Shown: positions 1 to 64,000 of the stretch, piece by piece | Layout: each line of letters opens with the position of its first letter | How positions within the stretch are numbered: the first letter of the stretch is position 1 | NCBI GenBank assembly: GCA_964452555.1 | Contig: CAYVMI010000018.1 | Location: 32,329 to 96,328, forward strand | Length of the DNA: 64,000 nt | Source of the DNA: an uncultured Desulfobacterales bacterium | GTDB lineage: Bacteria; Desulfobacterota; Desulfobacteria; Desulfobacterales; B30-G6 | Direction of reading: 5' to 3' | The notes under the pieces: generated by a model | The model's database searches: none | The model's input: only the letters and a program-made list of their open reading frames with translations | What the model was told of the DNA's origin: nothing | Translations under genes and position numbers: made by a program

Positions 1-643
1 CGTCGTCGTCCACGCCGCAAAGCCCCGGACAGCTGTCATCGTTCATGTCGCCGGGCGGATCTTCGTCCACATTGTTGTCGCCGTCATCGTCTATTCCGTT
101 AATAGGATCATCGTTCCGGCTGCTGCTCTCATCATCTGAATCCGACCCATCCCCTCCATCCACCTCGCCACTTCCGCTATCATCAATTAAATAAATGCCC
201 GCAACCGCATCATAATTCAGGTCATCGGAAACATCTTCATCCACCAGTCCATCCTTGTCGTCATCGGCATCCGGAATTCCGTCCTGGTTCAAGTCGATAT
301 AGAGCGGCAGGGCCACCGCCAATACCGCCGTGTATTTGGTGCTGTCGTCCGTGGGCGGCGTGGGGGGTACGGTTTCCTCACGGATATTTTCGGCCCAGTT
401 GGTGCTATCCTTGTCGTTCAGGGGCAGCTGGAGATAGCGGGTATGGCTCACCGCCTTGACCATGCGCTGCATGGCAAAACGGGCCTGCCGCGTGAGGGCG
501 TTGATCTCCCGGCTGCGGTCATAGGATTGCATGGCATGCCCCACCAGCTCGGACAAGCCCAGGACCAGTATGGCCCCCATACTGATGGCCGCCAGCAGTT
601 CGATCAGGGTCAAGCCATTGTTATTTTTGATTCCGTACCGCAT
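1..643 (-). CDS. Minor pseudopilin (prepilin-type N-terminal cleavage/methylation domain) followed by acidic thrombospondin-type-3-like repeats; N-terminal part only, C-terminus lies beyond window start
   Basis: Absent from ORF track because it runs off the edge. Own translation from ATG 643..641: MRYGIKNNNG-LTLIELLAAISMGAILVLGL (G/LTLIE motif + hydrophobic helix), later DLNQDGIPDADDDKDGLVDED and DDDGDNNVDEDPPGDMNDDSCPGLCGVDDD; frame open to position 1. Confidence 0.75.
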   Translation of the reverse strand, partial: MRYGIKNNNGLTLIELLAAISMGAILVLGLSELVGHAMQSYDRSREINALTRQARFAMQRMVKAVSHTRYLQLPLNDKDSTNWAENIREETVPPTPPTDDSTKYTAVLAVALPLYIDLNQDGIPDADDDKDGLVDEDVSDDLNYDAVAGIYLIDDSGSGEVDGGDGSDSDDESSSRNDDPINGIDDDGDNNVDEDPPGDMNDDSCPGLCGVDDD

Positions 644-732
644 GGATTTTGTGTTTGGTATTTCATGTTTTGTGTTTCGTGGTACGGGTTTGTGTTATGA
701 GTCTTAGCACCCCAACGTCATAACCACTGATT

Positions 733-812
733 GTCGTTCCCGCGGAAGCGGGAAACCAGACAGAGCCTCTCGCTAAAAGCTTATCCTGGATCCCCGATTT
801 CTCGGGGATGAC
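733..812 (+). repeat. Dual-hairpin REP-like element, copy A
   Basis: gtcgTTCCCGCggaaGCGGGAAaccag ... cctgGATCCCCGatttCTCGGGGATgac; same two-hairpin layout as 4149..4234. Track ORF 663..902 is just its translation (WFPASAGTT, VIPEKSGIQ). Confidence 0.8.
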
Positions 813-1027
813 AACCGGAGACGGCTGGGATGCTGTAAGCCATGTCCTGCAACCCGAATCCCGGAACTCGTAACCCGGAACTTGAATCCTACACCCCTTC
901 AAACCTCCACCCCTACAACCCTTTATGAAAGCCTAATAGCCTAAATCTTCTGTCTCCTGTCTTCTGACTCCCCAGGCCACCATAACCCAGAGCCTGCCGA
1001 AGGGCGACGGCGGCTGACTCCTGAATT

Positions 1028-1474
1028 CTATCTTTTCGTCAACGTCTCCATCCCCTCCAGCGTATTCTCTATCTGCACCCGCGCCCACAGCAGACCGTCA
1101 TCCACCCCGGTAAAGTTGTCGTCATCGGCATCGGCATTGTCGCCGTCATAGCGCGCCAGAAAAACCAATAGGCGCCGCTCGGTACCGGCGGCGTCCGAAT
1201 AGGCCGCCACAATCACACCCGGCCCGCCGGCTGCGTCAGCCGCTGCCTGCAGTTCATCGAAGGGCTTGGCCAGGACTTCCTCCAGTTTCCCGGATATGCG
1301 ATAATGGTCGACCGCTCGGATTTCGTGGATATCACCGCCTTGGACACCCCCGAATACCGCGCTGATGGCCGGTATCAAAGTCAGAGCAATTAGTATCACC
1401 GCCACCAGCACTTCCACATAGGAAAATCCTTTTTCTATTTTTAACCAATTAAAATTATTTGAAAAAAAATTCAT
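1028..1474 (-). CDS. Minor pseudopilin (GspI/PilV-like, prepilin-type N-terminal domain)
   Basis: Internal start of track ORF 1028..1633: MNFFSNNFNWLKIEKG-FSYVEVLVAVILIALTLIPAI; ATG 1474..1472 overlaps upstream stop as ATGA. Confidence 0.75.
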   Translation of the reverse strand: MNFFSNNFNWLKIEKGFSYVEVLVAVILIALTLIPAISAVFGGVQGGDIHEIRAVDHYRISGKLEEVLAKPFDELQAAADAAGGPGVIVAAYSDAAGTERRLLVFLARYDGDNADADDDNFTGVDDGLLWARVQIENTLEGMETLTKR

Positions 1475-2019
1475 TGCACCGTAACCCTCCCGCTGATGCC
1501 GTGCAAGGTTACCACACGGGATATGGCCCCGGCTGAAAAAGTTATGTCCAGCTGGTTCACCAGTACGTCTGACGGATCGGCACACCAGGGGGTGCCGTTG
1601 GCATCGAAATACGTATTGCCGGCGACGCTGCAATTTCCACGAAATGAAATTGCACGGTTTACACTTTCAGAATAGGCAAACCTATGCGAAGCCAGATCGA
1701 TGTCGTAGAGATTTTTACTTAAAGGATGGTAAACGTCGTATATCGGCGTCCAGGGATTGGTGGTGGTGTCCAGACGAAATACGCGGATGCGGGTGACTTC
1801 CGCGCCCGCTATATTTCGAAACCCAAAGGGCGCCCCCTGCTGCATGGCCAGGCTGCGGGCATAGCGCATGCTCTGCGCAAATTCTTCGGCCGCCAGCTCC
1901 AACTTGGCGTGGCCGCCGACCGAAAAACTGGGGATCGCCAACATGGCGGCGAACCCCAGGATAGTAATCACCAGCAGCAGCTCAACCAGACTCAGACCAG
2001 CCTGTGCAGGCGCCTTCAT
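1471..2019 (-). CDS. GspH/FimT-family pseudopilin
   Basis: MKAPAQAG-LSLVELLLVITILGFAAMLAIPSF prepilin motif; 182 aa; in pilin gene run. Confidence 0.8.
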   Translation of the reverse strand: MKAPAQAGLSLVELLLVITILGFAAMLAIPSFSVGGHAKLELAAEEFAQSMRYARSLAMQQGAPFGFRNIAGAEVTRIRVFRLDTTTNPWTPIYDVYHPLSKNLYDIDLASHRFAYSESVNRAISFRGNCSVAGNTYFDANGTPWCADPSDVLVNQLDITFSAGAISRVVTLHGISGRVTVQ

Positions 2020-2024
2020 GCCAT

Positions 2025-2573
2025 TTACAAGGTGTCGTGGGCACCGTTGTCGGCGGCAATGAGCACACCGGTTACGGGATAAAATTTCCAGCCAAAATCC
2101 TGCCCAGCCGAACTTCTGACCGTAATGTCGGCCTCGTCAAAATCGGCCGTGACATCTGTTTTATTGTTATACGGGTTTGTGGGCAGGGTTTGTTTTTTCA
2201 GGTAGGGTCCGTAAATGAATGCCCCTCCCTTAGTGTCTGCGGTCTGACCATCCACGTCCGTATACCGAGTCAATTGGGGCACGATGGCCGCGATGGCTTC
2301 GGCATCCGAGGCCGTGGCCGCCCCGTCGGTATGTTTGGTGGATCCGGGATACTTGCTGTCATGCTGATGGTAATAGAGCTCGACGGCATTGCGCAAGGCG
2401 CTCAGGTTGGTTGACAGCGTGTTGAGTTTGGCATCCTCGGTCGAAACCGCCACCTGCGGAATGATGATCATGGCCAGAATACCCAGCACGATCACGACAA
2501 TCAACATCTCGATCAGGGTAAAACCGGACTGTTTCCGTAGCAATCTCAACCCCTTGTCTATGGACGTTTTCAT
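2025..2573 (-). CDS. Major pilin / GspG-like pseudopilin
   Basis: MKTSIDKGLRLLRKQSG-FTLIEMLIVVIVLGILAMIIIPQ; start moved to ATG 2573 which has AAGGAG 9 nt upstream. Confidence 0.85.
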   Translation of the reverse strand: MKTSIDKGLRLLRKQSGFTLIEMLIVVIVLGILAMIIIPQVAVSTEDAKLNTLSTNLSALRNAVELYYHQHDSKYPGSTKHTDGAATASDAEAIAAIVPQLTRYTDVDGQTADTKGGAFIYGPYLKKQTLPTNPYNNKTDVTADFDEADITVRSSAGQDFGWKFYPVTGVLIAADNGAHDTL

Positions 2574-2675
2574 GACTTGTGTCTCCTTACACATACAGGT
2601 TTTCTTCCTTAAATCTCTCTGTAAATATATATCGGCAGTTTATTGAAATCCTTTAGTAAAAAAGTTAAAGGGTGG

Positions 2676-2836
2676 GAAGCAGGAGTCAGAAAACAGCAGG
2701 CTGTAGGCTGAAGACTGTTAGGCTGTTTGGCGCCAGATGTTGACCCGTAATCCGAAATACAAACCCGAAACTCGCAACACACAACCCGATTCTGAATTCT
2801 GACTCCTGAATTCTGTCTTCTGACGCCTGTTTTCTG
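2676..2836. repeat. Low-complexity word-tile spacer with inverted words (caggagtcag / ctgactcctg; aaaacagcagg / cctgttttctg) plus aggct- and aacccg-type tiles
   Basis: Read directly; words and their reverse complements occur within 160 nt between gspF-like stop and pilin start. Confidence 0.7.
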
Positions 2837-2843
2837 TTTCGAA

Positions 2844-3995
2844 TCAATGCAAGGCTTGCGATAACTTGAACAATGGCAAAATAATCGAAGAAACTATCAC
2901 CCCCACAATCCCTCCCATCACGATCAAGGCAATCGGCTCGATCAGGGAGGCAAATTTCTTTAATTCCTGTTCGATCTCCATATCGTAAAACCGGACCAGC
3001 CGCATGAGCACCTCCGGCAGCTTACCCGCCTCTTCACCGATGGCCACCATCTGTTTCACGGTTTGAGGAATATAGGCGTACGTGGCGAAAGGCTGGGAAA
3101 ACCGCCCACCTTGATCGATATGCGTGCGGATACGCTCAACAAATTGACGGTAGTACTGATTCCAAATGGTGGGACGGGTTACGTCCATGGCTTCCAGCAG
3201 GGGTACATGGCTGTCCATGAGGTATCCCAGGGTTCTTAGCATTTCGCAGGTATATATCTTGTTCGCCAGACCGGATATGAGCGGACCGCTGATTAATACT
3301 TTGTCCAATATGCGCCGCCCCCAGGGGCTTTTGACAAACAGCATACCCCCAAAAGCAATTCCGATACTACCCAGGATGTAAACCCACCAGTACAACCGTA
3401 ACGAATCGCTGGCAGCCATGAGCAAACGTGTGGATAGGGGCAATAGGTCTTCCTTGCCTTCAAAAAATGCCGTAAACTTGGGCAGCACCGCCACCAGCAC
3501 AAATACCACCACGATCATACCAAACAGCATCAAGACCCCCGGATAGGTCAAGGCAGAGCGCAGTTGGGTCATAACGGCCTGCCGCTTTTCCTGCATCTCC
3601 ACCACCCGATCCAGAATCTTTTTAAGAAATCCGCCGGTCTCACCGGCCCGAATCATGCTGACGGTCTGTTGGTTGAATATCTTGGGGTGGCCCTGCATGG
3701 CTTCCGACAATTGACGCCCGGCCTCGATCCTCCCCGCCATATCCAGGATTGCCGCTCGAAACATTGGATTTTGAACCTCTTCGGCCACAGACTTCAAGGC
3801 CACTGTCAGAGGGGTGCCGATTTCAAGCATTAAGGCCAGCTGCGTGTTGAAAAACATCACCTCCTTGGCTGTGGCGTGCTTTTTAAACCGCTCCAGGAGA
3901 TCGCCCTGCGTAAACCCGATCTTTGGCTTCTTGATTTTAGAACCGTTTAGTGCGGCCGTATTCACGGCACCATTTGTATTAAAATTGAGAGCCAT
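2844..3995 (-). CDS. Type II secretion/type IV pilus platform protein (GspF/PilC family)
   Basis: 383 aa, duplicated GspF-type domain, three hydrophobic segments, typical ...MIRAGETGG... and ...MVAIGEEAGKL... motifs. Confidence 0.9.
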   Translation of the reverse strand: MALNFNTNGAVNTAALNGSKIKKPKIGFTQGDLLERFKKHATAKEVMFFNTQLALMLEIGTPLTVALKSVAEEVQNPMFRAAILDMAGRIEAGRQLSEAMQGHPKIFNQQTVSMIRAGETGGFLKKILDRVVEMQEKRQAVMTQLRSALTYPGVLMLFGMIVVVFVLVAVLPKFTAFFEGKEDLLPLSTRLLMAASDSLRLYWWVYILGSIGIAFGGMLFVKSPWGRRILDKVLISGPLISGLANKIYTCEMLRTLGYLMDSHVPLLEAMDVTRPTIWNQYYRQFVERIRTHIDQGGRFSQPFATYAYIPQTVKQMVAIGEEAGKLPEVLMRLVRFYDMEIEQELKKFASLIEPIALIVMGGIVGVIVSSIILPLFKLSQALH

Positions 3996-4148
3996 AATAC
4001 TACTTTAGCCTTTTAGGTATTTAGACTGTAGGCAGTAGGCGTTCAACCGCCGAAGAGCCTATTAATTCTGCTTAATGCTTCATTTGCCTTAAGCTATAAG
4101 CAACTGTGGCATTTGCCTTAGTGCTTAAAGCTGAACTCGCCCCTTCCT

Positions 4149-4234
4149 GTCATTCCCTCGGAAGAGGGAATCCAGTCAACACCGTCTGCTAATAGCTAAA
4201 GGCTTTTCTGGATCCCCGATTGCTCGGGGATGAC
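4149..4234 (+). repeat. Dual-hairpin REP-like element, copy B
   Basis: gtcATTCCCTCggaaGAGGGAATccag ... ctgGATCCCCGattgCTCGGGGATgac; the first stem differs from copy A by a compensatory pair (G-C to T-A). Confidence 0.85.
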
Positions 4235-4405
4235 ATCCGTATGTTGGGATGTTCGATGTTAAAGCAGTTTATGCTGGATACTGCTTTAGCTTTTTAGGTG
4301 TTTAGACTGTAGGCTGTAGGCGTTTAACCGCCTAACAGTCAAAAAGTCTTCAGCCTAACAGCCTTGACTCCTGAATTCTGTCTTCTGACTTCTGTCTCCT
4401 GTCTC

Positions 4406-4615
4406 CTAAACTAACGATCTCGCCTTCTTCACATCCCCCACCAGCTCGATGTTGCCGCAGTCCAGACACATAAAACCTTTTACAGCCAAGTCGGCTGTCT
4501 GCATCGCAAAAAAATTGACGCTATCCGGTCGAAAATATACCCTGCCGGATGATTGAGCCTTACCCGCGGCCATTTTTTTGCTGCCGCATCGCAAACAAGA
4601 TTTTTGATCGGTCAT
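4406..4615 (-). CDS. Small zinc-ribbon protein (CxxC ... CxxC), function unknown
   Basis: 69 aa; CLRCGS ... CLDCGN pairs; isolated between two repeat-filled spacers inside the pilus operon. Confidence 0.5.
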   Translation of the reverse strand: MTDQKSCLRCGSKKMAAGKAQSSGRVYFRPDSVNFFAMQTADLAVKGFMCLDCGNIELVGDVKKARSLV

Positions 4616-4835
4616 GGTTGTTGTCTCTTTTCCTTGGTTTTTATTAATGTCGTATTCTCATTCCCCATTTTATCGAAATGAAAAGTAAAGGCCAGGATGC
4701 CGGATGCTTGATCCTTGATGCTAGTTGCTGGATGCTGGTCAACCCGCAACCCAATTCCCGTAACCCTTCACACCTCCAAACCTACACCCTCCAACCCTCT
4801 CTAACAGCCTAACAGTCTTCAGCCTAATAGCCTGG

Positions 4836-6542
4836 TTAAATGTCCAACGACGACACCCGATGCACCTCCTCAATCGTGGTCTGGTGCTCGAGCACCTTTT
4901 GATACCCCGCCGTCTTAAGACCGCGATATCCGTTGGTGTTACAGTGCTTTCGGATCTCATCGATGGTGGGATTCTCCAGGATCAGGGTTTGCAAATCCGC
5001 ATCCATGGTCAAGAGTTCATGGATGCCGGTCCGGCCTTTGAATCCGGAGTCGTAGCATGCGCGGCAGCCTTCACCCCGATACAGCTTTTGACGCTTTTTA
5101 GCATCGATTCCCAACGCGGTCATTTCAACCTCCGAGGGGAAATAAGCCGCTTTGCACTCCGGGCATATGGTCCGCACCAGACGCTGGGACAGAGCCGCCA
5201 GCAGAGACGACGACAGCAGATAAGGCTCGATCCCCATCTCCAGCAGCCGCGTGATGGAGCTGGGGCTGTCATTGGTATGCAAGGTGGAAAGCACCAGATG
5301 ACCGGTCAGCGAAGCCTGAATTGCGATCTCGGCTGTCTCCCGGTCGCGGATCTCCCCCACCATAATCACGTCCGGGTCCTGCCGCAGGGCATGCCGGATA
5401 AAAGTGGCAAACTTGAGTCCGATGGCCGCATTGACCTGGTTTTGGTTGATATCGGCGATCTGGTATTCCACCGGATCTTCCACCGTGATGATATTGCGCT
5501 CGGGAGTGTTCAGCAGCGAAACTCCTGAATACAGGGTCGTGGTCTTGCCGCTGCCGGTGGGTCCGCATACCAGGATGAGACCATGGGAAGACCGCACAAG
5601 CGATTTAAATGTTTCCAACAAATCTTCGTCGAAACCCAGGCTGTTCAAATCCAGGATCGCCTGGCTGCGATCGAGGATCCGCATGACCACCTTTTCACCG
5701 TATACCCCCGGCATGGATGAAAAGCGCAGATCCACCACTTTGCCGTCCGCCACCACCTGGATACGACCATCCTGGGGCAGGCGTCTTTCGGCAATATTCA
5801 GCTTGGACATGACTTTCAGCCTGGAAACCACGGCCGGATGCAGCTCGATTTTTTGGGGGCGCTGTTCATACAACATACCGTCCACGCGCACCCGAATACG
5901 TAAGCGGTCTTCCTGGGGTTCGATGTGGATATCGCTGGCGCCGTCTCGTATGGCACGCAACAAAATCAAATTGGCGAGATTGACGATGGGGCTGTCCTCA
6001 GCCATTTCTGCCAGTTCAGCTATTTCAGCCTCGGAACGCCCCTCCACCACATCGATGCTGGATTCATCGGCGCTGGACATGAGTTCATCGATGCTGGCAT
6101 CTCCCTGATAGGCCTGGGGAATCGCCTCTAAAATATCTTCGGAACGACAGATGACCGGCTGAACCTCAAGATTGGTTATTTTGCGCACTTCATCAAAAAC
6201 ATTAAACCCATAGGGGTCCGATGTTGCCAGGGTGATCACTCCGTTGACCACAAACATGGGCAGAACCTGGTAATGGAGGGCTTTTTCCTTGGGTAGAATT
6301 TGGACGATCTTGGGATCCACCAGGCCTTTGCGCAGCCAGACATGCGGAATCCCCATCTGCTCACCCAGGGCCTTGGACAGTTCCTCCTTGGTTAAGATGC
6401 CCTCATCGATCAGCAGCTGTCCTAAGGGTTTGCCGGTTTCCTTTTGCAGACGCAATAAGCTGGTTAGTTTTTCCGGTTCAACCTTGCCGCTTTGAACCAG
6501 AATTTCCCCCAGCTTCCTTCTTTTTTTGATGATGCGCGTCAT
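4836..6542 (-). CDS. GspE/PilB/MshE-family secretion ATPase with N-terminal MshEN-type c-di-GMP-binding domain
   Basis: 568 aa; Walker A GPTGSGKTTT, Asp/His boxes, tetracysteine CPECK...CRAC; N-terminus carries two 24-residue MshEN-like motifs (see findings). Confidence 0.95.
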   Translation of the reverse strand: MTRIIKKRRKLGEILVQSGKVEPEKLTSLLRLQKETGKPLGQLLIDEGILTKEELSKALGEQMGIPHVWLRKGLVDPKIVQILPKEKALHYQVLPMFVVNGVITLATSDPYGFNVFDEVRKITNLEVQPVICRSEDILEAIPQAYQGDASIDELMSSADESSIDVVEGRSEAEIAELAEMAEDSPIVNLANLILLRAIRDGASDIHIEPQEDRLRIRVRVDGMLYEQRPQKIELHPAVVSRLKVMSKLNIAERRLPQDGRIQVVADGKVVDLRFSSMPGVYGEKVVMRILDRSQAILDLNSLGFDEDLLETFKSLVRSSHGLILVCGPTGSGKTTTLYSGVSLLNTPERNIITVEDPVEYQIADINQNQVNAAIGLKFATFIRHALRQDPDVIMVGEIRDRETAEIAIQASLTGHLVLSTLHTNDSPSSITRLLEMGIEPYLLSSSLLAALSQRLVRTICPECKAAYFPSEVEMTALGIDAKKRQKLYRGEGCRACYDSGFKGRTGIHELLTMDADLQTLILENPTIDEIRKHCNTNGYRGLKTAGYQKVLEHQTTIEEVHRVSSLDI

Positions 6543-6907
6543 GATCTCTTGTGGGCCAGGGCTTCGTTGATATCCTTGTAAACAAACAGTATGTTAATAA
6601 TGCGCGTGGCCAAAAGAATATCCCGACAGACTTCATTCAGGCCGGCGATTTTAAGGGCACCCCCATTCTGCATTAGATTATCATGGGTTTCCACCAGCAA
6701 CTCCAAAGCCGCGCTGTCCAGGTGATCCACCTTTTTTAAATCCAGGATGATTTCTGTATGGCCGGCGTATATTTTCTCCTTGATTTTTTTATCTAGGTTC
6801 TCACAATTTTCCCAGGTGATCGATTGCTTCAGGGCCAGAGCCGCACGCCCGTCGATATTAACGCTTTTGACGGAATCCCCCTCCTGAGCTTGTGGTTTAG
6901 TTGGCAT
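6539..6907 (-). CDS. STAS-domain protein (anti-sigma-factor-antagonist fold)
   Basis: Internal start of track ORF 6539..7252: MPTKPQ...ILDLKKVDHLDSAALELLVE...GGALKIAGLN; GGAGAGGTG SD upstream of ATG 6907; stop overlaps ATPase start (ATGA). Confidence 0.85.
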   Translation of the reverse strand: MPTKPQAQEGDSVKSVNIDGRAALALKQSITWENCENLDKKIKEKIYAGHTEIILDLKKVDHLDSAALELLVETHDNLMQNGGALKIAGLNEVCRDILLATRIINILFVYKDINEALAHKRS

Positions 6908-8417
6908 AAGACACCTCTCCCACCAGGTAGCCGGCCTCATCCACGATTTGGCTAAATACGGACACAATCTTGGGATCCAACTGACTGCCGGCCACTTCTT
7001 TAACGATAGACAAAGCTTTGTATAATGATTTGGCCGACCGGTAGGACCGGGTGGAACTGATGGCATCGAAAGTGTCGGCCACTGCGATAATTCGGGCTGA
7101 TAGGGGAATCTGCAGACGGGCCAGACCGCTTGGATATCCGTTGCCGTCATAACGTTCATGGTGATGCAGGATGCCGGGCAGAGACTCCACCAACTGTTCC
7201 ACCGGCTTGAGAATCTCAAATCCCTTGGCCGGGTGGTCTTTGACAACCTCAAACTCCTCCTCGGTCAATTTGCCGGGTTTGTTCAGAATGGTCTCCGGGA
7301 TACCGATTTTGCCGATATCGTGTAAAATTGAGGCCCAGCGAAGCGCCTCCAGTTCACCACCCTGCATACCCAATTTCCTCCCTATTTGCATGGAATACTG
7401 GGAAACGCGCTCAGAATGACCCCGGGTGTAAACGTCTTTAGCCTCGATGGCAAAGACCAGCGACTTGACCATGTTGATGATAAATACTTCCAGGTCCTGG
7501 TACAGGTTGGTGTTTGCAATCACTACACTTAACTGTTCAGCCAGAGAAACCAAAAGCTGCAATTCACCCTGGCGGAAAATTTCATTCATATTAAAGGATA
7601 CCAGCCCCAGCCAGCCATAGAATCCTTCTTCATGGTCGATCCGGACTGCCAGGAAACGGAACTCTGTCTGGGAGAATGATCGGTAGACCGGATTTGAACC
7701 GGATCGATTGACTATAAAATACTTGTCTCCGGTTGAGATAATCTCCTCGGGGATGGAATCAATCAGCCTGTGATAGAAACTCATATCTTCCCTTAGGTGA
7801 TCATCAAGGTTAGGTTGAGCAACCAGCGTATTGTATTCGGGACTATCGTTTAAGATAGCAAAGGCAGCATCTGAACGCAGGTTGATCAGCAAACTTTTGA
7901 TCAAGCTTTCCAGCATTGTGTTGGAAAATTTCAGCGTCTTGATCTGCGATGCGATTTTACCGTAAAGGAAAAGATCTTCAAAAGACTGGTCCAGCTCTTC
8001 GGCCAGGTCATTGACCTCTTCCCGCGCCTCCCAGCTTTCCTGAAGCAGCTTGGCCAAACTACCCAGAAAATTTTCCATCTCCATGGCATGTTGCCAAACA
8101 CGGGGGTCGTCAGATGCCTCCGTGGCCTGGGTACGGCTCTCATCCTCATAAGCGATCAAGGTTCCAAAGGGACCTTTTCCGTTGGACAATGGATACCCGC
8201 ACATGAATTGGCGGCCGTTATATAGGTCATGCTGATAGCGATTTTCCCTCAACACAATTTTAGACAAACCTTGAATCGCTTGGTTAAAGCTTGGATCCGT
8301 ATCATTCTGCTCCGGGTCGGGATACAGCATATGGCCGTTAAGATCCCATACCTGATAATGTAGTTGACTGATGGGTGTCAGATTTGTCAGAAATTCTTTC
8401 AGCTCGGTCAATTCCAT
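6897..8417 (-). CDS. HD-GYP c-di-GMP phosphodiesterase with N-terminal sensory (GAF-like) region
   Basis: HSERV...LHDIGKIGIP...HHERYDGNGYPSGL motifs. Confidence 0.9.
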   Translation of the reverse strand: MELTELKEFLTNLTPISQLHYQVWDLNGHMLYPDPEQNDTDPSFNQAIQGLSKIVLRENRYQHDLYNGRQFMCGYPLSNGKGPFGTLIAYEDESRTQATEASDDPRVWQHAMEMENFLGSLAKLLQESWEAREEVNDLAEELDQSFEDLFLYGKIASQIKTLKFSNTMLESLIKSLLINLRSDAAFAILNDSPEYNTLVAQPNLDDHLREDMSFYHRLIDSIPEEIISTGDKYFIVNRSGSNPVYRSFSQTEFRFLAVRIDHEEGFYGWLGLVSFNMNEIFRQGELQLLVSLAEQLSVVIANTNLYQDLEVFIINMVKSLVFAIEAKDVYTRGHSERVSQYSMQIGRKLGMQGGELEALRWASILHDIGKIGIPETILNKPGKLTEEEFEVVKDHPAKGFEILKPVEQLVESLPGILHHHERYDGNGYPSGLARLQIPLSARIIAVADTFDAISSTRSYRSAKSLYKALSIVKEVAGSQLDPKIVSVFSQIVDEAGYLVGEVSYAN

Positions 8418-8794
8418 TAGGTGGTTTCCCCATTGTATGCTTGTATATTCTGTAATATTTCCATTGGGCTGAATGGCTTTTCCAGTAATATGGTATCTTG
8501 CAGCTCTTTGACCCAGATAATGTCTTGCGGATCTATACGGGCGGTCACCACGATGGTCAGAAAAGGTTTCTCCTTTTTAAGCGGGTTGGTTCGAATGCAA
8601 AGCGTTTTGCCGTCCATTATGGGCATATTGATGTCGGTTATGACCACATGGGGCCGGTTCTCTTGAATCAATTCCAGAGCTTCCTGCCCGTTTTTGGCCA
8701 TGACTACCCGCATACCCTGCTTTTTGAGTTTGATTTCCAAAACCCGGCGGATATGGGCTTCATCGTCTACTATAAGTGCCGTTTTAATCGTCAA
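8417..8794 (-). CDS. Single-domain response regulator (CheY-like receiver)
   Basis: ALIVDDE...VVITDINMPIMDG...; I prefer the TTG start at 8794 (GGAGGA 8 nt upstream, 11-nt overlap with kinase) over track ATG 8851 (68-nt overlap). Confidence 0.8.
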   Translation of the reverse strand: MTIKTALIVDDEAHIRRVLEIKLKKQGMRVVMAKNGQEALELIQENRPHVVITDINMPIMDGKTLCIRTNPLKKEKPFLTIVVTARIDPQDIIWVKELQDTILLEKPFSPMEILQNIQAYNGETT

Positions 8795-10634
8795 TGTAGT
8801 ATTCCTCCATGGGAATGCTAATGATAAAATAGGTGCCTTTTCCGAGTTCACTTTTTACGTCGATCCTGCCACCATGCAGGTTGATAATCTCTGCAGCAAT
8901 GCATAATCCCAAGCCGGTACCTTGATTATCCTGAACCTTGGGATTGGACGAACGATAGAATTTATCGAAAATGTGATCCAGATCTTCCTGGGACATGCCG
9001 TAACCGGTATCGCTGATATCAAAAATGATATTGCCGCCCTCTTTCCGCAAGCCGAAGTCGATCACACCCTTTTGGGGCGTGTATTTAACCGCATTTCCGA
9101 GTATGTTGATAATGGCCCCCTTGAGCAGCTCTTTATCCCCCATAAAAACCGGGAAATTGTCAGGTGCATGACGCTCGATGGCGATCCCCTTTTTCTTGGC
9201 GCTGCCTTGCACCGAGACTAGACAATCCGTAAACAGCGAATCGGATTTAACAATATCTTTACTCAATGTAAGGCTGCCCATCTCGATTCTTGAGAGGTTC
9301 AGTAAATCTTTGATCAACCGCGATAGTCTCTTGGTTTCCTTGTTGATGGTATTAAAAAATTCCTTTTGGGTCTCAACATCCTCAATTTCACCTTCCATCA
9401 ACATTTCGCTGTAGGATTGAATGGTCGTCAGCGGTGTCATGATCTCATGCGACAAGTGGGCCACAAAAGCGATGGTATTTTTTTCCGCGTTTTTCTGGGT
9501 GGTAATATTGTTGAACGTAATTAAACTACCCGAAGAATGATTGTCTGCTCCGGTTAACGGCGTACAGGTGACTGAAAAGACATCTGTCTCCGAAAGCTCC
9601 GTAAGGGATAGCTCCACATGGTTTTGGGCCCGCAGCTGTTCTAGGCTGCCTTGTTGCGAAATGAAATGCACCAGAGCTGAATTGGAAAAAACTTCCTCAA
9701 AAGGCCGGTCGATCATATCGCGCCGAGTTTTGCCCAGATGCATCAACAGATAGTCATTGATGTGAACCACGCAGCCTTGAATATCGATAATCATGATGCC
9801 GTAATTAATGGTATTGAGAATATCGACGATCTGCCTTTTTTCATATTTGACGACACCCACCTGGGAGGCCAGACCCTTGTTATTTCCCTCGATTTTTTTG
9901 AGCTGTTTTTTCAATCGCACCAAAGCCACATGAAAATCTTTAATCATGCCATCAATGCTACCGATGCCGAAGGCCCGGGCCAACTCGTTTTTGGTCCGAC
10001 GCCGCGATGATTTGGGCACCAACTTGGAAACGGTCCCCCGGAGCGGCTTGACTGCCTGAAGGATGCCGTATTGGAATATGATGACGACGGCGGTAATAAA
10101 AAAGAAAAGCATCCCCAACAGGCTGATCCTTTCCTTGGTAAATAGGGATAGCGGCTCGAGCATCAGTCCGATATTAACGGTACCGGCCCGCTCCCCGTTT
10201 TCGAAAATCGGTTTTGAAAAGTCGAAAAGCCGGGCATCGTTATCTGTAAACTCAAAGGGTGAAAACACCAGCCCGGCCGCTTTTACCCTGCTTGAGTTTT
10301 GATCATTCTTGATGGCCAAATTGACCTGGGGCAGCCTAAAGGAAACCAATGTGGCCCCCGATCGATCGACAATGTGACAGTATGCCAGTCCTTCCTTGGT
10401 GGAATACTCCATCAGGGTTCTCACGAAGAAATCATGTTCCTTCTCAAAGGTTGCCATCGGTTGTAAGGCGATCAAGCTGACCAGGTGGTTGCCTTTGGTA
10501 TAGACTTCCTGGACCCGCTCCTTATTTTCGGTCCTGAGTTGAAAATTGGTTATAACAAATAGGCCCGAGAAAATGAGTAATATGAGAAAAAAATTGATGG
10601 CTTTTGTTTTCAGCACGTCGATGCTTCCCTTCAT
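8784..10634 (-). CDS. Membrane sensor histidine kinase (two TM segments, extracytoplasmic domain, PAS, HisKA, HATPase_c)
   Basis: H-box FVAHLSHEIMTPL, G-boxes DTGYGM and GTGLGL; start moved to MKGSIDV (ATG 10634, AAGGTGGTG upstream). Confidence 0.9.
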   Translation of the reverse strand: MKGSIDVLKTKAINFFLILLIFSGLFVITNFQLRTENKERVQEVYTKGNHLVSLIALQPMATFEKEHDFFVRTLMEYSTKEGLAYCHIVDRSGATLVSFRLPQVNLAIKNDQNSSRVKAAGLVFSPFEFTDNDARLFDFSKPIFENGERAGTVNIGLMLEPLSLFTKERISLLGMLFFFITAVVIIFQYGILQAVKPLRGTVSKLVPKSSRRRTKNELARAFGIGSIDGMIKDFHVALVRLKKQLKKIEGNNKGLASQVGVVKYEKRQIVDILNTINYGIMIIDIQGCVVHINDYLLMHLGKTRRDMIDRPFEEVFSNSALVHFISQQGSLEQLRAQNHVELSLTELSETDVFSVTCTPLTGADNHSSGSLITFNNITTQKNAEKNTIAFVAHLSHEIMTPLTTIQSYSEMLMEGEIEDVETQKEFFNTINKETKRLSRLIKDLLNLSRIEMGSLTLSKDIVKSDSLFTDCLVSVQGSAKKKGIAIERHAPDNFPVFMGDKELLKGAIINILGNAVKYTPQKGVIDFGLRKEGGNIIFDISDTGYGMSQEDLDHIFDKFYRSSNPKVQDNQGTGLGLCIAAEIINLHGGRIDVKSELGKGTYFIISIPMEEYYIDD

Positions 10635-11052
10635 TTGAACACCACCTTGATGTGGCAACTTTTAATTAGCCGATGCATTAAATGCCGGTCGCATGCCCGC
10701 ACATGGATATCCTGTGCTATGGTTCTATATCGGCCAACGCACCAGATTCTTTAGTTTTTCTTTATAAAACCATAAAATCGTCGGGTGATTTTATTTTTTC
10801 TAAAGCTTTGTGATATTTTTCCGATATTAAAAACGTAAACCTAAATTTGCTATAGCTTGTCTCAAAATGAAGCTATGAATCTCTGGCAACGCATAGGAGA
10901 TTCCAGCCTGTTAGGTTATTAGGCTATGCCGGACAAGCGAAAAAAGGAGCTTACTCCGGGCATGTGAGCATTTGAACTGCTCTGCAATCCCGCCTAAACC
11001 GGGATCAGGGGGACCTTATTTTTTGTGAGGTTGGCTATAGAAGGAGCATGTT

Positions 11053-11874
11053 GTGAACGATCGTAATCGAACCAAGCTGACCACCATGGAGGTTCTGACT
11101 ATCATATTTTTTTCGTTGATATGCACCATCATCATGGACCACTTGGATGCATATGAGCGTCTGCAGTTGTTCATTATCGAAAATAATATATCTGTGTTTG
11201 ACGAATTCATTGTTTTCTTTCCGGCATTCATAGCCATGGGATTCATCCTGTTTTCAACTAAGCGAGTACAGGAACTAGGCTCGGAAGTTATGCGCAGACA
11301 GAAAGCGGAAGCGGCCTTAGTTGAAAGTGAAAAAAAATACCGCGAACTCAGCATCACAGACGGACTGACCGGGCTCTATAACCAACGGCACTTCTACCAT
11401 CGTCTGGACGCTGAGATTGATCGGGCGCAACGCTATTCAATACCTTTGACCGTTCTCTTAATGGACGTGGATGACTTTAAGCTATTCAATGATACCTATG
11501 GTCATCTGGACGGAGATAAGGTTCTCAAAGAAATTGGCCGCATCATCCACGCCTTTATTCGCAGGTCGGATTCTGCCTTCCGTTATGGCGGCGAGGAATT
11601 CGTCGTTATCATGCCGGAAACAAATGGCAGCAGCGCTCATACGGTGGCAGATCGAATACGCGAAGGCTTTAAACAGCACATTTTCATCACCCACAATAAA
11701 TCAGCCGAACAATTAACCCTGAGCTTGGGTATAGCCGAATGTAATCCCGGTGAAGATTCCCGCACCCTTGTAAAAAGGGCTGATTTCAACATGTACTGCG
11801 CCAAGAAAAACGGCAAAGACCAAATCTGTTATTCCAACCAGGATCCCAACCTCAAACATGCCATCGGATTTTAG
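11053..11874 (+). CDS. Membrane-anchored diguanylate cyclase (GGDEF)
   Basis: GTG start with AAGGAG 6 nt upstream; active site RYGGEEF with RxxD I-site (RRSD) five residues upstream; two N-terminal TM helices. Confidence 0.9.
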   Translation: MNDRNRTKLTTMEVLTIIFFSLICTIIMDHLDAYERLQLFIIENNISVFDEFIVFFPAFIAMGFILFSTKRVQELGSEVMRRQKAEAALVESEKKYRELSITDGLTGLYNQRHFYHRLDAEIDRAQRYSIPLTVLLMDVDDFKLFNDTYGHLDGDKVLKEIGRIIHAFIRRSDSAFRYGGEEFVVIMPETNGSSAHTVADRIREGFKQHIFITHNKSAEQLTLSLGIAECNPGEDSRTLVKRADFNMYCAKKNGKDQICYSNQDPNLKHAIGF

Positions 11875-12068
11875 GGACATCCTATAAAAGAAGGCTTGCA
11901 ACTACCGGCATCGGTCCTATATTTTCACCTATATTGTTTGATTTTATCTCTTGTAAAATTCATATTTAATGGAAATTGGGCCAAAATCGACCTGTAACCG
12001 ATAATCAATGCTAACAGCAAAGAGCCACAAGTTAATGGCTGGCTTAAACGAGATCCGAGAGGTGAATT

Positions 12069-13538
12069 ATGCTTAAACTGAAAACTATTGATCTCCAAAA
12101 GGAAAAGGTTGCCACAGTGGCGGTGCCCGTATGTGAGGATAAAGACATTCACACAGGGGTTTTATCCAAACTTGTGGCCCAGGCCAAAAAGATAGAAGAA
12201 TTTAGCGCCAAAAAAGACGAGGTTCTCACCCTTTACAATCCTGATGGAATCCAAGCTGAACGGGTGGTATTTATTGGCCTGGGAAAACAAGCTGACCTTG
12301 AGCCTGAAAAACTTCGCTCGCTTGCCGGTAAGGCTGTAGCGGCTTGCATTAAAAATGGTCTCAAAGAAATTGTCATCGCCGCCCCGACCCTAAAGAAAAT
12401 TCCCACTTCCGAATCCGATACGCTGACCGCTTTGCTGGAAGGTGCCTGTCTGGCAAATCACGTATTTGACCGCTATAAAAAAGAAAAAAAACTCAAACCG
12501 CTTAAAAACATATCTCTGCATGTATCCGCCGGGAGTGCTAAAAAATATGCGCGAATGCCCAAACGAATCCAAACGATCTGTCAGGGAACACTGTTAGCCC
12601 GAGATTGGATCAGCACGCCCTCCAATGATAAAACCCCGGCTCAGTTGGCCCGGGCCTTTGTCAACCTGGCCCGCAAAGCCCAACTCAGAACCAGCGTTTT
12701 AACCCCCAAACAGCTGCAACAGGGTAAATTCGGCGCACTGCTGGCTGTCGCCGCCGGTAGTGACAATACGCCCCGTCTGGCTACCCTGGAGTATGCCCCC
12801 AAGAATTGGAAAAAAACGGTTGTTCTGGTGGGCAAAGGGGTCACCTTCGATTCCGGCGGCATCAATCTGAAACCTTCCGGTGGTTTAGAGGATATGAAAA
12901 TTGATATGTCCGGTGCCGCCGCCGTGGCGGCTACGCTATTGACCGTGGCCAAACTCAAACCCCGATCACGCGTCATCGGCGTCATGCCGCTGGTGGAAAA
13001 CATGGTTTCCGGAAGGGCAACGCGACCGGGTGACATTATTAAAAGCTATGCCGGTAAGACCGTCGAAATCGGCAATACCGACGCGGAAGGAAGACTGATC
13101 CTGATCGATGCCATGGCCTATGCCCTAAAAAAATACAAGCCGGATGTGATGGTGGACATCGCCACCCTGACAGGTGCCTGTGTGGTAGCTCTGGGCGAAA
13201 AAATCGCCGGCCTGTTTACCCGCGACGATGCCTTGGCCGAAACCCTTTTGTCTGCCGGCGAAAAGACCCATGAGCGCCTGTGGCGGATGCCCTTGCCCGA
13301 TGACTATTTAAAACTCATGAAAAGCGAGTTTGCCGACCTGAACAACATGAGCAGCACCCGCTGGGGCGGCGCCATTACGGCGGCCCTGTTTCTGTCCGAA
13401 TTTACCGAAGGCACGCGCTGGGCCCATATCGATATTGCCGGCCCGGCCTACCAGAAAAAGGCCAGCGAATACTGCCCGGCCGGCGGAACCGGATTCGGTG
13501 TGAGGCTGTTTTGTGATCTGATTGACAACCTTAAATAG
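12069..13538 (+). CDS. pepA: Leucyl aminopeptidase (M17)
   Basis: 489 aa; VGKGVTFDSGG, NTDAEGRL motifs. Confidence 0.95.
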   Translation: MLKLKTIDLQKEKVATVAVPVCEDKDIHTGVLSKLVAQAKKIEEFSAKKDEVLTLYNPDGIQAERVVFIGLGKQADLEPEKLRSLAGKAVAACIKNGLKEIVIAAPTLKKIPTSESDTLTALLEGACLANHVFDRYKKEKKLKPLKNISLHVSAGSAKKYARMPKRIQTICQGTLLARDWISTPSNDKTPAQLARAFVNLARKAQLRTSVLTPKQLQQGKFGALLAVAAGSDNTPRLATLEYAPKNWKKTVVLVGKGVTFDSGGINLKPSGGLEDMKIDMSGAAAVAATLLTVAKLKPRSRVIGVMPLVENMVSGRATRPGDIIKSYAGKTVEIGNTDAEGRLILIDAMAYALKKYKPDVMVDIATLTGACVVALGEKIAGLFTRDDALAETLLSAGEKTHERLWRMPLPDDYLKLMKSEFADLNNMSSTRWGGAITAALFLSEFTEGTRWAHIDIAGPAYQKKASEYCPAGGTGFGVRLFCDLIDNLK

Positions 13539-13554
13539 AATTTGTTGAGTTAAT

Positions 13555-13595
13555 AAAAAATTCCCAATCGGTGATACCGTTTGGGAATTTTATAT
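13555..13595 (+). terminator. Rho-independent terminator after pepA
   Basis: aattcccaa(13 nt loop)ttgggaatt followed by tttat. Confidence 0.6.
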
Positions 13596-13661
13596 GGGAT
13601 TGACAAATCCATATCGATGATGATATTGTAATACGAAATTAATATCGATTGAGGAGTTGTT

Positions 13662-13868
13662 ATGCAAACAGTTACTGTATCGCCGAAATTTCAGGTCGTT
13701 ATACCAAAGGTCATTCGTGAGGCTATGCAGATCCGTCCCGGCCAAAAGTTAAAAATCATCGAGTATGATGGACGAATCGAATTAATCCCAGAAAAGGACA
13801 TCGTAGAATTACAAGGATTTCTTAAAGGTATTAATACGAATTTCATTCGAGAGGACGACCGCCTATGA
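13662..13868 (+). CDS. vapB: AbrB/SpoVT-fold antitoxin (VapB-type)
   Basis: MQTVTVSPKFQVVIPKVIREAMQIRPGQKL; 4-nt overlap with the PIN gene. Confidence 0.8.
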   Translation: MQTVTVSPKFQVVIPKVIREAMQIRPGQKLKIIEYDGRIELIPEKDIVELQGFLKGINTNFIREDDRL

Positions 13869-14242
13869 ATATTGTGGATTCCTCGGGATGGCTTGAATAC
13901 TTTTCAGACGGCTTCAATGCAGAGTATTATAAGCAACCGCTTCAAAATCCTTCTGACTTGATCGTTCCATCCATAACTATTTACGAAGTTTTTAAGGTTG
14001 TTCTACGCGAAGCCGATGAAAAAAATGCACTGCTATCCATAGCTGCCATGCAAAAAGGAACGGTTGTTGATTTAAATCCCAGCATTGCCATCAATGCTGC
14101 CAAGCTGAGTCTTAATCATCATCTCCCTATGGCGGACAGCATTATATTAGCCACTGCAAAAAAGTATGACTGTCTTATTTGGACTCAGGATTCCGATTTT
14201 AAAAATCTACCAAATGTTAATTATTTTCCGATTAAAAAATAA
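13865..14242 (+). CDS. vapC: PIN-domain ribonuclease toxin (VapC)
   Basis: IVDSSGWLEY ... ADSIILATAKK ... WTQDSDF acidic PIN residues. Confidence 0.85.
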   Translation: MNIVDSSGWLEYFSDGFNAEYYKQPLQNPSDLIVPSITIYEVFKVVLREADEKNALLSIAAMQKGTVVDLNPSIAINAAKLSLNHHLPMADSIILATAKKYDCLIWTQDSDFKNLPNVNYFPIKK

Positions 14243-14260
14243 CGATATTCCCTATATTCA

Positions 14261-14300
14261 AAGCCCCAATCGGTTACTAACCAATTGGGGCTTTTATTTC
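14261..14300 (+). terminator. Rho-independent terminator after vapC
   Basis: agccccaat(13 nt)attggggct + ttttattt. Confidence 0.7.
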
Positions 14301-14351
14301 ATATCAATTTAAGCGGCGATGCCACACCCGCTGTAAAATTGCAAAGGATTG

Positions 14352-14480
14352 GTACCTGAGTTGAGCGATTGTCGAGGTTGCCGCATATACAAGGAAGATG
14401 CTTTTCCGCTATAGTTGACTATGCGGGACAGCATCTGACGCCGTAGATGTGGTGAGATCGGCAATCCCGGAGGGTTTTAG
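14352..14480 (+). repeat. Rod-like structured repeat (about 113-nt core), copy 1
   Basis: attgtcgaggttgccg...agatgct..ccgctatag-ttga-ctatgcgg..agcatct...gatcggcaatccc; near-identical to 18842..18969. Confidence 0.8.
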
Positions 14481-14561
14481 TCTTTGGGATATAAGATCGA
14501 TATCATTCCTTGATTTAAAGTATTCACAATTCACCCCAAAAACTAAAACGCTCAGTTCAGG

Positions 14562-15527
14562 TTAGAGCTCTTCGATCGCTTCCGTCAACTCCGGCAGAAA
14601 ATCGAGGATGTCGGCTTCGATGCCCACATCCGCCACCTGAAAAATAGGGGCCTTGGGATTTTTATTGATGGCCACGATAAAGGGATTGCCTTTGATCCCG
14701 CCCAAATGCTGGAAGGAGCCGCTGATCCCGCAGGCCAGGTAAACCTTGGGCTTGACCGTCTGGCCGCTCGTACCCACCTGCCGTGATTTTTCCAGCCATT
14801 TGGCGTCTACGATGGGACGCGAACAGCTCACTACGGCACCCATGGCCTTGGCCAGGTCTTCGGCGATTTCAATATTGTCTTCGTCTTCGATGCCGCGACC
14901 AATGGATACCAGCACATCCTCTTTGGTAATATCCACGTCACCTACTTCTGCCACCACGGTTTCAAGGTAGGTCCGCTTGGTGGACAAATCACCGGCTTCC
15001 CCGGATTTATCTACCACCTGGCCGGAAGCGCTTTTGCTTTCATCCGGTTGAAATGCCCCGGGCCTTACATTGACAACGGCTCCGGCGGCAATATCACAGG
15101 TTACATGGGTGCTGACCGCACCGCCATATTCCTGGCGCACGCATTTGAGAACCGAACCGTCCATGCCCTCAAATCCGACCACATCGGCCACAAAAGCCGA
15201 GTCCATTTTAATGGAAAGACCCGGTGCCAGATCCATACCAAAAGTATCGTGGGGCACCAAAAGCGTGCCATCGGCAGGCAATATGTTTAGTAAAACATTG
15301 CGGATGATTTCAGCATTGGGGTATGCCAGGGCCTCGTTTTCCACCTTCCAAACCTCGGCATAAGATGCCGCCAGATCATTGCAGAGCGCTTCGATCCCCG
15401 AACCCACGACTATGGCTGTGGGCGCTGCACCGGCATCGAGCTGTTTGGCCGCAGTTACCAGCTCCAGAGCTGAATCATCAGGGACCCCGTCCTTATACGT
15501 AATATAACTAAAAATCTGTCCTGACAT
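14562..15527 (-). CDS. etfA: Electron transfer flavoprotein alpha subunit
   Basis: 321 aa; C-terminal FAD-binding signature ...YLACGISGSFQHLGG... Confidence 0.95.
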   Translation of the reverse strand: MSGQIFSYITYKDGVPDDSALELVTAAKQLDAGAAPTAIVVGSGIEALCNDLAASYAEVWKVENEALAYPNAEIIRNVLLNILPADGTLLVPHDTFGMDLAPGLSIKMDSAFVADVVGFEGMDGSVLKCVRQEYGGAVSTHVTCDIAAGAVVNVRPGAFQPDESKSASGQVVDKSGEAGDLSTKRTYLETVVAEVGDVDITKEDVLVSIGRGIEDEDNIEIAEDLAKAMGAVVSCSRPIVDAKWLEKSRQVGTSGQTVKPKVYLACGISGSFQHLGGIKGNPFIVAINKNPKAPIFQVADVGIEADILDFLPELTEAIEEL

Positions 15528-16318
15528 TATTTGAGCCCTCCTTTGGCCTTGAGTAGTTCAATCAGTTTCTCAACGATCTCTTCGGTACTGCCTTCCAGCA
15601 TCTCAGCACCTTCTCCCAGCTCCGGAACGAAATAGTCCAACCGTTTGACACCGGCACCGGCGGCGCCGACGGCCTCGGCCGCCAGCCCCAGGTCTCCGGG
15701 ACCATGCACTGGGATATCAATGGATGCAACCTTGCGGATGCCGCGGATACCGACATAGCGCGGTTCGTTGATACCGGTCTGGATGGAAAGTACGCAAGGC
15801 AAAGTTATTTCACTCATTTCCTGGTTGCCGCCTTCGATTTCCCGCCCAATCTTAAGCTTTTTGTCATCAACGACCTCTATGGCGTTGACCAGCGATGCAT
15901 AGGGCACATCCAACATGGCCGCCAGCATGCCACCCACCTGACCGGCACCGTCGTCAGCCTGGGCTCCGGTCAAAATCAGGTCGTAATTACCTTTTTCCAC
16001 AGCGGCCTTCAGGATGGATGCAATGCCTTTACCATCGGAGTCTTCAAAGGCATCATCGGAAAGCAGCAGGCCGTTGTCGGCACCCATAGCCATTTCGCGC
16101 CGGACCACCTCTTCGGATTCCTCATCACCCACCGAAACCACGGTGACGCTGCCGCCTTTGTCATCCCGGATCTGGATGGCTTCCTCTACGGCATAATTGT
16201 CCCATTCATTGACCGAATATACCAGATCATCAGTTTCAATCCCGCTGCCGTCGCTGTTGACCTCGATTTCATTCTCTGCTGTATCCGGTACTCTTTTGAC
16301 ACATACCAAGATTTCCAT
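15527..16318 (-). CDS. etfB: Electron transfer flavoprotein beta subunit
   Basis: MEILVCVKRVPD... typical EtfB N-terminus; TAATG junction with etfA. Confidence 0.95.
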   Translation of the reverse strand: MEILVCVKRVPDTAENEIEVNSDGSGIETDDLVYSVNEWDNYAVEEAIQIRDDKGGSVTVVSVGDEESEEVVRREMAMGADNGLLLSDDAFEDSDGKGIASILKAAVEKGNYDLILTGAQADDGAGQVGGMLAAMLDVPYASLVNAIEVVDDKKLKIGREIEGGNQEMSEITLPCVLSIQTGINEPRYVGIRGIRKVASIDIPVHGPGDLGLAAEAVGAAGAGVKRLDYFVPELGEGAEMLEGSTEEIVEKLIELLKAKGGLK

Positions 16319-16390
16319 GTCCTACCTCCCATGATTTAATGTAGTTCTTTTTCTATTTGGAAGTCATATTTTTAACCGATCATATACCCA

Positions 16391-16543
16391 CTAAGGGTTC
16401 CAGGAGTCAAGGATCCAAGGGGTCGAGTGAACAAACAAATCGCTGTGAGCTTTTTGCTTTAAGCTGCAAGATAAGGAGCCAAGAGCTAAAAACGAAGAGC
16501 TTATCACTTGAATCCTCGGCTCCTTGAATCCTCGAATCCTTAG
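16391..16543. repeat. Word-tile inverted arms in the etfB / FeS-oxidoreductase spacer
   Basis: ctaagggttccaggagtcaaggatccaagg (16391..) versus cttgaatcctcggctccttgaatcctcgaatccttag (..16543); both arms end in ctaagg/ccttag. Confidence 0.75.
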
Positions 16544-16556
16544 ACCATCAGATCCT

Positions 16557-18659
16557 TTACTCAGCCGCATCTCGGGGGCTTGATTGATTGCTGCCAATAT
16601 GTTGGGCCACCAGTTCGACCAGATCAATGGCTTCCATTTTACCTTCCATGCCGGCAACCTTAATGGCATCTTCCATATTGACCAAACAGAATGGACAGGC
16701 CGTAACAATTACATCGGCACCGGCCTCGGCCGCCATTTCCACCCGTAAAACCCCCATGCGCTGTTCTTCCTCGGGCTCATAAAAAAGCATCAGCCCGCCA
16801 CCCCCACAGCAAAACGACCGATCACGACACTTAAGCATATCGACCCGTTTTAACCCCGGAATGGCATCCAATACTTCTCGGGGCTCGTCATAGAGACCGT
16901 TGTGCCGCCCCAGATAGCAGGGATCATGATAGGTGTAAACCTTGCCGTTGCTGCCGTTCGCCGCCAGCTTTAGATCGCCCGACTTTATCTTTTCCAGGAT
17001 AAGTTGGCTGATATGCTCAACCGGTGGCATCTCATCATAATCGTTTTTGAGCGCGTTGAAGGCATGCGGATCAGCCGTAATGATTTTTTCAACGCCACTG
17101 TTTAAAATCGCGTCTGTATTTTTGTCGCGCAAGTCTTGAAACAGCATTTCCTCGCCGAAACGGCGAACTTCATGACCGCTGTCCTTTTCAGCCTTGCCCA
17201 GGATGCCGAAATCCTCGCCGGCAGCGGACATCACCCTGGCGGTGGCGCGGCCGATATCCTGCATGCGGTCGTCATAAGAAGTGATGCTGTCCACAAAATA
17301 GAGGGTCGCTGCCGACTCTTTTTTACCCAGGACTTTAACCGGGCTATCTTCAGCCAGTTCCTTGGTCCAGTCCACACGTTTTTTCTCCATCTTGCCCCAG
17401 GGATTGCCGCGTTTTTCCAGCGCGCGCAGCGGTTTTTGCAGCGACTGCGGCACCGCGCCTTCATCCACCATCCCCCGGCGCAGATCCACAACCTTGTCGA
17501 TGTATTCGATCCCCAAAGGACATTCCTGCTCACAGGCACCACAGGTTGTGCAGGACCAGATCTCATCATCGTCATACACACTTTCCATCAGCGGCTTACT
17601 TTCCGGAGGAGCGGCTCCCAAAGGATAGATGGGATGGCTTTCAAACAACGCATCACGACCTTTGATGGAGATAAAGCGGGGAGACAAGGGTCGTTTGACC
17701 GCGTTGGCCGGACATTGGTCCGAGCAGCGGCCGCAATCGGCGCAGGAATAAAAATCCAGCATGTGCTTCCAGGTAAATTCGGTAAGATTTTTAACCCCAA
17801 ACGACTCCAGGTCGTCCAGTTGTTCGTCGCTGATACCATGTCGGACCGGCTTGACATTGCCCCGGTCAATCCGCATGAAAAACACATTAAATACAGACGT
17901 GATCACATGAAAATGCTTGCCCAGCGGCAAAAAACACATGAAGAAGAAGAAGGTGATATCATGAATGTAATACATGCCCAGATGGGTCGCCTGAAGACCG
18001 TTTATGGATGCCCCTCCCAGCAATAGCTTGAAAAACCAGGCTAAACTCAGGGGTGCGATCACCTCGGCATGCAGGCCTTTTTGGATCTGGGCGGCTGCAG
18101 TGCTGGCTTCAAACAAACCCTCCGAGATCATGAGCGTGGAAATCAGGCAGAGGACAAACACGGCTTCACCGGTATGGTCTTTACCATAGCGCTCCGGCAC
18201 GGCATAACGTGCCGGTTTGATGATACCCCTGCGTATCATGGCAATGATGCATGCCACCAGCACGGCGGTAGCGGCGTAATCTTTGAGCAAACTATAGACC
18301 ACCCCCAGGCCGCCCCCCAAACCGGGAAAAACAAAATCCGATGAGATGCCGATGATCACCAAGGAAGTGGACCGGATACCCAATATTAGAAAGCCGAAGA
18401 AAATGACAATGTGCAGAACGCCGGCCAGCATGTAGCGCGGCTGTCTCCATTGCAGCAGCCAAATTTTAATCAGCTTGCCGAACCTTTCACCAAAACGGTT
18501 CCAGCGCGGATCCGGTGCCGCCTTGAGCAAGGGAATAATGCGCATGGCCATGATATACGCAAAGACCACCACACCAATTAGGGGAATTAACCATGAAAAA
18601 GTTACTGTCGCAATCCCGATGAAAGATGCATCCGCCGGGGGAATCAACACAGTTTCCAT
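16557..18659 (-). CDS. Membrane-bound FeS oxidoreductase (N-terminal multi-TM domain + 2x[4Fe-4S] + two CCG domains; HdrD/DsrK/GlpC-like, candidate ETF:quinone oxidoreductase)
   Basis: 700 aa; CADCGRCSDQCP and CTTCGACEQECP ferredoxin motifs; FCCGGGG and VTACPFC CCG-domain motifs; sits next to etfBA and an acyl-CoA dehydrogenase. Confidence 0.85.
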   Translation of the reverse strand: METVLIPPADASFIGIATVTFSWLIPLIGVVVFAYIMAMRIIPLLKAAPDPRWNRFGERFGKLIKIWLLQWRQPRYMLAGVLHIVIFFGFLILGIRSTSLVIIGISSDFVFPGLGGGLGVVYSLLKDYAATAVLVACIIAMIRRGIIKPARYAVPERYGKDHTGEAVFVLCLISTLMISEGLFEASTAAAQIQKGLHAEVIAPLSLAWFFKLLLGGASINGLQATHLGMYYIHDITFFFFMCFLPLGKHFHVITSVFNVFFMRIDRGNVKPVRHGISDEQLDDLESFGVKNLTEFTWKHMLDFYSCADCGRCSDQCPANAVKRPLSPRFISIKGRDALFESHPIYPLGAAPPESKPLMESVYDDDEIWSCTTCGACEQECPLGIEYIDKVVDLRRGMVDEGAVPQSLQKPLRALEKRGNPWGKMEKKRVDWTKELAEDSPVKVLGKKESAATLYFVDSITSYDDRMQDIGRATARVMSAAGEDFGILGKAEKDSGHEVRRFGEEMLFQDLRDKNTDAILNSGVEKIITADPHAFNALKNDYDEMPPVEHISQLILEKIKSGDLKLAANGSNGKVYTYHDPCYLGRHNGLYDEPREVLDAIPGLKRVDMLKCRDRSFCCGGGGLMLFYEPEEEQRMGVLRVEMAAEAGADVIVTACPFCLVNMEDAIKVAGMEGKMEAIDLVELVAQHIGSNQSSPRDAAE

Positions 18660-18841
18660 TAATTTTTTTCCTTCATTGCATTGAACGATGATTCATTTGT
18701 AGCTATATTGTAACCAAACCGTCGATATCATAAAAGCATCAACCGGGCAAGTCCCCATAAAAAACTGCGCCAAGTTCAGCTTTCTATTGAAAATTGCCGA
18801 ATTATACTTTTAAGATCCGGTCTACAGCTGCAAGTTACAGT

Positions 18842-18969
18842 GGCCTGATGTGGGCAATTGTCGAGGTTGCCGTAGCTACAAGGAAGATGCTGTTTCGCTA
18901 TAGTGTACTATGCGGGATGGCATCTGACGCAGTAGATGCGGTAAGATCGGCAATCCCGTAGGGTTTCAG
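18842..18969 (+). repeat. Rod-like structured repeat, copy 2
   Basis: About 14 mismatches over roughly 113 nt relative to copy 1 (aligned by eye); same orientation. Confidence 0.8.
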
Positions 18970-19054
18970 ATTTTAAGAAATTAAATGATTAGAATCCTAA
19001 TTGTTATATAATTTCTATCGATTATTCTTAAAATCTGAAATGCTCCCATTAGGC

Positions 19055-20878
19055 TTATTTTCCGCCGAAACTATCCTCCCCAATCTGGGTAATGGCATCG
19101 CTGCTGTTTAGAATGGCGTTCATTTTTCCCATGCTGACGGGCAGTATCGACTGCATAAAAAATTGGGCGCTTTTAATTTGTCCTTCATAAAAAGCCCGGT
19201 CTTTTTTCTTGGCGCCGGCTTCGAGCAGTTCGGCTGCAATGGATGCCCGCCATAGAAGCATCCAGGCCATAACGGCATCGCCCATGACCTCCATAAAAGG
19301 ATAGGCATGGGCAAAGGCATCCATGACTTTATCCGACATGGCTGTTTTGCCCAAATGCATGGCGACCTCGCCCAGCTTGTTGACGGCTTCGGTAAGCTTG
19401 TCCGCCAGGCCGGCCAACGACGGCACGGCTTTGGCCCTGGCGATGGCAGCCTGGACCTCACCCAGCAGGTCCATTATCGGCCGGCCTTCGTTCATCCCCA
19501 ATTTACGGCCCAGCAGATCCATTGCCTGGATCCCGTTGGTGCCCTCGTAAATCATGGTAATGCGGCAGTCCCGGACGAGTTGCTCCTGAGGATACTCCTT
19601 AATATAACCATAGCCGCCGTAAACCTGCATACCCATGTTGCAGACATCATAGGCGCGATCAGAGACATAGCCCTTGGCAATCGGTATCAGAATATCTACG
19701 AGGCCCTTCAATTTTTCTATTTCAGCATCGTCATCGGAAATTTCGACGCGATCGTCGCACAAGGCCACATAATAGAGCAAACTGCGCATGCCTTCCACAT
19801 AAGCTTTCATGGTCAACAGTTGACGGCGCACATCGGGGTGTTGAATAATGGGGATGGATTTGGCTTCTTTTTCCCCGCTCATAACGGCTTGCAGGTTTTT
19901 TCCCTGTATTCGTTCCCGTGCATAGTTGATGGCATTGACATAGGACGCACTGGCGCAGCTCAGGCCCTGCATCCCCACCAGCAGGCGGGCTTCGTTCATC
20001 ATCAGAAACATGGCTCGCATGCCTTTATTTTCTTCTCCCAACAAAAACCCGCGGCAGCTGTCCTTGCCGCCCAATGTCAACGAACAGGTCGAGTTGCCGT
20101 GGATACCCATCTTTTCTTCAACGCCCGTGCAAACCACGTCGTTGGCATCGCCCAGGCTGCCGTCTGCATTGACCCATATTTTGGGGACCAGAAACAGTGA
20201 TATCCCTTTGGTTCCTTCGGGCGCGCCCTCGATTCGCGCCAGTACCGGGTGAATGATGTTTTCGGCCAAATCGTGCTCCCCGGAGCTGATAAAAATTTTG
20301 CTGCCGCTAATACTATAGGTACCATCATCATTCTTGACCGCAGTCGTAGTCAAAGCGCCCACATCCGATCCGGCCTCGGGCTCGGTCAGCAGCATGGTCC
20401 CGGTCCATTCACCGCTGTACATCTTCTTCAAAAACAGTTTTTTGAGCTCGTCGGTTCCAAAGGCTTCCACCAGTTTACCGGCGCCGTGTGTCAGTCCCGG
20501 ATACATCATAAAGGCATAGTTGGCGGCGTTGAAATAATCACTCGCCGCAAGTGCCACCGTACGGGGCATCCCCTGGCCACCCCATTCAGGATCTTCGGTC
20601 ATGGCCAGCCATTCCCCCTCTTTAAAAAGGTCCCAGGCCGAGTGAAACTCTTTGGGGACGGTGACCTGGCCGTTTTCAAAACGGGTGCCTTCCCTATCGC
20701 CGATTTCCCGCGTGGGCAGGATCTCCTTGATAGCCAGATTGCGCGCTTCGGATATAATCAAATCCACTGTTTTGCGGTTAAATTCCGCGAACGATTCATG
20801 TTTGCTGATATCGGCCACATCCAGCTGCTCATGCAGCACGAAATCCACATCTCTTCGATCTGCGAGTTGTTGTGCCAT
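19055..20878 (-). CDS. Long acyl-CoA dehydrogenase (with C-terminal extension domain)
   Basis: 607 aa; ...YEGTNGIQAMDLLGRK... ACAD signature. Confidence 0.95.
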   Translation of the reverse strand: MAQQLADRRDVDFVLHEQLDVADISKHESFAEFNRKTVDLIISEARNLAIKEILPTREIGDREGTRFENGQVTVPKEFHSAWDLFKEGEWLAMTEDPEWGGQGMPRTVALAASDYFNAANYAFMMYPGLTHGAGKLVEAFGTDELKKLFLKKMYSGEWTGTMLLTEPEAGSDVGALTTTAVKNDDGTYSISGSKIFISSGEHDLAENIIHPVLARIEGAPEGTKGISLFLVPKIWVNADGSLGDANDVVCTGVEEKMGIHGNSTCSLTLGGKDSCRGFLLGEENKGMRAMFLMMNEARLLVGMQGLSCASASYVNAINYARERIQGKNLQAVMSGEKEAKSIPIIQHPDVRRQLLTMKAYVEGMRSLLYYVALCDDRVEISDDDAEIEKLKGLVDILIPIAKGYVSDRAYDVCNMGMQVYGGYGYIKEYPQEQLVRDCRITMIYEGTNGIQAMDLLGRKLGMNEGRPIMDLLGEVQAAIARAKAVPSLAGLADKLTEAVNKLGEVAMHLGKTAMSDKVMDAFAHAYPFMEVMGDAVMAWMLLWRASIAAELLEAGAKKKDRAFYEGQIKSAQFFMQSILPVSMGKMNAILNSSDAITQIGEDSFGGK

Positions 20879-21178
20879 TTTTCCTCTCCTATTTATAAGG
20901 CTGTAGGCTATAGACTGTTAGGCTATTAGGCGCCTATAGCTCATTGTTATATGTTATAAGTTCTGTCTTAAACCTTTTAAACTTTTATACTTTATTCGCT
21001 CCCTCCAAAACTGTGATGCTGGTTGCTGGATGCTAGTTGCCGGATGCTGGGGCGCTAGGACGCTTTATAGCTGTACCGCGTAACCCGAATCCCACGACCC
21101 GAAACACAAAACCCGACCCCCGCAACCCGTTCTCTGCTTACTGCTTACTCCATACTGCTTACCGCTTCTGTCTCCTGA

Positions 21179-21823
21179 CTACTGCTCATCGCTGCTTCCA
21201 ATCCCGTGGATAAAAAGAGATACCAGCGGATCGGTCATGGATGCCAGGTCATATTTACTTCCGGAATGCAGCCACGTGTTGATAACCTCGTCCACCGCAC
21301 CTAAAATGAAGCGTTTGACCAAACCCACATACAAATCTTTACGGATGCTGCCCTCGGCCTGGCCCTGTTCCACAATTTCGGTCACAATATCCAGATACAT
21401 ATCAGACATTTCACGTATCTGGTCTTCCACCATGCGGGTCCGCTGGTGGGTTTCCGATTGGTACAAAATCGCCATATGGCGATCGGCCTGAAACTCCTGC
21501 AGATGCCGGCGGATCAGGTTGCCCAGCTTATCAATGGCGTTATCGGCCTTGTTCACCTCTTCCCGGAATCGCCCAAAAACCTGTTTGGTTTTGTAATTAA
21601 AAAACTGAAGCAGAATGTCATCTTTATTTTTAAAATATAAATAGATGGTACCGTCAGCCACCCCGGCTTCTCGGGCGATCTGGGCCACAGTTGACTGAAA
21701 AAAACCATTCTCGGCAAATATCTTGATGGCTGCCTCGAGGATGCGATGGTATTTGTCGTTATTTTTGCGCTTCTTGGGAATAATGCACCTCCGGTCTTTG
21801 AACCATTGTGAATGAATGCTCAT
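21179..21823 (-). CDS. TetR-family transcriptional regulator (FadR-like by context)
   Basis: HTH ILEAAIKIFAENGFFQSTVAQIAREAGVADGTIYLYF; start codon uncertain (see findings). Confidence 0.9.
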   Translation of the reverse strand: MSIHSQWFKDRRCIIPKKRKNNDKYHRILEAAIKIFAENGFFQSTVAQIAREAGVADGTIYLYFKNKDDILLQFFNYKTKQVFGRFREEVNKADNAIDKLGNLIRRHLQEFQADRHMAILYQSETHQRTRMVEDQIREMSDMYLDIVTEIVEQGQAEGSIRKDLYVGLVKRFILGAVDEVINTWLHSGSKYDLASMTDPLVSLFIHGIGSSDEQ

Positions 21824-21828
21824 TCATT
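21811..21828. promoter_or_regulatory. Candidate TetR operator: AATGAATG-ct-CATTCATT palindrome
   Basis: Perfect 8+8 inverted repeat spanning the annotated ATG and overlapping the predicted -10. Confidence 0.55.
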
Positions 21829-21854
21829 TTATTAGCCAATTAAGCGCATGTCAA
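21826..21854 (-). promoter_or_regulatory. Candidate sigma70 promoter of the tetR gene
   Basis: On coding strand TTGACA-17 nt-TAAAAT. Confidence 0.55.
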
Positions 21855-22110
21855 GCACTTTTTTGGATCATGTGTACCCAGTCACACCTGCCATTCTATC
21901 GAATAAGTAATTAATAATATTAGATAAAATAAAACATACCGATCAAACCGCCATTTTCAATTGCGGCAATAAAATTAAAATGAACTTATATTCATAATTT
22001 AGAACGACAGGGATAGTCCTGGAGAGACGGAAGGCAGAATATAGAATCGGGTTGTGGGTTGCATCTTGCAGGTTTCAAATTCGGTTTGCAATTATCATCC
22101 TCAATAAACT

Positions 22111-22195
22111 TGTCCCCTTGGAGGAGGGGATCGGGGATCCGGATTAGGCTCTGGGCCATCTGCAGGGACAGGATTCCCTCTTCCGAGGGAATGAC
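22111..22195 (-). repeat. Dual-hairpin REP-like element, copy C (inverted orientation)
   Basis: ggATTCCCTCttccGAGGGAATgac is the exact reverse complement of the copy B hairpin; the second hairpin is variant (gtccccttggaggaggggat). Confidence 0.75.
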
Positions 22196-22469
22196 GGGAA
22201 GGGCAAATGAAGCAGAAAGCAGTAAGGTCTAAGCGGTCAGCGGCCTAAAGCTGAAGGCTGTCAACTGCCGAACGGCATTCCAACCGCCAGCACCGAGAGT
22301 CCAGGATCAAGCATCAAGCATCCAGAACCCGGCATCATATTTTAGGGGTCAGCCGCCGTCGCCCCTTCGATATACTCAGGGCTATGACGGCCAGGGGAGA
22401 CAGAAGACAGAATGATGCTACGAGCTGCAGGTTACGAGTTGCAGGTTACGAGTTGCGAGATGCGGATCC

Positions 22470-22550
22470 GCTCATCCCCGAGAATCTGGGACTCAGATTC
22501 AGCTATTATCTGATAGCTTTCTCCGGAGCCCCTCTTCCGAGTGAGTGACG
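22470..22550 (-). repeat. Dual-hairpin REP-like element, copy D (degenerate)
   Basis: gctcatccccgagaatctgggact ... ggagcccctcttccgagtgagtgacg; decayed stems. Confidence 0.5.
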
Positions 22551-22633
22551 AAAGTAGTTAACTGTTAAGGAGTAAAATCAGATAACAAGAAGCTATAGGC
22601 GCCTAACAGTCTTCAGCCTAATAGCCTATCGGC

Positions 22634-24205
22634 CTAAACGATCTCAGAGGCTGAGTCCAGCATGGCCAAGGCTTTTTCCTTACCCACTAACTTAACAAAA
22701 GTGCCGAATCGGGGGCCACGCTCCTGTCCGAAAATAACCTCGTAAAACATGCGAAAGAATTCTTTGGGCTCCACCTCATATTTCCGGGCCACTGAAAAAG
22801 GCAGGGTCTGCATCTCCGCTTCTTGATCCCCGGCAAAATCGGCCAACACCTGACGGAGTTGGCCCAACATTTCCTGCTCTTTTGGCGTGGGATGACGATA
22901 TTGTTTTTGCGGTAAAATAAAATCCCGGTAATACGCCATGGCTTTGTCCACGAGATCGTTAACAATAGCCGTATATGCATTCACATTTGGATCGTAGCGT
23001 TTCAAATACCGGACAATCAATTCTTTGTCGTCGGCACCCAAAGCCGAAATCAGGTTGTTGATCACGGAAAAGTTTATGGGTGAAGCATATGATGGAATTT
23101 GTTTACCTTTATTAAATAGATGCCAGGCAGGCGTATCCGGTTGTTTCTCTACGGCCAGATCCGGATATTGCTTTAGGCCGGCCAGATAATCATCCACCGA
23201 TTTGGGTACGATACCCCAGTAGAGTCGTTTGGCCTGTTTAGGATTCTGGAACAGATAAAACAGCAGGGATTCAAGCGGTGCGTAAGTGGTCCAGGAGTCG
23301 ATGGTTAAACCTTTCCCAACACTCTTTGAAATTTTGCGGCCGTCTTCATCCAGAAAAAGCTCGTAAAAGAGACCTGTGGGCGGCTGCTTTCCCATGATGC
23401 GCGTAATTTTGCCCGAAAGCCGGGCCGAATCAATTAAATCCTTGCCATACATTTCATAGGCAATGTCATACGAGTACCAGCGTAAAGCCCAGTCAATTTT
23501 CCAGCCCACCTTAACGTTGCCGTCAAATACCGTGGTGTTGCCATGGTGTCCGCAGCAACGCAAGCGATCGTCTTCTTGATCGCAGACATAGTCGATGCTG
23601 TTGCTTTCAACATGGTAGGCGGTGACGCGGGTGCTGTTGATGCGACCGCACGATTCACAGATGGGAAAAAAGGGAGACCAGTCCACACGCTTCGCTTCAC
23701 TCATGGTGGGCAGGATCACATTCTTGATGGCATCCACATTCTTCAATATGACCGCCAGGCCCGGGTTAAAATCACCGCGTGCATATGCTTCGGCCGAGCT
23801 TTGAAAGCGGTAGTCAAATCCATAGTTATCCAGAAACTGATTCAGTTTCTGGTTCATGTAACCACTGTAGCTGTCACACTCCCCAAACGGATCGGGAATA
23901 TGACACAGCGGCTTGCCGATATGTTCCTTTAGCATCTCTTGTTGAGGCATATTCAGCGGAACTTTACGAAGTCCATCCATGTCGTCACTGAACGTAATCA
24001 GCTCTGTCGGCCATCCGGTCTGATGGGCAAAAGCATGTTGAACCCAGGTGGTCCGGGCCACTTCCCCAAAGGTACCGATATGCGGTAATCCACTGGGTCC
24101 GAATCCGGTTTCAAATCGGACCGGTTCCGAAGGTTCTTGGGAGAATCGTTTCTGAAGCTTGGCAGCCTCTTTGAATGGCCAGGATTTGTAATTGGCAGAT
24201 GACAT
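22634..24205 (-). CDS. lysK: Lysine--tRNA ligase, class I
   Basis: 523 aa; GPSGLPHIGTFGE (HIGH-like) and KISKSVGKG (KMSKS-like). Confidence 0.9.
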   Translation of the reverse strand: MSSANYKSWPFKEAAKLQKRFSQEPSEPVRFETGFGPSGLPHIGTFGEVARTTWVQHAFAHQTGWPTELITFSDDMDGLRKVPLNMPQQEMLKEHIGKPLCHIPDPFGECDSYSGYMNQKLNQFLDNYGFDYRFQSSAEAYARGDFNPGLAVILKNVDAIKNVILPTMSEAKRVDWSPFFPICESCGRINSTRVTAYHVESNSIDYVCDQEDDRLRCCGHHGNTTVFDGNVKVGWKIDWALRWYSYDIAYEMYGKDLIDSARLSGKITRIMGKQPPTGLFYELFLDEDGRKISKSVGKGLTIDSWTTYAPLESLLFYLFQNPKQAKRLYWGIVPKSVDDYLAGLKQYPDLAVEKQPDTPAWHLFNKGKQIPSYASPINFSVINNLISALGADDKELIVRYLKRYDPNVNAYTAIVNDLVDKAMAYYRDFILPQKQYRHPTPKEQEMLGQLRQVLADFAGDQEAEMQTLPFSVARKYEVEPKEFFRMFYEVIFGQERGPRFGTFVKLVGKEKALAMLDSASEIV

Positions 24206-24371
24206 AAGGTTTCACTTTCGTTTGCGCTAATCATAAGCCACCGACCTAGTCGGTGGTCGTTGACTCTCGTATTACCTTTTAAATTCGTTTGTTATCATCG
24301 CTATCGGGATCGCTATCGGGATCGGGATCGTTTCTTGATGAGTTATGCTCTGATGTTAGTGTTTCGATTTC

Positions 24372-24419
24372 GATACCGATACCGATACCGATACCGATAC
24401 CGATACCGATACCGATACC
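24372..24419. repeat. Perfect tandem hexamer (GATACC)x8
   Basis: Counted directly; flanked by degenerate units; imperfect inverse partner atcgctatcgggatcgctatcgggatcgggatcg at 24294..24330. Confidence 0.95.
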
Positions 24420-24680
24420 GATGGGGAAGATAAGCATATCCCCATGATTTTTCAAGCAAAGAAATAGATTGGTTTTAAGTTTTAGGTTTTAAGTTTTATG
24501 CTTGTATCAAGCTGAACGCCATCAGCCTAAAACAATCCTAACACTTAAAACCTAAAACCTAAAACTGAATATAAAACCTAAAACATAGACATCAATATCA
24601 GATTTTTATATATAATTTCAATTAGTTGAGTCTTTGCCCCCCCTAAAAACATATCAAGTACCACCTAGTGCCAATTTCTA

Positions 24681-24709
24681 TTGACAAGCCGCAGTCCGGC
24701 ATATACAAA
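24681..24709 (+). promoter_or_regulatory. Candidate sigma70 promoter for the hdr/met operon
   Basis: TTGACA-17 nt-TACAAA; weak -10. Confidence 0.35.
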
Positions 24710-24734
24710 TCTCCTTTGGTTTGCGAAGCTGATT

Positions 24735-24771
24735 TGCAAACGTTTGCGCTGCTGGGATGCAAACGTTTGCG
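24735..24771. promoter_or_regulatory. Two identical 14-mers TGCAAACGTTTGCG (12-bp perfect palindrome core), 23 bp apart; candidate LacI/PurR-type operators
   Basis: Cores at 24736..24747 and 24759..24770; extra half sites gtttgcg at 24719..24725 and ttgcaaac at 24780..24787. Confidence 0.6.
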
Positions 24772-24819
24772 GTCCCGAATTGCAAACCGAGAACAGGACT
24801 ACAACCAGGAGAATTAATT

Positions 24820-27800
24820 ATGCCAAAAGACGTTATCGGAGCGACGATGGTGGTCGGCGGTGGAATCGCAGGGATGCAATCAGCCCTGGATTTGGCCGAA
24901 TCCGGCTATTATGTATATCTGGTGGAAAAGTCACCGGCAATCGGCGGACTCATGTCCCAGCTGGATAAGACCTTTCCCACCAATGACTGTGCCATGTGAG
25001 TCATTTCACCCAAACTGGTCGAGGTCGGCCGGCATCTCAACATTGAACTGCTCACCAATACGGAACTCGTCAATCTGGAAGGAGAACCGGGCAATTTTTC
25101 GGCAAAGGTTCATCAGACACCCCGCTACATCGATCTGGATAAATGTACCAGCTGCGGTGAATGTGCCAAAGTTTGCCCCATTACCCGCCCCAATGAATAT
25201 GACCAGGGCCTCTCAACACGTCAGGCGGCCTTCAAAAAATACGCCCAGGCCATACCGGGTGCTTTTGGAATTGAAAAACGGGGCACAGCCCCGTGTAAGG
25301 CCACCTGCCCTGCGCATGTCAGTATCCAGGGCTACATCGCCTTGATCAACCAGGGCAAATATCAGGAAGCGCTGGAACTATTCAAAAAAGACCACCCTTT
25401 TCCGGGAATTTGCGGCCGCGTCTGTCATCACCCCTGTGAAGAAATCTGTACGCGCAATGATGTAGACCAGCCCCTGGCCATACGGGAACTGCATCGCTTT
25501 TTGGCTGATTATGAAAGACAACAGGGTGAATTCTATGTCCCCGAAGTCACCGAAACCCGTGAAGAAAAAGTAGCCGTCATCGGCTCCGGCCCGGCTGGTT
25601 TAGCAGCCGCTTATAGCCTGGCCCTTCAGGGTTATCAGGTCACGGTGTTTGAAAAATTGCCGGTGGCCGGTGGTATGATGTCCGTGGGCATTCCCGAATA
25701 TCGACTGCCCAGAGATATCATTGCCGAAGAAATTCGCGTGATTGAAAAAATGGGCGTGACCATCCAGACCGGCGTCACCTTTGGTGAAGACATTACCCTG
25801 GACAGTCTCAAACAGGATGGCTTTTCAGCTGTATTTATGGCCATCGGCCTGCATGGCGGCCGTAATCTGGGTGTTGAAAATGAAGATGCCGAAGGCGTTC
25901 TCCAGGGGGTTGATTTCCTGCGTGACAGTGCCATGGGCAAAGATGTGCCCATCGGTGAAGACGTACTGGTTGTCGGCGGCGGCAATGTGGCCATCGACGT
26001 GGCCCTCACAGCTAAACGCAAGGGCTCCAAAAACGTCACCCTGATCTGCCTGGAAGCCCGGGACGAAATGCCGGCCTGGCAGCACGAAATCGAAGAAGCC
26101 CTCGAAGGCGACATTGAGATTGTCAACAGCTTTGGCCCTAAGTCATTCTTCATTGACAAAAGCAACAAGGTCTCGGGGATTGAATTTAAAACCTGTACGG
26201 CCGTATTTGACGATGAGGGACGCTTTAATCCCCGGTATGACGACAATGTGTGTCAGCCCTTCTTTGGCGACACCGTCATTATCGCCATTGGTCAGAGCGC
26301 CCAACTCGAGCACATCGAGTCCCAGGGAATTCCGGTCACCCCCAGGGGCGGCCTGGAAGCCGATCCGCTTACGTTGCAAACCAAACTGGACTGGGTCTTT
26401 GCCGGCGGCGATGCCTTCTACGGTCCCAAATCGGTTGTGGACGCCGTTGCTTGCGGCAAGGAAGCCGCCGAGTCCATTCATCGTTTCATAAACGGCCAGG
26501 ATCTGGCCGCTGATCGGGAGCAAAACTGGGAATTTGATAAACCCGATATTGAAAACGAACCACACATGGATCGCACCACGGTACGCTGCCTGGATCCCGA
26601 AGCGCGTGAGTGTAACTTTTTGGAAGTCTCTTTTGGCTATAATGAAGATGAAGCCAAAACCGAAGCCCAGCGCTGCCTGGAATGCGGTATCTGTTCGGAA
26701 TGTTACCAGTGCGTCGAGGCCTGCCTGGCCGAAGCCGTGGATCATGACCAGAAACCCATGGACCGTGAGATCAAGGTGGGTTCCGTGGTCCTGTCTTCGG
26801 GGACGGATCTGTATGATCCCAGCGACCTGGCCCAGTTCTATCATTACGGCATCAATCCCAACGTCATGACCAGCCTCGAATTTGAACGCATCTTGAGCGC
26901 CTCCGGCCCGACCATGGGGCATCTGGTGCGGCCGTCCGACGAAAAAGAACCCCAGAAAATTGCCTGGCTCCAGTGCGTTGGTTCCCGCGACACCAACCGG
27001 TGCGGCAACGGCTACTGCAGCAGTGTCTGCTGTATGTACACCATCAAGGATGCCATGATCGCCAAGGAGCATTCCGGCGGCGATCTCGACTGCGCCGTGT
27101 TTTACATGGACATCCGTTCCTTTGGCAAAGATTACGAACAGTATTACGACCGCGCCCGCGACAAAGAAGGTGTTCGTTTTGTAAAAGCTCGCGTGCACAC
27201 CATCGCCGATGATCCCGAGACCCGCGATTTGATCATCTCTTTTGCGGACGAATCCGGGCAGATGCAGACCGAACGTTTCGACATGTTGGTTCTGTCCGTG
27301 GGCCTGCAGGTTTCTCAGGCGTCGGTCGATCTGGCCAAAACACTCGATATCGATCTGAACCATTACAACTTCGTGGACACCGATCCGTTTGCTCCGGTGG
27401 CCACCTCCCGTCCGGGTGTTTATACCTGCGGCATCTTTCAGGGCCCCAAGGACATCCCCTCTTCGGTTACCGAGGCCAGTGCGGCGGCCAGTGCCGCCGG
27501 CGTGGAAGTGGCCGCGGCCCGGGGAACGGCCATTAAGAAAATCACCCTGCCCGCAGAATTGGATGTGAGTGAGGCGGATCCGCGCATCGGTGTGTTTGTC
27601 TGCAACTGCGGCATCAATATCGGTGGCGTGGTGGATGTGCCTGCGGTGCAGGAATATGCCGGCACCCTCCCCGGTGTGGTTTATACCGACAACAACCTCT
27701 TCACCTGCAGCCAGGATACCCAGGAAATTATCAAGGAAAAAATCAAGGAAGAAAAATTGAACCGGGTGGTGGTTGCGTCCTGCAGTCCCAAAACCCACGC

Positions 27801-29253
27801 CCCCATGTTCATGGAAACCCTTGAAGCCTGCGGCCTGAACAAGTACCTGTTTGAAATGGCCAATATCCGCAACCAAAACTCATGGGTGCATGCCAATAAT
27901 CCGGATATCGCCACCCAAAAGGCCAAAGACCTGGTTCGCATGGCAGTGGCGCGGTCGGAACGATTGAGACCCCTCAAGGAAAAAATAATTGGGGTCAACA
28001 AGCGCGCCCTGATAATTGGCGGCGGAATCGCCGGCATGAATGCGGCTCTGCATATCAGTAAGCAAGGTATGCCGGTGACGCTGCTGGAAAAGAACAAAGA
28101 GCTGGGCGGCATGGCTAATAAACTTCACCATACCATCGAGGGAGCCGACATCCAGGCCTATATCAAGGAATTGATCGAAAAAGTCAGCGCACGTGAGGAA
28201 ATCGAAATCCTGACCGATGCGGTGGTCCTGACTTTTGACGGATTCCAGGGCAACTTTGCCACCGAAGTGGGTGTGGGGCCCATGCGTGAACCCCAGGTTA
28301 TCGAACATGGCGTCATTCTGGTAGCCACAGGGGCCAATGAATATCAGCCCACGGAATTTCTGTATGGCCAGGACGACCGTGTCAAGACCCAGGTGGAGCT
28401 GGCCGATGCCCTGCACCAGGGCTCCACCGGAGATCTGGATTGCGTGGCCATGATCCAATGCGTAGGATCGCGCAACGAAGATAATCCCAACTGCTCTCGC
28501 ATCTGCTGCCAATCGGCGGTTAAAAATGCCCTGACCATCAAGAAAGCCAACCCCGAAACACAGGTTTTCGTACTCTATCGGGATATGCGCACCTACGGCC
28601 TTTTGGAGGATTACTATACCGAAGCGCGCAAACAAGGCGTTATCTTCGTACGCTTTGACAAGACCGAACCTCCGGTTGTTGAGTCTGCTGACGAGGGTCT
28701 GCTGATCACGGTAAAGGATCATGTATTGCAGCAGCCGATCCAGATCCGTGCCGACCTTCTGGCCCTGAGCGCCGGGGTTGCGGCCGCGGACACCGAGGAT
28801 ATGAGCCGCATCATGAAGCTCAACCGCAATCCCGAGGGCTTTTTTATTGAAGCCCACGTCAAACTCAGACCGGTGGATATGGGCAGCGACGGCACCTTCC
28901 TGTGCGGTACCGCCCATGCCCCCAAGCTAATTACCGAAACCATCGCCCAGGCTCAGGCGGCGGCTTCACGCGCCATGACTTTCCTGGCCAAGGATGAAAT
29001 CAAGCTTTCGGCCATAACAGCCCAGGTGGATGTGGAACACTGTGTGAAATGTCTCACCTGCGTGCGGTCGTGTCCCTTTGAGGTACCCAAGTTTGATATC
29101 GAAAAAGGCGAAATCGTAATCGACGAGGCCATGTGCCACGGCTGCGGTGTTTGCGCCTCGGTTTGTCCCAGACAGACCATCAGTTTAAATTTTTATGAAG
29201 ACGACCAGATTATCTGTAAAATAGATGCTCTGCTTGCAGGAGGCGTTTCATGA
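24820..29253 (+). CDS. Giant HdrA-like flavoprotein (HdrL-type: two HdrA modules + inserted GltD/NfnB-like NAD(P)H module + ferredoxin domains), selenoprotein with UGA-Sec at 24997..24999
   Basis: Track ORFs 24757..24999 and 25342..29253 are in the same frame with no other stop between them. Sequence reads ...[18 protein letters not shown]... where HdrA has CxxC. ATG 24820 has AGGAGA upstream. [19 protein letters not shown] and [10 protein letters not shown] dinucleotide folds; CVGSRD/CVGSRN HdrA motifs. Confidence 0.85.
25021..25038 (+). promoter_or_regulatory. Weak candidate SECIS hairpin for the HdrL UGA
   Basis: gaggu(c)-ggccg-(g)caucuc, 21 nt after UGA; imperfect. Confidence 0.3.
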
Positions 29254-29672
29254 CCGACTTTGAACCGACCATTATCGCATTTTGCTGTGATTACTGAGGA
29301 TATTCGGCCGCGGACCTGGCAGGTTCCATGCGACTCGATTATCCGGCAAACATCAAGATTATCCGTGTGCCCTGCACCGGAAAAGTAGACGTAATGTATC
29401 TCCTCAGATCGATCCAAAAAGGCGCCGACGGCGTGTATGTGGTCGGCTGTCTGGAGGGGACTTGTCATTATAAGGAAGGCAACTTCAGGGCCCGCGAGCG
29501 GGTCAATTATGTGCGCTCGCTCCTGGAGGAAATAGGCCTTGAAGCTGATAGGGTTAGAATGTATAATCTCTCTTCTGGCGAAGGGCCGACGTTTGCGGCT
29601 TATGCCAGGGAAATGACGGAAAATATCAAGGCGCTGGGTCCCAATCCCATCAAGGAAAAGGACCAAGCCTAA
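29250..29672 (+). CDS. mvhD: MvhD/VhuD-like protein, selenoprotein with UGA-Sec at 29295..29297
   Basis: ATG 29250 overlaps the HdrL stop (ATGA). [25 protein letters not shown] matches the FCCNWC motif with Sec at the third Cys. Same frame as track ORF 29328..29672. Confidence 0.85.
29312..29327 (+). promoter_or_regulatory. Candidate SECIS hairpin for the mvhD UGA
   Basis: ggacc-uggca-gg(u)ucc with bulged U, 14 nt after UGA. Confidence 0.45.
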
Positions 29673-29687
29673 AACGGAGGAACAATT

Positions 29688-31007
29688 ATGGCTCAAGAAG
29701 CAATCAAGTTGGGCGGGAAAAAGAAAAGCATTTTCCTGGACAAAGTTAAAGAGCTTCTCCCCGAAGGGGGAAACCTCAATCTTTGTCTGACATGTGGAGC
29801 ATGCTCTTCCGGATGCCCGGCCACAGGTATCGGCGGAATGGATCCCCGAAAATTCCTACGCATGGCCGCACTGGGAATGGATGAAGAAATCATGAAATCG
29901 GAATGGGTATGGTGGTGCAGCATGTGTCAGCGCTGCATTTATGTGTGCCCCATGAAAATCGACATACCCCAGCTGGTTTTTAATGCCCGCGGATCATGGC
30001 CCCGGGAAGAACGACCCAAGGGAATTGTCGGTTCCTGTGACATGGCCCTGCGCAACGACACCTGCAGCGCCATGGGTGCCACCGAAGAGGACTTTCAGTT
30101 CGTGGTGGAAGATGTGCTCGAGGAATATCAGGAAAGTCAACCCGAATTCGCCGACATGCTAGCCCCCGTCAACAAAGAGGGTGCTCATTATTTCCTGAAC
30201 CAGAATTCACGTGAACCGGTTACCGAACCGGACGAAATGGTGCCGCTCTGGAAAATTCTGCACCTGGCGGGTGCCGACTGGACCTATGGAACCAAGGGTT
30301 GGGCCGCCGAGAACTATTGCATGTTCATGGCCGATACCAAAAACTGGGAACACATTGTGCGGGTAAAAGCCAAAGCCGTCGACGATCTAGGCTGCAAGGT
30401 CTGGCTCAACACCGAGTGAGGGCACGAACTTTTCGCAGTCCGGGCCGGACTGAAAAAATTCAATATCGAACATAATTTCGAAATCCAGAGTATCATTCAG
30501 CTTTATGCCCAGTGGGTCCGCGAGGGCAAACTCAAGGTCAACTCCGATTGGAACAAGGAACGCCAGATCAAGTTCACCGTCCAGGACCCCTGTCAATTGG
30601 TGCGTAAAACCTATGGCGACCCGGTTGCCGATGACCTGCGATACGTGGTCAAGGCGGTTGGGGGGGAAGAAAACTTCGTAGAAATGTATCCCAACCGCTC
30701 CAACAACTATTGTTGCGGCGGCGGCGGCGGATTCCTGCAAAGCGGATATCCGGAAGAACGGCGGGCCTATGGCAAGTGCAAGGCCGACCAGATCCTGGGC
30801 ACAGGGGCCGCTTACTGCATTACCCCGTGCCATAACTGCCACGCCCAGGTTCACGATCTATCAGAGCAGCGCGACCATCCGTGGGAAACCCTGCATCTGT
30901 GGACATTGATCTGTCTGTCTCTGGGTATACTGGGCCCCAATGAAAGGGCTTACCTGGGGGATGATCTCAAAGATGTCGACGTATTTCATCCTGAATCGGA
31001 GATGTAG
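29688..31007 (+). CDS. HdrD-like FeS protein (2x[4Fe-4S] + two CCG domains), selenoprotein with UGA-Sec at 30417..30419
   Basis: Track ORFs 29688..30419 and 30597..31007 share a frame, and the 177 nt between them has no stop. CLTCGACSSGCP and CSMCQRCIYVCP motifs, then ...KVWLNTE-U-GHELF..., then DPCQ...NYCCGGGGG...TPCHNCH. Confidence 0.8.
30431..30458 (+). promoter_or_regulatory. Candidate SECIS hairpin for the HdrD-like UGA
   Basis: cagtccg-ggc-cggactg perfect 7-bp stem (30436..30452), extended by tttt/aaaa; starts 17 nt after UGA. Confidence 0.6.
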
Positions 31008-31015
31008 GAGGAAAC

Positions 31016-31687
31016 ATGATAGTCGCCAAAAGGAAACCTTTTGATGAAATAAAAGAGCTGATCAAGGACCACAAAAAGGTCCTCATCGCCGGCTGCGGCA
31101 CCTGTGTGGCTGTCTGCCTGGCTGGCGGTGAAAAAGAAGTCGATGTCCTCAATGCAGAGCTCGACATGGCTCGGAAGCTGGACAACGATCCCATCAAGAC
31201 CGGCACCATCACTGTGGAAAGACAGTGCGATGTGGAATACCTGGAACCTTTTGATCCCATCGCCAAGGATTATGATGCCATCTTATCCATGGCCTGCGGG
31301 GTTGGTATTCAGTTTTTGGCCGAACGCTTTCCCGGAATTCCGGTCTATCCGGCGGTAGACACCACCGGCATGTCGGCCAACCTGGCTGTGGGCTGGTACG
31401 AAGAACGCTGCCGCTCCTGCGGTGAATGTGTTCTGGGAATGACCGGCGGCATATGCCCCGTCACCATGTGTGCCAAGGGACTTTACAACGGTCCCTGTGG
31501 TGGTACCAATGAGGGGAATTGTGAAATCAGCGACGATCAACCCTGTGCCTGGTTCCGAATCTACGAACGCCTGGCCACCCAAGATCGTCTGGACTGTATT
31601 CTGAATATCAAGGAGCCCGTGGGCTGGGACGACCAGGTACCGCGAACTTTGATTCAACCAGGATATAAAAAGCCAGAACAAGATTAA
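31016..31687 (+). CDS. metV: MetV-type methylenetetrahydrofolate reductase C-terminal-domain protein (Cys-rich small subunit)
   Basis: 223 aa; LIAGCGTCVAVC ... CRSCGECVL ... CPVTMCAKGLYNGPCGG; immediately upstream of metF. Confidence 0.8.
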   Translation: MIVAKRKPFDEIKELIKDHKKVLIAGCGTCVAVCLAGGEKEVDVLNAELDMARKLDNDPIKTGTITVERQCDVEYLEPFDPIAKDYDAILSMACGVGIQFLAERFPGIPVYPAVDTTGMSANLAVGWYEERCRSCGECVLGMTGGICPVTMCAKGLYNGPCGGTNEGNCEISDDQPCAWFRIYERLATQDRLDCILNIKEPVGWDDQVPRTLIQPGYKKPEQD

Positions 31688-31735
31688 CAGGTCTCATGGA
31701 GTGAATGACCTCATATACGACATAAGGTGATGCAT

Positions 31736-32680
31736 ATGAGCACAGAGGGAAACGGTTTTAAGTCAGATAGCAACTTGGAAAAGATTTTGCGGGCCGGTCA
31801 TTTCGCCTTTACCGGCGAACTCGGTCCCCCCCGAGGATCCGATGCGGTTGAGGTTCGTGAAAAAGCCAAGCATTTAAAGGGTATGGTAGATGCGGTTAAC
31901 ATCACCGACAACCAGACCGCCATGGTGCGTATGTCCAGCTGGGCCGCCAGTCTTTTGATCATGCAGGAAGGTCTCGAACCCAATTATCAGATGGTCTGCC
32001 GTGACCGCAATCGCTTGGCCATGCAGTCCGATATCTTAGGCGCTTACGCCCACGGCGTTCGCAACATGCTGTGTCTTTCCGGTGATCATCAAAAATTCGG
32101 TGATCATCCCAACGCCAAAGGCGTTTTCGATATTGATTCGATCCAACTCATCAGTATGGTCAAAAAAATGCGGGATGAGAGTAAATTTTTGGGCGGGGCC
32201 GAGTTGGAAGGCGCCCCTAAAATGTTTATTGGCGCAGCCGCAAACCCCTTTGCCGATCCGTTTGAATGGCGTGTTCACCGTTTGGCTAAAAAAATTCAAG
32301 CCGGTGTTGATTTTATCCAGACCCAGTGTATTTACAACATGGATAAATTTCGCAAGTTCATCAAACAGGCCAACGACATGGGACTAACCGAAAAGGTGTA
32401 CATCCTGGCCGGTGTCACCCCCATGAAGAGTGTCGGTATGGCCAAGTACATGAAGAGCAAGGTGCCCGGTATGGACGTCCCCGATGACATTATCAAGCGC
32501 CTCCAAGGCGCGGAAAAAGGTAAAGTTGCGGCCGAGGGTATCAAGATCGCCTGCGAGCAGATCGAAGAGTTTAAAGAAATGCAAGGCGTTGCCGGCGTCC
32601 ATCTAATGGCAATTGAATGGGAACATAAAGTCCCGGAAATCGCAGAACAGGCTAAGGTGCTGCCTCGCCCAGAGGTATAA
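31736..32680 (+). CDS. metF: Methylenetetrahydrofolate reductase
   Basis: ...FTGELGPPRG...VNITDNQ...LCLSGDH... MTHFR motifs; ATG 31736 preferred (AAGGTG 6 nt upstream) over track start 31727. Confidence 0.9.
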   Translation: MSTEGNGFKSDSNLEKILRAGHFAFTGELGPPRGSDAVEVREKAKHLKGMVDAVNITDNQTAMVRMSSWAASLLIMQEGLEPNYQMVCRDRNRLAMQSDILGAYAHGVRNMLCLSGDHQKFGDHPNAKGVFDIDSIQLISMVKKMRDESKFLGGAELEGAPKMFIGAAANPFADPFEWRVHRLAKKIQAGVDFIQTQCIYNMDKFRKFIKQANDMGLTEKVYILAGVTPMKSVGMAKYMKSKVPGMDVPDDIIKRLQGAEKGKVAAEGIKIACEQIEEFKEMQGVAGVHLMAIEWEHKVPEIAEQAKVLPRPEV

Positions 32681-32699
32681 CAATTATGAAAGGAGTGTC

Positions 32700-33242
32700 A
32701 TGAAAACATCACGTTTGATCAGCGTTTTTGTTCTCGTAGGGGTTCTAATGGCAAGTCCGCTAATGGCCAAAGATTTAAAAGGTAATCTGGGTGTCGGTTT
32801 CAACTCTCAATTCAGCCCCCATGGCGTGGACGCCATCTCCGGCAAATATTGGATCAACAATGAACTGGCGGTTCAGGGTCTCCTGGGATTCAGTTACTCC
32901 GACTCGCGCGACGTAATTGATTTGGGTGGCAGGGTATATTTCAAAATCAAGGACGAAGAAAACCTGCATGTGGATGCCATTGGCGGCCTCGGCTTCGCCC
33001 GTGTTGATCCGGATGAAGGCGACTCAGAAACCGCCACGTGGTTTAGTTTTGGGGTGGGTATCGAGTATTTCTTCAGCGGCCTCCCCAATCTCGGTTTTTC
33101 CACCGAGGTGGGTTTAACCATCAGGGATTACGAAGATGACACTTCCTTTGGAACCATGGCCGATTCCTTTATCGGTGCCGGCATCCACTACTACTTCGAT
33201 TTTATGTCGCCGACGGTTAAAAAGCCGGCGGAAACAGAGTAA
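32700..33242 (+). CDS. Small outer-membrane beta-barrel protein
   Basis: Internal start MKTSRLISVFVLVGVLMASPLMA (signal peptide, AAAGGAG upstream); alternating beta-strand pattern, C-terminal aromatic-rich strand. Confidence 0.7.
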   Translation: MKTSRLISVFVLVGVLMASPLMAKDLKGNLGVGFNSQFSPHGVDAISGKYWINNELAVQGLLGFSYSDSRDVIDLGGRVYFKIKDEENLHVDAIGGLGFARVDPDEGDSETATWFSFGVGIEYFFSGLPNLGFSTEVGLTIRDYEDDTSFGTMADSFIGAGIHYYFDFMSPTVKKPAETE

Positions 33243-33352
33243 CGAAAGGGTTTAGGGTTGAAGGGGTGAAGGGTGCCATTAGCTGATAGCAATCAGTTAA
33301 TAGCGAAATTCTCATTTCCTAAGGCTATTTTAAAATCCCGATTCAATCACTC

Positions 33353-33392
33353 AAAAAGCCATAGGCGATTGCCTATGGCTTTTTTGCTTTTT
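33353..33392 (+). terminator. Rho-independent terminator of the hdr-met-OMP transcription unit
   Basis: agccataggc-gatt-gcctatggct + tttttgcttttt. Confidence 0.8.
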
Positions 33393-33504
33393 ACCGAAAA
33401 CGACCCTTTAAATCCTCCAAATCCCCAACCCTAAGACCCTCAGATTCTTACCCTTTAATCCTTGAACCCGATTGACGACAGATAAGCTTTTAACTACGGA
33501 TAAA

Positions 33505-33560
33505 ATAGAAAAGCCATAAGCGGTCAGCGATCAGCTGCTCACTGCTTATGGCTTTTTGCT
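33505..33560. terminator. Bidirectional terminator (serves fdhA on the minus strand)
   Basis: agccataagc-(22 nt)-gcttatggct with T-runs on both strands. Confidence 0.65.
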
Positions 33561-33627
33561 TAATGCTTCTCTTTAGACCACCCTTAAACCCTACAAACCT
33601 CCAACCCTTCAACCCTCTCGAAAGCAG

Positions 33628-36399
33628 CTACGCCGCTTTCGAAATTCGGACCGCACAAACCTTGAGTTCGGGGATTCCGGAAACCGGATCCAGAGCAGCG
33701 TTGGTTAGTTTGTTGGCAGCTGCCTGGGCATAATGAAAAGGAATGAAAATCGTGCCCGGCACTGCCTGGTCAGAAACTTTAACGGCGGCCTCAAGATCTC
33801 CACGACGAGATTCTACTTTTACCATGGCGCCATCTTCCAGTTCATAGTTACGCGCGTCCTCAGACGATATTTCCACGTAACAAGCCGGAGCGCGCTCATT
33901 CAAGCCATCTGATTTCATGGTCATGGTGCCGGTATGGTAGTGATACAGGATCCGGCCGGTGGTCAGGGACAGCGGATAATCCGCGTCGATCTTTTCAGCG
34001 GGACCGTTGTAATCAATGGGATGCATGAGGCCTTTGCCGCGGGTGAACTGCTCTCTATGTAGAATCGGTGTCCCGGGGTGGTCTTTGCTGGGACAAGGCC
34101 AGTGCAGCCCCACCGCTTCGATGCGCTCATAATCGATCCCGGCATATGACGGGGTAACCGCGGCCAGTTCCTGCATAATGTCCTGGCTGGTATCGTAGGA
34201 CATGGCCACCCCCATACGCGTGGCTATCTCAGCCGTAATTTCCCAATCATCCTTGGCCTGGCCGGGAGCATCCACGGCTTTGCGTATACGCTGAACGCGC
34301 CGTTCACTGTTGGTGAAGGTACCTTCCTTTTCGGCAAAACATTTGGAGGGCAGTACCACATCCGCCAGTTGAGCCGTCTCGGTCATGAAAATATCCTGCA
34401 CCACCAAAAAGTCGAGATTTGTGAAACATTTTTCGGCATGATTCAAATCCGCATCCGACACCATCGGATTTTCACCCAGGATATACAAACCTTTGAATTC
34501 GCCGTCATGCGCTTTGGGCAGCATTTTGGTAATCGTCAATCCAGGCTCCGTGGAAATCCCGCTCACGCCCCAGGCGGTCTCCATTTTTTTGGCGGCTTCT
34601 AAGTCGGTCACCGGCTGGTAGCCGGAAAATACATTGGGAAGTCCGCCCATGTCGCAGGCGCCCTGGACGTTGTTTTGACCCCGTAAAGGATTGACACCGC
34701 CCCCTTCCACACCCATGTGACCGCAAAGCATGGCCAGATTGGCCAATGATTTCACATTATCGGTGCCATTGGTATGCTGGGTAATTCCCATGCAATAACA
34801 GATGCTGCCGGCCTTGGCCTGGGCATACGCTCTGGCAGCCTCGGCCAACTGCGCCTGGGGAATGCCCGTAATCTCTTCCACATAAGCCGGTGTATACTCG
34901 GCCACTGTTTTTCTGAGATCTTCGAATCCCTCGGTCCGTTTCTCAACAAAGTCCTGGTCATACAGGGCTTCATTGATGATGACATTCATCATGCCGTTGA
35001 TCCAGGCCACATCGGTACCCAGATTTTGACGCAACCAATAATGGGCAAATGAAGCCATCTTGATAAAACGCGGATCCACGACGATAAGCTTGGCACCATT
35101 GAAGCTGACCGCCCGTTTGATAAACGATGAAAGCACCGGATGGTTTTCGGTGGTATTGGATCCGGTAACCAAGATTACATCGGCCTTCTCGATTTCGCCA
35201 ATGGTATTTGTCATGGCGCCACTTCCGAATGCTGCAGCCAGACCGGCTACGGTGGAGGAATGTCAGAGCCGGGCGCAATGATCGATATTGTTGGTTTTTA
35301 ATACTCCCCGGGCAAATTTGTTGGCCAAGTAATTTTCTTCATTGGAAATCCGAGCCGAGGTGAGCACCCCCAGGCTGTCTGAGCCGTGGGATTCTTTGAT
35401 TTCACTGAATCGCTTGGCAACCAAATCCAGGGCTTCATCCCAGGTAGCCTTGCGAAAGCTGCCGTTCTCTTTGATCATGGGGTCGGTCAGTCGCTCGGGT
35501 GAATGAATAAAGTCGTATCCGAAGCGGCCTTTGACGCAGAGGCTGCCGTAGTTGGGTGCGGCCCCCTCCACACCGCTGACCTTGACCACCCGGTTGTCTT
35601 TGACATGCAGATAAAGCTGGCAGCCCACACCGCAATAGGAGCAGGTTGTACGGACCTTCTCGGTTTCCCATTGGCGTACCTGATAGCGGGCATCCTTTTC
35701 CACCAGCGCTCCCACAGGGCAAACCTGCACACATTCGCCACAAAATACACAATCCGAATCCTTGAGGGCCTTGTCCTCTTTACCCGCAATAATTTTGGAC
35801 TGGTTACCGCTATACCCGAACTCAATGGCATTGTTCACCTGGACTTCGTTACACGCCTGAACGCAGCGGCCGCATTTGATACAACGAGAGAAATCCCGGA
35901 TGATAAACGGATTGGCCGTTTCCATTGGATAAGGTGCCTGCGCATCTGCGAAGCGTTTCGGTTCCACCTGGTAACGGTAAGCCAAGTCCTGCAGACGGCA
36001 GTCCCCCCAGACCGGGCACAATTCCGAGCTGTCATCGTACTGCTGAACGTTCATCTGAAACTGGGACCAGTCATCGCTGCTGGTGCCCCGGATGGCGCAG
36101 TTGTGGTTCCCGGTGGACAGCATGAGCTGAATGATGGCCCGGCGCGCGGAAACGACGCGCGCTGATTCCGTCTGGACAATCATACCAGCCTCTGCCAAGG
36201 TGTCACAGGACGGTAGCAGGTCCTCTACACCCTCGACTTCAACCACACATATACGGCAGTTGCCTGTGGGCGCAGCGCCTTTCAGATAGCAAAGGGTGGG
36301 AATATCGATGCTGTTTCGTCTGGCCACGGCCAAGATGGTTTCATCTTTTTCAAAAGCCAAAGAGTTTCCGTTGATGATGATGTTCGGCTGATCACTCAT
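33628..36399 (-). CDS. fdhA: Formate dehydrogenase catalytic subunit with NuoG-like N-terminal [2Fe-2S]/[4Fe-4S] domains; selenoprotein with UGA-Sec at 35263..35265
   Basis: Track ORFs 35263..36420 and 33628..35214 are in frame. Junction reads [29 protein letters not shown], the canonical FdhA Sec site. Start either ATG 36420 or ATG 36399 (GAGGAAG 7 nt upstream). Confidence 0.9.
35234..35250 (-). promoter_or_regulatory. SECIS hairpin of fdhA
   Basis: On the mRNA: GUAGCC-GGUCU-GGCUGC, 12 nt after UGA. The loop GGUCU resembles my recollection of the E. coli fdhF SECIS apex (UGCA-GGUCU-GCA). Confidence 0.75.
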
Positions 36400-36742
36400 A
36401 TACGCTTCCTCTACATTCATTGGTTCCTAGATTCGGGTTATTAACTGAAATTTTTCAGCTGATACAACTCAGGATATGTATCCAAAAGCAATGCTTTTGT
36501 CAATGATGCGCGATACAAAACAAACGGTTGACGTTTTTGTATATCAAGAATTTTATCTTTGTCAAAAATATGTCTTCCTCGCGCGGGAATAAATGTAATG
36601 TCATACCGACAATACTTAACGTTTTCGGACATTTAACTAAAGTTTTATCATAAATTTGCCGATACCATTACGACGGGTATTTGTGGAATAGTCATTGCGT
36701 CCTGTTGCAGGTTGCGTTATAATAATTGTTGTCTCTGATTCG

Positions 36743-37051
36743 ATGTTACCTTTAAAAAAAATATATTTAAAATATATACCTACTCAGGCCCTGGATCCAG
36801 CAGAACCGCGCCACTGGAAAGAAAAGGTCCTGTATAATTTTATCGTCCTCTCGATTCCCCTGCTAGTGGTTCTGATAGTATTTGCCTTACCGCTAATCAT
36901 CGAAAAACAGCTCTGGTTTCTACTGACGGTTGCCCTCAGTGCATTCAGCGCATGCATCCTATCTGGTCCTCAAAAATTCCCTTTACGCTCCGCTCGGCAT
37001 TGGTTTCCCTTCTCATATTCATGTTCGGTATGGCTGTTATTTTTGCTGTAA
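36743..37051 (+). pseudogene. Multi-TM N-terminal fragment, probably the frameshifted 5' part of the downstream hybrid kinase
   Basis: MLPLKKIY...VLSIPLLVVLIVFALPLII...LLTVALSAFSACILSGPQK is hydrophobic up to the A5 run at 36972..36976. Beyond that run the TM-like reading continues only in the kinase frame. Confidence 0.45.
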
Positions 37052-38586
37052 ACCCGTTTATAGCTTCTCGGGAATGGTTGCTGCTATTCAGCATCGTTGC
37101 GTCGATTTTACTCGGCTGGCCCGGTGCCATCATCTCCATTCTCCTGAACACCACGGCGTTGATCGGCATCGGCGTCTTGCTTCAGTATGGATTTTGGGGA
37201 AATTTGCCGGTACCGGGCAATTCGGTATCATATTGGATCCAGGTTGCCCTGGACATTTTTTTTATCAATGTGACCGCGACCTTCTTTGTGACCTATCTGT
37301 TTTTTCGGCTCGAGACTTCTGACAGAACTACCCGCTCAACCACCATACTCCTGGAAGATGAACGCTCCAAGCTTCAAAAAGCCAATCAAGACCTGGAAAT
37401 GGAATTTGCTGAGCGCAAAATATTGGAGCAACAACTGACCCGGGCGCAGAAAATGCAGGCTCTCGGTACTCTGGCCGGCGGGGTGGCCCACGATTTGAAT
37501 AATATTCTCAGCGGCATCGTTAGTTATCCGGATCTTTTATTACAGGATATTGACGAGGGCAGCCCCCTCCGGGATCCTTTGCTGGCCATCAAACAATCCG
37601 GTGAAAAAGCTGCCGATATCGTTCAAGACCTGTTGACCCTGGCACGCCGGGGGGTCGATACCCGAAAGGTCGTCAGCCTGAATCAAATCGTCACTGATTT
37701 TTTGGTATCACCTGAGTATGATAACATTTTATCACACCATGCAAATGTACGTGTCAATTCGATCCTGAAACCAAATACGCTAGATATCGTTGGATCCGAA
37801 ATCCATATCTTCAAATCCTTGATGAACATCGTGACCAATGCTGCCGATGCCATGCCGGCCGGCGGAGATGTAACCATCAGAACAAAGAGCCGCTATCTGG
37901 ATTATACGTATAGCGGCTTTGAGAATATCCCTGAGGGCGAATATACAACCCTGGTAATTTCCGATAATGGAATCGGCATGCCCAAATCCGATCTGGAACG
38001 AATTTTTGAGCCTTTTTATACCAAAAAAGTGATGGGTCGAAGCGGCACCGGTTTAGGCATGTCGGTTGTATGGGGAACTATCAAGGACCATGAAGGGTTC
38101 ATCGATATCAAGACCGAAGAGGGATCGGGCACCACCTTTGTCTTGTATTTCCCGGCAACTCGGAAGGAAAAAGAAATCATTGAATCTGTGGTCATAGAAG
38201 ACTATCTCGGCCAGGGCGAGTCCATACTGGTGATCGATGATTCCAAAGAACAACGCTTGCTGGCCGGCAATATGATGCGACGGCTCGGATACTCGGTGTC
38301 GGTCGCGGCCAGTGGCGAGGAAGCCCTGGAAATGATAAAAGAAAATTTCTATAACCTGATCATCCTCGATATGATCATGGATCCGGGTATCAATGGTTTA
38401 GAAACCTATCAACAAATTCTCCGATTTGCGAGCAATCAAAAAGCAATTATCGCCAGCGGATTTTCCGAAACAGACATGGTTCGCGAAACTCAACGACTCG
38501 GGGCCGGGGCATATGTAAAAAAGCCGTATACATTAGAAAAGATCGGCCTGGCTGTCCGATCTGAGCTGGATCGCAAAAAGAATTAG
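36952..38586 (+). CDS. Hybrid sensor histidine kinase / response regulator
   Basis: TM segments, coiled coil, H-box LAGGVAHDLNNIL, HATPase GTGLGMSVV, C-terminal receiver ILVIDDS...LIILDMIMDPGINGLE. Confidence 0.9.
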   Translation: MHPIWSSKIPFTLRSALVSLLIFMFGMAVIFAVNPFIASREWLLLFSIVASILLGWPGAIISILLNTTALIGIGVLLQYGFWGNLPVPGNSVSYWIQVALDIFFINVTATFFVTYLFFRLETSDRTTRSTTILLEDERSKLQKANQDLEMEFAERKILEQQLTRAQKMQALGTLAGGVAHDLNNILSGIVSYPDLLLQDIDEGSPLRDPLLAIKQSGEKAADIVQDLLTLARRGVDTRKVVSLNQIVTDFLVSPEYDNILSHHANVRVNSILKPNTLDIVGSEIHIFKSLMNIVTNAADAMPAGGDVTIRTKSRYLDYTYSGFENIPEGEYTTLVISDNGIGMPKSDLERIFEPFYTKKVMGRSGTGLGMSVVWGTIKDHEGFIDIKTEEGSGTTFVLYFPATRKEKEIIESVVIEDYLGQGESILVIDDSKEQRLLAGNMMRRLGYSVSVAASGEEALEMIKENFYNLIILDMIMDPGINGLETYQQILRFASNQKAIIASGFSETDMVRETQRLGAGAYVKKPYTLEKIGLAVRSELDRKKN

Positions 38587-38664
38587 CTTAGGAAACTATA
38601 ACCCATAATAAGGTTATCAGAACCTATCTCAAAAATATCTTTTTGCCCCACATCTGTGTTCTGA

Positions 38665-40185
38665 TCAAAGAACAGCGCCGATTTGCCAGGGCACGAATTC
38701 CAGGTCTCCAATGCCCAGATTCTCACTCTTGGTTGGTTTGCCGGACGCCGTTTCGATGATGTGCTCGTATATCACCGATCCCATTTCAGTAACACTGCGA
38801 AGGCCCTTCGCGATGGGACCGCAATCGATATCCATATCCTCGGCCATCTGCGCATATATCCGGGAATTGGAGGCCAGTTTGACAACCGGAACCGGCTTGC
38901 ATCCCAATACCGATCCGCGGCCCGTGGTAAAACAGATCATATTTGCGCCGCCGGCAACCATGCCGGTAATGGATACCGGATCGTAGCCGGGTGTATCCAT
39001 AAAGACCAGACCTTTGGACCGAACCGGGGCGGCGTATGGGTAAACATCCAATAAAGGCGTCGCGCCGGCTTTGGCCACCGCCCCCAGGGCTTTTTCAAGT
39101 ATCGTTGTCAAGCCCCCAGCCTTGTTACCCGGACTGGGATTATTGTTGATTTCAGATTCGTGCATGCGTGTATGGTTCCGCCACCAATTAACGACATCCA
39201 GGATCTTCCGGCCGACCTCCGGCCGAATGGCACGGCGGGCCAGAAACTGTTCGGTGCCGTAAATTTCAGTGGTTTCCCCCAATATGGCGGTACCGCCTTT
39301 GGCCACCAGAATGTCCACCGCAGCACCCAAAGCCGGATTAGCTGTCAGACCGGAAAATGCATCTGAACCGCCACATTCCAGACCCAGTGTCAAATGGGAT
39401 ACGGGAAGGGTTTGTCTTTTGATGCGGTTCACCTCGGGCAGCATGGCCGTAATTGTCGCGATGCCCCGCTCAACCGTCCGGCGCGTTCCGCCCAGCTTTT
39501 GGATATTCAAAACCGGTACGGGAATACCTGAACAGTTGACAAACTGCTGTGAAAAGGCATCCACATCCAGGACTTCACATCCCAAACCGACCATCAGTAC
39601 ACCACCAAAATTCGGATGCCGGCAAAACCCGGCCAGACAACGCTGCAGGTTCTGAATGCCGGGACTGGCGGCATTGTCACCGCATCCCATGCCATGCGTC
39701 AGGCTGACGACACCGTCGATATTGCCGTAGGGTGACAATCGATCCTGGTTGAAATGTCTAGCGATAAAACTGGCCACCGAGGCCGAGCAGTTGACGCTGC
39801 TGAGAATCCCGATGTAATTGCGGGTGCCCACACGGCCATCGGCTCTTTGGATTCCGGCAAACGAGCTGCTTAAATCATCGTAACGCCCGGATTTGGAGAC
39901 CGGCTGGCCCTCCTGGGGCTTAGGCTCATCCGGGTGAACCATATCAACATTATGAACATGAACGTGATCTCCGATATTTATATCACGCGAGGCGATGCCG
40001 ATGACTTGACCGTATTTAATAATTGGTCTGCCGCTATCGATAGGCTCACAGGCAATCTTGTGGCCCGCCGCAATGGTGTGATTGCTGGCGATTTGCGCGT
40101 TTATCCCGGTTCCCTCGCGTACGTCTTCCAGAACCACCATGACATTATCGCGCGGATTGATTTTTATATGATGTGTATTGCCCAT
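38665..40185 (-). CDS. UxaA-family dehydratase/lyase (SAF N-domain + altronate/galactarate dehydratase-like C-domain)
   Basis: 506 aa; N-terminal SAF-like segment, ...GTRNYIGILSSVNCSA...THGMGCG... typical of the family. Confidence 0.8.
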   Translation of the reverse strand: MGNTHHIKINPRDNVMVVLEDVREGTGINAQIASNHTIAAGHKIACEPIDSGRPIIKYGQVIGIASRDINIGDHVHVHNVDMVHPDEPKPQEGQPVSKSGRYDDLSSSFAGIQRADGRVGTRNYIGILSSVNCSASVASFIARHFNQDRLSPYGNIDGVVSLTHGMGCGDNAASPGIQNLQRCLAGFCRHPNFGGVLMVGLGCEVLDVDAFSQQFVNCSGIPVPVLNIQKLGGTRRTVERGIATITAMLPEVNRIKRQTLPVSHLTLGLECGGSDAFSGLTANPALGAAVDILVAKGGTAILGETTEIYGTEQFLARRAIRPEVGRKILDVVNWWRNHTRMHESEINNNPSPGNKAGGLTTILEKALGAVAKAGATPLLDVYPYAAPVRSKGLVFMDTPGYDPVSITGMVAGGANMICFTTGRGSVLGCKPVPVVKLASNSRIYAQMAEDMDIDCGPIAKGLRSVTEMGSVIYEHIIETASGKPTKSENLGIGDLEFVPWQIGAVL

Positions 40186-40187
40186 AC

Positions 40188-41339
40188 TTATACCTGATTC
40201 GGGTGGTCTAACCGCTGTACGGCCGTCACAACTACATCCACGGCCTTGTCAATATCTGCAGAGGTGGTCATCCTTCCGGTTGAGAAGCGCACGGTCCCTT
40301 TGGCCCATTCCAGCGGAACACGCATGGCTTCCAGTACATGCGAAAGGGTTACCGTGTCCGAATGACAGGCCGCCCCGGCTGAAGCCGCCACCTCCAGACC
40401 GATTTCTTCCAAAATACGATTGGCCTCAAGGTTTTTAAATGACAGGCTGAGCGTATTGGGCAGGCGCTTTTCCGGATGACCATTCAGGCGAACCTGCGCA
40501 AATTGAGCCGTGATGCCTGCATGTAGGCGATCGCGCATATCCTGGAGATATGCGGCCGATTTATCCGGATTTTGGGCCGCAATTTCACAAGCCAGGCCCA
40601 TGCCTGCGATCTCAAGTACATTTTCCGTACCAGCCCGCCAACCGCTTTCCTGGCCGGCCCCGTGGCAAAATTTTTGCGGCAGCATACCCTTGCGTACATA
40701 CAAGGCGCCAATACCTTTGGGAGCATAGATTTTGTGGCCGGCCACCGAAAGCAGATCAACGTTCATCTTTTGAACGTCAGTGGCAATTTTGCCAACGCTC
40801 TGAGCCGCATCGGTATGCATGCAAATGCCCTTTTGCCGGGCCACCCGAGCAATTTCTTCAATCGGCTGGATGGTGCCCACCTCGTTGTTGGCGTGCATGA
40901 TGGTGATTAAAATGGTTTCCGGCCGAATGGCGGCGGCGATGTCTTCGACACTTACCATCCCGGTGTCATCCACATCCACATAGGTGGTTTTGAATCCCTC
41001 TCCCTCAAGATATTGGCACACCTCCAGTACGGCCGGATGCTCGATTGTGCTGGTTATGATATGCTTACCCTTGTCTTTCAGAGATCTGGCCATGCCTATG
41101 ATGGCGTGGTTGTTGGATTCGGTGCCGCCGGATGTAAACAACACTTCTGCTGGTTGACAGTTCAGGAGTGCCGCCACTTGGTTTCGGGCTTTTTCTACGG
41201 CTTTTTTTGGTGCGATACCGTACCAGTGGGAACTGGAAGGGTTGCCGAACTCAGTTTCCAGATACGGCCGCATGGCCTCAATCACCTGTGGATCGTGCGG
41301 CGTGGTGCCATTATAGTCCAGATAGATAGGTTGAATCAT
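40188..41339 (-). CDS. Cysteine desulfurase (NifS/IscS class V aminotransferase)
   Basis: IYLDYNGTTP ... FTSGGTESNN ... SVAGHKIYAPKGIGALYVR (PLP lysine). Confidence 0.9.
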   Translation of the reverse strand: MIQPIYLDYNGTTPHDPQVIEAMRPYLETEFGNPSSSHWYGIAPKKAVEKARNQVAALLNCQPAEVLFTSGGTESNNHAIIGMARSLKDKGKHIITSTIEHPAVLEVCQYLEGEGFKTTYVDVDDTGMVSVEDIAAAIRPETILITIMHANNEVGTIQPIEEIARVARQKGICMHTDAAQSVGKIATDVQKMNVDLLSVAGHKIYAPKGIGALYVRKGMLPQKFCHGAGQESGWRAGTENVLEIAGMGLACEIAAQNPDKSAAYLQDMRDRLHAGITAQFAQVRLNGHPEKRLPNTLSLSFKNLEANRILEEIGLEVAASAGAACHSDTVTLSHVLEAMRVPLEWAKGTVRFSTGRMTTSADIDKAVDVVVTAVQRLDHPNQV

Positions 41340-41345
41340 GGTTTT

Positions 41346-41903
41346 TTATTCCTCGTAGGCATCACCCAATATACGTTTAATAACAGCCTGTTTCAATTTT
41401 GCATAATCATCCGTATCGCATACACCTGCTGAAACAATACGCTCTTTTTCCTTGATGTAATCCGCAAGCAGAACCCTGTCTGCGCACAACCTGTCCCGGA
41501 ATATACGGAATCGGACGGCCTCGTAGGAATCTTTCCTGACCACATGCACATACACCAGAAACGACGTACGGTCATAATTAAATGTCCCCATGAACACCGG
41601 CCGATCGTCAGGAAAGCGGTTTCGAAACTCTAATCCCTGCCGTTGAAAGCCCATCGCCGCCAGCAAGGATGTAGTTGTTTCCAATCGGTCTTCAGGATAG
41701 AGCGCCATCATATCGATCACACCTTTACCCGGGCACCCGGGTATGGCCGTGCTGCCAATGTGTTCCATCTTAAGTTCCGGACAATAACTTTCAGTTTTTT
41801 CTTTTATTATCCTGGCCACCTCCGGAGCCCTGTAATCATAGGGATGAAATCCGGCCAGTGGCTTCTCATATGACCCGATATACTTTTCCACGTGTTCAAA
41901 CAT
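41346..41903 (-). CDS. GrpB-family protein
   Basis: ...MEHIGSTAIPGCPGKGVIDMM... GrpB nucleotidyltransferase-like motif. Confidence 0.7.
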   Translation of the reverse strand: MFEHVEKYIGSYEKPLAGFHPYDYRAPEVARIIKEKTESYCPELKMEHIGSTAIPGCPGKGVIDMMALYPEDRLETTTSLLAAMGFQRQGLEFRNRFPDDRPVFMGTFNYDRTSFLVYVHVVRKDSYEAVRFRIFRDRLCADRVLLADYIKEKERIVSAGVCDTDDYAKLKQAVIKRILGDAYEE

Positions 41904-41921
41904 CGTGTCGTTTATGCCTCA

Positions 41922-42338
41922 TTAGCTTGTTATATTTTTGTAGACGGCAAGGAATTGCTTAGGATTGACAATGTCAATACCCATATAATTTTCAATCGCC
42001 AGAAGCGCTTTATCTCCGGATAAGATATAATCTGCTTTTAAAGCCACCGCGCATTCTATGAATTTGTCATCATCAGGATCATCAGCTACTATTTGCAGTT
42101 CTGGTGTTTTGGCCGTAAAGATGACATGAGTGCCGGTCGCGAAAAGACCCAGAAGTTCACCAAGCTCCTTTTCATCTTGAAGCCCCATACGTCGAAGGAC
42201 TTCCACATATTCGTCAATTATGGGTTTTGACAAACACAGCGAAATCTCGCCAGTTTCCCAAAAGCCTATAACCTTACGAGGGTTACCGCCAAAAAAGGAT
42301 GAGATAAAAACATTTGTATCCAGAACAACCTTGATCAC
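41922..42338 (-). CDS. PIN-domain toxin
   Basis: MIKVVLDTNVFISSFF ... ILSGDKALL; ATGA overlap with the upstream antitoxin. Confidence 0.85.
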   Translation of the reverse strand: MIKVVLDTNVFISSFFGGNPRKVIGFWETGEISLCLSKPIIDEYVEVLRRMGLQDEKELGELLGLFATGTHVIFTAKTPELQIVADDPDDDKFIECAVALKADYILSGDKALLAIENYMGIDIVNPKQFLAVYKNITS

Positions 42339-42583
42339 CTTTTATTTCTCACTTCTTGAATGACGCGCTGTATGTCCTTTGGCTCATAACCGCCGTTTTC
42401 TATTTTTCCGCCGATGCGGCCCCACAAATCATCAATATAAGTGCCGATATCTCTATCCCGGACATACGCTTCAAGTAGTTCGCGCACAACCTCACTGACG
42501 TTTTTTCCTTCAGATTTTGCGAGCTTATAGACCTGGGTCTTGAGGTCGGGATTTATCCGCACAATCATTTGAGTCGTCATCAT
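42335..42583 (-). CDS. Ribbon-helix-helix antitoxin
   Basis: QMIVRINPDLKTQVYKLAKSEGKNVSEVVRELLEAY RHH pattern. Confidence 0.75.
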   Translation of the reverse strand: MMTTQMIVRINPDLKTQVYKLAKSEGKNVSEVVRELLEAYVRDRDIGTYIDDLWGRIGGKIENGGYEPKDIQRVIQEVRNKR

Positions 42584-42626
42584 GTACCCCCAGATTAGTA
42601 TATATTGTATATACGATATATATCAA

Positions 42627-43628
42627 TTAATCGTTTGTCAAAGTAATTACGACTTGTCCTTTTTTATGCCCATTTTCAACATATCGATGGGCCTCAGCCG
42701 CCTGATCCAATGGAAAACGGCGATCGATTACTGCTTTTAAATCGCCCGCCTCGATCAGCCCGGTGATAAATTCGAGATCCTCGGCCTTGTCGCCGGCCAG
42801 GGTACAGATAACCCTTTTATCGCCGGCCATTTTTGTCCAAAGCATTTGCAAAAGCTGTTTCATTTTAAAACTGGCCAATAAATAGCGACCATTTGGCTCG
42901 AGCACGCGTCTACTACGACCAAAAGAACTGCGGCCTAATATATCAAAAATAAGATTATAGCTTTCTTTGCCGGCGGTAAAATCATCTCGGGAATAGTCGA
43001 TTACGGCATCAGCCCCCAGAGCTGTGACAAATTCAATGCGGCGTGTGCTGCAAACACCGGTTACGTGTGCCCCAAAATACTTGGCAAGCTGGACGGCCTG
43101 GGAGCCGATGCCGCCGGAAGCCCCGTTAATAAGAACTTTTTCACCTGGCTGCAGGCCGGCTTTTCTAAGCAGATTTAAAGCCACGATGGCGCCATAGGGG
43201 AATACGGCAGCCTCGGCGTGCGTCAAATTGATCGGCTTTTTTGCCAGGGTCCCCTCTGCCGGCATACACACATACTCGGCATAAGCCCCCATGTTCATAC
43301 CGCGATAACCGTAAACCGGATCGCCCGGTTTAAAGCGCTTTACCTGCCGGCCGGTTGTTTCGACAACTCCGGAAAATTCGCTGCCCAGGATATTGATTTT
43401 GGGGGTAAAAAAACCAAAAGCAAGTCGCGAAGGGTAATACAGCACAAGCGGCATGTTGAATTTGCGCAACGGCATATGCCGAAAATTGCGCGCCGTTAGA
43501 TCGCCATAATTAACCGTCGTCGCCTGGACTTGTATTCTGACCTCATTGTCTTTCGGAACCGGTTTCTCGATCTTTTTGAGTTGCAGTACACCCGGTCCGC
43601 CGTATTCTTCATAGATAATCGCTTTCAT
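42627..43628 (-). CDS. NAD(P)-dependent medium-chain dehydrogenase/reductase
   Basis: GDPVYG ... VLINGASGGIGSQAVQLAK Rossmann motif. Confidence 0.85.
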   Translation of the reverse strand: MKAIIYEEYGGPGVLQLKKIEKPVPKDNEVRIQVQATTVNYGDLTARNFRHMPLRKFNMPLVLYYPSRLAFGFFTPKINILGSEFSGVVETTGRQVKRFKPGDPVYGYRGMNMGAYAEYVCMPAEGTLAKKPINLTHAEAAVFPYGAIVALNLLRKAGLQPGEKVLINGASGGIGSQAVQLAKYFGAHVTGVCSTRRIEFVTALGADAVIDYSRDDFTAGKESYNLIFDILGRSSFGRSRRVLEPNGRYLLASFKMKQLLQMLWTKMAGDKRVICTLAGDKAEDLEFITGLIEAGDLKAVIDRRFPLDQAAEAHRYVENGHKKGQVVITLTND

Positions 43629-43779
43629 GATTTTCCTTAATGCACGTATCCGAAAAGTTCAAGTTTGGGCGGAAGCGGTGCCTAGGCCGGCACCCCTCGA
43701 TGCCCACTTTCAGCTCTTTAAAAACCGCGTTTCTTACGGAATAAGCATTCCATCGGCAATTTCACTGTTTGAGCCGTAT

Positions 43780-44778
43780 TTATGTCTCATGGCCACAGAT
43801 GCTCTCAAATCGCTTGTCCTGCTTATACTTGCTTCTGGATGGATTTCCCTCCGCCCTGTAAATTTTGCCGCTTTCCATATCAAAAATTGATGACCAAACC
43901 GTATCGAAATTCATTTCTTTTTCGTATTGGCACATGAATCCGAGTTTGCCACTTAGTATTTTTTTTGCACGGCTAACCCCGTCTTCCTCAAAAGGTTTTT
44001 TTAGGGTCGTCCTGCCGGTTGCATACCTTTCGTGAGATTGAAATAAATCCTTGGCCTCTTCGAACGTTTTCATTTCCTCGGAGATAAAATGGTTGGTTGC
44101 AGCCGCATGATCACATTGGGTGATTTTGACCTTTTGCGGGCTACACTCCATATGAGCGATTTGATGTTTATCCGCCAAAATCAGATGATAAGCACCTCCG
44201 ATTGGGGTGTTCTGGACGGCTTTGACACCCGCCGCCACATCCGCGCATTTTTCCAGTAAATAGCGCACCAAAAACATAGAGTTAAGTCCGGGTTTGAGAT
44301 CCTTGGCCCAGACATAGGTCATCCCCACAGCCAACCCATTTTCGTTGATGCCTTCTTCGGCACTGACAAAAGCGGATGAATTGGCGATAAATGCGTATCC
44401 GCCAGCCGGTCGGTATAAAGCACTACTGCTTAGTTTGCGGAATATGGGTGGCAAATCATTATTGCGCCCAAAAACAACCCGGTCATTTTTCTTAAATGCA
44501 ATCATTGTACAGCCGGGTATTTCTAAGCAGACGCTGATACACATGAGCCAGGCCGCTAGCCGGTCATATGCCATACCCAGTCCATCCGCCATGCCTCGGA
44601 TCTCCTCACAGGCTTCCGGAAAATGCTTTCGTAAAAAAGATTCGGATTGGGATCCGTATTCGAACTGAAATGCATCCAAACCGGTCAGACCCAAAAATAC
44701 GGCCTGATTCCGCTTTAGCGATCTGGCATATTTCAATCCAATATCGTAGTGACTGCCGATGAATCTGGGATGGTACAT
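43780..44778 (-). CDS. Ntn-hydrolase, C45 / acyl-CoA:6-APA acyltransferase-like
   Basis: IPGCTMIAF...VFGRNND pattern (nucleophile Cys, RN(x)D); assignment from memory of the family. Confidence 0.55.
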   Translation of the reverse strand: MYHPRFIGSHYDIGLKYARSLKRNQAVFLGLTGLDAFQFEYGSQSESFLRKHFPEACEEIRGMADGLGMAYDRLAAWLMCISVCLEIPGCTMIAFKKNDRVVFGRNNDLPPIFRKLSSSALYRPAGGYAFIANSSAFVSAEEGINENGLAVGMTYVWAKDLKPGLNSMFLVRYLLEKCADVAAGVKAVQNTPIGGAYHLILADKHQIAHMECSPQKVKITQCDHAAATNHFISEEMKTFEEAKDLFQSHERYATGRTTLKKPFEEDGVSRAKKILSGKLGFMCQYEKEMNFDTVWSSIFDMESGKIYRAEGNPSRSKYKQDKRFESICGHET

Positions 44779-44891
44779 AGAGCCCCCCGTGGTTAAATGT
44801 GATTTCAGGGAACACTACAAAGGAATAAAAAATTAATGTCAACACATAAATATGAATCGATTTGCGAATTTCGGTAGGATTGTAAGGATCT

Positions 44892-45959
44892 CTATTTTCC
44901 CGGAAGTATCCGCGTCTCACCGATTTTCAGAATCCAGGCATCTTCAGGTCGAAAGCCCGCGTTTTGAGCCGCAGATTCGAACCGTTTGGGCGGCTCCCAC
45001 GGATCCTCCTCGGACAAATCGATAGTACCCCAATGGATTCCCATCAGTATCCTGGCATTAATTTCCCTGCCGATCTCAACGGCTTCTTCCGGATCCGTAT
45101 GATTGTTGACACCATATTTCCGATTACCATATGTGCCGATGGTTAGCATGGCCAGATCGAATGACGTGAAATTTGCCCCGATTTCCTTGAACAAAGAAGG
45201 CGAATAAGCCGAATCCCCGATAAAATAATAATTCCCGGAAGGATGGGATATTGACCAGGAACACCATAATGACTTGTTTTTGTCCCCCATGCCTCTACCT
45301 GAATAATGAACTGTCGGCAAGGCTGTAAATCCGAAATTGCCGATGGTCCGGTTTGCGTACCAATCCAATTCGTGGATGTGACGATATCCAAGCCCAGTGA
45401 AAAAAGGCTCCAGACCAAGTGGGACGCAAACATGAACATTCTTGTTGGGAAATGATTTTAAAAATTTGGCATCCAGGTGATCGTAGTGGTTGTGCGATAT
45501 GAGAATGACATGGATGTCAGGTAGGTTTTCAGCACTGATGCCGGGGTCCACATACCGGCGCGGTCCCATTGACAGAGGAGATGCATAGGGTGAGAAAAAA
45601 GGATCCGTCAATATAACCGTACCGGCAATCTTGATGAGTAGGGTACTTTGCCCGATCCACGTAAGGGTGTTTTCTTGTTCCAACTTACTGTAAAGTTGAA
45701 TGGCTTTCTCTTCAGACAAAACATGGCCCTCCGGAATCTCCGGCGCGTTGAAAGATGCCTTAAAACGACGCCAGTAAAAACCAAAACCTAAAGCGGGCGC
45801 TTCTTCCACGACCGGAAAATTGCGAAAGCCCTCAGTTGTGTGGTGACGTGGTTTACCTGTCTCCCAGACTGGGCTGGAGGCGCAAGCCTGCATGGCGGTC
45901 AGAAAAAGTAATAAAATAGCGTTTACAAGCCAGCAGCTGATATGAATTGTTTTTCTCAT
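44892..45959 (-). CDS. Secreted/lipoprotein MBL-fold metallohydrolase
   Basis: ILISHNHYDHLD (HxHxDH). Start moved to MRKTIHIS (ATG 45959), giving an ATGA overlap with the methyltransferase stop; signal peptide ending AMQAC. Confidence 0.85.
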   Translation of the reverse strand: MRKTIHISCWLVNAILLLFLTAMQACASSPVWETGKPRHHTTEGFRNFPVVEEAPALGFGFYWRRFKASFNAPEIPEGHVLSEEKAIQLYSKLEQENTLTWIGQSTLLIKIAGTVILTDPFFSPYASPLSMGPRRYVDPGISAENLPDIHVILISHNHYDHLDAKFLKSFPNKNVHVCVPLGLEPFFTGLGYRHIHELDWYANRTIGNFGFTALPTVHYSGRGMGDKNKSLWCSWSISHPSGNYYFIGDSAYSPSLFKEIGANFTSFDLAMLTIGTYGNRKYGVNNHTDPEEAVEIGREINARILMGIHWGTIDLSEEDPWEPPKRFESAAQNAGFRPEDAWILKIGETRILPGK

Positions 45960-46588
45960 GATTCTTTTGTGGCAACCGCGCAATGAAAGTTCAGTTTACC
46001 CCTAGACCTAGATTCAATTCGAACACCGCCTGCAAATCCGGCCTTGTGTAGAAGGTCTTTTACATCGTCTCGGGCATATAGTCGAAATACATCATCGCTT
46101 AGATTTCTCTGCGCCAGTTGCTCAATGTCCTCAAATGCAACGACAAATTTACCGCCGGGGATAAGGAGATCCGCCACTTTCTTTACAGTCTCTTCCGGTT
46201 CCGGCCAGAAATAAAGCGTGTTGACGCTGCAGGCCTTGGTAAAATCGTGCCCTGCAAAATCCATCGCATCAAAATTACCTTCTATCAATTTTACGATACC
46301 GTTAGCGATATGAGTTCGATTTCTTTTTCGGGCGACAGACAGCATGGTCCCTGAAAAATCAACCCCTTCAATCAGGCCATGGTTGATCTGTTTGGCCATG
46401 GTCTGAATCAGCTTGCCGGTACCAAACCCAATTTCAAGGATTCGATCACCTGGCTGCACCGACATCGTTTCATTTACGAAATCGTTCAAAAAAGCATTGC
46501 CCTTGTCAAAAACCAAAGACATGACAATCCTGCCAAACCAACCTGATGGTTTCCGGGCTTGTTCTGAAAAAAATGAAGAAAAACTCAT
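45956..46588 (-). CDS. Class I SAM-dependent methyltransferase
   Basis: ILEIGFGTGKL motif I. Confidence 0.85.
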   Translation of the reverse strand: MSFSSFFSEQARKPSGWFGRIVMSLVFDKGNAFLNDFVNETMSVQPGDRILEIGFGTGKLIQTMAKQINHGLIEGVDFSGTMLSVARKRNRTHIANGIVKLIEGNFDAMDFAGHDFTKACSVNTLYFWPEPEETVKKVADLLIPGGKFVVAFEDIEQLAQRNLSDDVFRLYARDDVKDLLHKAGFAGGVRIESRSRGKLNFHCAVATKES

Positions 46589-46604
46589 ATTTTGTGTCCA
46601 ATCC

Positions 46605-47009
46605 CTATAGCCTTTTAGGGCTTAATCTGTTTGATATAATCCGGGCTGCAACGGCACCGATGAAACTTCCGACGGTATTGGCCAGCATATCGGCCAAGCT
46701 GAAGGTTCTGGAAGGGACAAAATATTGATGCACTTCGTCGCTGATACCATAGGCGCTCGAGGACAAGGCGCTAATGAGTATAAGCAAGATTGCAGTTCTA
46801 GGAATCCGAGTGGTTTGAAAAGCACGGTAAAACAAAAAACCCAGCAGGGCGTAAGCGCCGGCATGCATCAGTTTATCTGCATGCGGAAACGCCGGCAGGC
46901 TATCGGATGTCGGGAGAGACGATTGGATAAAAATGGCCAGGCAGTAGATGATGATGGGGAACCAGTAGAAAAGGAAAATTTTAGTACGTGGATTTAAAGG
47001 TTTTAGCAT
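46605..47009 (-). CDS. VanZ-family membrane protein
   Basis: DKLMHAGAYALLGFL ... SDEVHQYFVPSRTFSLADMLANTVG. Confidence 0.8.
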   Translation of the reverse strand: MLKPLNPRTKIFLFYWFPIIIYCLAIFIQSSLPTSDSLPAFPHADKLMHAGAYALLGFLFYRAFQTTRIPRTAILLILISALSSSAYGISDEVHQYFVPSRTFSLADMLANTVGSFIGAVAARIISNRLSPKRL

Positions 47010-47092
47010 GAAGGTTTGTAACTACCAGTTTATCTATCAACAACTTTGCAGCTCAACTGTATTAAATACATTTTCATCATAAGATATTTTCT

Positions 47093-47200
47093 AACATCGA
47101 ACATTCAACATCCAACACTGAACATCGAATGACTTTCTCGCTAATTGCCAATAGGTTCGATGTTCGATGTTGGAAGTTCGATGTTCAATGTTCGATTCGG
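47093..47200. repeat. Inverted word-tile arms, cgaacatccaaca family, locus 1
   Basis: aacatcgaacattcaacatccaacactgaacatcgaatg / ggttcgatgttcgatgttggaagttcgatgttcaatgttcgattcgg. Confidence 0.85.
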
Positions 47201-47234
47201 CCCTATCTTGATAAACACCTCGAATGAACATCCA

Positions 47235-47462
47235 TTAAAAGCCTGTTGTCGGTCTCCGCTTACCAAACTCCTTCTCGCAGGGCGCGTTCTTGGTAACATG
47301 TTTTTTCAGCGCACCGCACCACAGGGACTGAAAGGTGTGACAACTGCCATCCAATGCATCCATTTTGGCAAAATCCGCATGCTCACAGCGCAGATCGCAC
47401 CATTTGATACGATGGGTGGTTACGCCGGCGTTATCCTTTTTTTTAACTTCTGTCTTTCCCAT
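47235..47462 (-). CDS. Small cysteine-rich hypothetical protein
   Basis: 75 aa, coding-like codon usage, 5 Cys (WCDLRCEH, GSCHTF, LWCG, APCE); no clear SD. Confidence 0.45.
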   Translation of the reverse strand: MGKTEVKKKDNAGVTTHRIKWCDLRCEHADFAKMDALDGSCHTFQSLWCGALKKHVTKNAPCEKEFGKRRPTTGF

Positions 47463-47563
47463 AACTTACATAGCTTTTTAGGTGATTAGGCTGTTAGATT
47501 ATTTGGCGGTTTTCGGTTGGCAGCCTAACAGCCTAATAGTCTTCAGTCTAACAGCCTATTGAT

Positions 47564-49477
47564 CTATTTAAATATAGCCAGGTCCAATGCCCGCTTCTCG
47601 ATATGTTCACAGGCAGTTTGGATAAAAACCTCATGGGAGACACCCATTTTAACCTTGCCATCCAATGTCCGCACGGCCAGGGTGCGCGATTCCTTTTCCT
47701 TGCCGCCGATGGTGAGGATCAAGGGAATATTGGCCAACTGGGCTTCACGAATTTTCTTGTTGAGACTTTCAGTGCGGCTGTCCACTTCCGTGCGCAGGCC
47801 GGCCTTCTCCAGGGTCTCGGTCACTTCCTGCGCATAGGGAATGAGTTCATCATTGATGGGCAGGGCCACCACCTGAACCGGTGCCATCCATAAGGGGAAC
47901 TTGCCGGCAAAATGCTCCACCAAAATACCGAGGAACCGTTCGATGGATCCCAGTACCGTGCGGTGGATCATGATGGGTCGATGGCGCTCATTGTCCTTGT
48001 CGATATATCCCAGGTCAAAGCGCTCCGGTAAAGACATATCCAATTGGATCGTACCGCACTGCCAGGTGCGCTTGAGGGCATCCTGAATATGCAGATCGAT
48101 CTTGGGGCCGTAAAAAGCGCCGTCACCTTCATTGAGCACGTATTCGCGCCCGTATTCATCCAGCGCTCCCCGCAAACCATCCGTTGCAACCTCCCATTGC
48201 TCGTCCGTGCCGATGGATTTTTCCGGTCGAGTGGAGAGCTCCAGATGGAAATCGAGTCCGAATGTTTCATAAATGCGCTGTTCCAGTTTTAAAACACCGA
48301 GTATCTCGGATCGAATCTGATCCGGTGTCATGAAAATGTGGGCATCATCCTGATGAAAGGCCCTGACGCGAAATAAACCGGATAAGACACCACTCAACTC
48401 ATGACGGTGTACCAGGCCAACCTCGGCCGCCCGGATGGGCAGTTCCCGGTAGGAATGGGGCCGATTGCCGTAAAGCAGCATACCGCCGGGGCAATTCATG
48501 GGTTTGATGGCATATTCCTCTTCATCCACCTCGGTAAAATACATGTTTTCGCGGTAATTATCCCAATGGCCGCTGCGCTCCCATAAGTGCCGTCTCAGGA
48601 TAATCGGCGTTTTGGTTTCCACATAGCCGGCGGCTTTATGTTCCATGCGCCAATAGTCCAGCAGCGTATTCCAGACAACCATACCCTTGGCATGAAAAAA
48701 TGGCATGCCCGGCGCCTCATCGTGAAAGCTGAACAGTTCCAGCGCTTCGCCGATTTTGCGGTGATTACGCTTTTTGGCCTCTTCTAGGAATCGAATGTGC
48801 TCTTTTAGCTCCTTTTTATTGAAGAAAGCCGTTCCATAAAGTCGCTGCAGCTGGGCCTTGCTCTGATCCGCGCGCCAGTAAGCACCGCTAACTTTGGTAA
48901 GCTTGATGGCTTTGACAAAACCGGTGTGCGGTACATGCGGCCCCCGACACAGATCAGTGAAATCCCCCTGCTCATAAAAAGATATGGCGCCGTCTTCCAA
49001 ATCAGAAATCATTTCGAGTTTGTAAGGTTCATGTTTATAAAAATCCAGTGCTTCTGCCTTGGGCACCTCTCTTCGTCGAATGGGAATTTTTTTCTTTATC
49101 AGTTTTTTAATTTCCGCTTCGATTTTTGGAAAGTCATCCTTGGAAATCGGCGGCATATCGATATCATAGTAAAATCCGTCTTCAATTACCGGTCCGATGG
49201 TCAGTTTGGCATCTTTATATAAGCGTAGTACTGCTTGGGCCATGACATGGGCAGCACTGTGACGCATAATATCCAGGGCTTCTTCATCCCGGGTGGTGAT
49301 CAATCGGACGGCGGCATCCTGATCTAGTTCGGTATATAGATCTACGATCTGGCTATTGAGCTCCATGGCCACGCTATCTCGCGCCAATCCTTCAGATATG
49401 CTTGCCGCAATATCCCAGCCGCTGGGATGTCCTTCAAAAGACTTTTTGCTTCCGTCTGGAAATGTGATATTGATCAT
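47564..49477 (-). CDS. thrS: Threonine--tRNA ligase
   Basis: TGS, editing, class II core and anticodon-binding domains recognisable. Start moved to MINITFPDGS (ATG 49477, AAGGTGGA upstream). Confidence 0.95.
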   Translation of the reverse strand: MINITFPDGSKKSFEGHPSGWDIAASISEGLARDSVAMELNSQIVDLYTELDQDAAVRLITTRDEEALDIMRHSAAHVMAQAVLRLYKDAKLTIGPVIEDGFYYDIDMPPISKDDFPKIEAEIKKLIKKKIPIRRREVPKAEALDFYKHEPYKLEMISDLEDGAISFYEQGDFTDLCRGPHVPHTGFVKAIKLTKVSGAYWRADQSKAQLQRLYGTAFFNKKELKEHIRFLEEAKKRNHRKIGEALELFSFHDEAPGMPFFHAKGMVVWNTLLDYWRMEHKAAGYVETKTPIILRRHLWERSGHWDNYRENMYFTEVDEEEYAIKPMNCPGGMLLYGNRPHSYRELPIRAAEVGLVHRHELSGVLSGLFRVRAFHQDDAHIFMTPDQIRSEILGVLKLEQRIYETFGLDFHLELSTRPEKSIGTDEQWEVATDGLRGALDEYGREYVLNEGDGAFYGPKIDLHIQDALKRTWQCGTIQLDMSLPERFDLGYIDKDNERHRPIMIHRTVLGSIERFLGILVEHFAGKFPLWMAPVQVVALPINDELIPYAQEVTETLEKAGLRTEVDSRTESLNKKIREAQLANIPLILTIGGKEKESRTLAVRTLDGKVKMGVSHEVFIQTACEHIEKRALDLAIFK

Positions 49478-49618
49478 TGGTCCACCTTGTACGTCGAAGA
49501 ATAAATAACTTGGGGTTAAAACCTTAACAATCCACGCCAACCGGCGTGAAAACTCTATTTGAGAATGGACCCAAGTTAGGTCAATAGGTGCAATGGGTCA
49601 AGAGCAAATTGAGGTGAT

Positions 49619-50758
49619 ATGCCCTTCAACATGAATCCAAAATATGAATTAATCGACACGCCGGAAGGTTTGGAGCGCCTCGTATGCAACCTCGGGGGGC
49701 TAAATGTAATGGCCGTGGATCTGGAAGCCGACTCCATGTATCATTTCCAGGATCAGGTGTGCCTTATTCAACTGGCAATAAATGGTAAAATTTATATTAT
49801 CGACCCCATCAAGCTTGGATCGATTGAGCTGCTCGAACCATATTTTCTCGACCCACGCATCCGCAAGATCTTCCATGGTGCTGATTATGACATTCGCTCG
49901 CTATTTAGAGATTTCGATATCGTCATTCATAATCTGTTTGACACGGAACTTGCCTGCAGGTTTTTAGGCATCCAGCAAAGTGGTCTGGATGCTGTGATCC
50001 AAACCTTTTTCCAGGTAAAACTGGAAAAAAAATACCAGAAGAAGGATTGGTCCAAGCGGCCCCTGCCGCCGGACATGATAAATTATGCTGCCAAGGATGT
50101 AGAGTATCTGCTTCAGCTTTCAGAGATCTTGGAGCAAAAACTAATCCAAAAAAATCGGCTCAGCTGGGTCGAGGAAGAGTGCCGGCTGCTCAGCAAAGTC
50201 CGCCCCAATACCAACCATGATGCGCCGCTGTTCCTGAATTTCCGAGGGGCGGGCAAGCTGAAACCCAGGGAGCTTGCCATCTTGGAGGAAGTATTGATCT
50301 GGCGCCGGGAAACCGCACGTAAGAAGGACCGACCGCTTTTCAAAATAATAGGGAATCACAATATTTTGAAGCTAGTCCACAAGCTGCCTCGAAGCAAAGA
50401 TGAATTGGTTGAAAGTAAAACCCTAAGTACCAAACAGCTTCACATGTTCGGCCACCAGTTGATAGAGGCCGTCGAACGAGGTCTCAATGCGCCGGAGGAT
50501 GATCTGCCGGTATATCCCCGAGGGCGGGCACCGCGTATTTCCGAAACCGCCTCTCGTAAAGTCAGCCGATTGAAAAACTGGAAAGAAGCTAAAGCTGAAA
50601 AACTGTCCATTGATCCGGCCTTGATCTTGAACAAAACACAAATCATGGAGATCGTAAAAACGAAGCCGGTTGACCTTCAGGATCTGAGTGACATCAATGG
50701 TATCAAGGCCTGGCAGGTACGAGAATTTGGTGAGGAGATTGTCAGGTGTCTGCAATAA
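49619..50758 (+). CDS. rnd: Ribonuclease D (DEDD 3'-5' exonuclease + HRDC)
   Basis: VAVDLEADS ... FHGADYDI ... YAAKDVEYL motifs. Confidence 0.85.
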   Translation: MPFNMNPKYELIDTPEGLERLVCNLGGLNVMAVDLEADSMYHFQDQVCLIQLAINGKIYIIDPIKLGSIELLEPYFLDPRIRKIFHGADYDIRSLFRDFDIVIHNLFDTELACRFLGIQQSGLDAVIQTFFQVKLEKKYQKKDWSKRPLPPDMINYAAKDVEYLLQLSEILEQKLIQKNRLSWVEEECRLLSKVRPNTNHDAPLFLNFRGAGKLKPRELAILEEVLIWRRETARKKDRPLFKIIGNHNILKLVHKLPRSKDELVESKTLSTKQLHMFGHQLIEAVERGLNAPEDDLPVYPRGRAPRISETASRKVSRLKNWKEAKAEKLSIDPALILNKTQIMEIVKTKPVDLQDLSDINGIKAWQVREFGEEIVRCLQ

Positions 50759-50768
50759 GGGCAGGGAT

Positions 50769-50862
50769 GGTGGGTTGAAGGGTTGAGATTTGGAGGGTTA
50801 GCCGAAAATGGAATTGAGTTGGCCCTACCCTAATACCCTCCACCCCTAATCACCCTAAACCC
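50769..50862. repeat. Inverted word-tile arms directly after the rnd stop
   Basis: ggtgggttgaagggttgagatttggagggttag / ctaccctaataccctccacccctaatcaccctaaaccc. Confidence 0.8.
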
Positions 50863-50920
50863 TATGGCCAATCCCATACTGAATCTATAAACTAGAAAAA
50901 TCGTTTAAAAATCAGATCAA

Positions 50921-52864
50921 ATGAAAAAAGTACACACCGTCTGCTCGCGTGACTGTCCGGATGCCTGCTCCTTGATTTTTGAATTAAATGCACAGCATCA
51001 GATCCATTCGGTTCACGCAGATTCCGACCACCCCCTTACCCGCGGAATCATCTGTCCCCGCAGCGCTCGCGATCGGGATCGTCTGCAAACCAATCGCATT
51101 GATGCCCCCTACTTGAAGGGATCCGCAGGATTCAAAAAAATCAGTTGGGCCCGCGCCCTTGATCTGGTTTCCCAAAAACTGGGCAAGACCTTGGCAGAAC
51201 AAGGGCCTCAGCAAATTCTCTACCTGAGTTATCCCGGCAATACCGGTATGCTCGCCAACACATATCCAAAACGGTTATGGAATGCCATCGGGGCTACTCA
51301 AACTGACAGGGCCCTGTGCAGCAAATCCGGTCATAGCGGCATTTCCCTTCATTACGGCGAAAGCTACGGTGCCAATCCGCTGGATATATCTGATATGGCC
51401 CTCGTGAATTTCTGGGGGCTTAATGCCGCCGTTAGTGCTGCTCATTATTGGCAGCTGGCTCGTCATGCACGCAAGTACAATCAAACCAAGATTGTGGTTG
51501 TGGATCCCATTGAAACGGTCAGCGCCCAAAAAGCAGACCTCTGGATTCGCCCTAATCCCCAAACCGATGTGGCCTTGGTTTATGGGGTTTTAAACCAACT
51601 CATCTCAGACGGCAGACATGATCAAGACTTTCTAGAAAAATGGACCACCGGATTTGAAGCTTTGCGGGCTGAGGCAGCCAAGTGGACGCCCGACAGGGTG
51701 AGATCCGTCACCGGGGTATCAATAGACGATCTTAAAGCATTGACCGAACTAGTTGATACCCATCGACCCAGCCTGACGATGATCGGTATCGGCTTGCAGC
51801 ATTGTGACAGTGGTGCAGACCAAGTCCGGGCGGTTGCTCTGCTACCTGCGGTATTGGGAATTCACCGCGGCTTTTTTTATGGTAACGGCAGTGCCTATGA
51901 CTTTGATGCCGCCCGCATCTCGGGCACATCTTTGGCCCATCAGACATCGCCAAAAATTTCTCAGGTAGCCCTGGCTGAATCCATAGCCCATGGAGAGTTT
52001 TCAGTGGTCTACGTGAGTTGTATGAACCCTGCCATGACCATCCCGAATCAAAACCTATTCCGGCGCGGTTTAGCTCGCCCAGATCTAACCTTGATAGTCC
52101 ATGAGACCCATTGGAGCGAAACCGCTCAACTGGCCGATCTGGTTCTGCCGGCGCCGACCTTTCTGGAAAAAGAGGACATCGTTATCCCCGACAGCCATAA
52201 CCGTGTACAATTCAGTCACCAGATCCTTCCGCCTGTGACCGACAGTCGCCACGAAATTTATGTCATGCAGGAAATTGCCAAACGGCTTGATCTCAATGAA
52301 CCCTGGCTGTATGAAGATGCGCTGTCGGTTGTCACTGAAATCCTGGCAGATGCCTTTGAAGACGGCCAGACAAAGGATCTGATAGACGGTAAGCGGCTCA
52401 AGCTTCGCCGCAAGCCCCTTGACCATTACGCCACGCCGTCGGGTCGCCTGGAGTTTTATGCCTATTCTGCCAAACGGCACGGCCATGCACCCCTGCCGGT
52501 TCAAAAAAACCTTTTAAGCGAAACGGACACATTCAGATTAATGGCGAGCTCGGATTCAAAATATACTCACACCCAGTTTCAGGAAGTATACGGCAATATT
52601 CCGGCAGTTGTGCATATCAATAGAGAAGATGCCACCCGATTTCAGATTTCGAACGGAGAGGAAGTTATAATCGAAAACCGAGAGGGTCGACTCAAGCTTG
52701 AAGCCGTCATATCTGATATCTTGCCAGCCGGCGTGGTGTGGTGCCCCAAAGAAGCCGCCGACCTTGATGGCGCGCCCCAGAACTGCCTGATCAGCAGCCG
52801 GCCGCAATCCCTCGGCAAAGGTCCGCGATTTAATTCAACGCGGGTGAAACTTCGTAAAGCTTAA
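50921..52864 (+). CDS. Cytoplasmic molybdopterin oxidoreductase, substrate unknown
   Basis: N-terminal [4Fe-4S] motif CSRDCPDAC; 647 aa; no signal or Tat motif. Confidence 0.8.
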   Translation: MKKVHTVCSRDCPDACSLIFELNAQHQIHSVHADSDHPLTRGIICPRSARDRDRLQTNRIDAPYLKGSAGFKKISWARALDLVSQKLGKTLAEQGPQQILYLSYPGNTGMLANTYPKRLWNAIGATQTDRALCSKSGHSGISLHYGESYGANPLDISDMALVNFWGLNAAVSAAHYWQLARHARKYNQTKIVVVDPIETVSAQKADLWIRPNPQTDVALVYGVLNQLISDGRHDQDFLEKWTTGFEALRAEAAKWTPDRVRSVTGVSIDDLKALTELVDTHRPSLTMIGIGLQHCDSGADQVRAVALLPAVLGIHRGFFYGNGSAYDFDAARISGTSLAHQTSPKISQVALAESIAHGEFSVVYVSCMNPAMTIPNQNLFRRGLARPDLTLIVHETHWSETAQLADLVLPAPTFLEKEDIVIPDSHNRVQFSHQILPPVTDSRHEIYVMQEIAKRLDLNEPWLYEDALSVVTEILADAFEDGQTKDLIDGKRLKLRRKPLDHYATPSGRLEFYAYSAKRHGHAPLPVQKNLLSETDTFRLMASSDSKYTHTQFQEVYGNIPAVVHINREDATRFQISNGEEVIIENREGRLKLEAVISDILPAGVVWCPKEAADLDGAPQNCLISSRPQSLGKGPRFNSTRVKLRKA

Positions 52865-52882
52865 GATCCATGCGGCCTGGAC

Positions 52883-53896
52883 TCAATCTCTAAATAGTTC
52901 TAAATACGCTCCATAGCCTTCCTTTTCCAAATCTTCCTTGGGAATAAATCGAAGCGCAGCCGAATTGATACAGTAACGCTGCCCGGTTGGTGCGGGGCCA
53001 TCCGGAAAGACATGACCCAGGTGAGAATCACCATGGCGGCTGCGTACTTCCGTACGAACGGTGAAGAGCTTGCAGTCTTCTTTCTCAACCAGATATTGGC
53101 GATCCAGGGGACGTGTAAAACTGGGCCAACCCGTACCGGAGTCAAACTTGTCTGTGGAGCTAAAGAGCGGTTCACCCGAAGCCACATCCACATAGATGCC
53201 TTCCCGTTTATTATCCCAGTATGCGTTCCGAAAAGGGGGTTCGGTGGCGTCCTGACGGATCACCTGATACTGATCCTCAGTCAAACGTTCACGTAACTCG
53301 TCCTCTGACGGCCGCTTGTATTTAGATTCTTCCGGCGAATCAGGCCGGCCCGTTTTGCTTACCTGCCAAATGGCCTGCAAAAATTGGTCGCGGCCGGAAC
53401 CCTGGCGGTAACGGGCATAGTGCGCTGGGTTCTTATGATAATAGTTTTGATGGTAATCCTCGGCAGCATAAAATGTCGAAAATGGCACAATTTCGGTTGC
53501 AATGGGCTTAGCATACACATCCGATTCTTCCAGATCTTGTCGCGATTTTTCAGCTATCTTCTGCTGTTCTTCAGAATGTGTAAAAATCACAGTTCGGTAC
53601 TGGGGCCCGCGGTCTACAAATTGCCCGTCGGCATCAGTGGGATCCACTGAGCGCCAGAATGCATCCAATAAGTCTTTATAAGTCACCTGGCGGGAGTCAT
53701 ATTGGACTTGAATTGCTTCCACATGACCGGAAATACCGCTGGCCACATCCTGATAGGTCGGATCCGGCATGCGTCCACCGGTGTAACCTGAGGTCACTGA
53801 TTGAACACCCTTGATTTTCTTAAAATCCGCCTCAATACACCAGAAACAGCCGCCAGCAAAGGTTGCCACTTCCATTTGTCCGGTATTAATTGCCAT
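52883..53896 (-). CDS. msrAB: Bifunctional methionine sulfoxide reductase MsrA-MsrB fusion
   Basis: GGCFWC (MsrA) and GWPSF ... RYCINS (MsrB). Confidence 0.9.
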
Positions 53897-54199
53897 ATTA
53901 AAATTCCTTAATATTTTCTAAATGTTATAAATTCTTTTTTCTTGTTAGATCACATATCACGCCGAAATCTCTTTGAATAAGGGCAGAATCGTAACAATTT
54001 AAAATCTTAGATTAATTATGCCCTAACTACAGTTAAGCATGCCCCGGTTGCTTGTCAAAACAGGAAGGCAATGTTGCCATTTTTACTTGCATTCTGATTT
54101 GGCTGCACTAGGTTATATCATGTTTACAAATCGCAACCATAGTATAACCTACTGAAATCAATTGTTAATTTTTTTTCTTTTTTAGAAGGAGGTTAAAAA

Positions 54200-54928
54200 A
54201 TGAAAAAGAATTCTATCTATCTGATCTTACTGGCTTGTCTTATTTTGCCATCAATGGCGATTGCAGAGGAAAGCCAATGGCAGGATGAGGCCGAACTGTC
54301 TTATGTCAGCACGGGCGGTAATACCGAGGTAACCAGTTTATCCGGTAAAAACAAACTTACCTACCAGTTCACGGAAAACTTCAAAGGCCAGTGGGACGTC
54401 AGTGCCCTATACGGTGAAACAGAAGATGTAAAAACTGCAGAGCGTTATGCAACCGAAGTTCGCCTGGACTATAATTTTACGGATAGGATTTATTTAGCCG
54501 GCATCGGTGGTTGGTTGCAAGATGAGTTTGCCGGGATTGAGCAACGTCTGTATCTAGGACCTGCCGTGGGCTATAAAATTCTCACCGGTCCCAAACAAAT
54601 ATTGAGCGCTGAAGGTGGTATTGACTATGTTACTGAAGAATATACCAATGACGAAGATGCCAACTTCATGCGTGGGCGTGCTTTCGGGAGCTACGAATTT
54701 ATACTGACCGAAAAAAGCAAGTTCACCCAAACCCTTGAATTGCTATATGATTTTGAAGACAGCGACAATTACAACGTCAATTCGGTTTCAGCCTTGATCA
54801 CGTCACTCAGCGATACATTTTCGATCAAGACCAGCTATGAAATTCACTACGACAACGAACCTGTTCCGGATACCCTGGAGGAAACCGACACGATCCTCTC
54901 TGTAGCCTTGATCGTCAACTTCAAGTAA
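54200..54928 (+). CDS. DUF481-family outer-membrane protein (YdiY-like)
   Basis: Signal peptide, then WQDEAELSYVSTGGNTE, typical of DUF481. Confidence 0.75.
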   Translation: MKKNSIYLILLACLILPSMAIAEESQWQDEAELSYVSTGGNTEVTSLSGKNKLTYQFTENFKGQWDVSALYGETEDVKTAERYATEVRLDYNFTDRIYLAGIGGWLQDEFAGIEQRLYLGPAVGYKILTGPKQILSAEGGIDYVTEEYTNDEDANFMRGRAFGSYEFILTEKSKFTQTLELLYDFEDSDNYNVNSVSALITSLSDTFSIKTSYEIHYDNEPVPDTLEETDTILSVALIVNFK

Positions 54929-54938
54929 GGAGAATAAA

Positions 54939-55916
54939 ATGGCCAAAGCCATCAAACTCTATCAGAACGGCGGACCGGAAGTTTTAAAATGGGAGGATCA
55001 TGATCCTGGTCCGCCGGGACCTGGTGAGGCACGCATTCGCCATCACGCTGTGGGTCTTAATTTTATTGATGTATACCATCGCACCGGTCTGTATCCTCTG
55101 CCTGCTCTGCCGGCCATTCCCGGTATGGAAGGTGCCGGGGTAGTGGAATCCGTCGGGGAAGGCGTAAGCACGGTTGCAGAAGGCGACCGGATTGCCTATG
55201 CCAGCTTACCTACCGGCGCCTATGCTCAGGTTCGCTGCATACCCGCTGATCGGCTCGTAAAAATTCCGGCGGAAATATCCTTCGATACGGCTGCCGGCAT
55301 GATGCTCAAAGGTATGACGGCGCGCTACCTCATTCGGGGTTGCTACCCGGTAACCGCTTCGGATACAATCCTCGTTCACGCCGCCTCCGGCGGGGTCGGA
55401 TCGATTGTATGCCAGTGGGCCAAACATATCGGTGCCACAGTCATCGGCACTGTGGGTTCTTCTCACAAGGCTGATCTGGCGCGATCCAACGGGTGCGACC
55501 ACCCCATTCTGTACTCCCGGGAGGATTTTGTTGAAAAAGTCCGTGAAATTACCACCGGCAAAGGTGTCGATGTGGTGTATGATTCTGTGGGACAGGCAAC
55601 TTTCCTGCAGTCGCTGGACTGCCTGCGCCCCCTTGGAACCATGGTAAGCTTCGGGCAATCTTCAGGGTCGGTTCCGCCCTTTGAATTAGGGCTCTTGGCA
55701 GCCAAGGGCTCGCTCTTTCTGACACGACCGAGCCTTATGACTTATACGGAAAATCAACAAGACCTTGTGGCCCACGCTGAGGATTTAATCGATGTGGTTC
55801 AACGGGGGGCGGTTAAAATCGATATCGGCCAAACCTATGAGCTTGCCGAGGCAGCCACAGCACATCGCGACCTGGAGGGGCGTAAGACCACCGGATCGAC
55901 CATCTTGATCCCTTAG
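54939..55916 (+). CDS. qor: NADPH:quinone oxidoreductase
   Basis: AVGLNFIDVYHRTGLYP ... PGMEGAGVV ... AASGGVGS. Confidence 0.9.
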   Translation: MAKAIKLYQNGGPEVLKWEDHDPGPPGPGEARIRHHAVGLNFIDVYHRTGLYPLPALPAIPGMEGAGVVESVGEGVSTVAEGDRIAYASLPTGAYAQVRCIPADRLVKIPAEISFDTAAGMMLKGMTARYLIRGCYPVTASDTILVHAASGGVGSIVCQWAKHIGATVIGTVGSSHKADLARSNGCDHPILYSREDFVEKVREITTGKGVDVVYDSVGQATFLQSLDCLRPLGTMVSFGQSSGSVPPFELGLLAAKGSLFLTRPSLMTYTENQQDLVAHAEDLIDVVQRGAVKIDIGQTYELAEAATAHRDLEGRKTTGSTILIP

Positions 55917-56071
55917 ATCAAATAAAACTTACTGCGAATATCGAATTATGAATTTCGATTTCATGAATTACGAAGGATGTTGTCCGTAAAATTAGTACGG
56001 ACAGTCAGGATCAAGTCCTGATTAAAAGTTGTCACTATTTAAGCTTAAAACAGTCATTCTTATTTGCCTCA

Positions 56072-56219
56072 AAATGAACATCGAACATCCAACGTCCAAC
56101 ACCCAACGTCGATTTGTGTTTGTCAGCTAATTGTATTCAGCATTTGTGGGCTTTCAGCCATGAGCAAAGAGCTACATTTCGATGTTCAGTGTTCGATGTT
56201 CGATGTTGGACGTTCATTT
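56072..56219. repeat. Inverted word-tile arms, cgaacatccaaca family, locus 2 (nested inside outer arms 55935..55975 / 56245..56272)
   Basis: aaatgaacatcgaacatccaacgtccaacacccaacgtcgat / atttcgatgttcagtgttcgatgttcgatgttggacgttcattt. Confidence 0.85.
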
Positions 56220-56272
56220 GTTACCGTCATTCAACATTTCCTGTTCAGCATTCGATATTCAAATCGATACGG

Positions 56273-57280
56273 CTAGCTGTTTTGTGTAACTTCCTTTAAC
56301 AGCTCCCGATAGTAACAATAGTTTTCAAAGGGCACGTCTGCTCTCACCCGACCATCTGCCAAGGGAATGTAGCCGCCCTGTTCAATCAGCGGCGGTACTT
56401 TACGTAAGATTTCCCTTTTTATGGCCGCTTTCCCTTTACGCAATGCATCCAGATCGATACCGCCGATGAGGCGCAAATCTTTGCCAAATTGTTTGCGCAG
56501 GTCGGTATAGTCCATGGCCGGGGTATAGACTTCACACGCCCACAAAGTATTGAATCCCCATTCCAATATACTGGGAATCAGAATCCGGGCATTGGCGTAG
56601 GTCTGGAAGATAATGGTCTCCACCTGATAACGTTTGAGTACCGCCATGATTGGCTGATAGCTCGTCAACACGAGATCTGCATACATCTGGGGGGATATCA
56701 AAGGCCCCTCATTTCCGCCGATTGGCTCACTGAAAACAGCGGCATCGATTTGAACTTTCCTGAGAAAACGTTCCAGGAGTCCGGCACAAAAATGGCCTTG
56801 AATCGCCATCATCTCACGCATCAAAGCAGGCTGATCCGTAAGCATTGTCATGACGTCGTAAAATCGAGACCAGTCCCTAACACCCATGGTCAGGAAAAAA
56901 CCGCGATGAACGTCCAACAAGAGTACGTGATCACGATCGCGCCATTTATTTTGGTGGATTTTCCAGCGCAGGGGCCAGCGCCTTTTATCATCCGGATTTA
57001 AACTTTTTTTAAACGCCTTTAGCTCTGAGTGAGTTGTCGGCCATTTCTTGATCTCCGGACGTGGTTTCGTATCCAGATCCAGGTCCTCGCGTACATCCGA
57101 AGGAAACCTGACTTGCAGTTCCCGCTTTCCGGACAAGCCCTGTCTTCGCCAGGATTTGATAACATTATCCCGAATGCCTTCCTCAAAATAGGGAACCCGG
57201 TCCGTTTCTTGGAATCCCATCACCGCGTTAAAACGCTGCCGGCTTGTCATGGATCCGGATATCTTCTGTGATTGTGTCAT
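56273..57280 (-). CDS. Uroporphyrinogen-decarboxylase-family protein (URO-D / MtaA-like)
   Basis: N-terminus MTSRQRFNAVMGFQETDRVPYFE, typical of the family. Confidence 0.7.
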   Translation of the reverse strand: MTQSQKISGSMTSRQRFNAVMGFQETDRVPYFEEGIRDNVIKSWRRQGLSGKRELQVRFPSDVREDLDLDTKPRPEIKKWPTTHSELKAFKKSLNPDDKRRWPLRWKIHQNKWRDRDHVLLLDVHRGFFLTMGVRDWSRFYDVMTMLTDQPALMREMMAIQGHFCAGLLERFLRKVQIDAAVFSEPIGGNEGPLISPQMYADLVLTSYQPIMAVLKRYQVETIIFQTYANARILIPSILEWGFNTLWACEVYTPAMDYTDLRKQFGKDLRLIGGIDLDALRKGKAAIKREILRKVPPLIEQGGYIPLADGRVRADVPFENYCYYRELLKEVTQNS

Positions 57281-57565
57281 AAGCTCTATTATTTTAATCC
57301 GAACCAGAATGAAATAGCGAGTGTCTACCGAAAATTTAATGAAACTCTATTTGGACACCGGTCTCAAGTCAATTCAATTTGAACATTTGTCTTTAAATTA
57401 TTTTTATGCCACCATTGCCTACCAAACTCAGGACCATATATAGAGATTGTCAAAATGACACTCCGATTGCGATAGAAGGAGTATCCCTGTTTTTTGGGAT
57501 ACTCCTTCACTGTGGATATGAATCGGATTATACTTTTGAAAACTGCTATAAAGGGAGAAATATTC

Positions 57566-58384
57566 ATGCCAAAGGAAAATCGACCAATAGTTTATGAAGA
57601 AAAAAACCAGGTCGCTTTTATACGCTTCAACCGGCCGAAAAAAAAGAATGCCATTAACACCGAGTGCTGGCAACTTCTTGATACCCATCTCAAAAAGATT
57701 GCTTCGCGACCGGATATACGCGCTTTGGTTATCACGGGCGCCAAGACGGGTATTTTCTCGGCAGGCGTCGATGTGAATCCTACGGACGCCTTGATAGACA
57801 GGCTCTTTACGGCCCTGCAAGGGAAAGACCGTCAAACCATTTTAGACGGTATTGCTTATATGCAGGGCATTCTCTCCGGCTTGGCAGATCTGCCCTTCCC
57901 AACCGTCGCTGCTATTAACGGAATCTGTTACAGTGGGGGTCTCGAACTGGCCCTGGCCTGTGATATCCGCATTGCCAGCCAAGATGCCGAGCTCTGTTTC
58001 CAGGAAACACGGTTGGGACTCATTCCGGATCTGGGCGGTACTGTCCGTCTGGCACGATTGGTGGGCCCGTCCAGGGCTAAAGAGCTTATTTTTTCAGCAC
58101 GGAAATTTGATCCGGCCCAGGCCCTGGCCCTGGGCCTTGTGAATTGCGTATTCCCTTCCGAGAATTTCATGCCCCAAATTCTGCAATATGTTGCCGATTT
58201 GACAGCGAACAGCCCGCGTGCCATTGAGGCCGTTAAGCGGATCATTACAGAGAGTATAGACCTGCCTGTGGACGTGGCCCTCAAACTGGAACGCGAACAA
58301 GCGGCCGACACGATTCTGAGCGGCCAGTGTATCGAAGGCATCGGTGCTTTTCTGGAAAAAAGAGCCCCCCGTTGGACATCATAG
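57566..58384 (+). CDS. Enoyl-CoA hydratase/isomerase family protein
   Basis: Start MPKENRP (AGGGAGA upstream); NRPKKKNAI ... FSAGVD ... GGLELALACD. Confidence 0.9.
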   Translation: MPKENRPIVYEEKNQVAFIRFNRPKKKNAINTECWQLLDTHLKKIASRPDIRALVITGAKTGIFSAGVDVNPTDALIDRLFTALQGKDRQTILDGIAYMQGILSGLADLPFPTVAAINGICYSGGLELALACDIRIASQDAELCFQETRLGLIPDLGGTVRLARLVGPSRAKELIFSARKFDPAQALALGLVNCVFPSENFMPQILQYVADLTANSPRAIEAVKRIITESIDLPVDVALKLEREQAADTILSGQCIEGIGAFLEKRAPRWTS

Positions 58385-58684
58385 CCCCCTTGTGATTGTC
58401 AGCAACCACCATTCTTGTCGTTAGCTTATGATTGGAGTTAAGTGAAACGTCCTGTCTTAAAAATCAGGGCAACTTGCACCCAATGAAGTTATCCCTAGAT
58501 TGAGTCTCAAATTCATTCGCGCCAGTTATAACGCGCCTCAAATGGCGCAGTTTTATGCGGAAGTTTATAGATGGGTGTTAGGCTTGACAGCCATGGTTTT
58601 CGTTCACAGATTATGCCACAGGGTGGTATCACCAAAATGGAAATTTAAAAGACACACCCCCTTTTTTAAAAGGAGTTTAAGCCA

Positions 58685-58858
58685 ATGACAACCCGAATAG
58701 ATCATACCAATAAATGCTGTAGCCTTGAAAAACAGCGATTGATGGAAGAATTGCGCAAATGCGACCTGTGCTCCACGAGTTATGCAGAATTTCAGCGTTG
58801 TTATAGTGAAACGGCCCGTGAGAGTGGCAGGCGTGCGCGGGCCTGCATGAATTCCTGA
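58685..58858 (+). CDS. Candidate 57-aa cysteine-rich small protein (below the track threshold)
   Basis: Own translation MTTRIDHTNKCCSLEKQRLMEELRKCDLCSTSYAEFQRCYSETARESGRRARACMNS; AGGAG 9 nt upstream of the ATG. Confidence 0.4.
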   Translation: MTTRIDHTNKCCSLEKQRLMEELRKCDLCSTSYAEFQRCYSETARESGRRARACMNS

Positions 58859-58930
58859 CAATTCTGACCGAATAAGATCCGGGATTACCCATATAACTCA
58901 GGGGTCGGGGCGTTTTTCAATCAAATTCTT

Positions 58931-59051
58931 GTCTGGCTTGGAAATGCTATCGGCAACGGAAGCGGACACTGTCTGAATGTATTAGGCATCGTCGGATGCC
59001 TTATGCATGCGTTTGGGCGCTGAAGTCGCTGATAGCATTTCCAAGCCAGAC
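58931..59051. repeat. Perfect 21-bp inverted repeat with 79-nt spacer containing an inner 7-bp hairpin
   Basis: gtctggcttggaaatgctatc (58931..58951) / gatagcatttccaagccagac (59031..59051); inner aggcatc-gtcg-gatgcct 58984..59001. Confidence 0.9.
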
Positions 59052-59204
59052 ATAAAAAAACTCCCCGAGGGCTCATATAACTATCTCTCAAAATCTCCCC
59101 CGGCGCATGGTTTGAATCCGGGGAAATTGCTCTTTCCGTCCTTCGATGACCACGACAACTTGTCGTATTTTTCAATAAAAAAACTCATATTAAAAGGATA
59201 TGAT

Positions 59205-60836
59205 ATGTATCAAATCAATATTTCTTCATCGACCCTGGGCAATGAACCCATAAAAGCCTATCGGCCGGGTTCCGAAGAGAGGGTTAAACTAAAATCGGAA
59301 CTGGAGAAGCAATATAACCAAACCATTGAAATTCCGCTGATCATTGGTGGGAAACAGATCTTTAGCGGCCGAACAGCAGAGGTGGTATGTCCGCACGATC
59401 ATCAGCACGTGCTGGCTGTCTATCATCAAGCAGGTCCCAAAGAAGCCAACATGGCCATTGATGCCGCCTTGGAAGCCAAAAAACAATGGGCCGCAAAAGA
59501 GTGGTCCCAGCGAGCCGATATATTTCTAAAGATGGCCGATCTGATATCATCGGATTACGGCCGGGTGCTTAATGCGGCTACGATGTTGGGCCAATCTAAA
59601 TCGATTCATCAAGCTGAAATTGAGGCCACAGGTGAGTTGGCGGATTTTATGCGCTTCAATTTATCGTCCGCCGATGATATCTATTCCAAACAGCCGCTGA
59701 TGGCGCCGAATGTCTTGAATCGTATCAATTATCGACCCCTGGAAGGATTTATTTTTGCCATATCACCGTTCAACTTCACCGCTATTGCCGGCAATCTACC
59801 TTGCGCCCCTGCCATCATGGGTAACACCGTGGTCTGGAAACCCTCATCCGGATCCGTTTTGTCCAACTATTATCTGATGCAGTTGTTCGCAGATGCAGGC
59901 TTACCGGATGGCGTAATAAACTTTATTCCCGGTTCCGGCACCTTAATTTCCGAAGTCGTCCTGGACCACCCAGAGCTGGCTGGGGTTCATTTCACAGGAT
60001 CGGCCGAGGTATTTCAATCCATCTGGCAGGAAACGGCGCTGAGGATCGGTCGTTATAAAAACTACCCCAGAATTGTGGGCGAGACCGGCGGCAAGGACTA
60101 TGTCTTTATGCATCATTCGGCCGATATTGATGAGACGGCGACCGCCGTCATTCGGGCTGGGTACGAATACCAGGGTCAAAAATGTTCTGCCTGCTCCCGT
60201 GTTTACGTACCCCGTAGCCGATGGCCTGCCTTAAAGTCGAAGCTGCTGGCCTTGATACAAACCATCAGCATGGGTGATGTAATGGATTTTTCCAACTTCA
60301 TGAACGCAATTATCGACCAAAAATCTTTTACTAAAATTATGGGCTATATCGAAAAGGTGCATACATCTCCTGATGCCGAAATCATTGCCGGCGGTCGTGG
60401 CGATGACAGTAAAGGCTATTTTATCGAGCCAACCTTGATTCAGGCCTTTGATCCCCACTTTATAACCATGGAGGAGGAAATATTCGGGCCGGTTGTAACG
60501 ATTTTTGTCTACGAGGATGATCAATATCACGCCACCCTCGAATTGTGTGATAAAACCTCACCCTACGGTTTGACCGGCGCCATATTTGCGAAAGATCGAG
60601 CCGCAATTTCACAGGCGGAAGAAATATTGCGTCACAGTGCGGGCAACTTCTACATTAACGATAAGCCCTCCGGAGCCCTGGTGGGTCAACAGCCATTTGG
60701 CGGCTCCAGGGCCTCCGGCACCAATGACAAAGCCGGCAGTTATCTGAATTTGGTTCGTTGGATTACGGCGCAGTCCATAAAGGAAAACTTTGCCCCTCCC
60801 AGGGATTATCGCTATCCTTTCATGCTGGAAGCCTAG
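59205..60836 (+). CDS. pruA: L-glutamate gamma-semialdehyde (1-pyrroline-5-carboxylate) dehydrogenase
   Basis: Start MYQINISS (AAGGA upstream); ALDH motifs ...VGETGGKD... and ...YEYQGQKCSACSR... Confidence 0.9.
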   Translation: MYQINISSSTLGNEPIKAYRPGSEERVKLKSELEKQYNQTIEIPLIIGGKQIFSGRTAEVVCPHDHQHVLAVYHQAGPKEANMAIDAALEAKKQWAAKEWSQRADIFLKMADLISSDYGRVLNAATMLGQSKSIHQAEIEATGELADFMRFNLSSADDIYSKQPLMAPNVLNRINYRPLEGFIFAISPFNFTAIAGNLPCAPAIMGNTVVWKPSSGSVLSNYYLMQLFADAGLPDGVINFIPGSGTLISEVVLDHPELAGVHFTGSAEVFQSIWQETALRIGRYKNYPRIVGETGGKDYVFMHHSADIDETATAVIRAGYEYQGQKCSACSRVYVPRSRWPALKSKLLALIQTISMGDVMDFSNFMNAIIDQKSFTKIMGYIEKVHTSPDAEIIAGGRGDDSKGYFIEPTLIQAFDPHFITMEEEIFGPVVTIFVYEDDQYHATLELCDKTSPYGLTGAIFAKDRAAISQAEEILRHSAGNFYINDKPSGALVGQQPFGGSRASGTNDKAGSYLNLVRWITAQSIKENFAPPRDYRYPFMLEA

Positions 60837-60849
60837 CGGTGTCCGGTAT

Positions 60850-60880
60850 GCAAAAAGGAAAGGGGAGATACCTCCCCTTC
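60850..60880 (-). terminator. Rho-independent terminator of sodB
   Basis: aaggggag-atac-ctcccctt; on the minus strand followed by tcctttttg. Confidence 0.6.
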
Positions 60881-60964
60881 CTTCCGGCTCTATTGCCTGC
60901 ATGGGAATTACGCCACAGGTTTTTTATAAAAAACAGAGCGCAAATCTATCCGCGGCGAGCCCCA

Positions 60965-61567
60965 TCAGCTCACGAATTTTAAGTTCTGGTTGACCACATC
61001 CCAGTTGATAACGTTAAAAAATGCCTCGATATACTCTGGTCTGCGGTTCTGATATTTCAGGTAATACGCATGTTCCCAAACATCCAGTCCCAGAATGGGC
61101 TTTTTATCCTGAGACAGCGGATTATCCTGGTTGGGGGTCGTGATAATTTCGAGTTTGCCTTGATCCCATACCAACCAGGTCCAGCCGCTGCCGAATAGCA
61201 GCGTGGCGGAATTGGAAAACGATTCTTTGAACGTGTCGAAGCTTCCGAAGCTTGAATTGATGGCATCAGCGATCTCACCGCCGAAACTCACATTTTTTTT
61301 GAGCGTCGGCCAAAAAAACAAATGATTGGCATGGCCGCCCCCATGATTTCTGACTGCAGTTCTGATGGCCTCCGGAATTTGATCCAGATTTTCAAGCAGT
61401 TTCCCCGGGGGCATTTCCCTCAATGAATCCTGGCCCTCGAGGGCCGCGTTTAATTTATCCACATAGGTTTGATGGTGTTTTCCATGATGGATTCGCATGG
61501 TTTGTTCGTCAATATAAGGTTCCAATGCATCATAGGCATAGGGTAATGGTTCTAATGTATGTGTCAT
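60965..61567 (-). CDS. sodB: Fe/Mn superoxide dismutase
   Basis: Start [17 protein letters not shown] (AGGAGGTG upstream); HHGKHH ... DVWEHAYY. Confidence 0.95.
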
Positions 61568-61769
61568 ATTCGCACCTCCTACTTCCTCGGAGTTCTGTAT
61601 AGTATAAAAGCACCCGACCATTCGGCAGTTTTTTTGCCTTATTTGCAGCCAGGTGTCCTCTTGGGATCTGGTTTCAGCGGGTATTTTCACCCGATCCTAA
61701 AATTTAACCATTCGTTTGCCTGAGGCAAGTATCTGCCATTTTTTAGTGGTTCTAAACTTGGCAGGTCCG

Positions 61770-61802
61770 CTTCTCGACCACTTCTCGACCACTTCTCGAC
61801 CA
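61770..61802. repeat. Tandem 11-mer (cttctcgacca)x3
   Basis: Counted directly, about 200 bp upstream of the sodB start. Confidence 0.9.
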
Positions 61803-62442
61803 CATCCTGTGTAAATGCGGTTTCAAGCGACCATGTCCGCAACGGTTATGGGAGCGACCGATCTTGTGTTCAACACCGCCACGAATTTTTATCGACCGCC
61901 GCAGAAACATTAAGCCGCGCGGCCAGGCCACAAGCACCGTTCCGATTGGGAATGCATGCAGGTCAGTAGCGGCTTTTTTGGAGAAAAAAACAGCGGTGGG
62001 TATTACGTCAGGCTGCCCACCTTAAGATTTTAGGCTGTATAATTAGTGTGTTAGAAAGCTTACAAGCTACAACTTCCTGCGTCTGTTAACCGTTGTCAGG
62101 ACACCAAAGAAAACCCAAAATGGCGGCTCCACCCGATTTTTTTGACGGCTTTGGTTGTCATGATACAAAACTTTAGCATTGAATAAGGTGTTGACGCACA
62201 AACTGCAGTTTGGCATATTCGATCTTTAAATTTATCTCCCATCTTTCAATTTCCTAATAATCTGTAATGACGGCAACGGCGGCGGCGATGTTTCAGTTGA
62301 TTTTCAGCCTAATTCATATGTTCTTTTCGAGCATCATTCAGAAACATCATTTTGCTTCGATCATTAACAAAATAACAAATGATACGGTTATCAGCTAGGT
62401 TTGGCGGGGTACTGTTAACGTACAATTCGATGAGAGGAAATA

Positions 62443-64000
62443 ATGAAACGGCAACTCACACTGACTCTGATCCTTGGCTTCCTTGCAGCAACAACCTTTA
62501 TTACGAATGCGCTTGCATCAACAAAAACAGATAGGGAACTGGCCTATGGCGCACAATTAGGAACGGTTCAGATGCCCTTTATGGAAAATAAGGGTCAATA
62601 CCCGGACGGCATCATTTTTCACGCAGACACGCCCATCGGCAAAATATATGTTACCGACAAAGGGGAGTTGAATTACCTGATCCCCAAGCCCCTGGCCGGC
62701 GTCTCAGCAAGGGCCAACCTTGCGGAAATCATGGTGGGGGCCAACCCCATCATCCCCCGGGGGGTTAAATCCACGCACAGCAGAGTCAATATTCTCAGGG
62801 GCAACAACCCGGCCTTGTGGCGTAAGAATATCCCGGCCTACGGGACAGTTACCCTGGGCGAGGCATATGAAGGAATTACCATTACCCTTAAGGCCTATCG
62901 CAATAATATTGAAAAACTCTTTCATATCAAGGCCGGCGCCGATCCGTCGGCCATACGGATTCAGGTCAAAGGATCGGATGGACTCAAAGTCCTGGCCGAT
63001 GGCCAATTGGCCATTGGAACCTCCCCGGGCGTCGTCCACATGACCCGACCGATCGCCTTCCAGCAAATCAACGGGGAGAAACATATGGTTCAGGCTTCCT
63101 ACCGGGTGACGGGAGACACCTATGGTTTTGATCTCGGAGCCTATGATACCGGCCATCCTCTGATCATCGATCCGATGTTTGCCACCTATTTGGGCGGCAG
63201 TGGTCTGGAGAACGGGTATGGGCTGAAAACCAATGTCATCACCGGTGATGACGGCTCACAATTGTATATCTATGTAACGGGGAATACCACTTCCAGGAAT
63301 GATTTCCCCGGGCTTGAAGGCGGCGCCCAGTCTGATCCGGGCTGGGGCGGCCAGGATGCTTTCGTTGCCCGCCTGGACCAGGACCTAAAAGTACTTGATA
63401 CCACTTATATCGGCGGCATAGGTGAGGATACGGGCTGGGATCTGTGCATCAGCCCCGAGACGGACGATGTTTATGTTGTCGGCGCAACTGATTCCAACGA
63501 TTTTCCCGGGGCATACTCGGGCTCCCGCGGAGGGGAAACCGACGGTTTTATCGTCCGTTTGAGCGCCGATCTGTCCACCATCCTGGCATCACGCTACCTC
63601 GGCGGCAGCGCTTATGATCTTGCCGTAAGCCTGGACCTCGATCTGCGTGAGGAACCCGACACGACCCCTGATTCCCTCTATGTGGTCGGCCGTACCATGT
63701 CTTCGGATTTTCCTGTTTCCGCTTCCGCAGCCCAGACCACCCACGGACCGAATTACTCCCTGAGCGACGGATTTATTACCCGATTGAACGTGGAGACCCT
63801 GACCCGTTACCAGTCCAGTTTCCTGGGTGGCTGTAGTACGGATCATGCCCACGGCGTCGAGATCCACGACACTACTCATGAAGTTTACGTGGTGGGCCAA
63901 ACCGCCTACAATGGGAGGGAAGGCATCTGGGTAGGGTGCTTCCCTTGGCTTGAACCCAACGATTTCGGCGGCCAGATCGATACCTATGTGGTCCGCATGG
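62443..64000 (+). CDS. Secreted SBBP beta-propeller-repeat protein; N-terminal 519 codons, continues past window end
   Basis: Absent from the track (no stop in window). Own translation: MKRQLTLTLILGFLAATTFITNALA signal, then repeated ...DAFVARLD...YIGG...D.G.....D..VYVVG.T.S.DFP... units; GAGAGGA SD. Confidence 0.8.
   Translation, partial: MKRQLTLTLILGFLAATTFITNALASTKTDRELAYGAQLGTVQMPFMENKGQYPDGIIFHADTPIGKIYVTDKGELNYLIPKPLAGVSARANLAEIMVGANPIIPRGVKSTHSRVNILRGNNPALWRKNIPAYGTVTLGEAYEGITITLKAYRNNIEKLFHIKAGADPSAIRIQVKGSDGLKVLADGQLAIGTSPGVVHMTRPIAFQQINGEKHMVQASYRVTGDTYGFDLGAYDTGHPLIIDPMFATYLGGSGLENGYGLKTNVITGDDGSQLYIYVTGNTTSRNDFPGLEGGAQSDPGWGGQDAFVARLDQDLKVLDTTYIGGIGEDTGWDLCISPETDDVYVVGATDSNDFPGAYSGSRGGETDGFIVRLSADLSTILASRYLGGSAYDLAVSLDLDLREEPDTTPDSLYVVGRTMSSDFPVSASAAQTTHGPNYSLSDGFITRLNVETLTRYQSSFLGGCSTDHAHGVEIHDTTHEVYVVGQTAYNGREGIWVGCFPWLEPNDFGGQIDTYVVRM

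Follow-up and report, generated by a model that had tools for sequence, protein, structure and literature searches.

A selenocysteine-containing hdrL-mvhD-hdrD-metV-metF operon of Desulfobacterales as a probable variant of the type IV methylene-THF reductase

Five closely packed genes on the plus strand, hdrL, mvhD, an hdrD-like gene, metV and metF, face a formate dehydrogenase gene, fdhA, in the stretch of Desulfobacterales DNA analyzed here (64 kb; hereafter, the window). The locus raises the question of whether the five products form one enzyme and, if so, whether FdhA belongs to it. The six genes and their four in-frame TGA codons were all found where the preliminary description had placed them, and every domain assignment was upheld by Pfam. 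The close spacing reported there was also confirmed, with successive gaps of -4, +15, +8 and +42 nt. The gene hdrL (24820-29253; 1477 aa, TGA at 24997-24999) is followed by mvhD (29250-29672; FlpD family, 140 aa, TGA at 29295-29297), which overlaps the hdrL stop codon in an ATGA. Next come the hdrD-like gene (29688-31007; 439 aa, soluble product, TGA at 30417-30419), metV (31016-31687; 223 aa, PF12225) and metF (31730-32680), the product of which has 316 aa if translation starts at ATG 31730 and 314 aa if it starts at ATG 31736, the call of the public records. Only the start of hdrL had to be moved. Position 24681, given previously, is merely where the open frame has its first TTG, whereas the ATG at 24820 is served by a GGAG ribosome-binding site.

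The five-gene unit has ribosome-binding sites and no internal terminator, and transmembrane segments were not predicted in any of its subunits. Just 5' of the hdrL ribosome-binding site, there are three tandem 23-nt units of the form GTTTGC-N11-GCAAAC on the plus strand (24719-24787). Where the units meet, the perfect palindrome GCAAACGTTTGC is formed twice, at 24736-24747 and 24759-24770, and this sequence has no other match in the whole window (2 compared to 0.23 expected). The element, which was not found in 82 related loci, is a candidate operator or 5'-UTR element. At the other end, a gene for an outer-membrane beta-barrel protein (32700-33242, plus strand; 180 aa, signal peptide, weak PF13505) begins 19 nt past metF. 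This gene possibly ends the plus-strand transcription unit, and its product is probably outside the enzyme; L076, the closest of the genome loci, is the only one of them to conserve it. A strong bidirectional intrinsic terminator (33353-33384; 14-bp stem with A5 and T5 runs at its sides) separates this gene from the 3' end of fdhA. No tRNA genes were found in the 64 kb window.

The four in-frame UGAs are selenocysteine (Sec) codons as judged by comparative sequence evidence, making three of the five operon products and FdhA selenoproteins, as proposed earlier. In orthologues from genome loci, the position of the TGA is fixed in 81/81 HdrD, 19/19 HdrL, 18/18 operon-type MvhD and 19/19 FdhA sequences, and the metagenome loci gave 60/60, 37/37, 47/47 and 8/8, respectively. 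In Cys-type homologues, Cys occupies the UGA position, and coding continues on both sides of each UGA. A hairpin with a GG(U/C) loop lies 15-19 nt 3' of each UGA, and its nucleotides are invariant across orthologues while the adjacent wobble positions vary. The SECIS-like hairpin of hdrL (25015-25032, plus strand; CUGGUCG-AGGU-CGGCCGG) consists of 18 nt that are identical in 19/19 orthologues, with variable wobble sites on its flanks, and that of mvhD (29312-29326, plus strand; GGACCU-GGC-AGGUUC) is invariant in 18/18. The hdrD SECIS hairpin (30435-30453, plus strand; GCAGUCCG-GGC-CGGACUG(C/A)) shows G-C to U-A covariation across 19 sequences, with 92% of cells paired compared to 9-39% in a control in which the partners were slid. 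The fdhA SECIS hairpin of the window (35234-35250, minus strand; GUAGCC-GGUCU-GGCUGC) differs from the GUGGCC...GGCCGC of the orthologues by a G-C to A-U change, which is compensatory. Rfam has no model matching these hairpins. Since TGA is fixed in orthologues, Cys is found in homologues and the 3' hairpins are conserved, the UGAs are not chance stops.

We propose that the five plus-strand genes probably encode one soluble cytoplasmic enzyme, a Sec-containing variant of the type IV methylene-THF reductase (MTHFR) known from Moorella thermoacetica as MetFV-HdrABC-MvhD (Mock et al. 2014, described in PMC8760232, PMC9430772 and PMC5861303). Kinship to this acetogen system, which the preliminary description had noticed, was supported by adjacent metV and metF, an mvhD gene in the cluster and a colinear long HdrA, and all subunits are soluble in both systems. 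We compared HdrL with Moorella HdrA on the basis of the published coordinates (PMC9430772). The two proteins are of about 1480 aa: HdrL has 1477 aa (161.3 kDa), and Moorella HdrA has 1487 aa (162.8 kDa). The first unit of HdrL is a TrxR-like FAD domain (aa 10-153 and 618-842) split by an insert (aa 157-632) that is GltD/NfnB-like, with FAD, NAD(P)H and 2x[4Fe-4S] sites, and the N-terminal TrxR-like domain of Moorella HdrA is likewise interrupted by a GltD domain. The second unit, which has no inserted ferredoxin domain, starts at aa 919 in HdrL and at aa 922 in Moorella HdrA. Both units of HdrL carry the E/K "bifurcation" pairs, E690/K743 and E1193/K1235, each within 11 residues of the Moorella positions (E696/K750 and E1204/K1246). 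The earlier suggestion that a double-HdrA/NfnB fusion had replaced HdrA in this operon was, therefore, dropped; since the published Moorella HdrA is built alike, with near-identical landmark residues, the fusion is a common feature and not a new one.

Sec60 lies in unit 1 of HdrL, a unit without the N-terminal domain, and aligns with HdrA Cys197, a residue that serves as a ligand to the N-terminal cluster in the partner protomer (PMC9012536). By analogy, Sec60 is predicted to be a ligand of the [4Fe-4S] cluster in the N-terminal domain of the second unit, and the two TrxR-like FAD domains of HdrL would form an intramolecular pseudo-dimer joined by Sec60. HdrL would then act as the flavin hub, with the GltD-like insert as the NAD(P)H site; homology makes NAD(P)H entry through this insert a reasonable proposal. 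In Moorella, HdrA oxidizes NADH and MetF is the methylene-THF site; NADH-dependent methylene-THF reduction was not observed with the Moorella enzyme, which speaks against the scheme proposed here (PMC8760232). The metF product here is the catalytic MTHFR subunit (PF02219, E=1e-40), and the metV product is the Fe-S/Zn subunit of MetVF-type methylene-THF reductase (DUF5981/MetV, E=1e-32). MetF has weak similarity to the NAD(P)H-type MetF, with 90 bits for TIGR00676 against a cut-off of 294 and PDB matches at E ~1e-11. MvhD is a [2Fe-2S] connector subunit (FlpD in Pfam, E=1e-48), and its Sec16 aligns with the selenocysteine (X) of the solved VhuD chain 9SFI_K. In the proposed enzyme, MetF would be the folate site, and MetV and MvhD would be Fe-S connectors.

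The main difference from the acetogen enzyme is mainly one of a single subunit, in that one DsrK/HmcF-like HdrD takes the place of HdrB and HdrC. Moorella has a separate HdrB with two CCG domains and an HdrC, whereas the HdrD-like protein has one intact CCG domain, the only one detected by Pfam. Its N-terminal part is an HdrC-like 2x[4Fe-4S] domain (Fer4_17/Fer4_8), and its C-terminal part has an HdrB-like fold. The first CCG domain is degenerate, with only Cys211 and E243-Sec244-G245 and no CxxC; the second (residues 297-388) is intact, and C302, C342-C343, C381 and C384 are invariant. When a Cys homologue with 71% identity was modeled with AlphaFold2, a Foldseek search with the model matched both HdrB and HdrC, in agreement with the earlier view that a single protein stands in for HdrBC. 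The other differences are that Sec occurs here in HdrL, MvhD and HdrD, at Fe-S ligand or CCG positions, and that the genes are arranged as hdrL-mvhD-hdrD-metV-metF, where Moorella has hdrCBA-mvhD-metVF.

The best NCBIfam matches of the HdrD-like protein were HmcF (160 bits), TmcB (149 bits) and DsrK (105 bits), not HdrB. The family cut-offs are much higher (750, 735 and 400 bits, respectively), and the protein is related to these three equivalogs but belongs to none of them. It shares with them an N-terminal 2x[4Fe-4S] domain and a single C-terminal CCG domain. Unlike these subunits of sulfate-reducer membrane complexes, it is encoded in a folate/Hdr operon, has no membrane partner gene and adds the Cys211/Sec244 remnant of the first CCG domain. 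Because HmcF, TmcB and DsrK are its nearest families and it combines one CCG domain with the Cys211/Sec244 pair, its substrate would most likely be a di- or trisulfide, either of a small molecule or of a protein; DsrC is a candidate suggested by the sub-threshold family similarity. In place of HdrB and HdrC, the HdrD-like protein would be the third point at which electrons leave or enter, keeping one non-cubane-cluster CCG domain beside the Cys211/Sec244 pair.

Parts of this arrangement are known from other organisms. HdrL, MvhD and HdrD4 of Desulfobacterium autotrophicum HRM2 are of the same protein types and all contain Sec; HdrL was described there as an HdrA/glutamate-synthase fusion with mvhD always following it, but it was connected with NADH oxidation and with loci of DsrABC or Fdh rather than with MetF, and an hdrL-mvhD-hdrD-metVF operon was not described (Strittmatter et al. 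2009, PMC2702500). Clusters of metF with HdrABC are found in Seep-SRB1g and related syntrophic sulfate-reducing bacteria (Murali et al. 2023, PMC10553843), and Met homologues have been counted in Proteobacteria (Poudel et al. 2018, PMC6085437). As in our locus, Hdr genes adjoin metF in these Desulfobacterota with the Wood-Ljungdahl pathway and were read as a Moorella-like bifurcating MTHFR; HdrABC is described there, whereas an HdrD-like subunit and Sec usage are not discussed. The Vhu/Fdh-Hdr complexes of Methanococcales (9SFI, 9T1S) and the Fdh-Hdr-Fmd complex of M. hungatei (7BKB) have the MvhD/VhuD Sec at the same column and the HdrA Cys197 position as an inter-protomer cluster ligand. These archaeal complexes differ in that HdrA is a homodimer and not a fused pseudo-dimer, CoM-S-S-CoB is the substrate reduced by a separate HdrB and HdrC, FdhA is accompanied by FdhB, and there is no folate enzyme.

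Synteny among relatives bore out the linkage of the five genes. HdrD, HdrA/L, MvhD, MetV and MetF occur together in 33/80 species genomes, in at least five different orders, and the operon itself was found in 13 of these 80 genomes, with loci anchored on HdrD. When metagenome loci were anchored on MetV, HdrD was directly upstream of MetV in 71 of the 75 informative ones, and those with at least 6 kb of upstream sequence had HdrL and MvhD in all but one case. The operon is thus common and widespread in Desulfobacterales sulfate reducers. The reverse does not hold for HdrD. In 47/80 loci, the Sec-HdrD orthologue has no HdrL, MvhD or MetVF neighbors; 31 of these have none of the six query proteins nearby, and 12 of the 31 have full 10-kb flanks. 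In Desulfospira, for example, the Sec-HdrD gene lies between hrpA and parAB. Since it stands alone in many genomes, Sec-HdrD is not an obligate cis-partner of MetVF.

FdhA is a separate case. The gene (36420-33628, minus strand; 930 aa, Sec386 at TGA 35265-35263) is monocistronic and encodes an FdsA-type formate dehydrogenase catalytic subunit with N-terminal [2Fe-2S], NuoG-like 4Fe-4S and Mo/W-bisPGD domains. Residues 14-927 align end to end with FdsA of Rhodobacter capsulatus (6TG9_A), including the [2Fe-2S] and NuoG-like N-terminal part, which together with Pfam supports the electron-entry domain named in the preliminary description. The protein was also called partner-less, and we found no NuoE-, NuoF- or FdhB-like gene in the entire 64 kb window, thus neither FdsB (NuoF-like) nor FdsG (NuoE-like) of the FdsABG(D) enzyme (6TG9). 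In addition, the Mo/W ligand is Sec, not Cys as in FdsA. The convergence of fdhA with the operon stood, but its direct neighbor is the beta-barrel gene and not metF. Because fdhA lies behind that gene and the terminator, and its neighborhood tracks hdrD, beside which it stays across genomes whether metVF is present or not, a formate link drawn from this neighborhood is speculative. fdhA is a separate transcription unit, and FdhA is not demonstrably part of the complex.

The neighborhood of hdrD and fdhA allows a different reading, in which the HdrD-like protein is an autonomous disulfide (DsrC?) reductase with the orphan FdhA as its main partner. Formate electrons would pass through the [2Fe-2S]/[4Fe-4S] chain of FdhA to the HdrC-like clusters, and the presence of hdrD in the metVF operon would be a secondary recruitment in some lineages. 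A convergent fdhA lies just downstream of hdrD or hdrD-metVF in 22/80 genome loci, with four upstream contexts (ACAD-TetR, Zn-ADH, metVF-hdrA-mvhD and hdrL-mvhD), and in 12 MetV-anchored metagenome loci; it is monocistronic without a partner gene in L005 and L009, as in the window. Also, hdrB and hdrC of T. phaeum adjoin a formate dehydrogenase cluster and not metFV-hdrA (PMC6895022), and formate dehydrogenase feeds HdrA via MvhD in the docked methanogen complexes 7BKB and 9T1S, which are among the best FdhA/MvhD matches. However, co-transcription of hdrD and fdhA is excluded by their convergent orientation and the terminator. The window and L009 share the wider synteny ACAD-TetR ... HdrD ... 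FdhA-kinase ... ThrRS, so the adjacency may be inherited and not selected, and hdrD occurs without fdhA in 12 loci with full 10-kb flanks. FdsA-type N-termini usually dock to NuoE/F-like subunits, as in FdsABG, which also speaks against HdrD as the partner. We consider this reading unlikely.

Another possibility is that MetVF is a stand-alone type II (ferredoxin-type) methylene-THF reductase, co-transcribed for the same catabolic regime with an independent HdrL-MvhD-HdrD bifurcating module linked to NAD(P)H, ferredoxin and a disulfide. MetVF of several acetogens is active alone with reduced ferredoxin (PMC8760232). In D. autotrophicum and S. fumaroxidans, HdrL/MvhD modules go with other partners, for example DsrABC and Fdh, and the loci L015, L040 and L060 have HdrA-MvhD-HdrD but no MetVF. 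Against this stand the near-obligate adjacency of MetV to HdrD, MvhD and HdrL, the re-association of the five parts in different gene orders and the co-purification of the homologous Moorella proteins as a complex (PMC8760232), which make separate enzymes quite unlikely. A membrane-associated, quinone-linked complex, in which HdrD docks to a redox complex of the Qmo, Dsr, Tmc or Hmc type and no soluble disulfide takes part, appears very unlikely. A link of the HdrBC part to the membrane or quinone pool, and not to a disulfide, has been suggested for Sporomusa and Thermacetogenium (PMC6895022 for T. phaeum), with membrane association via HdrCB proposed for S. ovata and quinone-dependent MTHFR activity for T. 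phaeum. HmcF, TmcB and DsrK are cytoplasmic subunits of membrane complexes, and the best structural match of the HdrD-like model was a membrane protein, EtfD. The prediction of soluble subunits throughout argues against such an association, as does the finding that neither the window nor any of 160 related loci has an adjacent gene for a membrane subunit, such as a cytochrome b or NrfD-type partner.

The Sec-containing type IV reductase, then, is our preferred reading of the five genes. Since no Wood-Ljungdahl or dsr genes lie in the window (dsr, apr, acs, fhs and folD were all absent from the 64 kb), the reverse Wood-Ljungdahl direction is suggested by the Desulfobacterales affiliation of the relatives. 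Unlike Moorella, the host clade is one of sulfate-reducing Desulfobacterales, and the enzyme, therefore, probably runs oxidatively. In a complete-oxidizing Desulfobacterales host, the complex would run mainly in this direction. Methyl-THF (about -200 mV) would be oxidized at MetF, and its electrons would be split at an HdrL flavin between NAD(P)+ (uphill) and the HdrD-bound acceptor (downhill).

The five plus-strand genes of the operon were found to be as closely packed as the preliminary description had stated, with successive spacings of -4, +15, +8 and +42 nt in the six-frame translation and ORF listing. They are hdrL (24820-29253; 1477 aa, 161.3 kDa), mvhD (29250-29672; 140 aa), an hdrD-like gene (29688-31007; 439 aa), metV (31016-31687; 223 aa) and metF (31730-32680; 316 aa, with ATG 31736 as the start in public records). 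The mvhD ATG overlaps the hdrL stop as ATGA, a GGAG-type ribosome-binding site precedes every one of the five genes, and a search for terminators inside the hdrL-metF unit gave no convincing one. The hdrL start had been placed at 24681, where the open frame merely has its earliest TTG. The Pfam search upheld all domain assignments for the operon genes and fdhA, and no transmembrane helices were predicted in any operon subunit. The minus-strand fdhA (36420-33628; 930 aa) is convergent with the operon, as described, but two features in between had been missed: an outer-membrane beta-barrel gene 19 nt past metF (32700-33242, plus strand; 180 aa with a signal peptide) and, between this gene and the fdhA 3' end, a bidirectional terminator with a 14-bp stem (33353-33384). 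The outer-membrane gene seems to share its transcript with a cytoplasmic redox enzyme, and among the genome loci it is kept only in L076.

Immediately 5' of the hdrL ribosome-binding site lie three tandem 23-nt units (24719-24787), each an inverted repeat GTTTGC-N11-GCAAAC. Where the units join, at 24736 and 24759, the sequence GCAAACGTTTGC forms a perfect PurR/LacI-like palindrome; the window holds no further copy, and 82 related loci have none. The 614-nt intergenic region upstream of hdrL is also rich in simple repeats (24297-24598), including (ATCGCTATCGGG)x2.3, (CGATAC)x8.7 in a perfect array (24371-24422) and, built of GTTTTAA/CCTAAAA heptamers, a 44-nt inverted repeat (24472-24515/24522-24565).

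Four genes contain an in-frame TGA: hdrL at 24997-24999 (plus strand, aa 60), mvhD at 29295 (plus, aa 16), the hdrD-like gene at 30417 (plus, aa 244) and fdhA at 35265-35263 (minus, aa 386). Orthologues were compared in two sets of 80 loci each, one HdrD-anchored from species-level genomes and one MetV-anchored from metagenomes. The TGA was fixed in 81/81 HdrD copies, 19/19 HdrL, 18/18 operon-type MvhD and 19/19 FdhA in the genome set, and in 60/60, 37/37, 47/47 and 8/8, respectively, in the metagenome set. Each of the four UGAs has a GG(U/C)-loop hairpin 15-19 nt downstream, whose nucleotides do not change across orthologues, although neighbouring wobble positions do. The HdrD hairpin showed G-C to U-A covariation across 19 sequences (92% paired, compared to 9-39% in slid controls), and the fdhA hairpin of the window carries a compensatory G-C to A-U change. 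Since single-sequence folding of the four post-UGA segments was unremarkable (z-scores of -1.5 to +0.8, not significant), the case for SECIS elements rests on these comparative data. An Rfam scan of the whole window returned no SECIS and no other RNA family, ARAGORN detected no tRNA, including tRNA-Sec, and the window, when scanned for additional TGA-split genes, yielded only these four. On the comparative evidence all four UGAs are genuine recoding sites, in agreement with the selenocysteines first proposed. UGA is used twice in the hdrL mRNA, for Sec60 and as the true stop (29251-29253), which falls within the ATGA shared with mvhD and is not followed by a hairpin of the conserved type.

The selenocysteines fall at recognizable positions. 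MvhD Sec16 aligns with the selenocysteine of the solved VhuD chain 9SFI_K. HdrD Sec244 occupies the second-Cys position of a degenerate CCG motif, in a column that is invariant and is filled by Cys in distant homologues (62-71% identity). HdrL Sec60 aligns with HdrA Cys197, a ligand of the N-terminal [4Fe-4S] cluster of the partner protomer (Chadwick et al. 2022, PMC9012536).

The PDB sequence search resolved HdrL into two HdrA units. In the first, aa 10-153 match HdrA 147-290, aa 157-632 are a GltD/NfnB-like insert, and aa 618-842 match HdrA 292-508; the second begins at aa 919, and E/K pairs are found at 690/743 and 1193/1235. The double-HdrA/NfnB fusion had been described as a departure from acetogens. 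This did not hold, as Moorella HdrA is built alike: it has 1487 aa (162.8 kDa), a GltD domain interrupting the N-terminal TrxR-like domain, a second unit from aa 922, and E/K pairs at 696/750 and 1204/1246 (Kremp et al. 2022, PMC9430772). Moorella HdrA is a fusion with complementary loss of Cys197 and of the N-terminal domain (Chadwick et al. 2022), and HdrL likewise has Sec60 in a first unit that lacks the N-terminal domain. From this we infer that HdrL would be an intramolecular pseudo-dimer in which the unit-1 selenocysteinate ligates the unit-2 cluster.

In place of HdrB and HdrC stands a single HdrD-like protein, as had been noted. Its N-terminus matches HdrC (E=4e-11); the PDB sequence search recovered this half alone, and the HdrB-like half surfaced just in the fold search. 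The model used there was an AlphaFold2 prediction of a 71%-identical Cys homologue, P0001 (pLDDT 83, pTM 0.85), and it matched M. smegmatis EtfD (TM 0.66), HdrB (TM about 0.65 on the target) and HdrC, indicating that the predicted fold is a fused HdrC+HdrB. Pfam recognized one CCG domain (residues 297-388). This second domain is complete (C302, C342-C343, C381, C384), while the first retains only Cys211 and E243-Sec244-G245, with no CxxC; all these columns are invariant in the HdrD alignment. The best NCBIfam scores, all sub-threshold, were HmcF (160 bits), TmcB (149) and DsrK (105), and no HdrB model was among the matches. Together with the fused fold, these scores suggest that its nearest kin are CCG proteins that serve as cytoplasmic subunits of redox complexes in sulfate reducers. 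Such subunits are thought to act on DsrC, as discussed for S. fumaroxidans. Through this kinship a DsrC-type di- or trisulfide would be the most plausible HdrD substrate.

Sec-HdrD occurs in two sequence subtypes, VWLNTEUGHELFA, to which the window's protein belongs, and IFLNTEUGHVTFS; the loci concerned are L046, L047, L050, L052, L053, L071, L072, L075, L076, L078 and L079. Both subtypes stand in tandem in Desulfamplus (L053), and L076, whose MetV, MetF and FdhA are closest to those of the window, carries the second one at the same operon position. In Desulfonema magnum and Desulfobacter postgatei the Cys-type hdrD is preceded by a 161-162-aa ORF, which the window lacks and which was judged unrelated to the operon. 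A minus-strand fatty-acid oxidation electron-transfer cluster (14562-21823) encodes TetR, a 607-aa acyl-CoA dehydrogenase, EtfB/EtfA and a 700-aa HdrF/EtfD-like Fe-S/CCG protein that is membrane-anchored (4-5 predicted transmembrane helices). A second, membrane-bound CCG protein is thus encoded 6 kb away from the soluble HdrD.

The exact gene order of the window was found in 13 of the 80 species genomes, such as Ca. Desulfatibia, Desulfonema limicola and SG8_13, and 20 further genomes have some or all operon parts, either rearranged or as an incomplete set. The full set also occurs in the orders metV-metF-hdrA-mvhD-hdrD (Desulfosarcina variabilis), hdrL-mvhD-metV-metF-x-hdrD and hdrD-metF'-hdrA-mvhD-metV-metF. 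The clustering of these parts independently of gene order is good evidence that they form a functional unit. The MetV-anchored loci showed hdrD directly upstream of metV in 71 of 75 informative cases, and hdrL-mvhD was present in all loci with at least 6 kb of upstream sequence, save L101. By contrast, hdrD had no HdrL, MvhD or MetVF neighbours in 47/80 genome loci. None of the six query proteins was near hdrD in 31 of these 47 (12 of the 31 with full 10-kb flanks), and in Desulfospira hdrD is flanked by hrpA and parAB. The association is therefore near-obligate from the MetVF side and facultative from the HdrD side.

Around 20 MetV-anchored loci carry an additional upstream hdrA-mvhD pair. 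It lies just 5' of hdrL (L002, L017, L045, L051, L064, L077 and about 20 of L085-L164), and its HdrA has Sec while its MvhD (motif FLCNWCAYAGAD) has Cys. This pair is missing from the window; in that place, between the TetR/acyl-CoA dehydrogenase cluster and hdrL, is a minus-strand gene for a class I lysyl-tRNA synthetase (PF01921, 22634-24205), an enzyme uncommon among bacteria. In L008, L009 and L014 hdrD comes straight after the TetR gene, with neither the synthetase gene nor hdrL-mvhD between.

FdhA aligned end to end with R. capsulatus FdsA. It had been described as lacking an electron-transfer partner gene, and indeed no NuoE/F- or FdhB-like gene was found in the 64-kb window; fdhA is also monocistronic in L005 and L009. 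Convergent fdhA lies just past hdrD in 22/80 genome loci, where four distinct upstream contexts were seen, and 12 of the MetV-anchored loci show it as well. Wider synteny is shared too, so the adjacency may reflect inheritance and not selection. A link from formate to the complex is possible but speculative, by analogy with methanogens, where MvhD joins Fdh to Hdr, and with T. phaeum, where hdrBC stands beside an FDH cluster (PMC6895022). A 63-aa ORF upstream of fdhA (36441-36632) was conserved nowhere. About 9 kb (38665-47009) between the fdhA-adjacent hybrid histidine kinase and the threonyl-tRNA synthetase gene is absent from L009 and looks like an inserted block; it encodes an altronate-dehydratase-like protein, an aminotransferase, GrpB, a PIN toxin, Zn-ADH, an AAT-family acyltransferase, a metallo-beta-lactamase fold protein, a methyltransferase and VanZ. 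Further along are a second molybdopterin oxidoreductase (50921-52864; 647 aa, no Sec), for which no partner gene was identified, and a fused MsrA-MsrB methionine sulfoxide reductase (52883-53896).

We consider it fairly likely that the operon products form a soluble methylene-THF reductase complex of the Moorella type. The complex would most likely be flavin-based, bifurcating or confurcating, and run oxidatively, with NAD(P)+ reduced at the GltD insert of HdrL and a disulfide-type acceptor at HdrD. Our confidence in the identity of these electron partners is much lower. Another possible explanation is that Sec-HdrD is a soluble DsrK/HmcF-like reductase of DsrC trisulfide or another protein disulfide, serving as a common electron outlet for the reversed Wood-Ljungdahl methyl branch onto which HdrL-MvhD-MetVF and the orphan FdhA dock. 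In that case the oxidation of methyl-THF (~-200 mV) and of formate (~-430 mV) would feed sulfite reduction directly, bypassing the quinone pool, with NAD(P)+ or ferredoxin reduced by flavin-based bifurcation, and the three selenocysteines at Fe-S or CCG sites would be a kinetic adaptation of such a hub. We regard this as improbable.

The operon is not a new kind of system: its parts, the Sec usage and the Desulfobacterota metF-Hdr association were each reported earlier. HdrL, Sec-MvhD and Sec-HdrD received their names in 2009 in work on D. autotrophicum (PMC2702500), the MetFV-HdrABC-MvhD complex dates from 2014 (PMC8760232), and Poudel 2018 (PMC6085437) and Murali 2023 (PMC10553843) both noted metF beside Hdr genes in Desulfobacterota. 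Neither the hdrL-mvhD-hdrD-metVF composition nor the DsrK/HmcF-like character of its third module was found described in the openly searchable literature, and an earlier account may exist elsewhere.

Abundant marine sulfate reducers mineralize acetate through the reversed Wood-Ljungdahl pathway, in which methyl-THF oxidation is the energetically awkward step. The operon variant is widespread (seen in 13 species genomes and over 70 metagenome loci), with Desulfonema limicola and Desulfosarcina variabilis as cultured carriers, and it offers a compact example of selenocysteine at Fe-S-ligand positions. In it the HdrBC part is exchanged for a DsrK/HmcF-like selenoprotein, and this swap suggests a DsrC-type disulfide as a candidate, accessible to experiment, for the electron acceptor that has been missing from the picture of the Moorella-type reductase since 2014.

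Follow-up and report, generated by a model that had tools for sequence, protein, structure and literature searches.

The in-frame TGA near the start of hdrL (Table 1) is almost certainly a selenocysteine (Sec) codon inside a single gene for a 1477-residue HdrL, an HdrA/NfnB fusion, in a bacterium of the sulfate-reducer type. Taken as a whole, the locus is very probably best explained by one HdrL-type iron-sulfur flavoprotein in which UGA60 stands for Sec and which most likely works with MvhD, an HdrD-like protein and MetVF. All coordinates refer to the window, that is, the whole 64-kb stretch of DNA that was analysed.

Table 1. Features of the hdrL locus, with their positions in the window
Feature	Positions	Strand	Basis and remarks
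Ribosome-binding site AGGAG	24807..24811	+	8 nt 5' of ATG; direct reading of sequence
hdrL CDS, 1477 aa, Sec at residue 60	24820..29253	+	Frame, Pfam domains, PDB HdrA and NfnB matches, homologues
HdrA module 1, first part (aa 1-155)	24820..25284	+	FAD Rossmann fold (GGGIAG 13-18), FPTNDCAMU motif, first half of inserted ferredoxin domain (cluster motif 109-120)
In-frame TGA, predicted Sec codon U60	24997..24999	+	Equivalent to Cys197/Sec197 of methanogen HdrA
SECIS-like hairpin CUGGUCG-AGGU-CGGCCGG	25015..25032	+	7-bp stem, 4-nt loop containing G; folding and nucleotide conservation
GltD/NfnB-like insert (aa 156-617)	25285..26670	+	Fer4_20 cysteine motifs, FAD site, NAD(P)H site; PF14691, PF07992; 9bov_A, 8oh5_C, NfnB 4ylf_B, 5jca_L
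HdrA module 1, second part (aa 618-915)	26671..27564	+	Second half of inserted ferredoxin domain, remaining thioredoxin-reductase-like domain, QCVGSRD...CSSVCC, E (LEFER) / K (MYTIKD) signature
HdrA module 2, N-terminal (MvhD-like) [4Fe-4S] domain (aa 916-1064)	27565..28011	+	Cys in VCNCG, FTCS, ASCSP; query 920-1073 = HdrA 3-156
HdrA module 2, thioredoxin-reductase-like FAD domain (aa 1065-1400)	28012..29019	+	Without FPTNDCxxC motif and inserted ferredoxin domain; QCVGSRNE...CSRICC kept
C-terminal 2x[4Fe-4S] ferredoxin domain (aa 1401-1477)	29020..29250	+	Fer4 families 1401-1455; query 1325-1471 = HdrA 501-649
mvhD (FlpD family), 140 aa	29250..29672	+	ATGA overlap with hdrL stop; own in-frame TGA 29295-29297 (FCCDY-U-GYSA)
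hdrD-like gene, 439 aa	29688..31007	+	HdrC-type dicluster and HdrB-type CCG domain; in-frame TGA 30417-30419 (WLNTE-U-GHELF)
metV, methylene-THF reductase C-terminal-type zinc/FeS protein	31016..31687	+	PF12225
metF, methylenetetrahydrofolate reductase	31727..32680	+	PF02219; synteny
fdhA-type formate dehydrogenase alpha subunit	33628..36420	-	Canonical Sec site NIDHCARL-U-HSSTV, TGA 35263-35265

As the sequence-only reading had proposed, translation confirmed that the open reading frames 24757..24999 and 25342..29253 share one frame interrupted by nothing but this TGA, with the peptide TFPTNDCAM-[TGA]-VISPKLVE around it. The frame that runs from ATG 24820 to the stop TGA 29251-29253 comprises 1478 codons with the stop, or 1477 residues counting the recoded one, and its single in-frame TGA is codon 60. 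The start was placed at 24820 and not at 24757 because the full-length Cys homologue P0054 also measures 1477 aa and tblastn matches begin at residues 1-7. The 59 residues encoded 5' of the TGA correspond to the GGGIAG FAD-binding fold of HdrA, and the alignment to solved HdrA chains runs on across the codon (query residues 10-153 match 147-290 of 5ODC_A, E about 1e-49), the TGA itself falling on Cys197 of 5ODC_A and on the equivalent Cys of the 8RVU HdrA. In Methanococcus maripaludis HdrA, this position is occupied by Sec197 (PMC13518236), and HdrA is indeed an established selenoprotein family, described in 2006 together with the FrhD(MvhD) and GlpC-type families (PMC1794560).

Relatives of the hdrL protein are numerous, at least 545 having been found in genomes by tblastn. 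The aligned codon in 80 related genome loci is TGA in 53 (54 sequences counting the window) and TGC or TGT in 24, so that the comparison of Cys- and Sec-type homologues suggested beforehand finds both types at the Cys197 position, P0054 and the solved HdrA being of the Cys type. A gene boundary shared by homologues at this point, which had been named as the observation that would count against recoding, was seen in none of the 80 loci. Moreover, the Sec or Cys state follows clades (a neighbour-joining tree of 46 U and 23 C sequences requires at least 2 changes), which indicates that the TGA is old and maintained. On both of its sides and in one frame, the 53 related TGA-type sequences are invariant at codon positions 1 and 2 and variable at position 3, a three-periodic substitution pattern of a frame that is coding before and after the UGA.

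Two HdrA modules that complement each other are fused in HdrL, the first made of residues 1-155 and 618-915 and the second of residues 916-1477. All the modules named in the sequence-only reading (HdrA, GltD/NfnB, a second HdrA and a C-terminal 2x[4Fe-4S] domain) were recovered; their order had to be corrected, since the GltD/NfnB part does not simply follow module 1 but is inserted inside its ferredoxin domain. PDB searches matched residues 156-632 to NfnB/GltD-type modules from end to end (E 1e-64 to 1e-110) and residues 618-842 to HdrA 292-508. Two motifs of HdrA, FPTxDCxxC in the FAD domain and the cluster motif QCVGSRD...C...CC, occur in module 1, which lacks the N-terminal and C-terminal HdrA domains; these are provided by module 2, which in turn is devoid of the FPTNDCxxC/U motif and in which the Glu of the E/K 'bifurcating flavin' signature aligns two residues away from its expected place. 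With its domains split in this manner, the protein has no single module of ~650 aa that holds all four HdrA domains above curated cut-offs, and the NCBIfam scores, computed for P0054, the Cys-type homologue, in place of the window protein, stay below them (HdrA2 930 < 1100, HdrA 727 < 1400, hdrA_Methbact 683 < 1300).

This architecture was compared with several described systems. The methanogen HdrA structures (M. thermolithotrophicus 5ODC, M. wolfeii and the M. maripaludis super-assembly, PMC13518236) share with it the FPTNDCxxC/U motif, the FAD domain (E about 1e-49 per segment), the Sec position, the cluster motifs and the E/K flavin signature, here in module 1. However, those proteins are 650-aa homodimers partnered with hydrogenase and CoM-S-S-CoB, whereas here two non-identical modules with an NfnB-like insert occur in one chain beside MetVF. 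Small-subunit-type NfnB/GltD proteins (4YLF_B, 5JCA_L; Stn-family 8OH5_C, 9BOV_A) have the same two N-terminal [4Fe-4S] motifs and the same FAD and NAD(P)H Rossmann motifs, but as a separate subunit rather than as an insertion within the HdrA ferredoxin domain. HdrL itself, an HdrA combined with a GltD-type NAD(P)H-binding module as found here, was described in Desulfobacterium autotrophicum HRM2, where HdrL1 and HdrL3 are Sec proteins with mvhD next to them (Strittmatter et al. 2009, PMC2702500). By that published description, the HRM2 proteins are likewise large and join HdrA to a glutamate-synthase (GltD)-type part; they have an NAD(P)H site and Sec and are directly followed by mvhD (often with Sec), with Sec-containing HdrD paralogues nearby and in a host that is also a Desulfobacterales complete oxidiser. 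HdrL was then termed unique to HRM2 (PMC2702500), in contrast with the many genome relatives counted above.

A further counterpart, similar in length and neighbours, is the HdrA of the Moorella thermoacetica MetFV-HdrABC-MvhD methylene-THF reductase, a 162.8 kDa protein of 1487 aa (Mock et al. 2014, as relayed in PMC9430772 and PMC5861303). According to these papers, it has the same domain order, is encoded within hdrCBA-mvhD-metVF and oxidises NADH; the GltD insert in module 1 and the module 2 free of an inserted ferredoxin seen here agree with what is given of it in PMC9430772. A census of selenoproteins moreover counts one Sec-HdrA and one Sec-FrhD/MvhD in Moorella (PMC1794560). The gene order in the window is hdrL-mvhD-hdrD-metV-metF, and the stretch 24820-32680 contains every component of the Moorella-type cluster (metV, metF, mvhD, HdrC/B-type and large HdrA), with the difference that HdrC and HdrB are separate in Moorella and fused here into one Sec-containing HdrD-like protein, hdrCBA-mvhD-metVF being replaced by hdrL-mvhD-hdrD-metVF. 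The host is different too, and in a member of the Desulfobacterota the enzyme may operate in the oxidative direction. From gene context and the Moorella complex, we infer that HdrL, Sec-MvhD, the Sec-HdrD-like protein and MetVF would most likely constitute an NAD(P)H-linked enzyme of the Hdr type that interconverts methylene- and methyl-tetrahydrofolate in the Wood-Ljungdahl pathway, possibly with electron bifurcation or confurcation.

The alternative that best survives keeps the Sec-HdrL and changes its partner: another acceptor, such as DsrC and sulfite reduction or an unknown disulfide, would receive electrons by way of MvhD and the HdrD-like protein, with HdrL acting as a bifurcating, NAD(P)H-linked module of general use. 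In D. autotrophicum, HdrL1 and MvhD are followed by dsrABC, unlike the hdrD-metV-metF found here, and the HdrABC/HdrL of S. fumaroxidans are made only with sulfate and linked to DsrC. In this line, the closest relatives after L001 (L002, L005, L008, L009 and L013) carry hdrL with neither mvhD nor metVF downstream, and Syntrophobacter-type loci have mvhD and are devoid of metVF, so HdrL is not tied exclusively to MetVF. Yet mvhD lies directly downstream of hdrL, as here, in about 57 of 63 related loci, and the hdrL-mvhD-metV-metF synteny extends to about 51 of the 63 loci with enough downstream sequence; the Moorella protein of the same architecture co-purifies with MetFV (PMC5861303, PMC9430772), and a Sec fdhA, another enzyme of the methyl branch, is adjacent. 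On this balance, a partner other than MetVF seems unlikely in the window, and association with MetVF is the reading that we retain.

Regarding the decoding of the UGA, a hairpin had been anticipated within 25000-25060, and folding did reveal a SECIS-like one there. It starts 15 nt past the UGA and its AGGU loop 22 nt past it, a spacing that would agree with the numeric criteria of bSECISearch. Across 53 distinct TGA-type sequences, entropy is zero at 18 of 18 positions from +19 to +36 (CTG GTC GAG GTC GGC CGG), six synonymous sites among them, and variable third positions flanking the hairpin show 0.4-1.9 bits. The third positions of the same stretch reach 0.8-1.9 bits in 18 Cys-type sequences, where Val also changes to Ala or Cys, and the hairpin does not form in three of four Cys-type controls, L031 keeping a shorter version; invariance is thus confined to the TGA-type genes. 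Being invariant, the hairpin offers no compensatory covariation; its folding energy alone is indistinguishable from that of shuffled sequence (z = -0.5 to -0.7), and an Rfam search gave no match. By the established bacterial mechanism of Sec insertion, SelB-GTP-Sec-tRNA(Sec) would be expected to bind this hairpin and deliver Sec in place of termination, UGA60 then being read as selenocysteine.

Three further redox genes interrupted by TGA, namely mvhD, the hdrD-like gene and a canonical fdhA, lie within 11 kb. The mvhD site is TGA in 40 of the 59 related loci where it was detected, followed by an invariant GCGGACCTGGCAGGTTC, and the hdrD-like site is TGA in 10 related loci and TGC in 3. Folding showed hairpins in the hdrD-like gene (CAGUCCG-GGC-CGGACUG) and in fdhA (GUAGCC-GGUCU-GGCUGC). 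Given that TGA is the ordinary stop of 6 of the 35 Pfam-supported genes in the window, hdrL among them, recoding must be site-specific. The presence of a canonical Sec fdhA gives indirect support to Sec decoding by the organism.

A UGA decoded as Cys or as Trp, through near-cognate reading or suppression, might be entertained, since none of selA, selB, selD and selC (tRNA-Sec) lies within the 64-kb window and related proteins function with Cys here. It is nevertheless very improbable in view of a hairpin at SECIS distance whose nucleotides are conserved in TGA-type genes only, of four TGA sites in the window, each at a Cys position of a known selenoprotein family, the canonical fdhA site included, of the use of TGA elsewhere in the window as a stop, and of relatives such as D. 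autotrophicum that possess the full Sec machinery and an annotated Sec-HdrL (PMC2702500). Finally, a true stop (a 59-aa peptide and a re-initiating downstream protein, a pseudogene or a sequencing error), suggested by the mechanical ORF list that splits the gene here and by the late starts of database homologues, is practically untenable against the same TGA in 53 independent genome assemblies with coding-type substitutions on either side in one frame, a following GTC that is no start codon, a next possible start (TTG 25342) that would remove the first ferredoxin motif along with the FAD fold, Cys-type homologues that run uninterrupted and a first 59 residues that form an indispensable Rossmann FAD motif.

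With UGA60 read as Sec, solved structures suggest where the residue might act. In methanogen HdrA dimers, Cys197 of one protomer ligates the cluster of the other protomer's N-terminal domain, and in fused HdrAs Cys197 and this domain are complementary in their presence (PMC9012536). Because Cys197 bridges protomers in this manner, Sec60 of module 1 is inferred to sit beside, and perhaps to ligate, the N-terminal-domain cluster of module 2 in the same chain, which would put it on the path between the FAD and the ferredoxin-side clusters. A more far-reaching combination, tentative and somewhat doubtful as it stands, would make Sec60 a selenolate that ligates the [4Fe-4S] cluster in the N-terminal domain of module 2, or else a Cys-Sec redox partner of this cluster, and HdrL a covalently linked asymmetric 'HdrA heterodimer'. 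In the same view, the triple-selenoprotein HdrL-MvhD-HdrD-MetVF assembly would be the enzyme that interconverts methyl- and methylene-THF in Wood-Ljungdahl Desulfobacterota, bifurcating or confurcating electrons and linked to both NAD(P)H and ferredoxin.

A Sec-containing HdrL is not conceptually new, and the present case extends the descriptions of 2006-2009 and the Moorella MetFV-Hdr work. The mis-annotation by automated calling that had been predicted is widespread: 119 of the best 120 database homologues are truncated N-terminally and start past the TGA, the only full-length entry being P0054 with its Cys. Domain and metabolic inferences are thereby affected for many Desulfobacterota genomes, the FAD-binding N-terminus being absent from all these entries. 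The cluster here has a row of three consecutive Sec subunits (HdrL, MvhD and HdrD-like) beside MetVF and a Sec formate dehydrogenase. If the far-reaching combination set out above were true, it would also reveal the second electron acceptor that has long been sought for Hdr-type methylene-THF reductases.

The reading frame of hdrL runs from its ATG to its terminal stop with a single interruption, a TGA at codon 60, and a product of 1477 residues results when this codon is decoded. The sequence-only reading had proposed two ORFs in one frame separated by nothing but this TGA, and the observation is confirmed, since the mechanical ORFs 24757..24999 and 25342..29253 both lie in the hdrL frame. 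A start at 24820, and not at 24757, agrees with the length of P0054 (a Cys-type full-length homologue of 1477 aa) and with the tblastn matches of HdrL, which begin at residues 1-7. As also proposed, the TGA falls at a Cys position of HdrA: it aligns with Cys197 of the methanogen enzyme of M. thermolithotrophicus (5ODC_A) as well as with the corresponding Cys in 8RVU, a residue that is Sec197 in the HdrA of M. maripaludis (PMC13518236). A genome scan for HdrL returned at least 545 confirmed relatives. The 80 best of these loci all come from uncultured Desulfobacterota-type assemblies; 53 have TGA and 24 have TGC/TGT at the aligned codon, and none has the gene boundary at the TGA position that would have spoken against a continuous gene. 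The mis-calling foreseen in the earlier reading is found throughout the databases, where 119 of the 120 best homologues (70-95% identity) are truncated at the N-terminus, most of them starting exactly at the codon after the TGA; the only full-length one, P0054, reads NDCAMCVISPK. In a neighbour-joining tree built from 69 full-length HdrL sequences (46 with Sec, 23 with Cys) the state of this residue is clade-structured, with a minimum of two changes, and the hdrL TGA is old and maintained.

Features of hdrL, its product and the other TGA-interrupted genes (nucleotide positions in the window; aa, residues of HdrL)
Feature	Position	Strand	Details
Ribosome-binding site	24807-24811		AGGAG; read from sequence
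hdrL start	24820		ATG; read from sequence
hdrL in-frame TGA	24997-24999		sole one; read from sequence
Predicted hairpin	25015-25032		CUGGUCG-AGGU-CGGCCGG; starts 15 nt past UGA; folding
hdrL terminal stop	29251-29253		TGA; read from sequence
mvhD (FlpD family)	29250-29672	+	TGA 29295-29297, FCCDY-U-GYSA; ATGA overlap with hdrL stop
hdrD-like gene	29688-31007	+	TGA 30417-30419, WLNTE-U-GHELF
fdhA, formate dehydrogenase alpha subunit	33628-36420	-	TGA 35263-35265, canonical Sec site NIDHCARL-U-HSSTV
HdrL block 1	aa 10-153		HdrA 147-290; match to solved structure
HdrL block 2	aa 618-842		HdrA 292-508; match to solved structure
HdrL block 3	aa 920-1073		HdrA 3-156; match to solved structure
HdrL block 4	aa 1325-1471		HdrA 501-649; match to solved structure
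HdrL module 1	aa 1-155 + 618-915		MAFFT alignment
HdrL module 2	aa 916-1477		MAFFT alignment

The region following the TGA carries a SECIS-like hairpin whose codons, +19 to +36 (CTG GTC GAG GTC GGC CGG), are invariant at 18 of 18 positions across 53 distinct TGA-type sequences, in which entropy at the third positions of flanking variable codons is 0.4-1.9 bits. Across 18 Cys-type sequences the six hairpin codons have third-position entropies of 0.8-1.9 bits, and the Val codon changes to Ala or Cys. Moreover, the hairpin is not formed in three of four Cys-type control sequences, a shorter version being kept in the fourth, locus L031. Such selection at the RNA level, seen only with a TGA codon, is the signature expected of a bacterial SECIS. 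Against shuffled sequences the folding energy of the hdrL hairpin did not reach significance (z about -0.5 to -0.7), nor did the single-sequence energies of any of the four post-TGA regions of the window, and since thermodynamics alone is insufficient to identify a SECIS, nucleotide-level conservation was used. Compensatory covariation is absent from the hairpin because the element is invariant, and Rfam at gathering thresholds gave no match in the 64-kb window. Near-copies of the SECIS sequence also occur in the Cys-type hdrL genes of loci L051 (CTGGTCGAGGCCGGCCGT), L031, L053 and L080, at about +19 to +36 past the TGC, and look like remnants of Sec-to-Cys conversion.

Three further genes of the window are interrupted by TGA: mvhD, an hdrD-like gene (HdrC-type dicluster plus HdrB-type CCG domain) and fdhA. 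In each the TGA occupies a Cys position of a known selenoprotein family, and a hairpin with a G in the loop lies 15-19 nt downstream of it. TGA-type and Cys-type orthologues exist for both mvhD and the hdrD-like gene. An mvhD site was detected in 59 related loci among the matches listed: 40 of them carry TGA at this codon, with an invariant GCGGACCTGGCAGGTTC after it, and the other 19 carry TGC/TGT. The HdrL/MvhD states are mostly, not always, paired (35 U/U, 16 C/C, 5 C/U and 4 U/C). The hdrD-like codon is TGA in ten related loci and TGC in three among the matches listed; its hairpin, CAGUCCG-GGC-CGGACUG on the 3' side of the TGA, shows only small changes in the ten TGA loci (C/U in the loop, A/G in the stem). 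Public gene calls break this gene up, as in the 136-aa CCG fragment of locus L081, and fdhA, with hairpin loop GGUCU, is called as two ORFs of 385 and 528 aa. These four genes were the only sites retained in a scan of the window for TGA-joined ORF pairs; other candidates at 40251(-), 18695(-) and 62706(-) lay in overlapping or non-coding frames. TGA is also the stop of six of the 35 Pfam-supported genes of the window, hdrL among them, and therefore its decoding must be context-specific. None of selA, selB, selC or selD lies within the 64-kb window, where Pfam scans of 40 proteins gave no match to SelA, SelB or SelD and ARAGORN detected no tRNA, tRNA-Sec included. An MsrA-MsrB fusion (PMSR and SelR domains; 52883-53896, minus strand) has an uninterrupted ORF and is therefore a Cys form in a Sec-using organism.

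Altogether, a Sec-containing HdrL is close to certain and the Sec interpretation of the sequence-only reading is supported. Read-through of the UGA as Cys or Trp would leave the SECIS-type conservation unexplained and is very improbable. A true stop, split gene, pseudogene or sequencing error is excluded in practice, given an identical TGA in 53 assemblies among the 80 best of at least 545 loci, a following codon (GTC) that is no start codon, the next possible start being TTG 25342, and 59 N-terminal residues that form an FAD-binding fold indispensable to the protein. Selenocysteine at codon 60 would be inserted by the established SelB/SECIS mechanism.

Pfam places in HdrL three dinucleotide-binding regions, a GltD-type Fer4_20 domain (aa 156-236) and a 2x[4Fe-4S] domain at the C-terminal end. 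Among solved structures, methanogen HdrA is matched in four blocks of permuted order, and NfnB/GltD-type modules (9BOV_A, 8OH5_C, 4YLF_B and 5JCA_L) are matched by residues 157-632. A MAFFT alignment of both halves with M. thermolithotrophicus HdrA revealed two complementary HdrA modules. Module 1 comprises the FAD domain bearing FPTNDCAM-U, an inserted ferredoxin domain interrupted at 156-617 by the NfnB-like insert, the cluster motif QCVGSRD...CSSVCC and the flavin signature E/K (LEFER, MYTIKD); it lacks both the N-terminal domain and a ferredoxin domain at the C-terminus. Module 2 contains the N-terminal cluster domain (VCNCG 927-931, FTCS 961-964 and ASCSP 986-990), an FAD domain without FPTNDCxxC motif or inserted ferredoxin domain, and also a ferredoxin domain at its C-terminal end. 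It follows from this alignment that the domain list first read from the sequence was right, with one refinement: the NAD(P)H module sits as an insert inside module 1. The Cys-type homologue P0054, scored in place of the window protein, falls below the curated cut-offs for canonical methanogen HdrA and passes only the generic model NF009410 'NAD(P)-binding protein'; protein cluster members bear equally generic names, e.g. 'FAD-dependent oxidoreductase'.

As for the role of residue 60, Chadwick et al. described the [4Fe-4S] cluster in the N-terminal domain of one HdrA protomer as taking its fourth ligand, Cys197, from the other protomer, with fused or tandem HdrAs showing complementary presence of Cys197 and the N-terminal domain (PMC9012536). 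Because the same complementarity is found within the single HdrL chain, Sec60 might contact the module-2 N-terminal cluster in cis. The 2026 structure from M. maripaludis shows instead, between cluster A3 and FAD, a Cys-Sec feature (PMC13518236). Under either view, residue 60 would lie on the route between flavin and the ferredoxin-side clusters, and the NfnB-like insert would be the entry point for electrons from NAD(P)H.

Downstream of hdrL the window carries mvhD, the hdrD-like gene, metV and metF, with fdhA just beyond on the opposite strand. Among the matches listed, the order hdrL-mvhD-metV-metF recurs in about 51 of 63 related loci with enough downstream sequence, the others having mvhD only (six) or neither mvhD nor metVF (six). 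A contig search with MetF gave no match, and one with MetV only short Logan contigs. The 'HdrA' of the MetFV-HdrABC-MvhD methylene-THF reductase (MTHFR) of Moorella thermoacetica is described as having 1487 aa, the domain order of HdrL and an NADH-oxidising activity (PMC9430772; PMC5861303), and the hdrL locus shows the defining features of an Hdr-type MTHFR cluster, Moorella being compared by its published description. Because of this description and the gene order in the window and its relatives, HdrL is most likely the large, NAD(P)H-binding subunit in an Hdr-type methylene-/methyl-THF oxidoreductase, a MetVF-linked function being somewhat favoured. For the HdrL1 of D. autotrophicum and the HdrL of S. 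fumaroxidans, coupling to DsrC or sulfite reduction has been put forward, a role that the family may have but that is less probable at this locus. CAZWEO01, the MAG closest to the window among the matches listed, has two paralogous Sec-hdrL clusters, L001 (hdrL-mvhD-hdrD-metVF) and L050 (hdrL-mvhD-metVF...hdrD). The next-closest relatives listed (L002, L005, L008, L009 and L013) are orphans, having neither mvhD nor metVF downstream; the genes after hdrL in L002 encode an OsmC-like protein and a pyruvate kinase.

Upstream, a 23-nt tandem repeat of about three copies (24719-24787) separates the hdrL start from a conserved promoter-like block, TTGACA-N17-TATACA (about 24681-24709), and contains the palindrome TGCAAACGTTTGC twice (24735-24747 and 24758-24770). 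Locus L001, 94% identical, has at least five copies; at the other 75 hdrL sites checked, the palindrome was not found in the 400 nt upstream. An operator array and a variable repeat are both possible readings. Dense short tandem repeats fill the lysK-hdrL intergenic region (24297-24598): ATCGCTATCGGG x2.3, CGATAC x8.7 and GTTTTAA x3.9, with CCTAAAA x7 downstream as its reverse complement; they are mostly missing from L001. Further upstream (14562-20878, minus strand) lies a beta-oxidation electron-transfer cluster with EtfA, EtfB, a long acyl-CoA dehydrogenase and a 700-aa membrane protein with dicluster and CCG domains, of the HdrF/DsrK-like type described beside etfBA in D. autotrophicum.

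A 2006 catalogue of bacterial selenoprotein families included HdrA, FrhD/MvhD and GlpC-type Fe-S oxidoreductases, bearing out the earlier statement that HdrA is an established one, with one Sec-HdrA and one Sec-FrhD listed for Moorella (PMC1794560). The definition of HdrL dates from a 2009 study of D. autotrophicum, which was reported to have Sec in HdrL1 and HdrL3, in several copies of MvhD and in HdrD4 (PMC2702500); compared by description, the defining features of HdrL, an HdrA-GltD fusion followed by mvhD, are present here. The addition to the known Sec-HdrL is mainly quantitative: the HdrL family is widespread and not unique to D. autotrophicum strain HRM2, Sec is the predominant form in the closest relatives among the matches listed, the SECIS is invariant across a deep clade, and public HdrL annotations are almost always truncated.

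Follow-up and report, generated by a model that had tools for sequence, protein, structure and literature searches.

Selenoproteome surveys (Zhang et al. 2006; Zhang et al. 2007, on the Olavius symbionts) list a family of deltaproteobacterial selenoproteins that resemble the Fe-S oxidoreductase GlpC (COG0247), and a 2026 AEM review lists the GlpC-like family with a single selenocysteine (Sec) in the motif UGH, the reference protein being WP_174406253.1. Selenoproteome papers have described this family since 2005-2006, together with its Sec motif and the clustering of its genes with those of the selenoproteins HdrA and MvhD. In Desulfobacterium autotrophicum HRM2, hdrD4 is annotated as Sec-containing, and HdrL, there a Sec-containing fusion of HdrA with glutamate synthase, is followed by an MvhD that also contains Sec (Strittmatter et al. 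2009). A MetFV-HdrABC-MvhD complex has been described from Moorella thermoacetica (Mock et al. 2014, as related in Buckel and Thauer 2018). The single-noncubane-cluster enzymes are defined as a class by one CXnCCGXnCXXC motif and a conserved T/GECGH sequence replacing the second (PMC10861901). In the cryo-EM structure of DsrK, the Cys of T/GECGH is non-ligating and catalytic and shows persulfide density, every other HB2 ligand being replaced; DsrK Cys329 has been proposed to relay sulfur to the noncubane cluster.

The gene analysed here lies at positions 29688-31007 (+ strand) of the window, the whole 64-kb stretch of DNA studied, and encodes an Fe-S oxidoreductase of HdrD-like type, in which HdrC and HdrB are fused. 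Our main reading, to which we assign a probability of about 0.9, is that 29688-31007 is a single gene encoding a soluble HdrD-like protein, that its in-frame UGA is read as Sec by means of a downstream hairpin, and that Sec244 is the DsrK-type non-ligating catalytic Cys in selenium form. The coding sequence has 439 codons and its ATG is preceded, at 8 nt, by a GGAGG Shine-Dalgarno sequence. Translation confirmed the earlier note's view that the open reading frames 29688-30419 and 30597-31007 share one frame and that the 177 nt between them (30420-30596) are open, the TGA at 30417-30419 being the sole break in the 440-codon frame. This TGA lies after 243 codons and before another 195, at the junction KVWLNTE-[TGA]-GHELFAVRAGL.

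The gene was described in that note as the third consecutive selenoprotein gene, and this is correct. The first, hdrL (24820-29253, + strand, with a start at 24820 or 24757 by translation), encodes a protein that joins HdrA to a GltD-like NAD(P)H domain and has a TGA at 24997-24999 in DCAM-U, the catalogued CxxU site of HdrA. The second, mvhD (29250-29672, + strand; PF02662, 130 bits), encodes an MvhD/FlpD selenoprotein with a TGA at 29295-29297 (FCCDY-U-GY), and its ATG overlaps the hdrL stop by 4 nt. Downstream of the HdrD-like gene, on the same strand, are metV (31016-31687; PF12225, 111.8 bits) and metF (31727-32680; PF02219, 140.3 bits), which encode methylene-tetrahydrofolate reductase subunits. 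The operon order hdrL(Sec)-mvhD(Sec)-hdrD(Sec)-metV-metF, all in one orientation, recurs in 16 related loci; in the majority of the related TGA loci, hdrA, mvhD and metF are not neighbours of the gene, so the link to MetF is specific to context. Among the neighbours (hdrL, mvhD, metV and metF) there was no gene for a membrane cytochrome partner (dsrM, hmcE or tmcC). Three other genes of the window (hdrL, mvhD and fdhA) have a UGA at canonical, catalogued Sec sites, which indirectly supports Sec decoding by the organism. ARAGORN found no tRNA, hence no tRNA-Sec, in the 64-kb window, and no sel gene was present among the 25 window ORFs scanned against Pfam.

A homologue search gave 2427 matches, of which the best 120, all single proteins of about 435 aa, were used for column counts; for the genomic comparison the 80 nearest related loci were kept, D. 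autotrophicum not being among them. A TGA was present at the residue-244 column in 80 of the 80 related loci, and a Logan contig encoding an identical protein has it at the same column. The tblastn matches (67-88% identity) restart at the codon right after the TGA in all loci, and 188-196 open and conserved codons follow it wherever the contig is long enough. The full-length homologues (the best 120 of 2427) all have Cys at this column, as do 119 of 119 sequences in a second alignment; in the same 120 proteins E243, C244 and H246 do not vary, and G245 is kept by 119. The TGA of the relatives, the Cys of the homologues and the catalogued UGH motif together support the reading of the UGA at 30417-30419 (+ strand) as Sec, residue 244, and we conclude from these comparisons that the in-frame TGA is a genuine Sec codon. 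A midpoint-rooted neighbour-joining tree did not cleanly separate the Sec and Cys forms, and an identity matrix with clustering was used instead. Sec and Cys forms sometimes occur in tandem within one genome. One of the TGA loci (L050) belongs to the Olavius delta-4 symbiont, the organism in which the GlpC-like family was counted. Another locus (L019) comes from Desulfosarcina variabilis, a close relative in culture.

Downstream of the UGA lies a putative bacterial SECIS core at 30436-30452 (+ strand), with a 7-bp stem and a 3-nt loop (cagtccg-ggc-cggactg). The earlier note had its coordinates and pairing right; the gap after the UGA is 16 nt, the stem beginning at the 17th base. The hairpin was 98.3% paired across 68 distinct sequences, a value reached by none of 500 shuffles, and the same 68 sequences showed compensatory changes at pair 26-30 (G-C to U-A or A-U) and at pair 21-35 (A-U to G-C, C-G or U-A), with the first loop base (G27) invariant. 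Synonymous sites are conserved where the downstream nucleotides build the hairpin, and the hairpin is missing after the TGC of the Cys-encoding homologues, even when nearly the same peptide is encoded. Folded alone, it gave an unremarkable -13.6 kcal/mol (z = -1.5); this energy is not significant by itself, so the weight of the hairpin comes from the comparison across genomes and not from thermodynamics. A scan of the whole 64-kb window against Rfam returned no family at threshold and none matching the hairpin, so that the curated models neither support nor contradict a SECIS element. Fold, pairing and covariation suggest that this hairpin, starting 16 nt past the UGA, directs Sec decoding at 30417-30419. 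An outer stem proposed by RNAfold (30426-30461) was left out of the element, being mostly A-U and having one pair that is non-complementary in most sequences.

The HdrD-like protein has the COG0247/HdrD architecture, a 2x[4Fe-4S] ferredoxin domain followed by a CCG domain (Fer4_17/Fer4_8 and PF02754), and the identity proposed earlier, a fusion of HdrC-like and HdrB-like parts, was supported. By this architecture and its single-Sec UGH motif it is assigned to the known GlpC-like selenoprotein family, which the earlier note had mentioned for deltaproteobacteria, correctly according to the selenoproteome literature. The HdrC-like ferredoxin domain (29775-29963, + strand; Fer4_17 and Fer4_8) contains two CxxCxxCxxxC motifs (Cys33/36/39/43 and Cys77/80/83/87) in which all eight Cys are invariant, and it is expected from these motifs to bind two cubane [4Fe-4S] clusters. 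The HdrC chains of 8rvv, 5odc and 7bkb match this domain with E-values down to 9e-17, and GlpC models also match the N-terminal domain. At the other end, an intact C-terminal CCG domain (30576-30851, + strand; PF02754, 43.6 bits; E = 1.4e-6 against HdrB 5odc_B) has five Cys (302, 342, 343, 381 and 384) that are invariant in both Sec and Cys forms, and it is the predicted site of a single noncubane [4Fe-4S] cluster. Between these two domains, profile alignment to the first CCG domain of HdrB delimited a degenerate N-terminal CCG-like domain (approximately residues 168-249; 30189-30434, + strand), in which only Cys211 and Sec244 are left at former ligand positions, the lost ligand columns being N173, M/L212 and E/S/A247 (mostly E247 in the Sec forms). 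Pfam did not call a CCG domain on this segment when it was isolated. A structure model of a Cys homologue (P0001, 71% identical) showed a two-domain HdrB fold, with TM scores of 0.61-0.67 over 289-311 columns to HdrB chains, and EtfD 9ojn was its top structural match in Foldseek (E = 2e-10).

Several alignments bear on which Cys the Sec replaces. The earlier note took the Sec to replace the first Cys of the motif that ends a CCG domain, the second Cys being gone. This placement was upheld by EtfD numbering and by the profile alignment of the family (nTEC-GH) with HdrB 8rvv_B (TEC-NGC). In that alignment the Sec falls on TEC-NGC, at the first of the two Cys in the CxxC with which the N-terminal CCG domain of HdrB ends, the residue-level match falling in a stretch of low confidence within a weak profile match (E about 1e-5). 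Phmmer with residues 105-439 against the PDB returned only noise and a weak HdrB match, so the family profile was needed for the HdrB alignment. The EtfD sequence C581-x-H583-C584 sits at consistent residue offsets to the Sec motif, and the equivalence of U244 with C581 and of H246 with H583 rests on these offsets. An hhalign comparison of the N-terminal pseudo-CCG with the C-terminal CCG gave the same register as the earlier note, at a non-significant P of 0.16. The motif VIVTACPFCLV with which the junction had been compared is present in the ORF at 16557-18659 (minus strand), where it supplies the CxxC of the C-terminal CCG domain.

The T-E-U-G-H sequence at residues 242-246 (30411-30425, + strand) is the counterpart of the T/GECGH of DsrK, HmcF and TmcB. 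Distant relatives retain [T/G/S]ECGH as the other first-CCG ligand columns decay; across the wider family ECGH alone remains, and the Cys211 column holds A, G or L. One homologue (P0196) that is a DsrK by the NCBIfam cut-off (451 versus 400 bits) has its GECGH aligned on the Sec column. The best NCBIfam matches of the HdrD-like protein were HmcF (1e-46), TmcB (1e-43) and DsrK (4e-30), with scores far below the equivalog cut-offs: 159.6 versus 750 bits for HmcF (NF045711), 149.1 versus 735 for TmcB (NF045724) and 104.9 versus 400 for DsrK (NF045796). By profile score it is thus related to these equivalogs and a member of none. It falls in the broad DsrK/HmcF/TmcB-type class, with one complete CCG motif and TEUGH, in which Cys is changed to Sec, and it has one rather than the two complete five-Cys CCG motifs of HdrB/HdrD proper. 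The suggestion that the Sec simply helps to bind the noncubane cluster is unsupported: the N-terminal CCG is degenerate and the motif is T/GECGH, whose Cys is non-ligating and catalytic in DsrK. By analogy, Sec244 would be the selenium form of a Cys that DsrK/HmcF/TmcB-type enzymes conserve as a catalytic residue and that does not bind the cluster.

Most gene callers treat the TGA as a true stop, which would give two proteins, an HdrC-like one of 243 aa and a separately translated HdrB-like one. Public predictions split the locus in this manner, with a 243-aa product on record, many cluster representatives stop at profile position 242 or start at about 247, and HdrC and HdrB of methanogens are separate subunits. 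However, the 59 codons past the TGA contain no in-frame ATG, GTG or TTG; the first is the TTG at 30597, which has no Shine-Dalgarno sequence before it and from which translation would cost the protein the ligand Cys302. The earlier note had named two observations that would speak for a real stop, a lack of protein-level conservation between the two ORFs and orthologues encoded as two separate genes. Neither was seen: tblastn showed the 59 intervening codons to be conserved in frame among relatives, and the homologues without a TGA are all fused, with Cys at the column. A split would moreover cut a folded domain four residues beyond a beta-strand of the Cys-homologue model and would leave the conserved and covarying hairpin without a role. 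We consider two separate proteins highly improbable, and the splitting at the TGA a widespread annotation error for the relatives of this selenoprotein. The closest relatives are stored in protein collections as a 243-aa and a roughly 190-aa fragment; because of these split records, the best full-length database match is only 70% identical, compared with 80-93% for genomic relatives. A pseudogene, or a sequencing or assembly error, would require one base change from TGC or TGT, and only one sequence represents the locus in the window, but the same TGA recurs in 80 genomes and MAGs that were assembled independently, as well as in the Logan read assembly, which effectively refutes both. Both flanks of the TGA are under purifying selection, and synonymous sites are conserved at the hairpin; the likelihood left to either explanation is negligible.

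A different role for the residue was also weighed, in which Sec244, with Cys211 and other residues of the first CCG domain, would bind a second Fe-S centre, a reduced or unusual cluster, in the way that Cys581 of EtfD binds the linear [3Fe-4S] cluster D1; the selenium would then tune a cluster and not act as a nucleophile. Of the four residues that hold D1 in EtfD, Cys581 and Cys538 are the counterparts of Sec244 and Cys211, which also match HB2 ligands of HdrB, EtfD is the top structural match of the Cys-homologue model, and the invariance of Cys211 and Cys117 in the subfamily makes a residual metal site conceivable. Against this, the remaining ligand columns hold N173, M/L212 and E/S/A247, the N-terminal segment has no Pfam CCG domain, the wider family keeps only ECGH and has A, G or L at the Cys211 column, and the equivalent DsrK Cys is non-ligating with all other HB2 ligands replaced; EtfD homologues without the D1 cysteines are themselves thought to function without a D1 cluster. 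A ligand role for Sec244 is unlikely, though less so than a true stop or an error at the TGA.

The non-ligating catalytic role that we prefer for Sec244 suggests the following scheme, which goes beyond what the analysis shows, namely the decoding signals for Sec, the domain architecture, the equivalence of columns and the structure of the operon. The degenerate first CCG domain would no longer bind a cluster. Electrons could pass from the HdrL/MvhD flavin to the two cubane clusters and on to the noncubane cluster, a direction that we infer. Sec244 may act as the nucleophile on a disulfide or sulfane-sulfur substrate, forming a Se-S adduct beside the cluster, and the noncubane cluster would reduce this adduct in one-electron steps; both the role and the substrate are presumptive. 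His246 might serve as a proton relay or a cluster partner, and Cys211, which is specific to the family, could be a resolving thiol. The location of the HdrD-like gene, with hdrL-mvhD on one side and metVF on the other, makes it probable that the complex links the redox chemistry of methyl/methylene-tetrahydrofolate with this thiol chemistry and with NAD(P)/ferredoxin. We tentatively propose, as a possibility more doubtful than not, that the UGH selenoprotein is the DsrK-type catalytic Cys with selenium in an HdrL-MvhD-HdrD-MetVF complex which, in completely oxidising sulfate reducers, would link methyl-tetrahydrofolate oxidation to the reduction of a protein disulfide or trisulfide such as that of DsrC. 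The protein would then be a thiol/sulfane-sulfur reducing or oxidising subunit, with a Se-S intermediate beside its single noncubane cluster and Cys211 as resolving thiol.

The fresh point of this finding would be the placement of selenium exactly at the position of the catalytic Cys of DsrK. In the literature searched, selenocysteine was not joined with CCG and noncubane-cluster chemistry and neither of two DsrK papers mentioned selenocysteine, so the connection between this Sec and the DsrK Cys may be unpublished. The repeated natural placement of Sec at the T/GECGH Cys fits the nucleophilic, redox-active and non-ligating role proposed for DsrK Cys329, and the Sec/Cys pair of this family is material for testing the DsrK mechanism. 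The position of the gene between hdrL-mvhD and metVF also provides, in sulfate reducers, a starting point on the second substrate of MetFV-Hdr-type methylene-tetrahydrofolate reductases.

Comparison with the GlpC-like family showed the same HdrD/GlpC type, the single Sec in U-G-H and the clustering with hdrA and frhD/mvhD selenoprotein genes. The published operons of that family are hydrogenase-linked (glpC-hdrA-frhD-frhG-frhA), whereas here hdrL, mvhD and metVF are present and hydrogenase subunits are not. HdrD4 of D. autotrophicum is likewise a soluble HdrC+HdrB fusion annotated as a selenoprotein. DsrK, HmcF and TmcB share with the HdrD-like protein two cubane-cluster motifs, one intact CCG and a degenerate CCG with T/GECGH; they have a membrane partner, whereas the gene described here has no partner gene of that kind (dsrM, hmcE or tmcC) beside it, and its protein has Sec for the catalytic Cys, the extra invariant Cys211, and Cys as its last CCG ligand, where many DsrK proteins have Asp.

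The fold of the whole soluble module is like that of HdrB/HdrC of the methanogen HdrABC (5ODC, 8RVV) and of M. smegmatis EtfD (9OJN). However, in HdrB both CCG domains are complete and there are two noncubane clusters, and the HdrD-like protein lacks the second cluster motif. EtfD contains a haem domain that spans the membrane and, on four Cys ligands, a linear [3Fe-4S] cluster, whereas the HdrD-like protein has no membrane domain; His246 corresponds to His583 of EtfD, the residue that fills the last coordination site of its noncubane cluster. The host here is a sulfate reducer, unlike that of the Moorella complex, and in sulfate reducers the usual direction of the Wood-Ljungdahl pathway is oxidative. 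As that complex is described in the review cited above, the two share the clustering of hdr, mvhD, metV and metF and the coupling of MetFV to a bifurcating, flavin-based HdrA module, and they differ in that here HdrB and HdrC are fused, with one noncubane site, HdrA is in the longer HdrL form and three of the subunits are selenoproteins.

The reading frame at positions 29688-31007 (+ strand), which encodes an HdrD-like Fe-S oxidoreductase, was translated into 439 codons with the TGA at 30417-30419 (residue 244) as its sole interruption. The ORFs 29688-30419 and 30597-31007 are thus in one frame, as the earlier note had read them. The start codon at 29688 is an ATG with a GGAGG 8 nt 5' of it. 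The 59 codons 3' of the TGA contain no in-frame ATG, GTG or TTG; the earliest in-frame start candidate after it, the TTG at 30597, has no Shine-Dalgarno sequence before it, and translation from this codon would lose Cys302 because it sits inside the motif DPCQ-L-VRK. We put the probability that this is a real selenoprotein gene, with its TGA decoded as selenocysteine (Sec244), at about 0.95.

When the read-through product was searched against a large protein collection, 2427 homologues came back, and the best 120 were aligned. Each of these is a single protein about 435 aa long with 56-70% identity to the query, and the TGA column is a cysteine in 120/120 of them. In the surrounding N-T-E-C-G-H, the Glu and His are invariant and the Gly near-invariant among these 120. 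With the first 243 residues as the query and each species represented by one genome, 80 loci were retrieved (80-93% identity over these residues), mostly from Desulfobacterales and Desulfosarcinaceae MAGs and including Desulfosarcina variabilis, Desulfospira joergensenii and the Olavius algarvensis delta-4 symbiont. The TGA was kept at the same column in all 80, followed by 188-196 open codons in every locus with a long enough contig, and tblastn with the C-terminal part showed that similarity restarts at the codon immediately after the TGA (67-88% identity).

A Logan assembly contains a gene call for the exact 243-aa product, and many 50%-identity cluster representatives stop at profile position 242 or start at about 247, so gene callers routinely split this gene; this is why the best full-length match was just 70% identical despite the existence of closer genomic relatives. 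In public protein sets, the TGA-containing members are present as fragments of about 243 and 190 aa. The top protein-collection matches did not include a full-length Sec form, and the family is therefore systematically mis-annotated. The median identity of the Sec forms among themselves is 80%, and the most similar Sec-Cys pair reaches 79.5%. Nearest neighbours of Sec forms are never Cys forms; six of the Cys forms are closest to a Sec form. One metagenomic contig (L083) is a natural Sec/Cys tandem pair, in which the Cys homologue P0001 (439 aa, 6001-7320) is directly followed by a TGA form (7822-9141), the downstream hairpin being present in the TGA copy only.

The hairpin of the gene studied here, cagtccg-ggc-cggactg (30436-30452), begins 16 nt after the TGA, and its folding energy alone was not unusual (z = -1.5). 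Comparison of 68 distinct TGA-anchored sequences showed that the 7-bp stem was paired at 98.3%, that pair 26-30 was G-C in 60, U-A in 7 and A-U in 1, and that pair 21-35 varied among A-U, G-U, G-C, C-G and U-A. Double-change cells numbered 12 when 1.3 were expected, a value reached in 0/500 shuffles, and sliding the 3' arm by 1-3 columns dropped pairing to 7-45%. The loop opens with an invariant G. The stem was not found at this position in the two Cys-encoding homologues with DNA that served as controls; one of them encodes the near-identical peptide AFRAGLE from GCC TTT CGA GCA GGA TTG, and at its locus a TGA-containing copy 1.2 kb downstream carries the stem. Since the stem covaries and is missing from Cys-encoding homologues, one with nearly the same peptide, the hairpin is under selection at the RNA level. 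No Rfam family matched it. An outer A-U-rich helix proposed by RNAfold (30426-30461) was not regarded as conserved, pair 15-41 being non-complementary in most relatives.

The organism probably decodes Sec. The upstream hdrL-type gene, which ends at 29253 and starts at either 24820 or 24757, contains a TGA at 24997-24999 in DCAM-U-VISPK, the CxxU that is the catalogued Sec motif of HdrA, and mvhD (29250-29672) has one at 29295-29297 in FCCDY-U-GY; a hairpin with a G-rich loop was found 3' of the TGA in both, the two genes that were folded. The former encodes a long HdrL-type HdrA of about 1480 aa fused to a GltD-like NAD(P)H/FAD domain, and its stop shares 4 nt with the mvhD start (ATGA, 29250-29253), which suggests translational coupling. 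The fourth selenoprotein gene of the window encodes a formate dehydrogenase alpha subunit (33628-36420, minus strand), with a TGA at 35263-35265 in the classic site NIDHCARL-U-HSSTVAGL; gene finders break it into ORFs 35263-36420 and 33628-35214. No tRNA-Sec was found in the window, and none of 25 ORFs scanned against Pfam was a sel gene. MsrA carries Sec in some Deltaproteobacteria; the fused MsrA-MsrB methionine sulfoxide reductase here (PMSR and SelR domains, 52883-53896, minus strand) has an uninterrupted ORF.

Pfam placed a two-cluster ferredoxin domain at residues 30-92 and one CCG domain at residues 297-388, and called no domain between residues 92 and 297. Searches of PDB sequences matched the N-terminal domain to HdrC (E down to 9e-17) and, with the family profile, the C-terminal part to HdrB. 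The AlphaFold2 model of P0001, which is 71% identical to the window protein, was confident (pLDDT 86, pTM 0.87). Its first Foldseek match was M. smegmatis EtfD (9ojn; E = 2e-10, 455 aligned columns), followed by HdrB chains aligned over 289-311 columns with a target TM of 0.61-0.67, which covers the entire two-domain HdrB fold; this makes the stretch from the ferredoxin domain to the CCG domain a degenerate first CCG domain. In the model, each half has a beta-alpha-beta-alpha-beta arrangement ending in a Cys at a helix N-terminus (E238-241 to C244, E376-379 to C381).

Profile alignment to Methanothermobacter HdrB (8rvv_B), ...lgckvylnTEC-GH-atyav against ...mgadim--TEC-NGC-fgslf, placed Sec244 at the first Cys of the CxxC closing the first CCG domain, with the second Cys missing, in agreement with the earlier note. 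According to the EtfD paper, cluster D1 is ligated by C503, C538, C581 and C584, and the noncubane cluster D2 by C637, C672, C673, C709 and C712 with His583. At consistent offsets of 327-337 residues, C538 maps to Cys211, C581 to Sec244, His583 to His246 and the D2 cysteines to Cys302, 342, 343, 381 and 384, while C503 and C584 map to N173 and E/S/A247, so that both of these D1 cysteines are absent from the family. An exhaustive profile search supplied 42 more distant full-length relatives; their domain 1 has residues other than Cys in the first-Cys and CC columns, the last Cys is retained in 0/42, and most keep [T/G/S]-E-C-G-H. One of these relatives (P0196) scored above the NCBIfam DsrK cut-off (451 vs 400 bits) and has GECGH in the Sec column. 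The T/GECGH motif was described by Barbosa et al. 2024, and in the 2026 DsrMKJOP cryo-EM preprint DsrK Cys329 is non-ligating, carries persulfide density and has DsrC Cys114 on one side and the single noncubane cluster on the other, with His331 as the likely proton relay. From these alignments, the motif and the DsrK literature, we infer that Sec244 is the selenium counterpart of a non-ligating catalytic Cys, rather than simply a cluster ligand; the alignment to a CCG-domain Cys stands, and the mechanistic gloss put on it earlier needs this correction. Sec decoding together with this non-ligating role is very probable, if slightly less so than decoding itself. The EtfD/HdrF-like membrane-anchored paralogue (700 aa; 16557-18659, minus strand) has K-D-S-G-H at this place, with the His retained and Ser replacing Cys/Sec, a residue pattern that fits a purely electron-transferring EtfD-like protein. 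Beside it on the minus strand are etfB (15527-16318), etfA (14562-15527) and an acyl-CoA dehydrogenase gene (19055-20878).

Neither the family nor its Sec position is new. Catalogues of bacterial selenoprotein families have included 'Fe-S oxidoreductase (GlpC)' since 2005-2006, and the finding, in line with the earlier note's mention of such proteins in deltaproteobacteria, is therefore a correct rediscovery. The family's genes are noted in Deltaproteobacteria for clustering with the selenoprotein genes hdrA and frhD/mvhD, two Olavius symbionts (delta-1 and delta-4) were among the organisms in which it was counted, and a 2026 review gives it one Sec and the motif UGH. In the D. autotrophicum genome paper, hdrD4 is annotated as Sec-containing, and HdrL proteins followed by MvhD are described. 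The literature searched did not explicitly connect the UGH motif with the catalytic Cys of the DsrK type and contained no paper combining selenocysteine, CCG and noncubane; neither DsrK paper mentions selenocysteine.

Starting from the observed architecture, conserved residues and operon, we propose that electrons would pass between the HdrL and MvhD flavin/NAD(P)H module and the two cubane clusters, and onward to the noncubane cluster. Sec244 would attack a disulfide or sulfane-sulfur substrate, and the resulting Se-S adduct beside the cluster would be reduced by it in one-electron steps, assisted by His246. Cys211, at the site of the lost cluster, is invariant in the selenoprotein's subfamily and absent from DsrK-type relatives, and may be a resolving thiol.

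Sixteen related loci share the order hdrL-mvhD-hdrD-metV-metF, and about 17 others link hdrA, mvhD and metF in a different arrangement. About 45 TGA loci have other neighbours (for example acyl-CoA dehydrogenase and TetR regulator, formate dehydrogenase, or no obvious partner), so the protein is a reusable module and the MetF link is not general. Upstream of the TGA-containing gene, L003 and L046, two of the related loci, encode a 605-aa acyl-CoA dehydrogenase, a TetR-like regulator and an AMP-ligase; downstream of it, L003 and L008 encode a formate dehydrogenase of the Sec type (about positions 1-8700 in each case). The selenoprotein passed none of the NCBIfam cut-offs for DsrK, HmcF and TmcB; these share its structural plan but have membrane partners, which it lacks. 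The window operon resembles the Moorella MetFV-HdrABC-MvhD methylene-tetrahydrofolate reductase.
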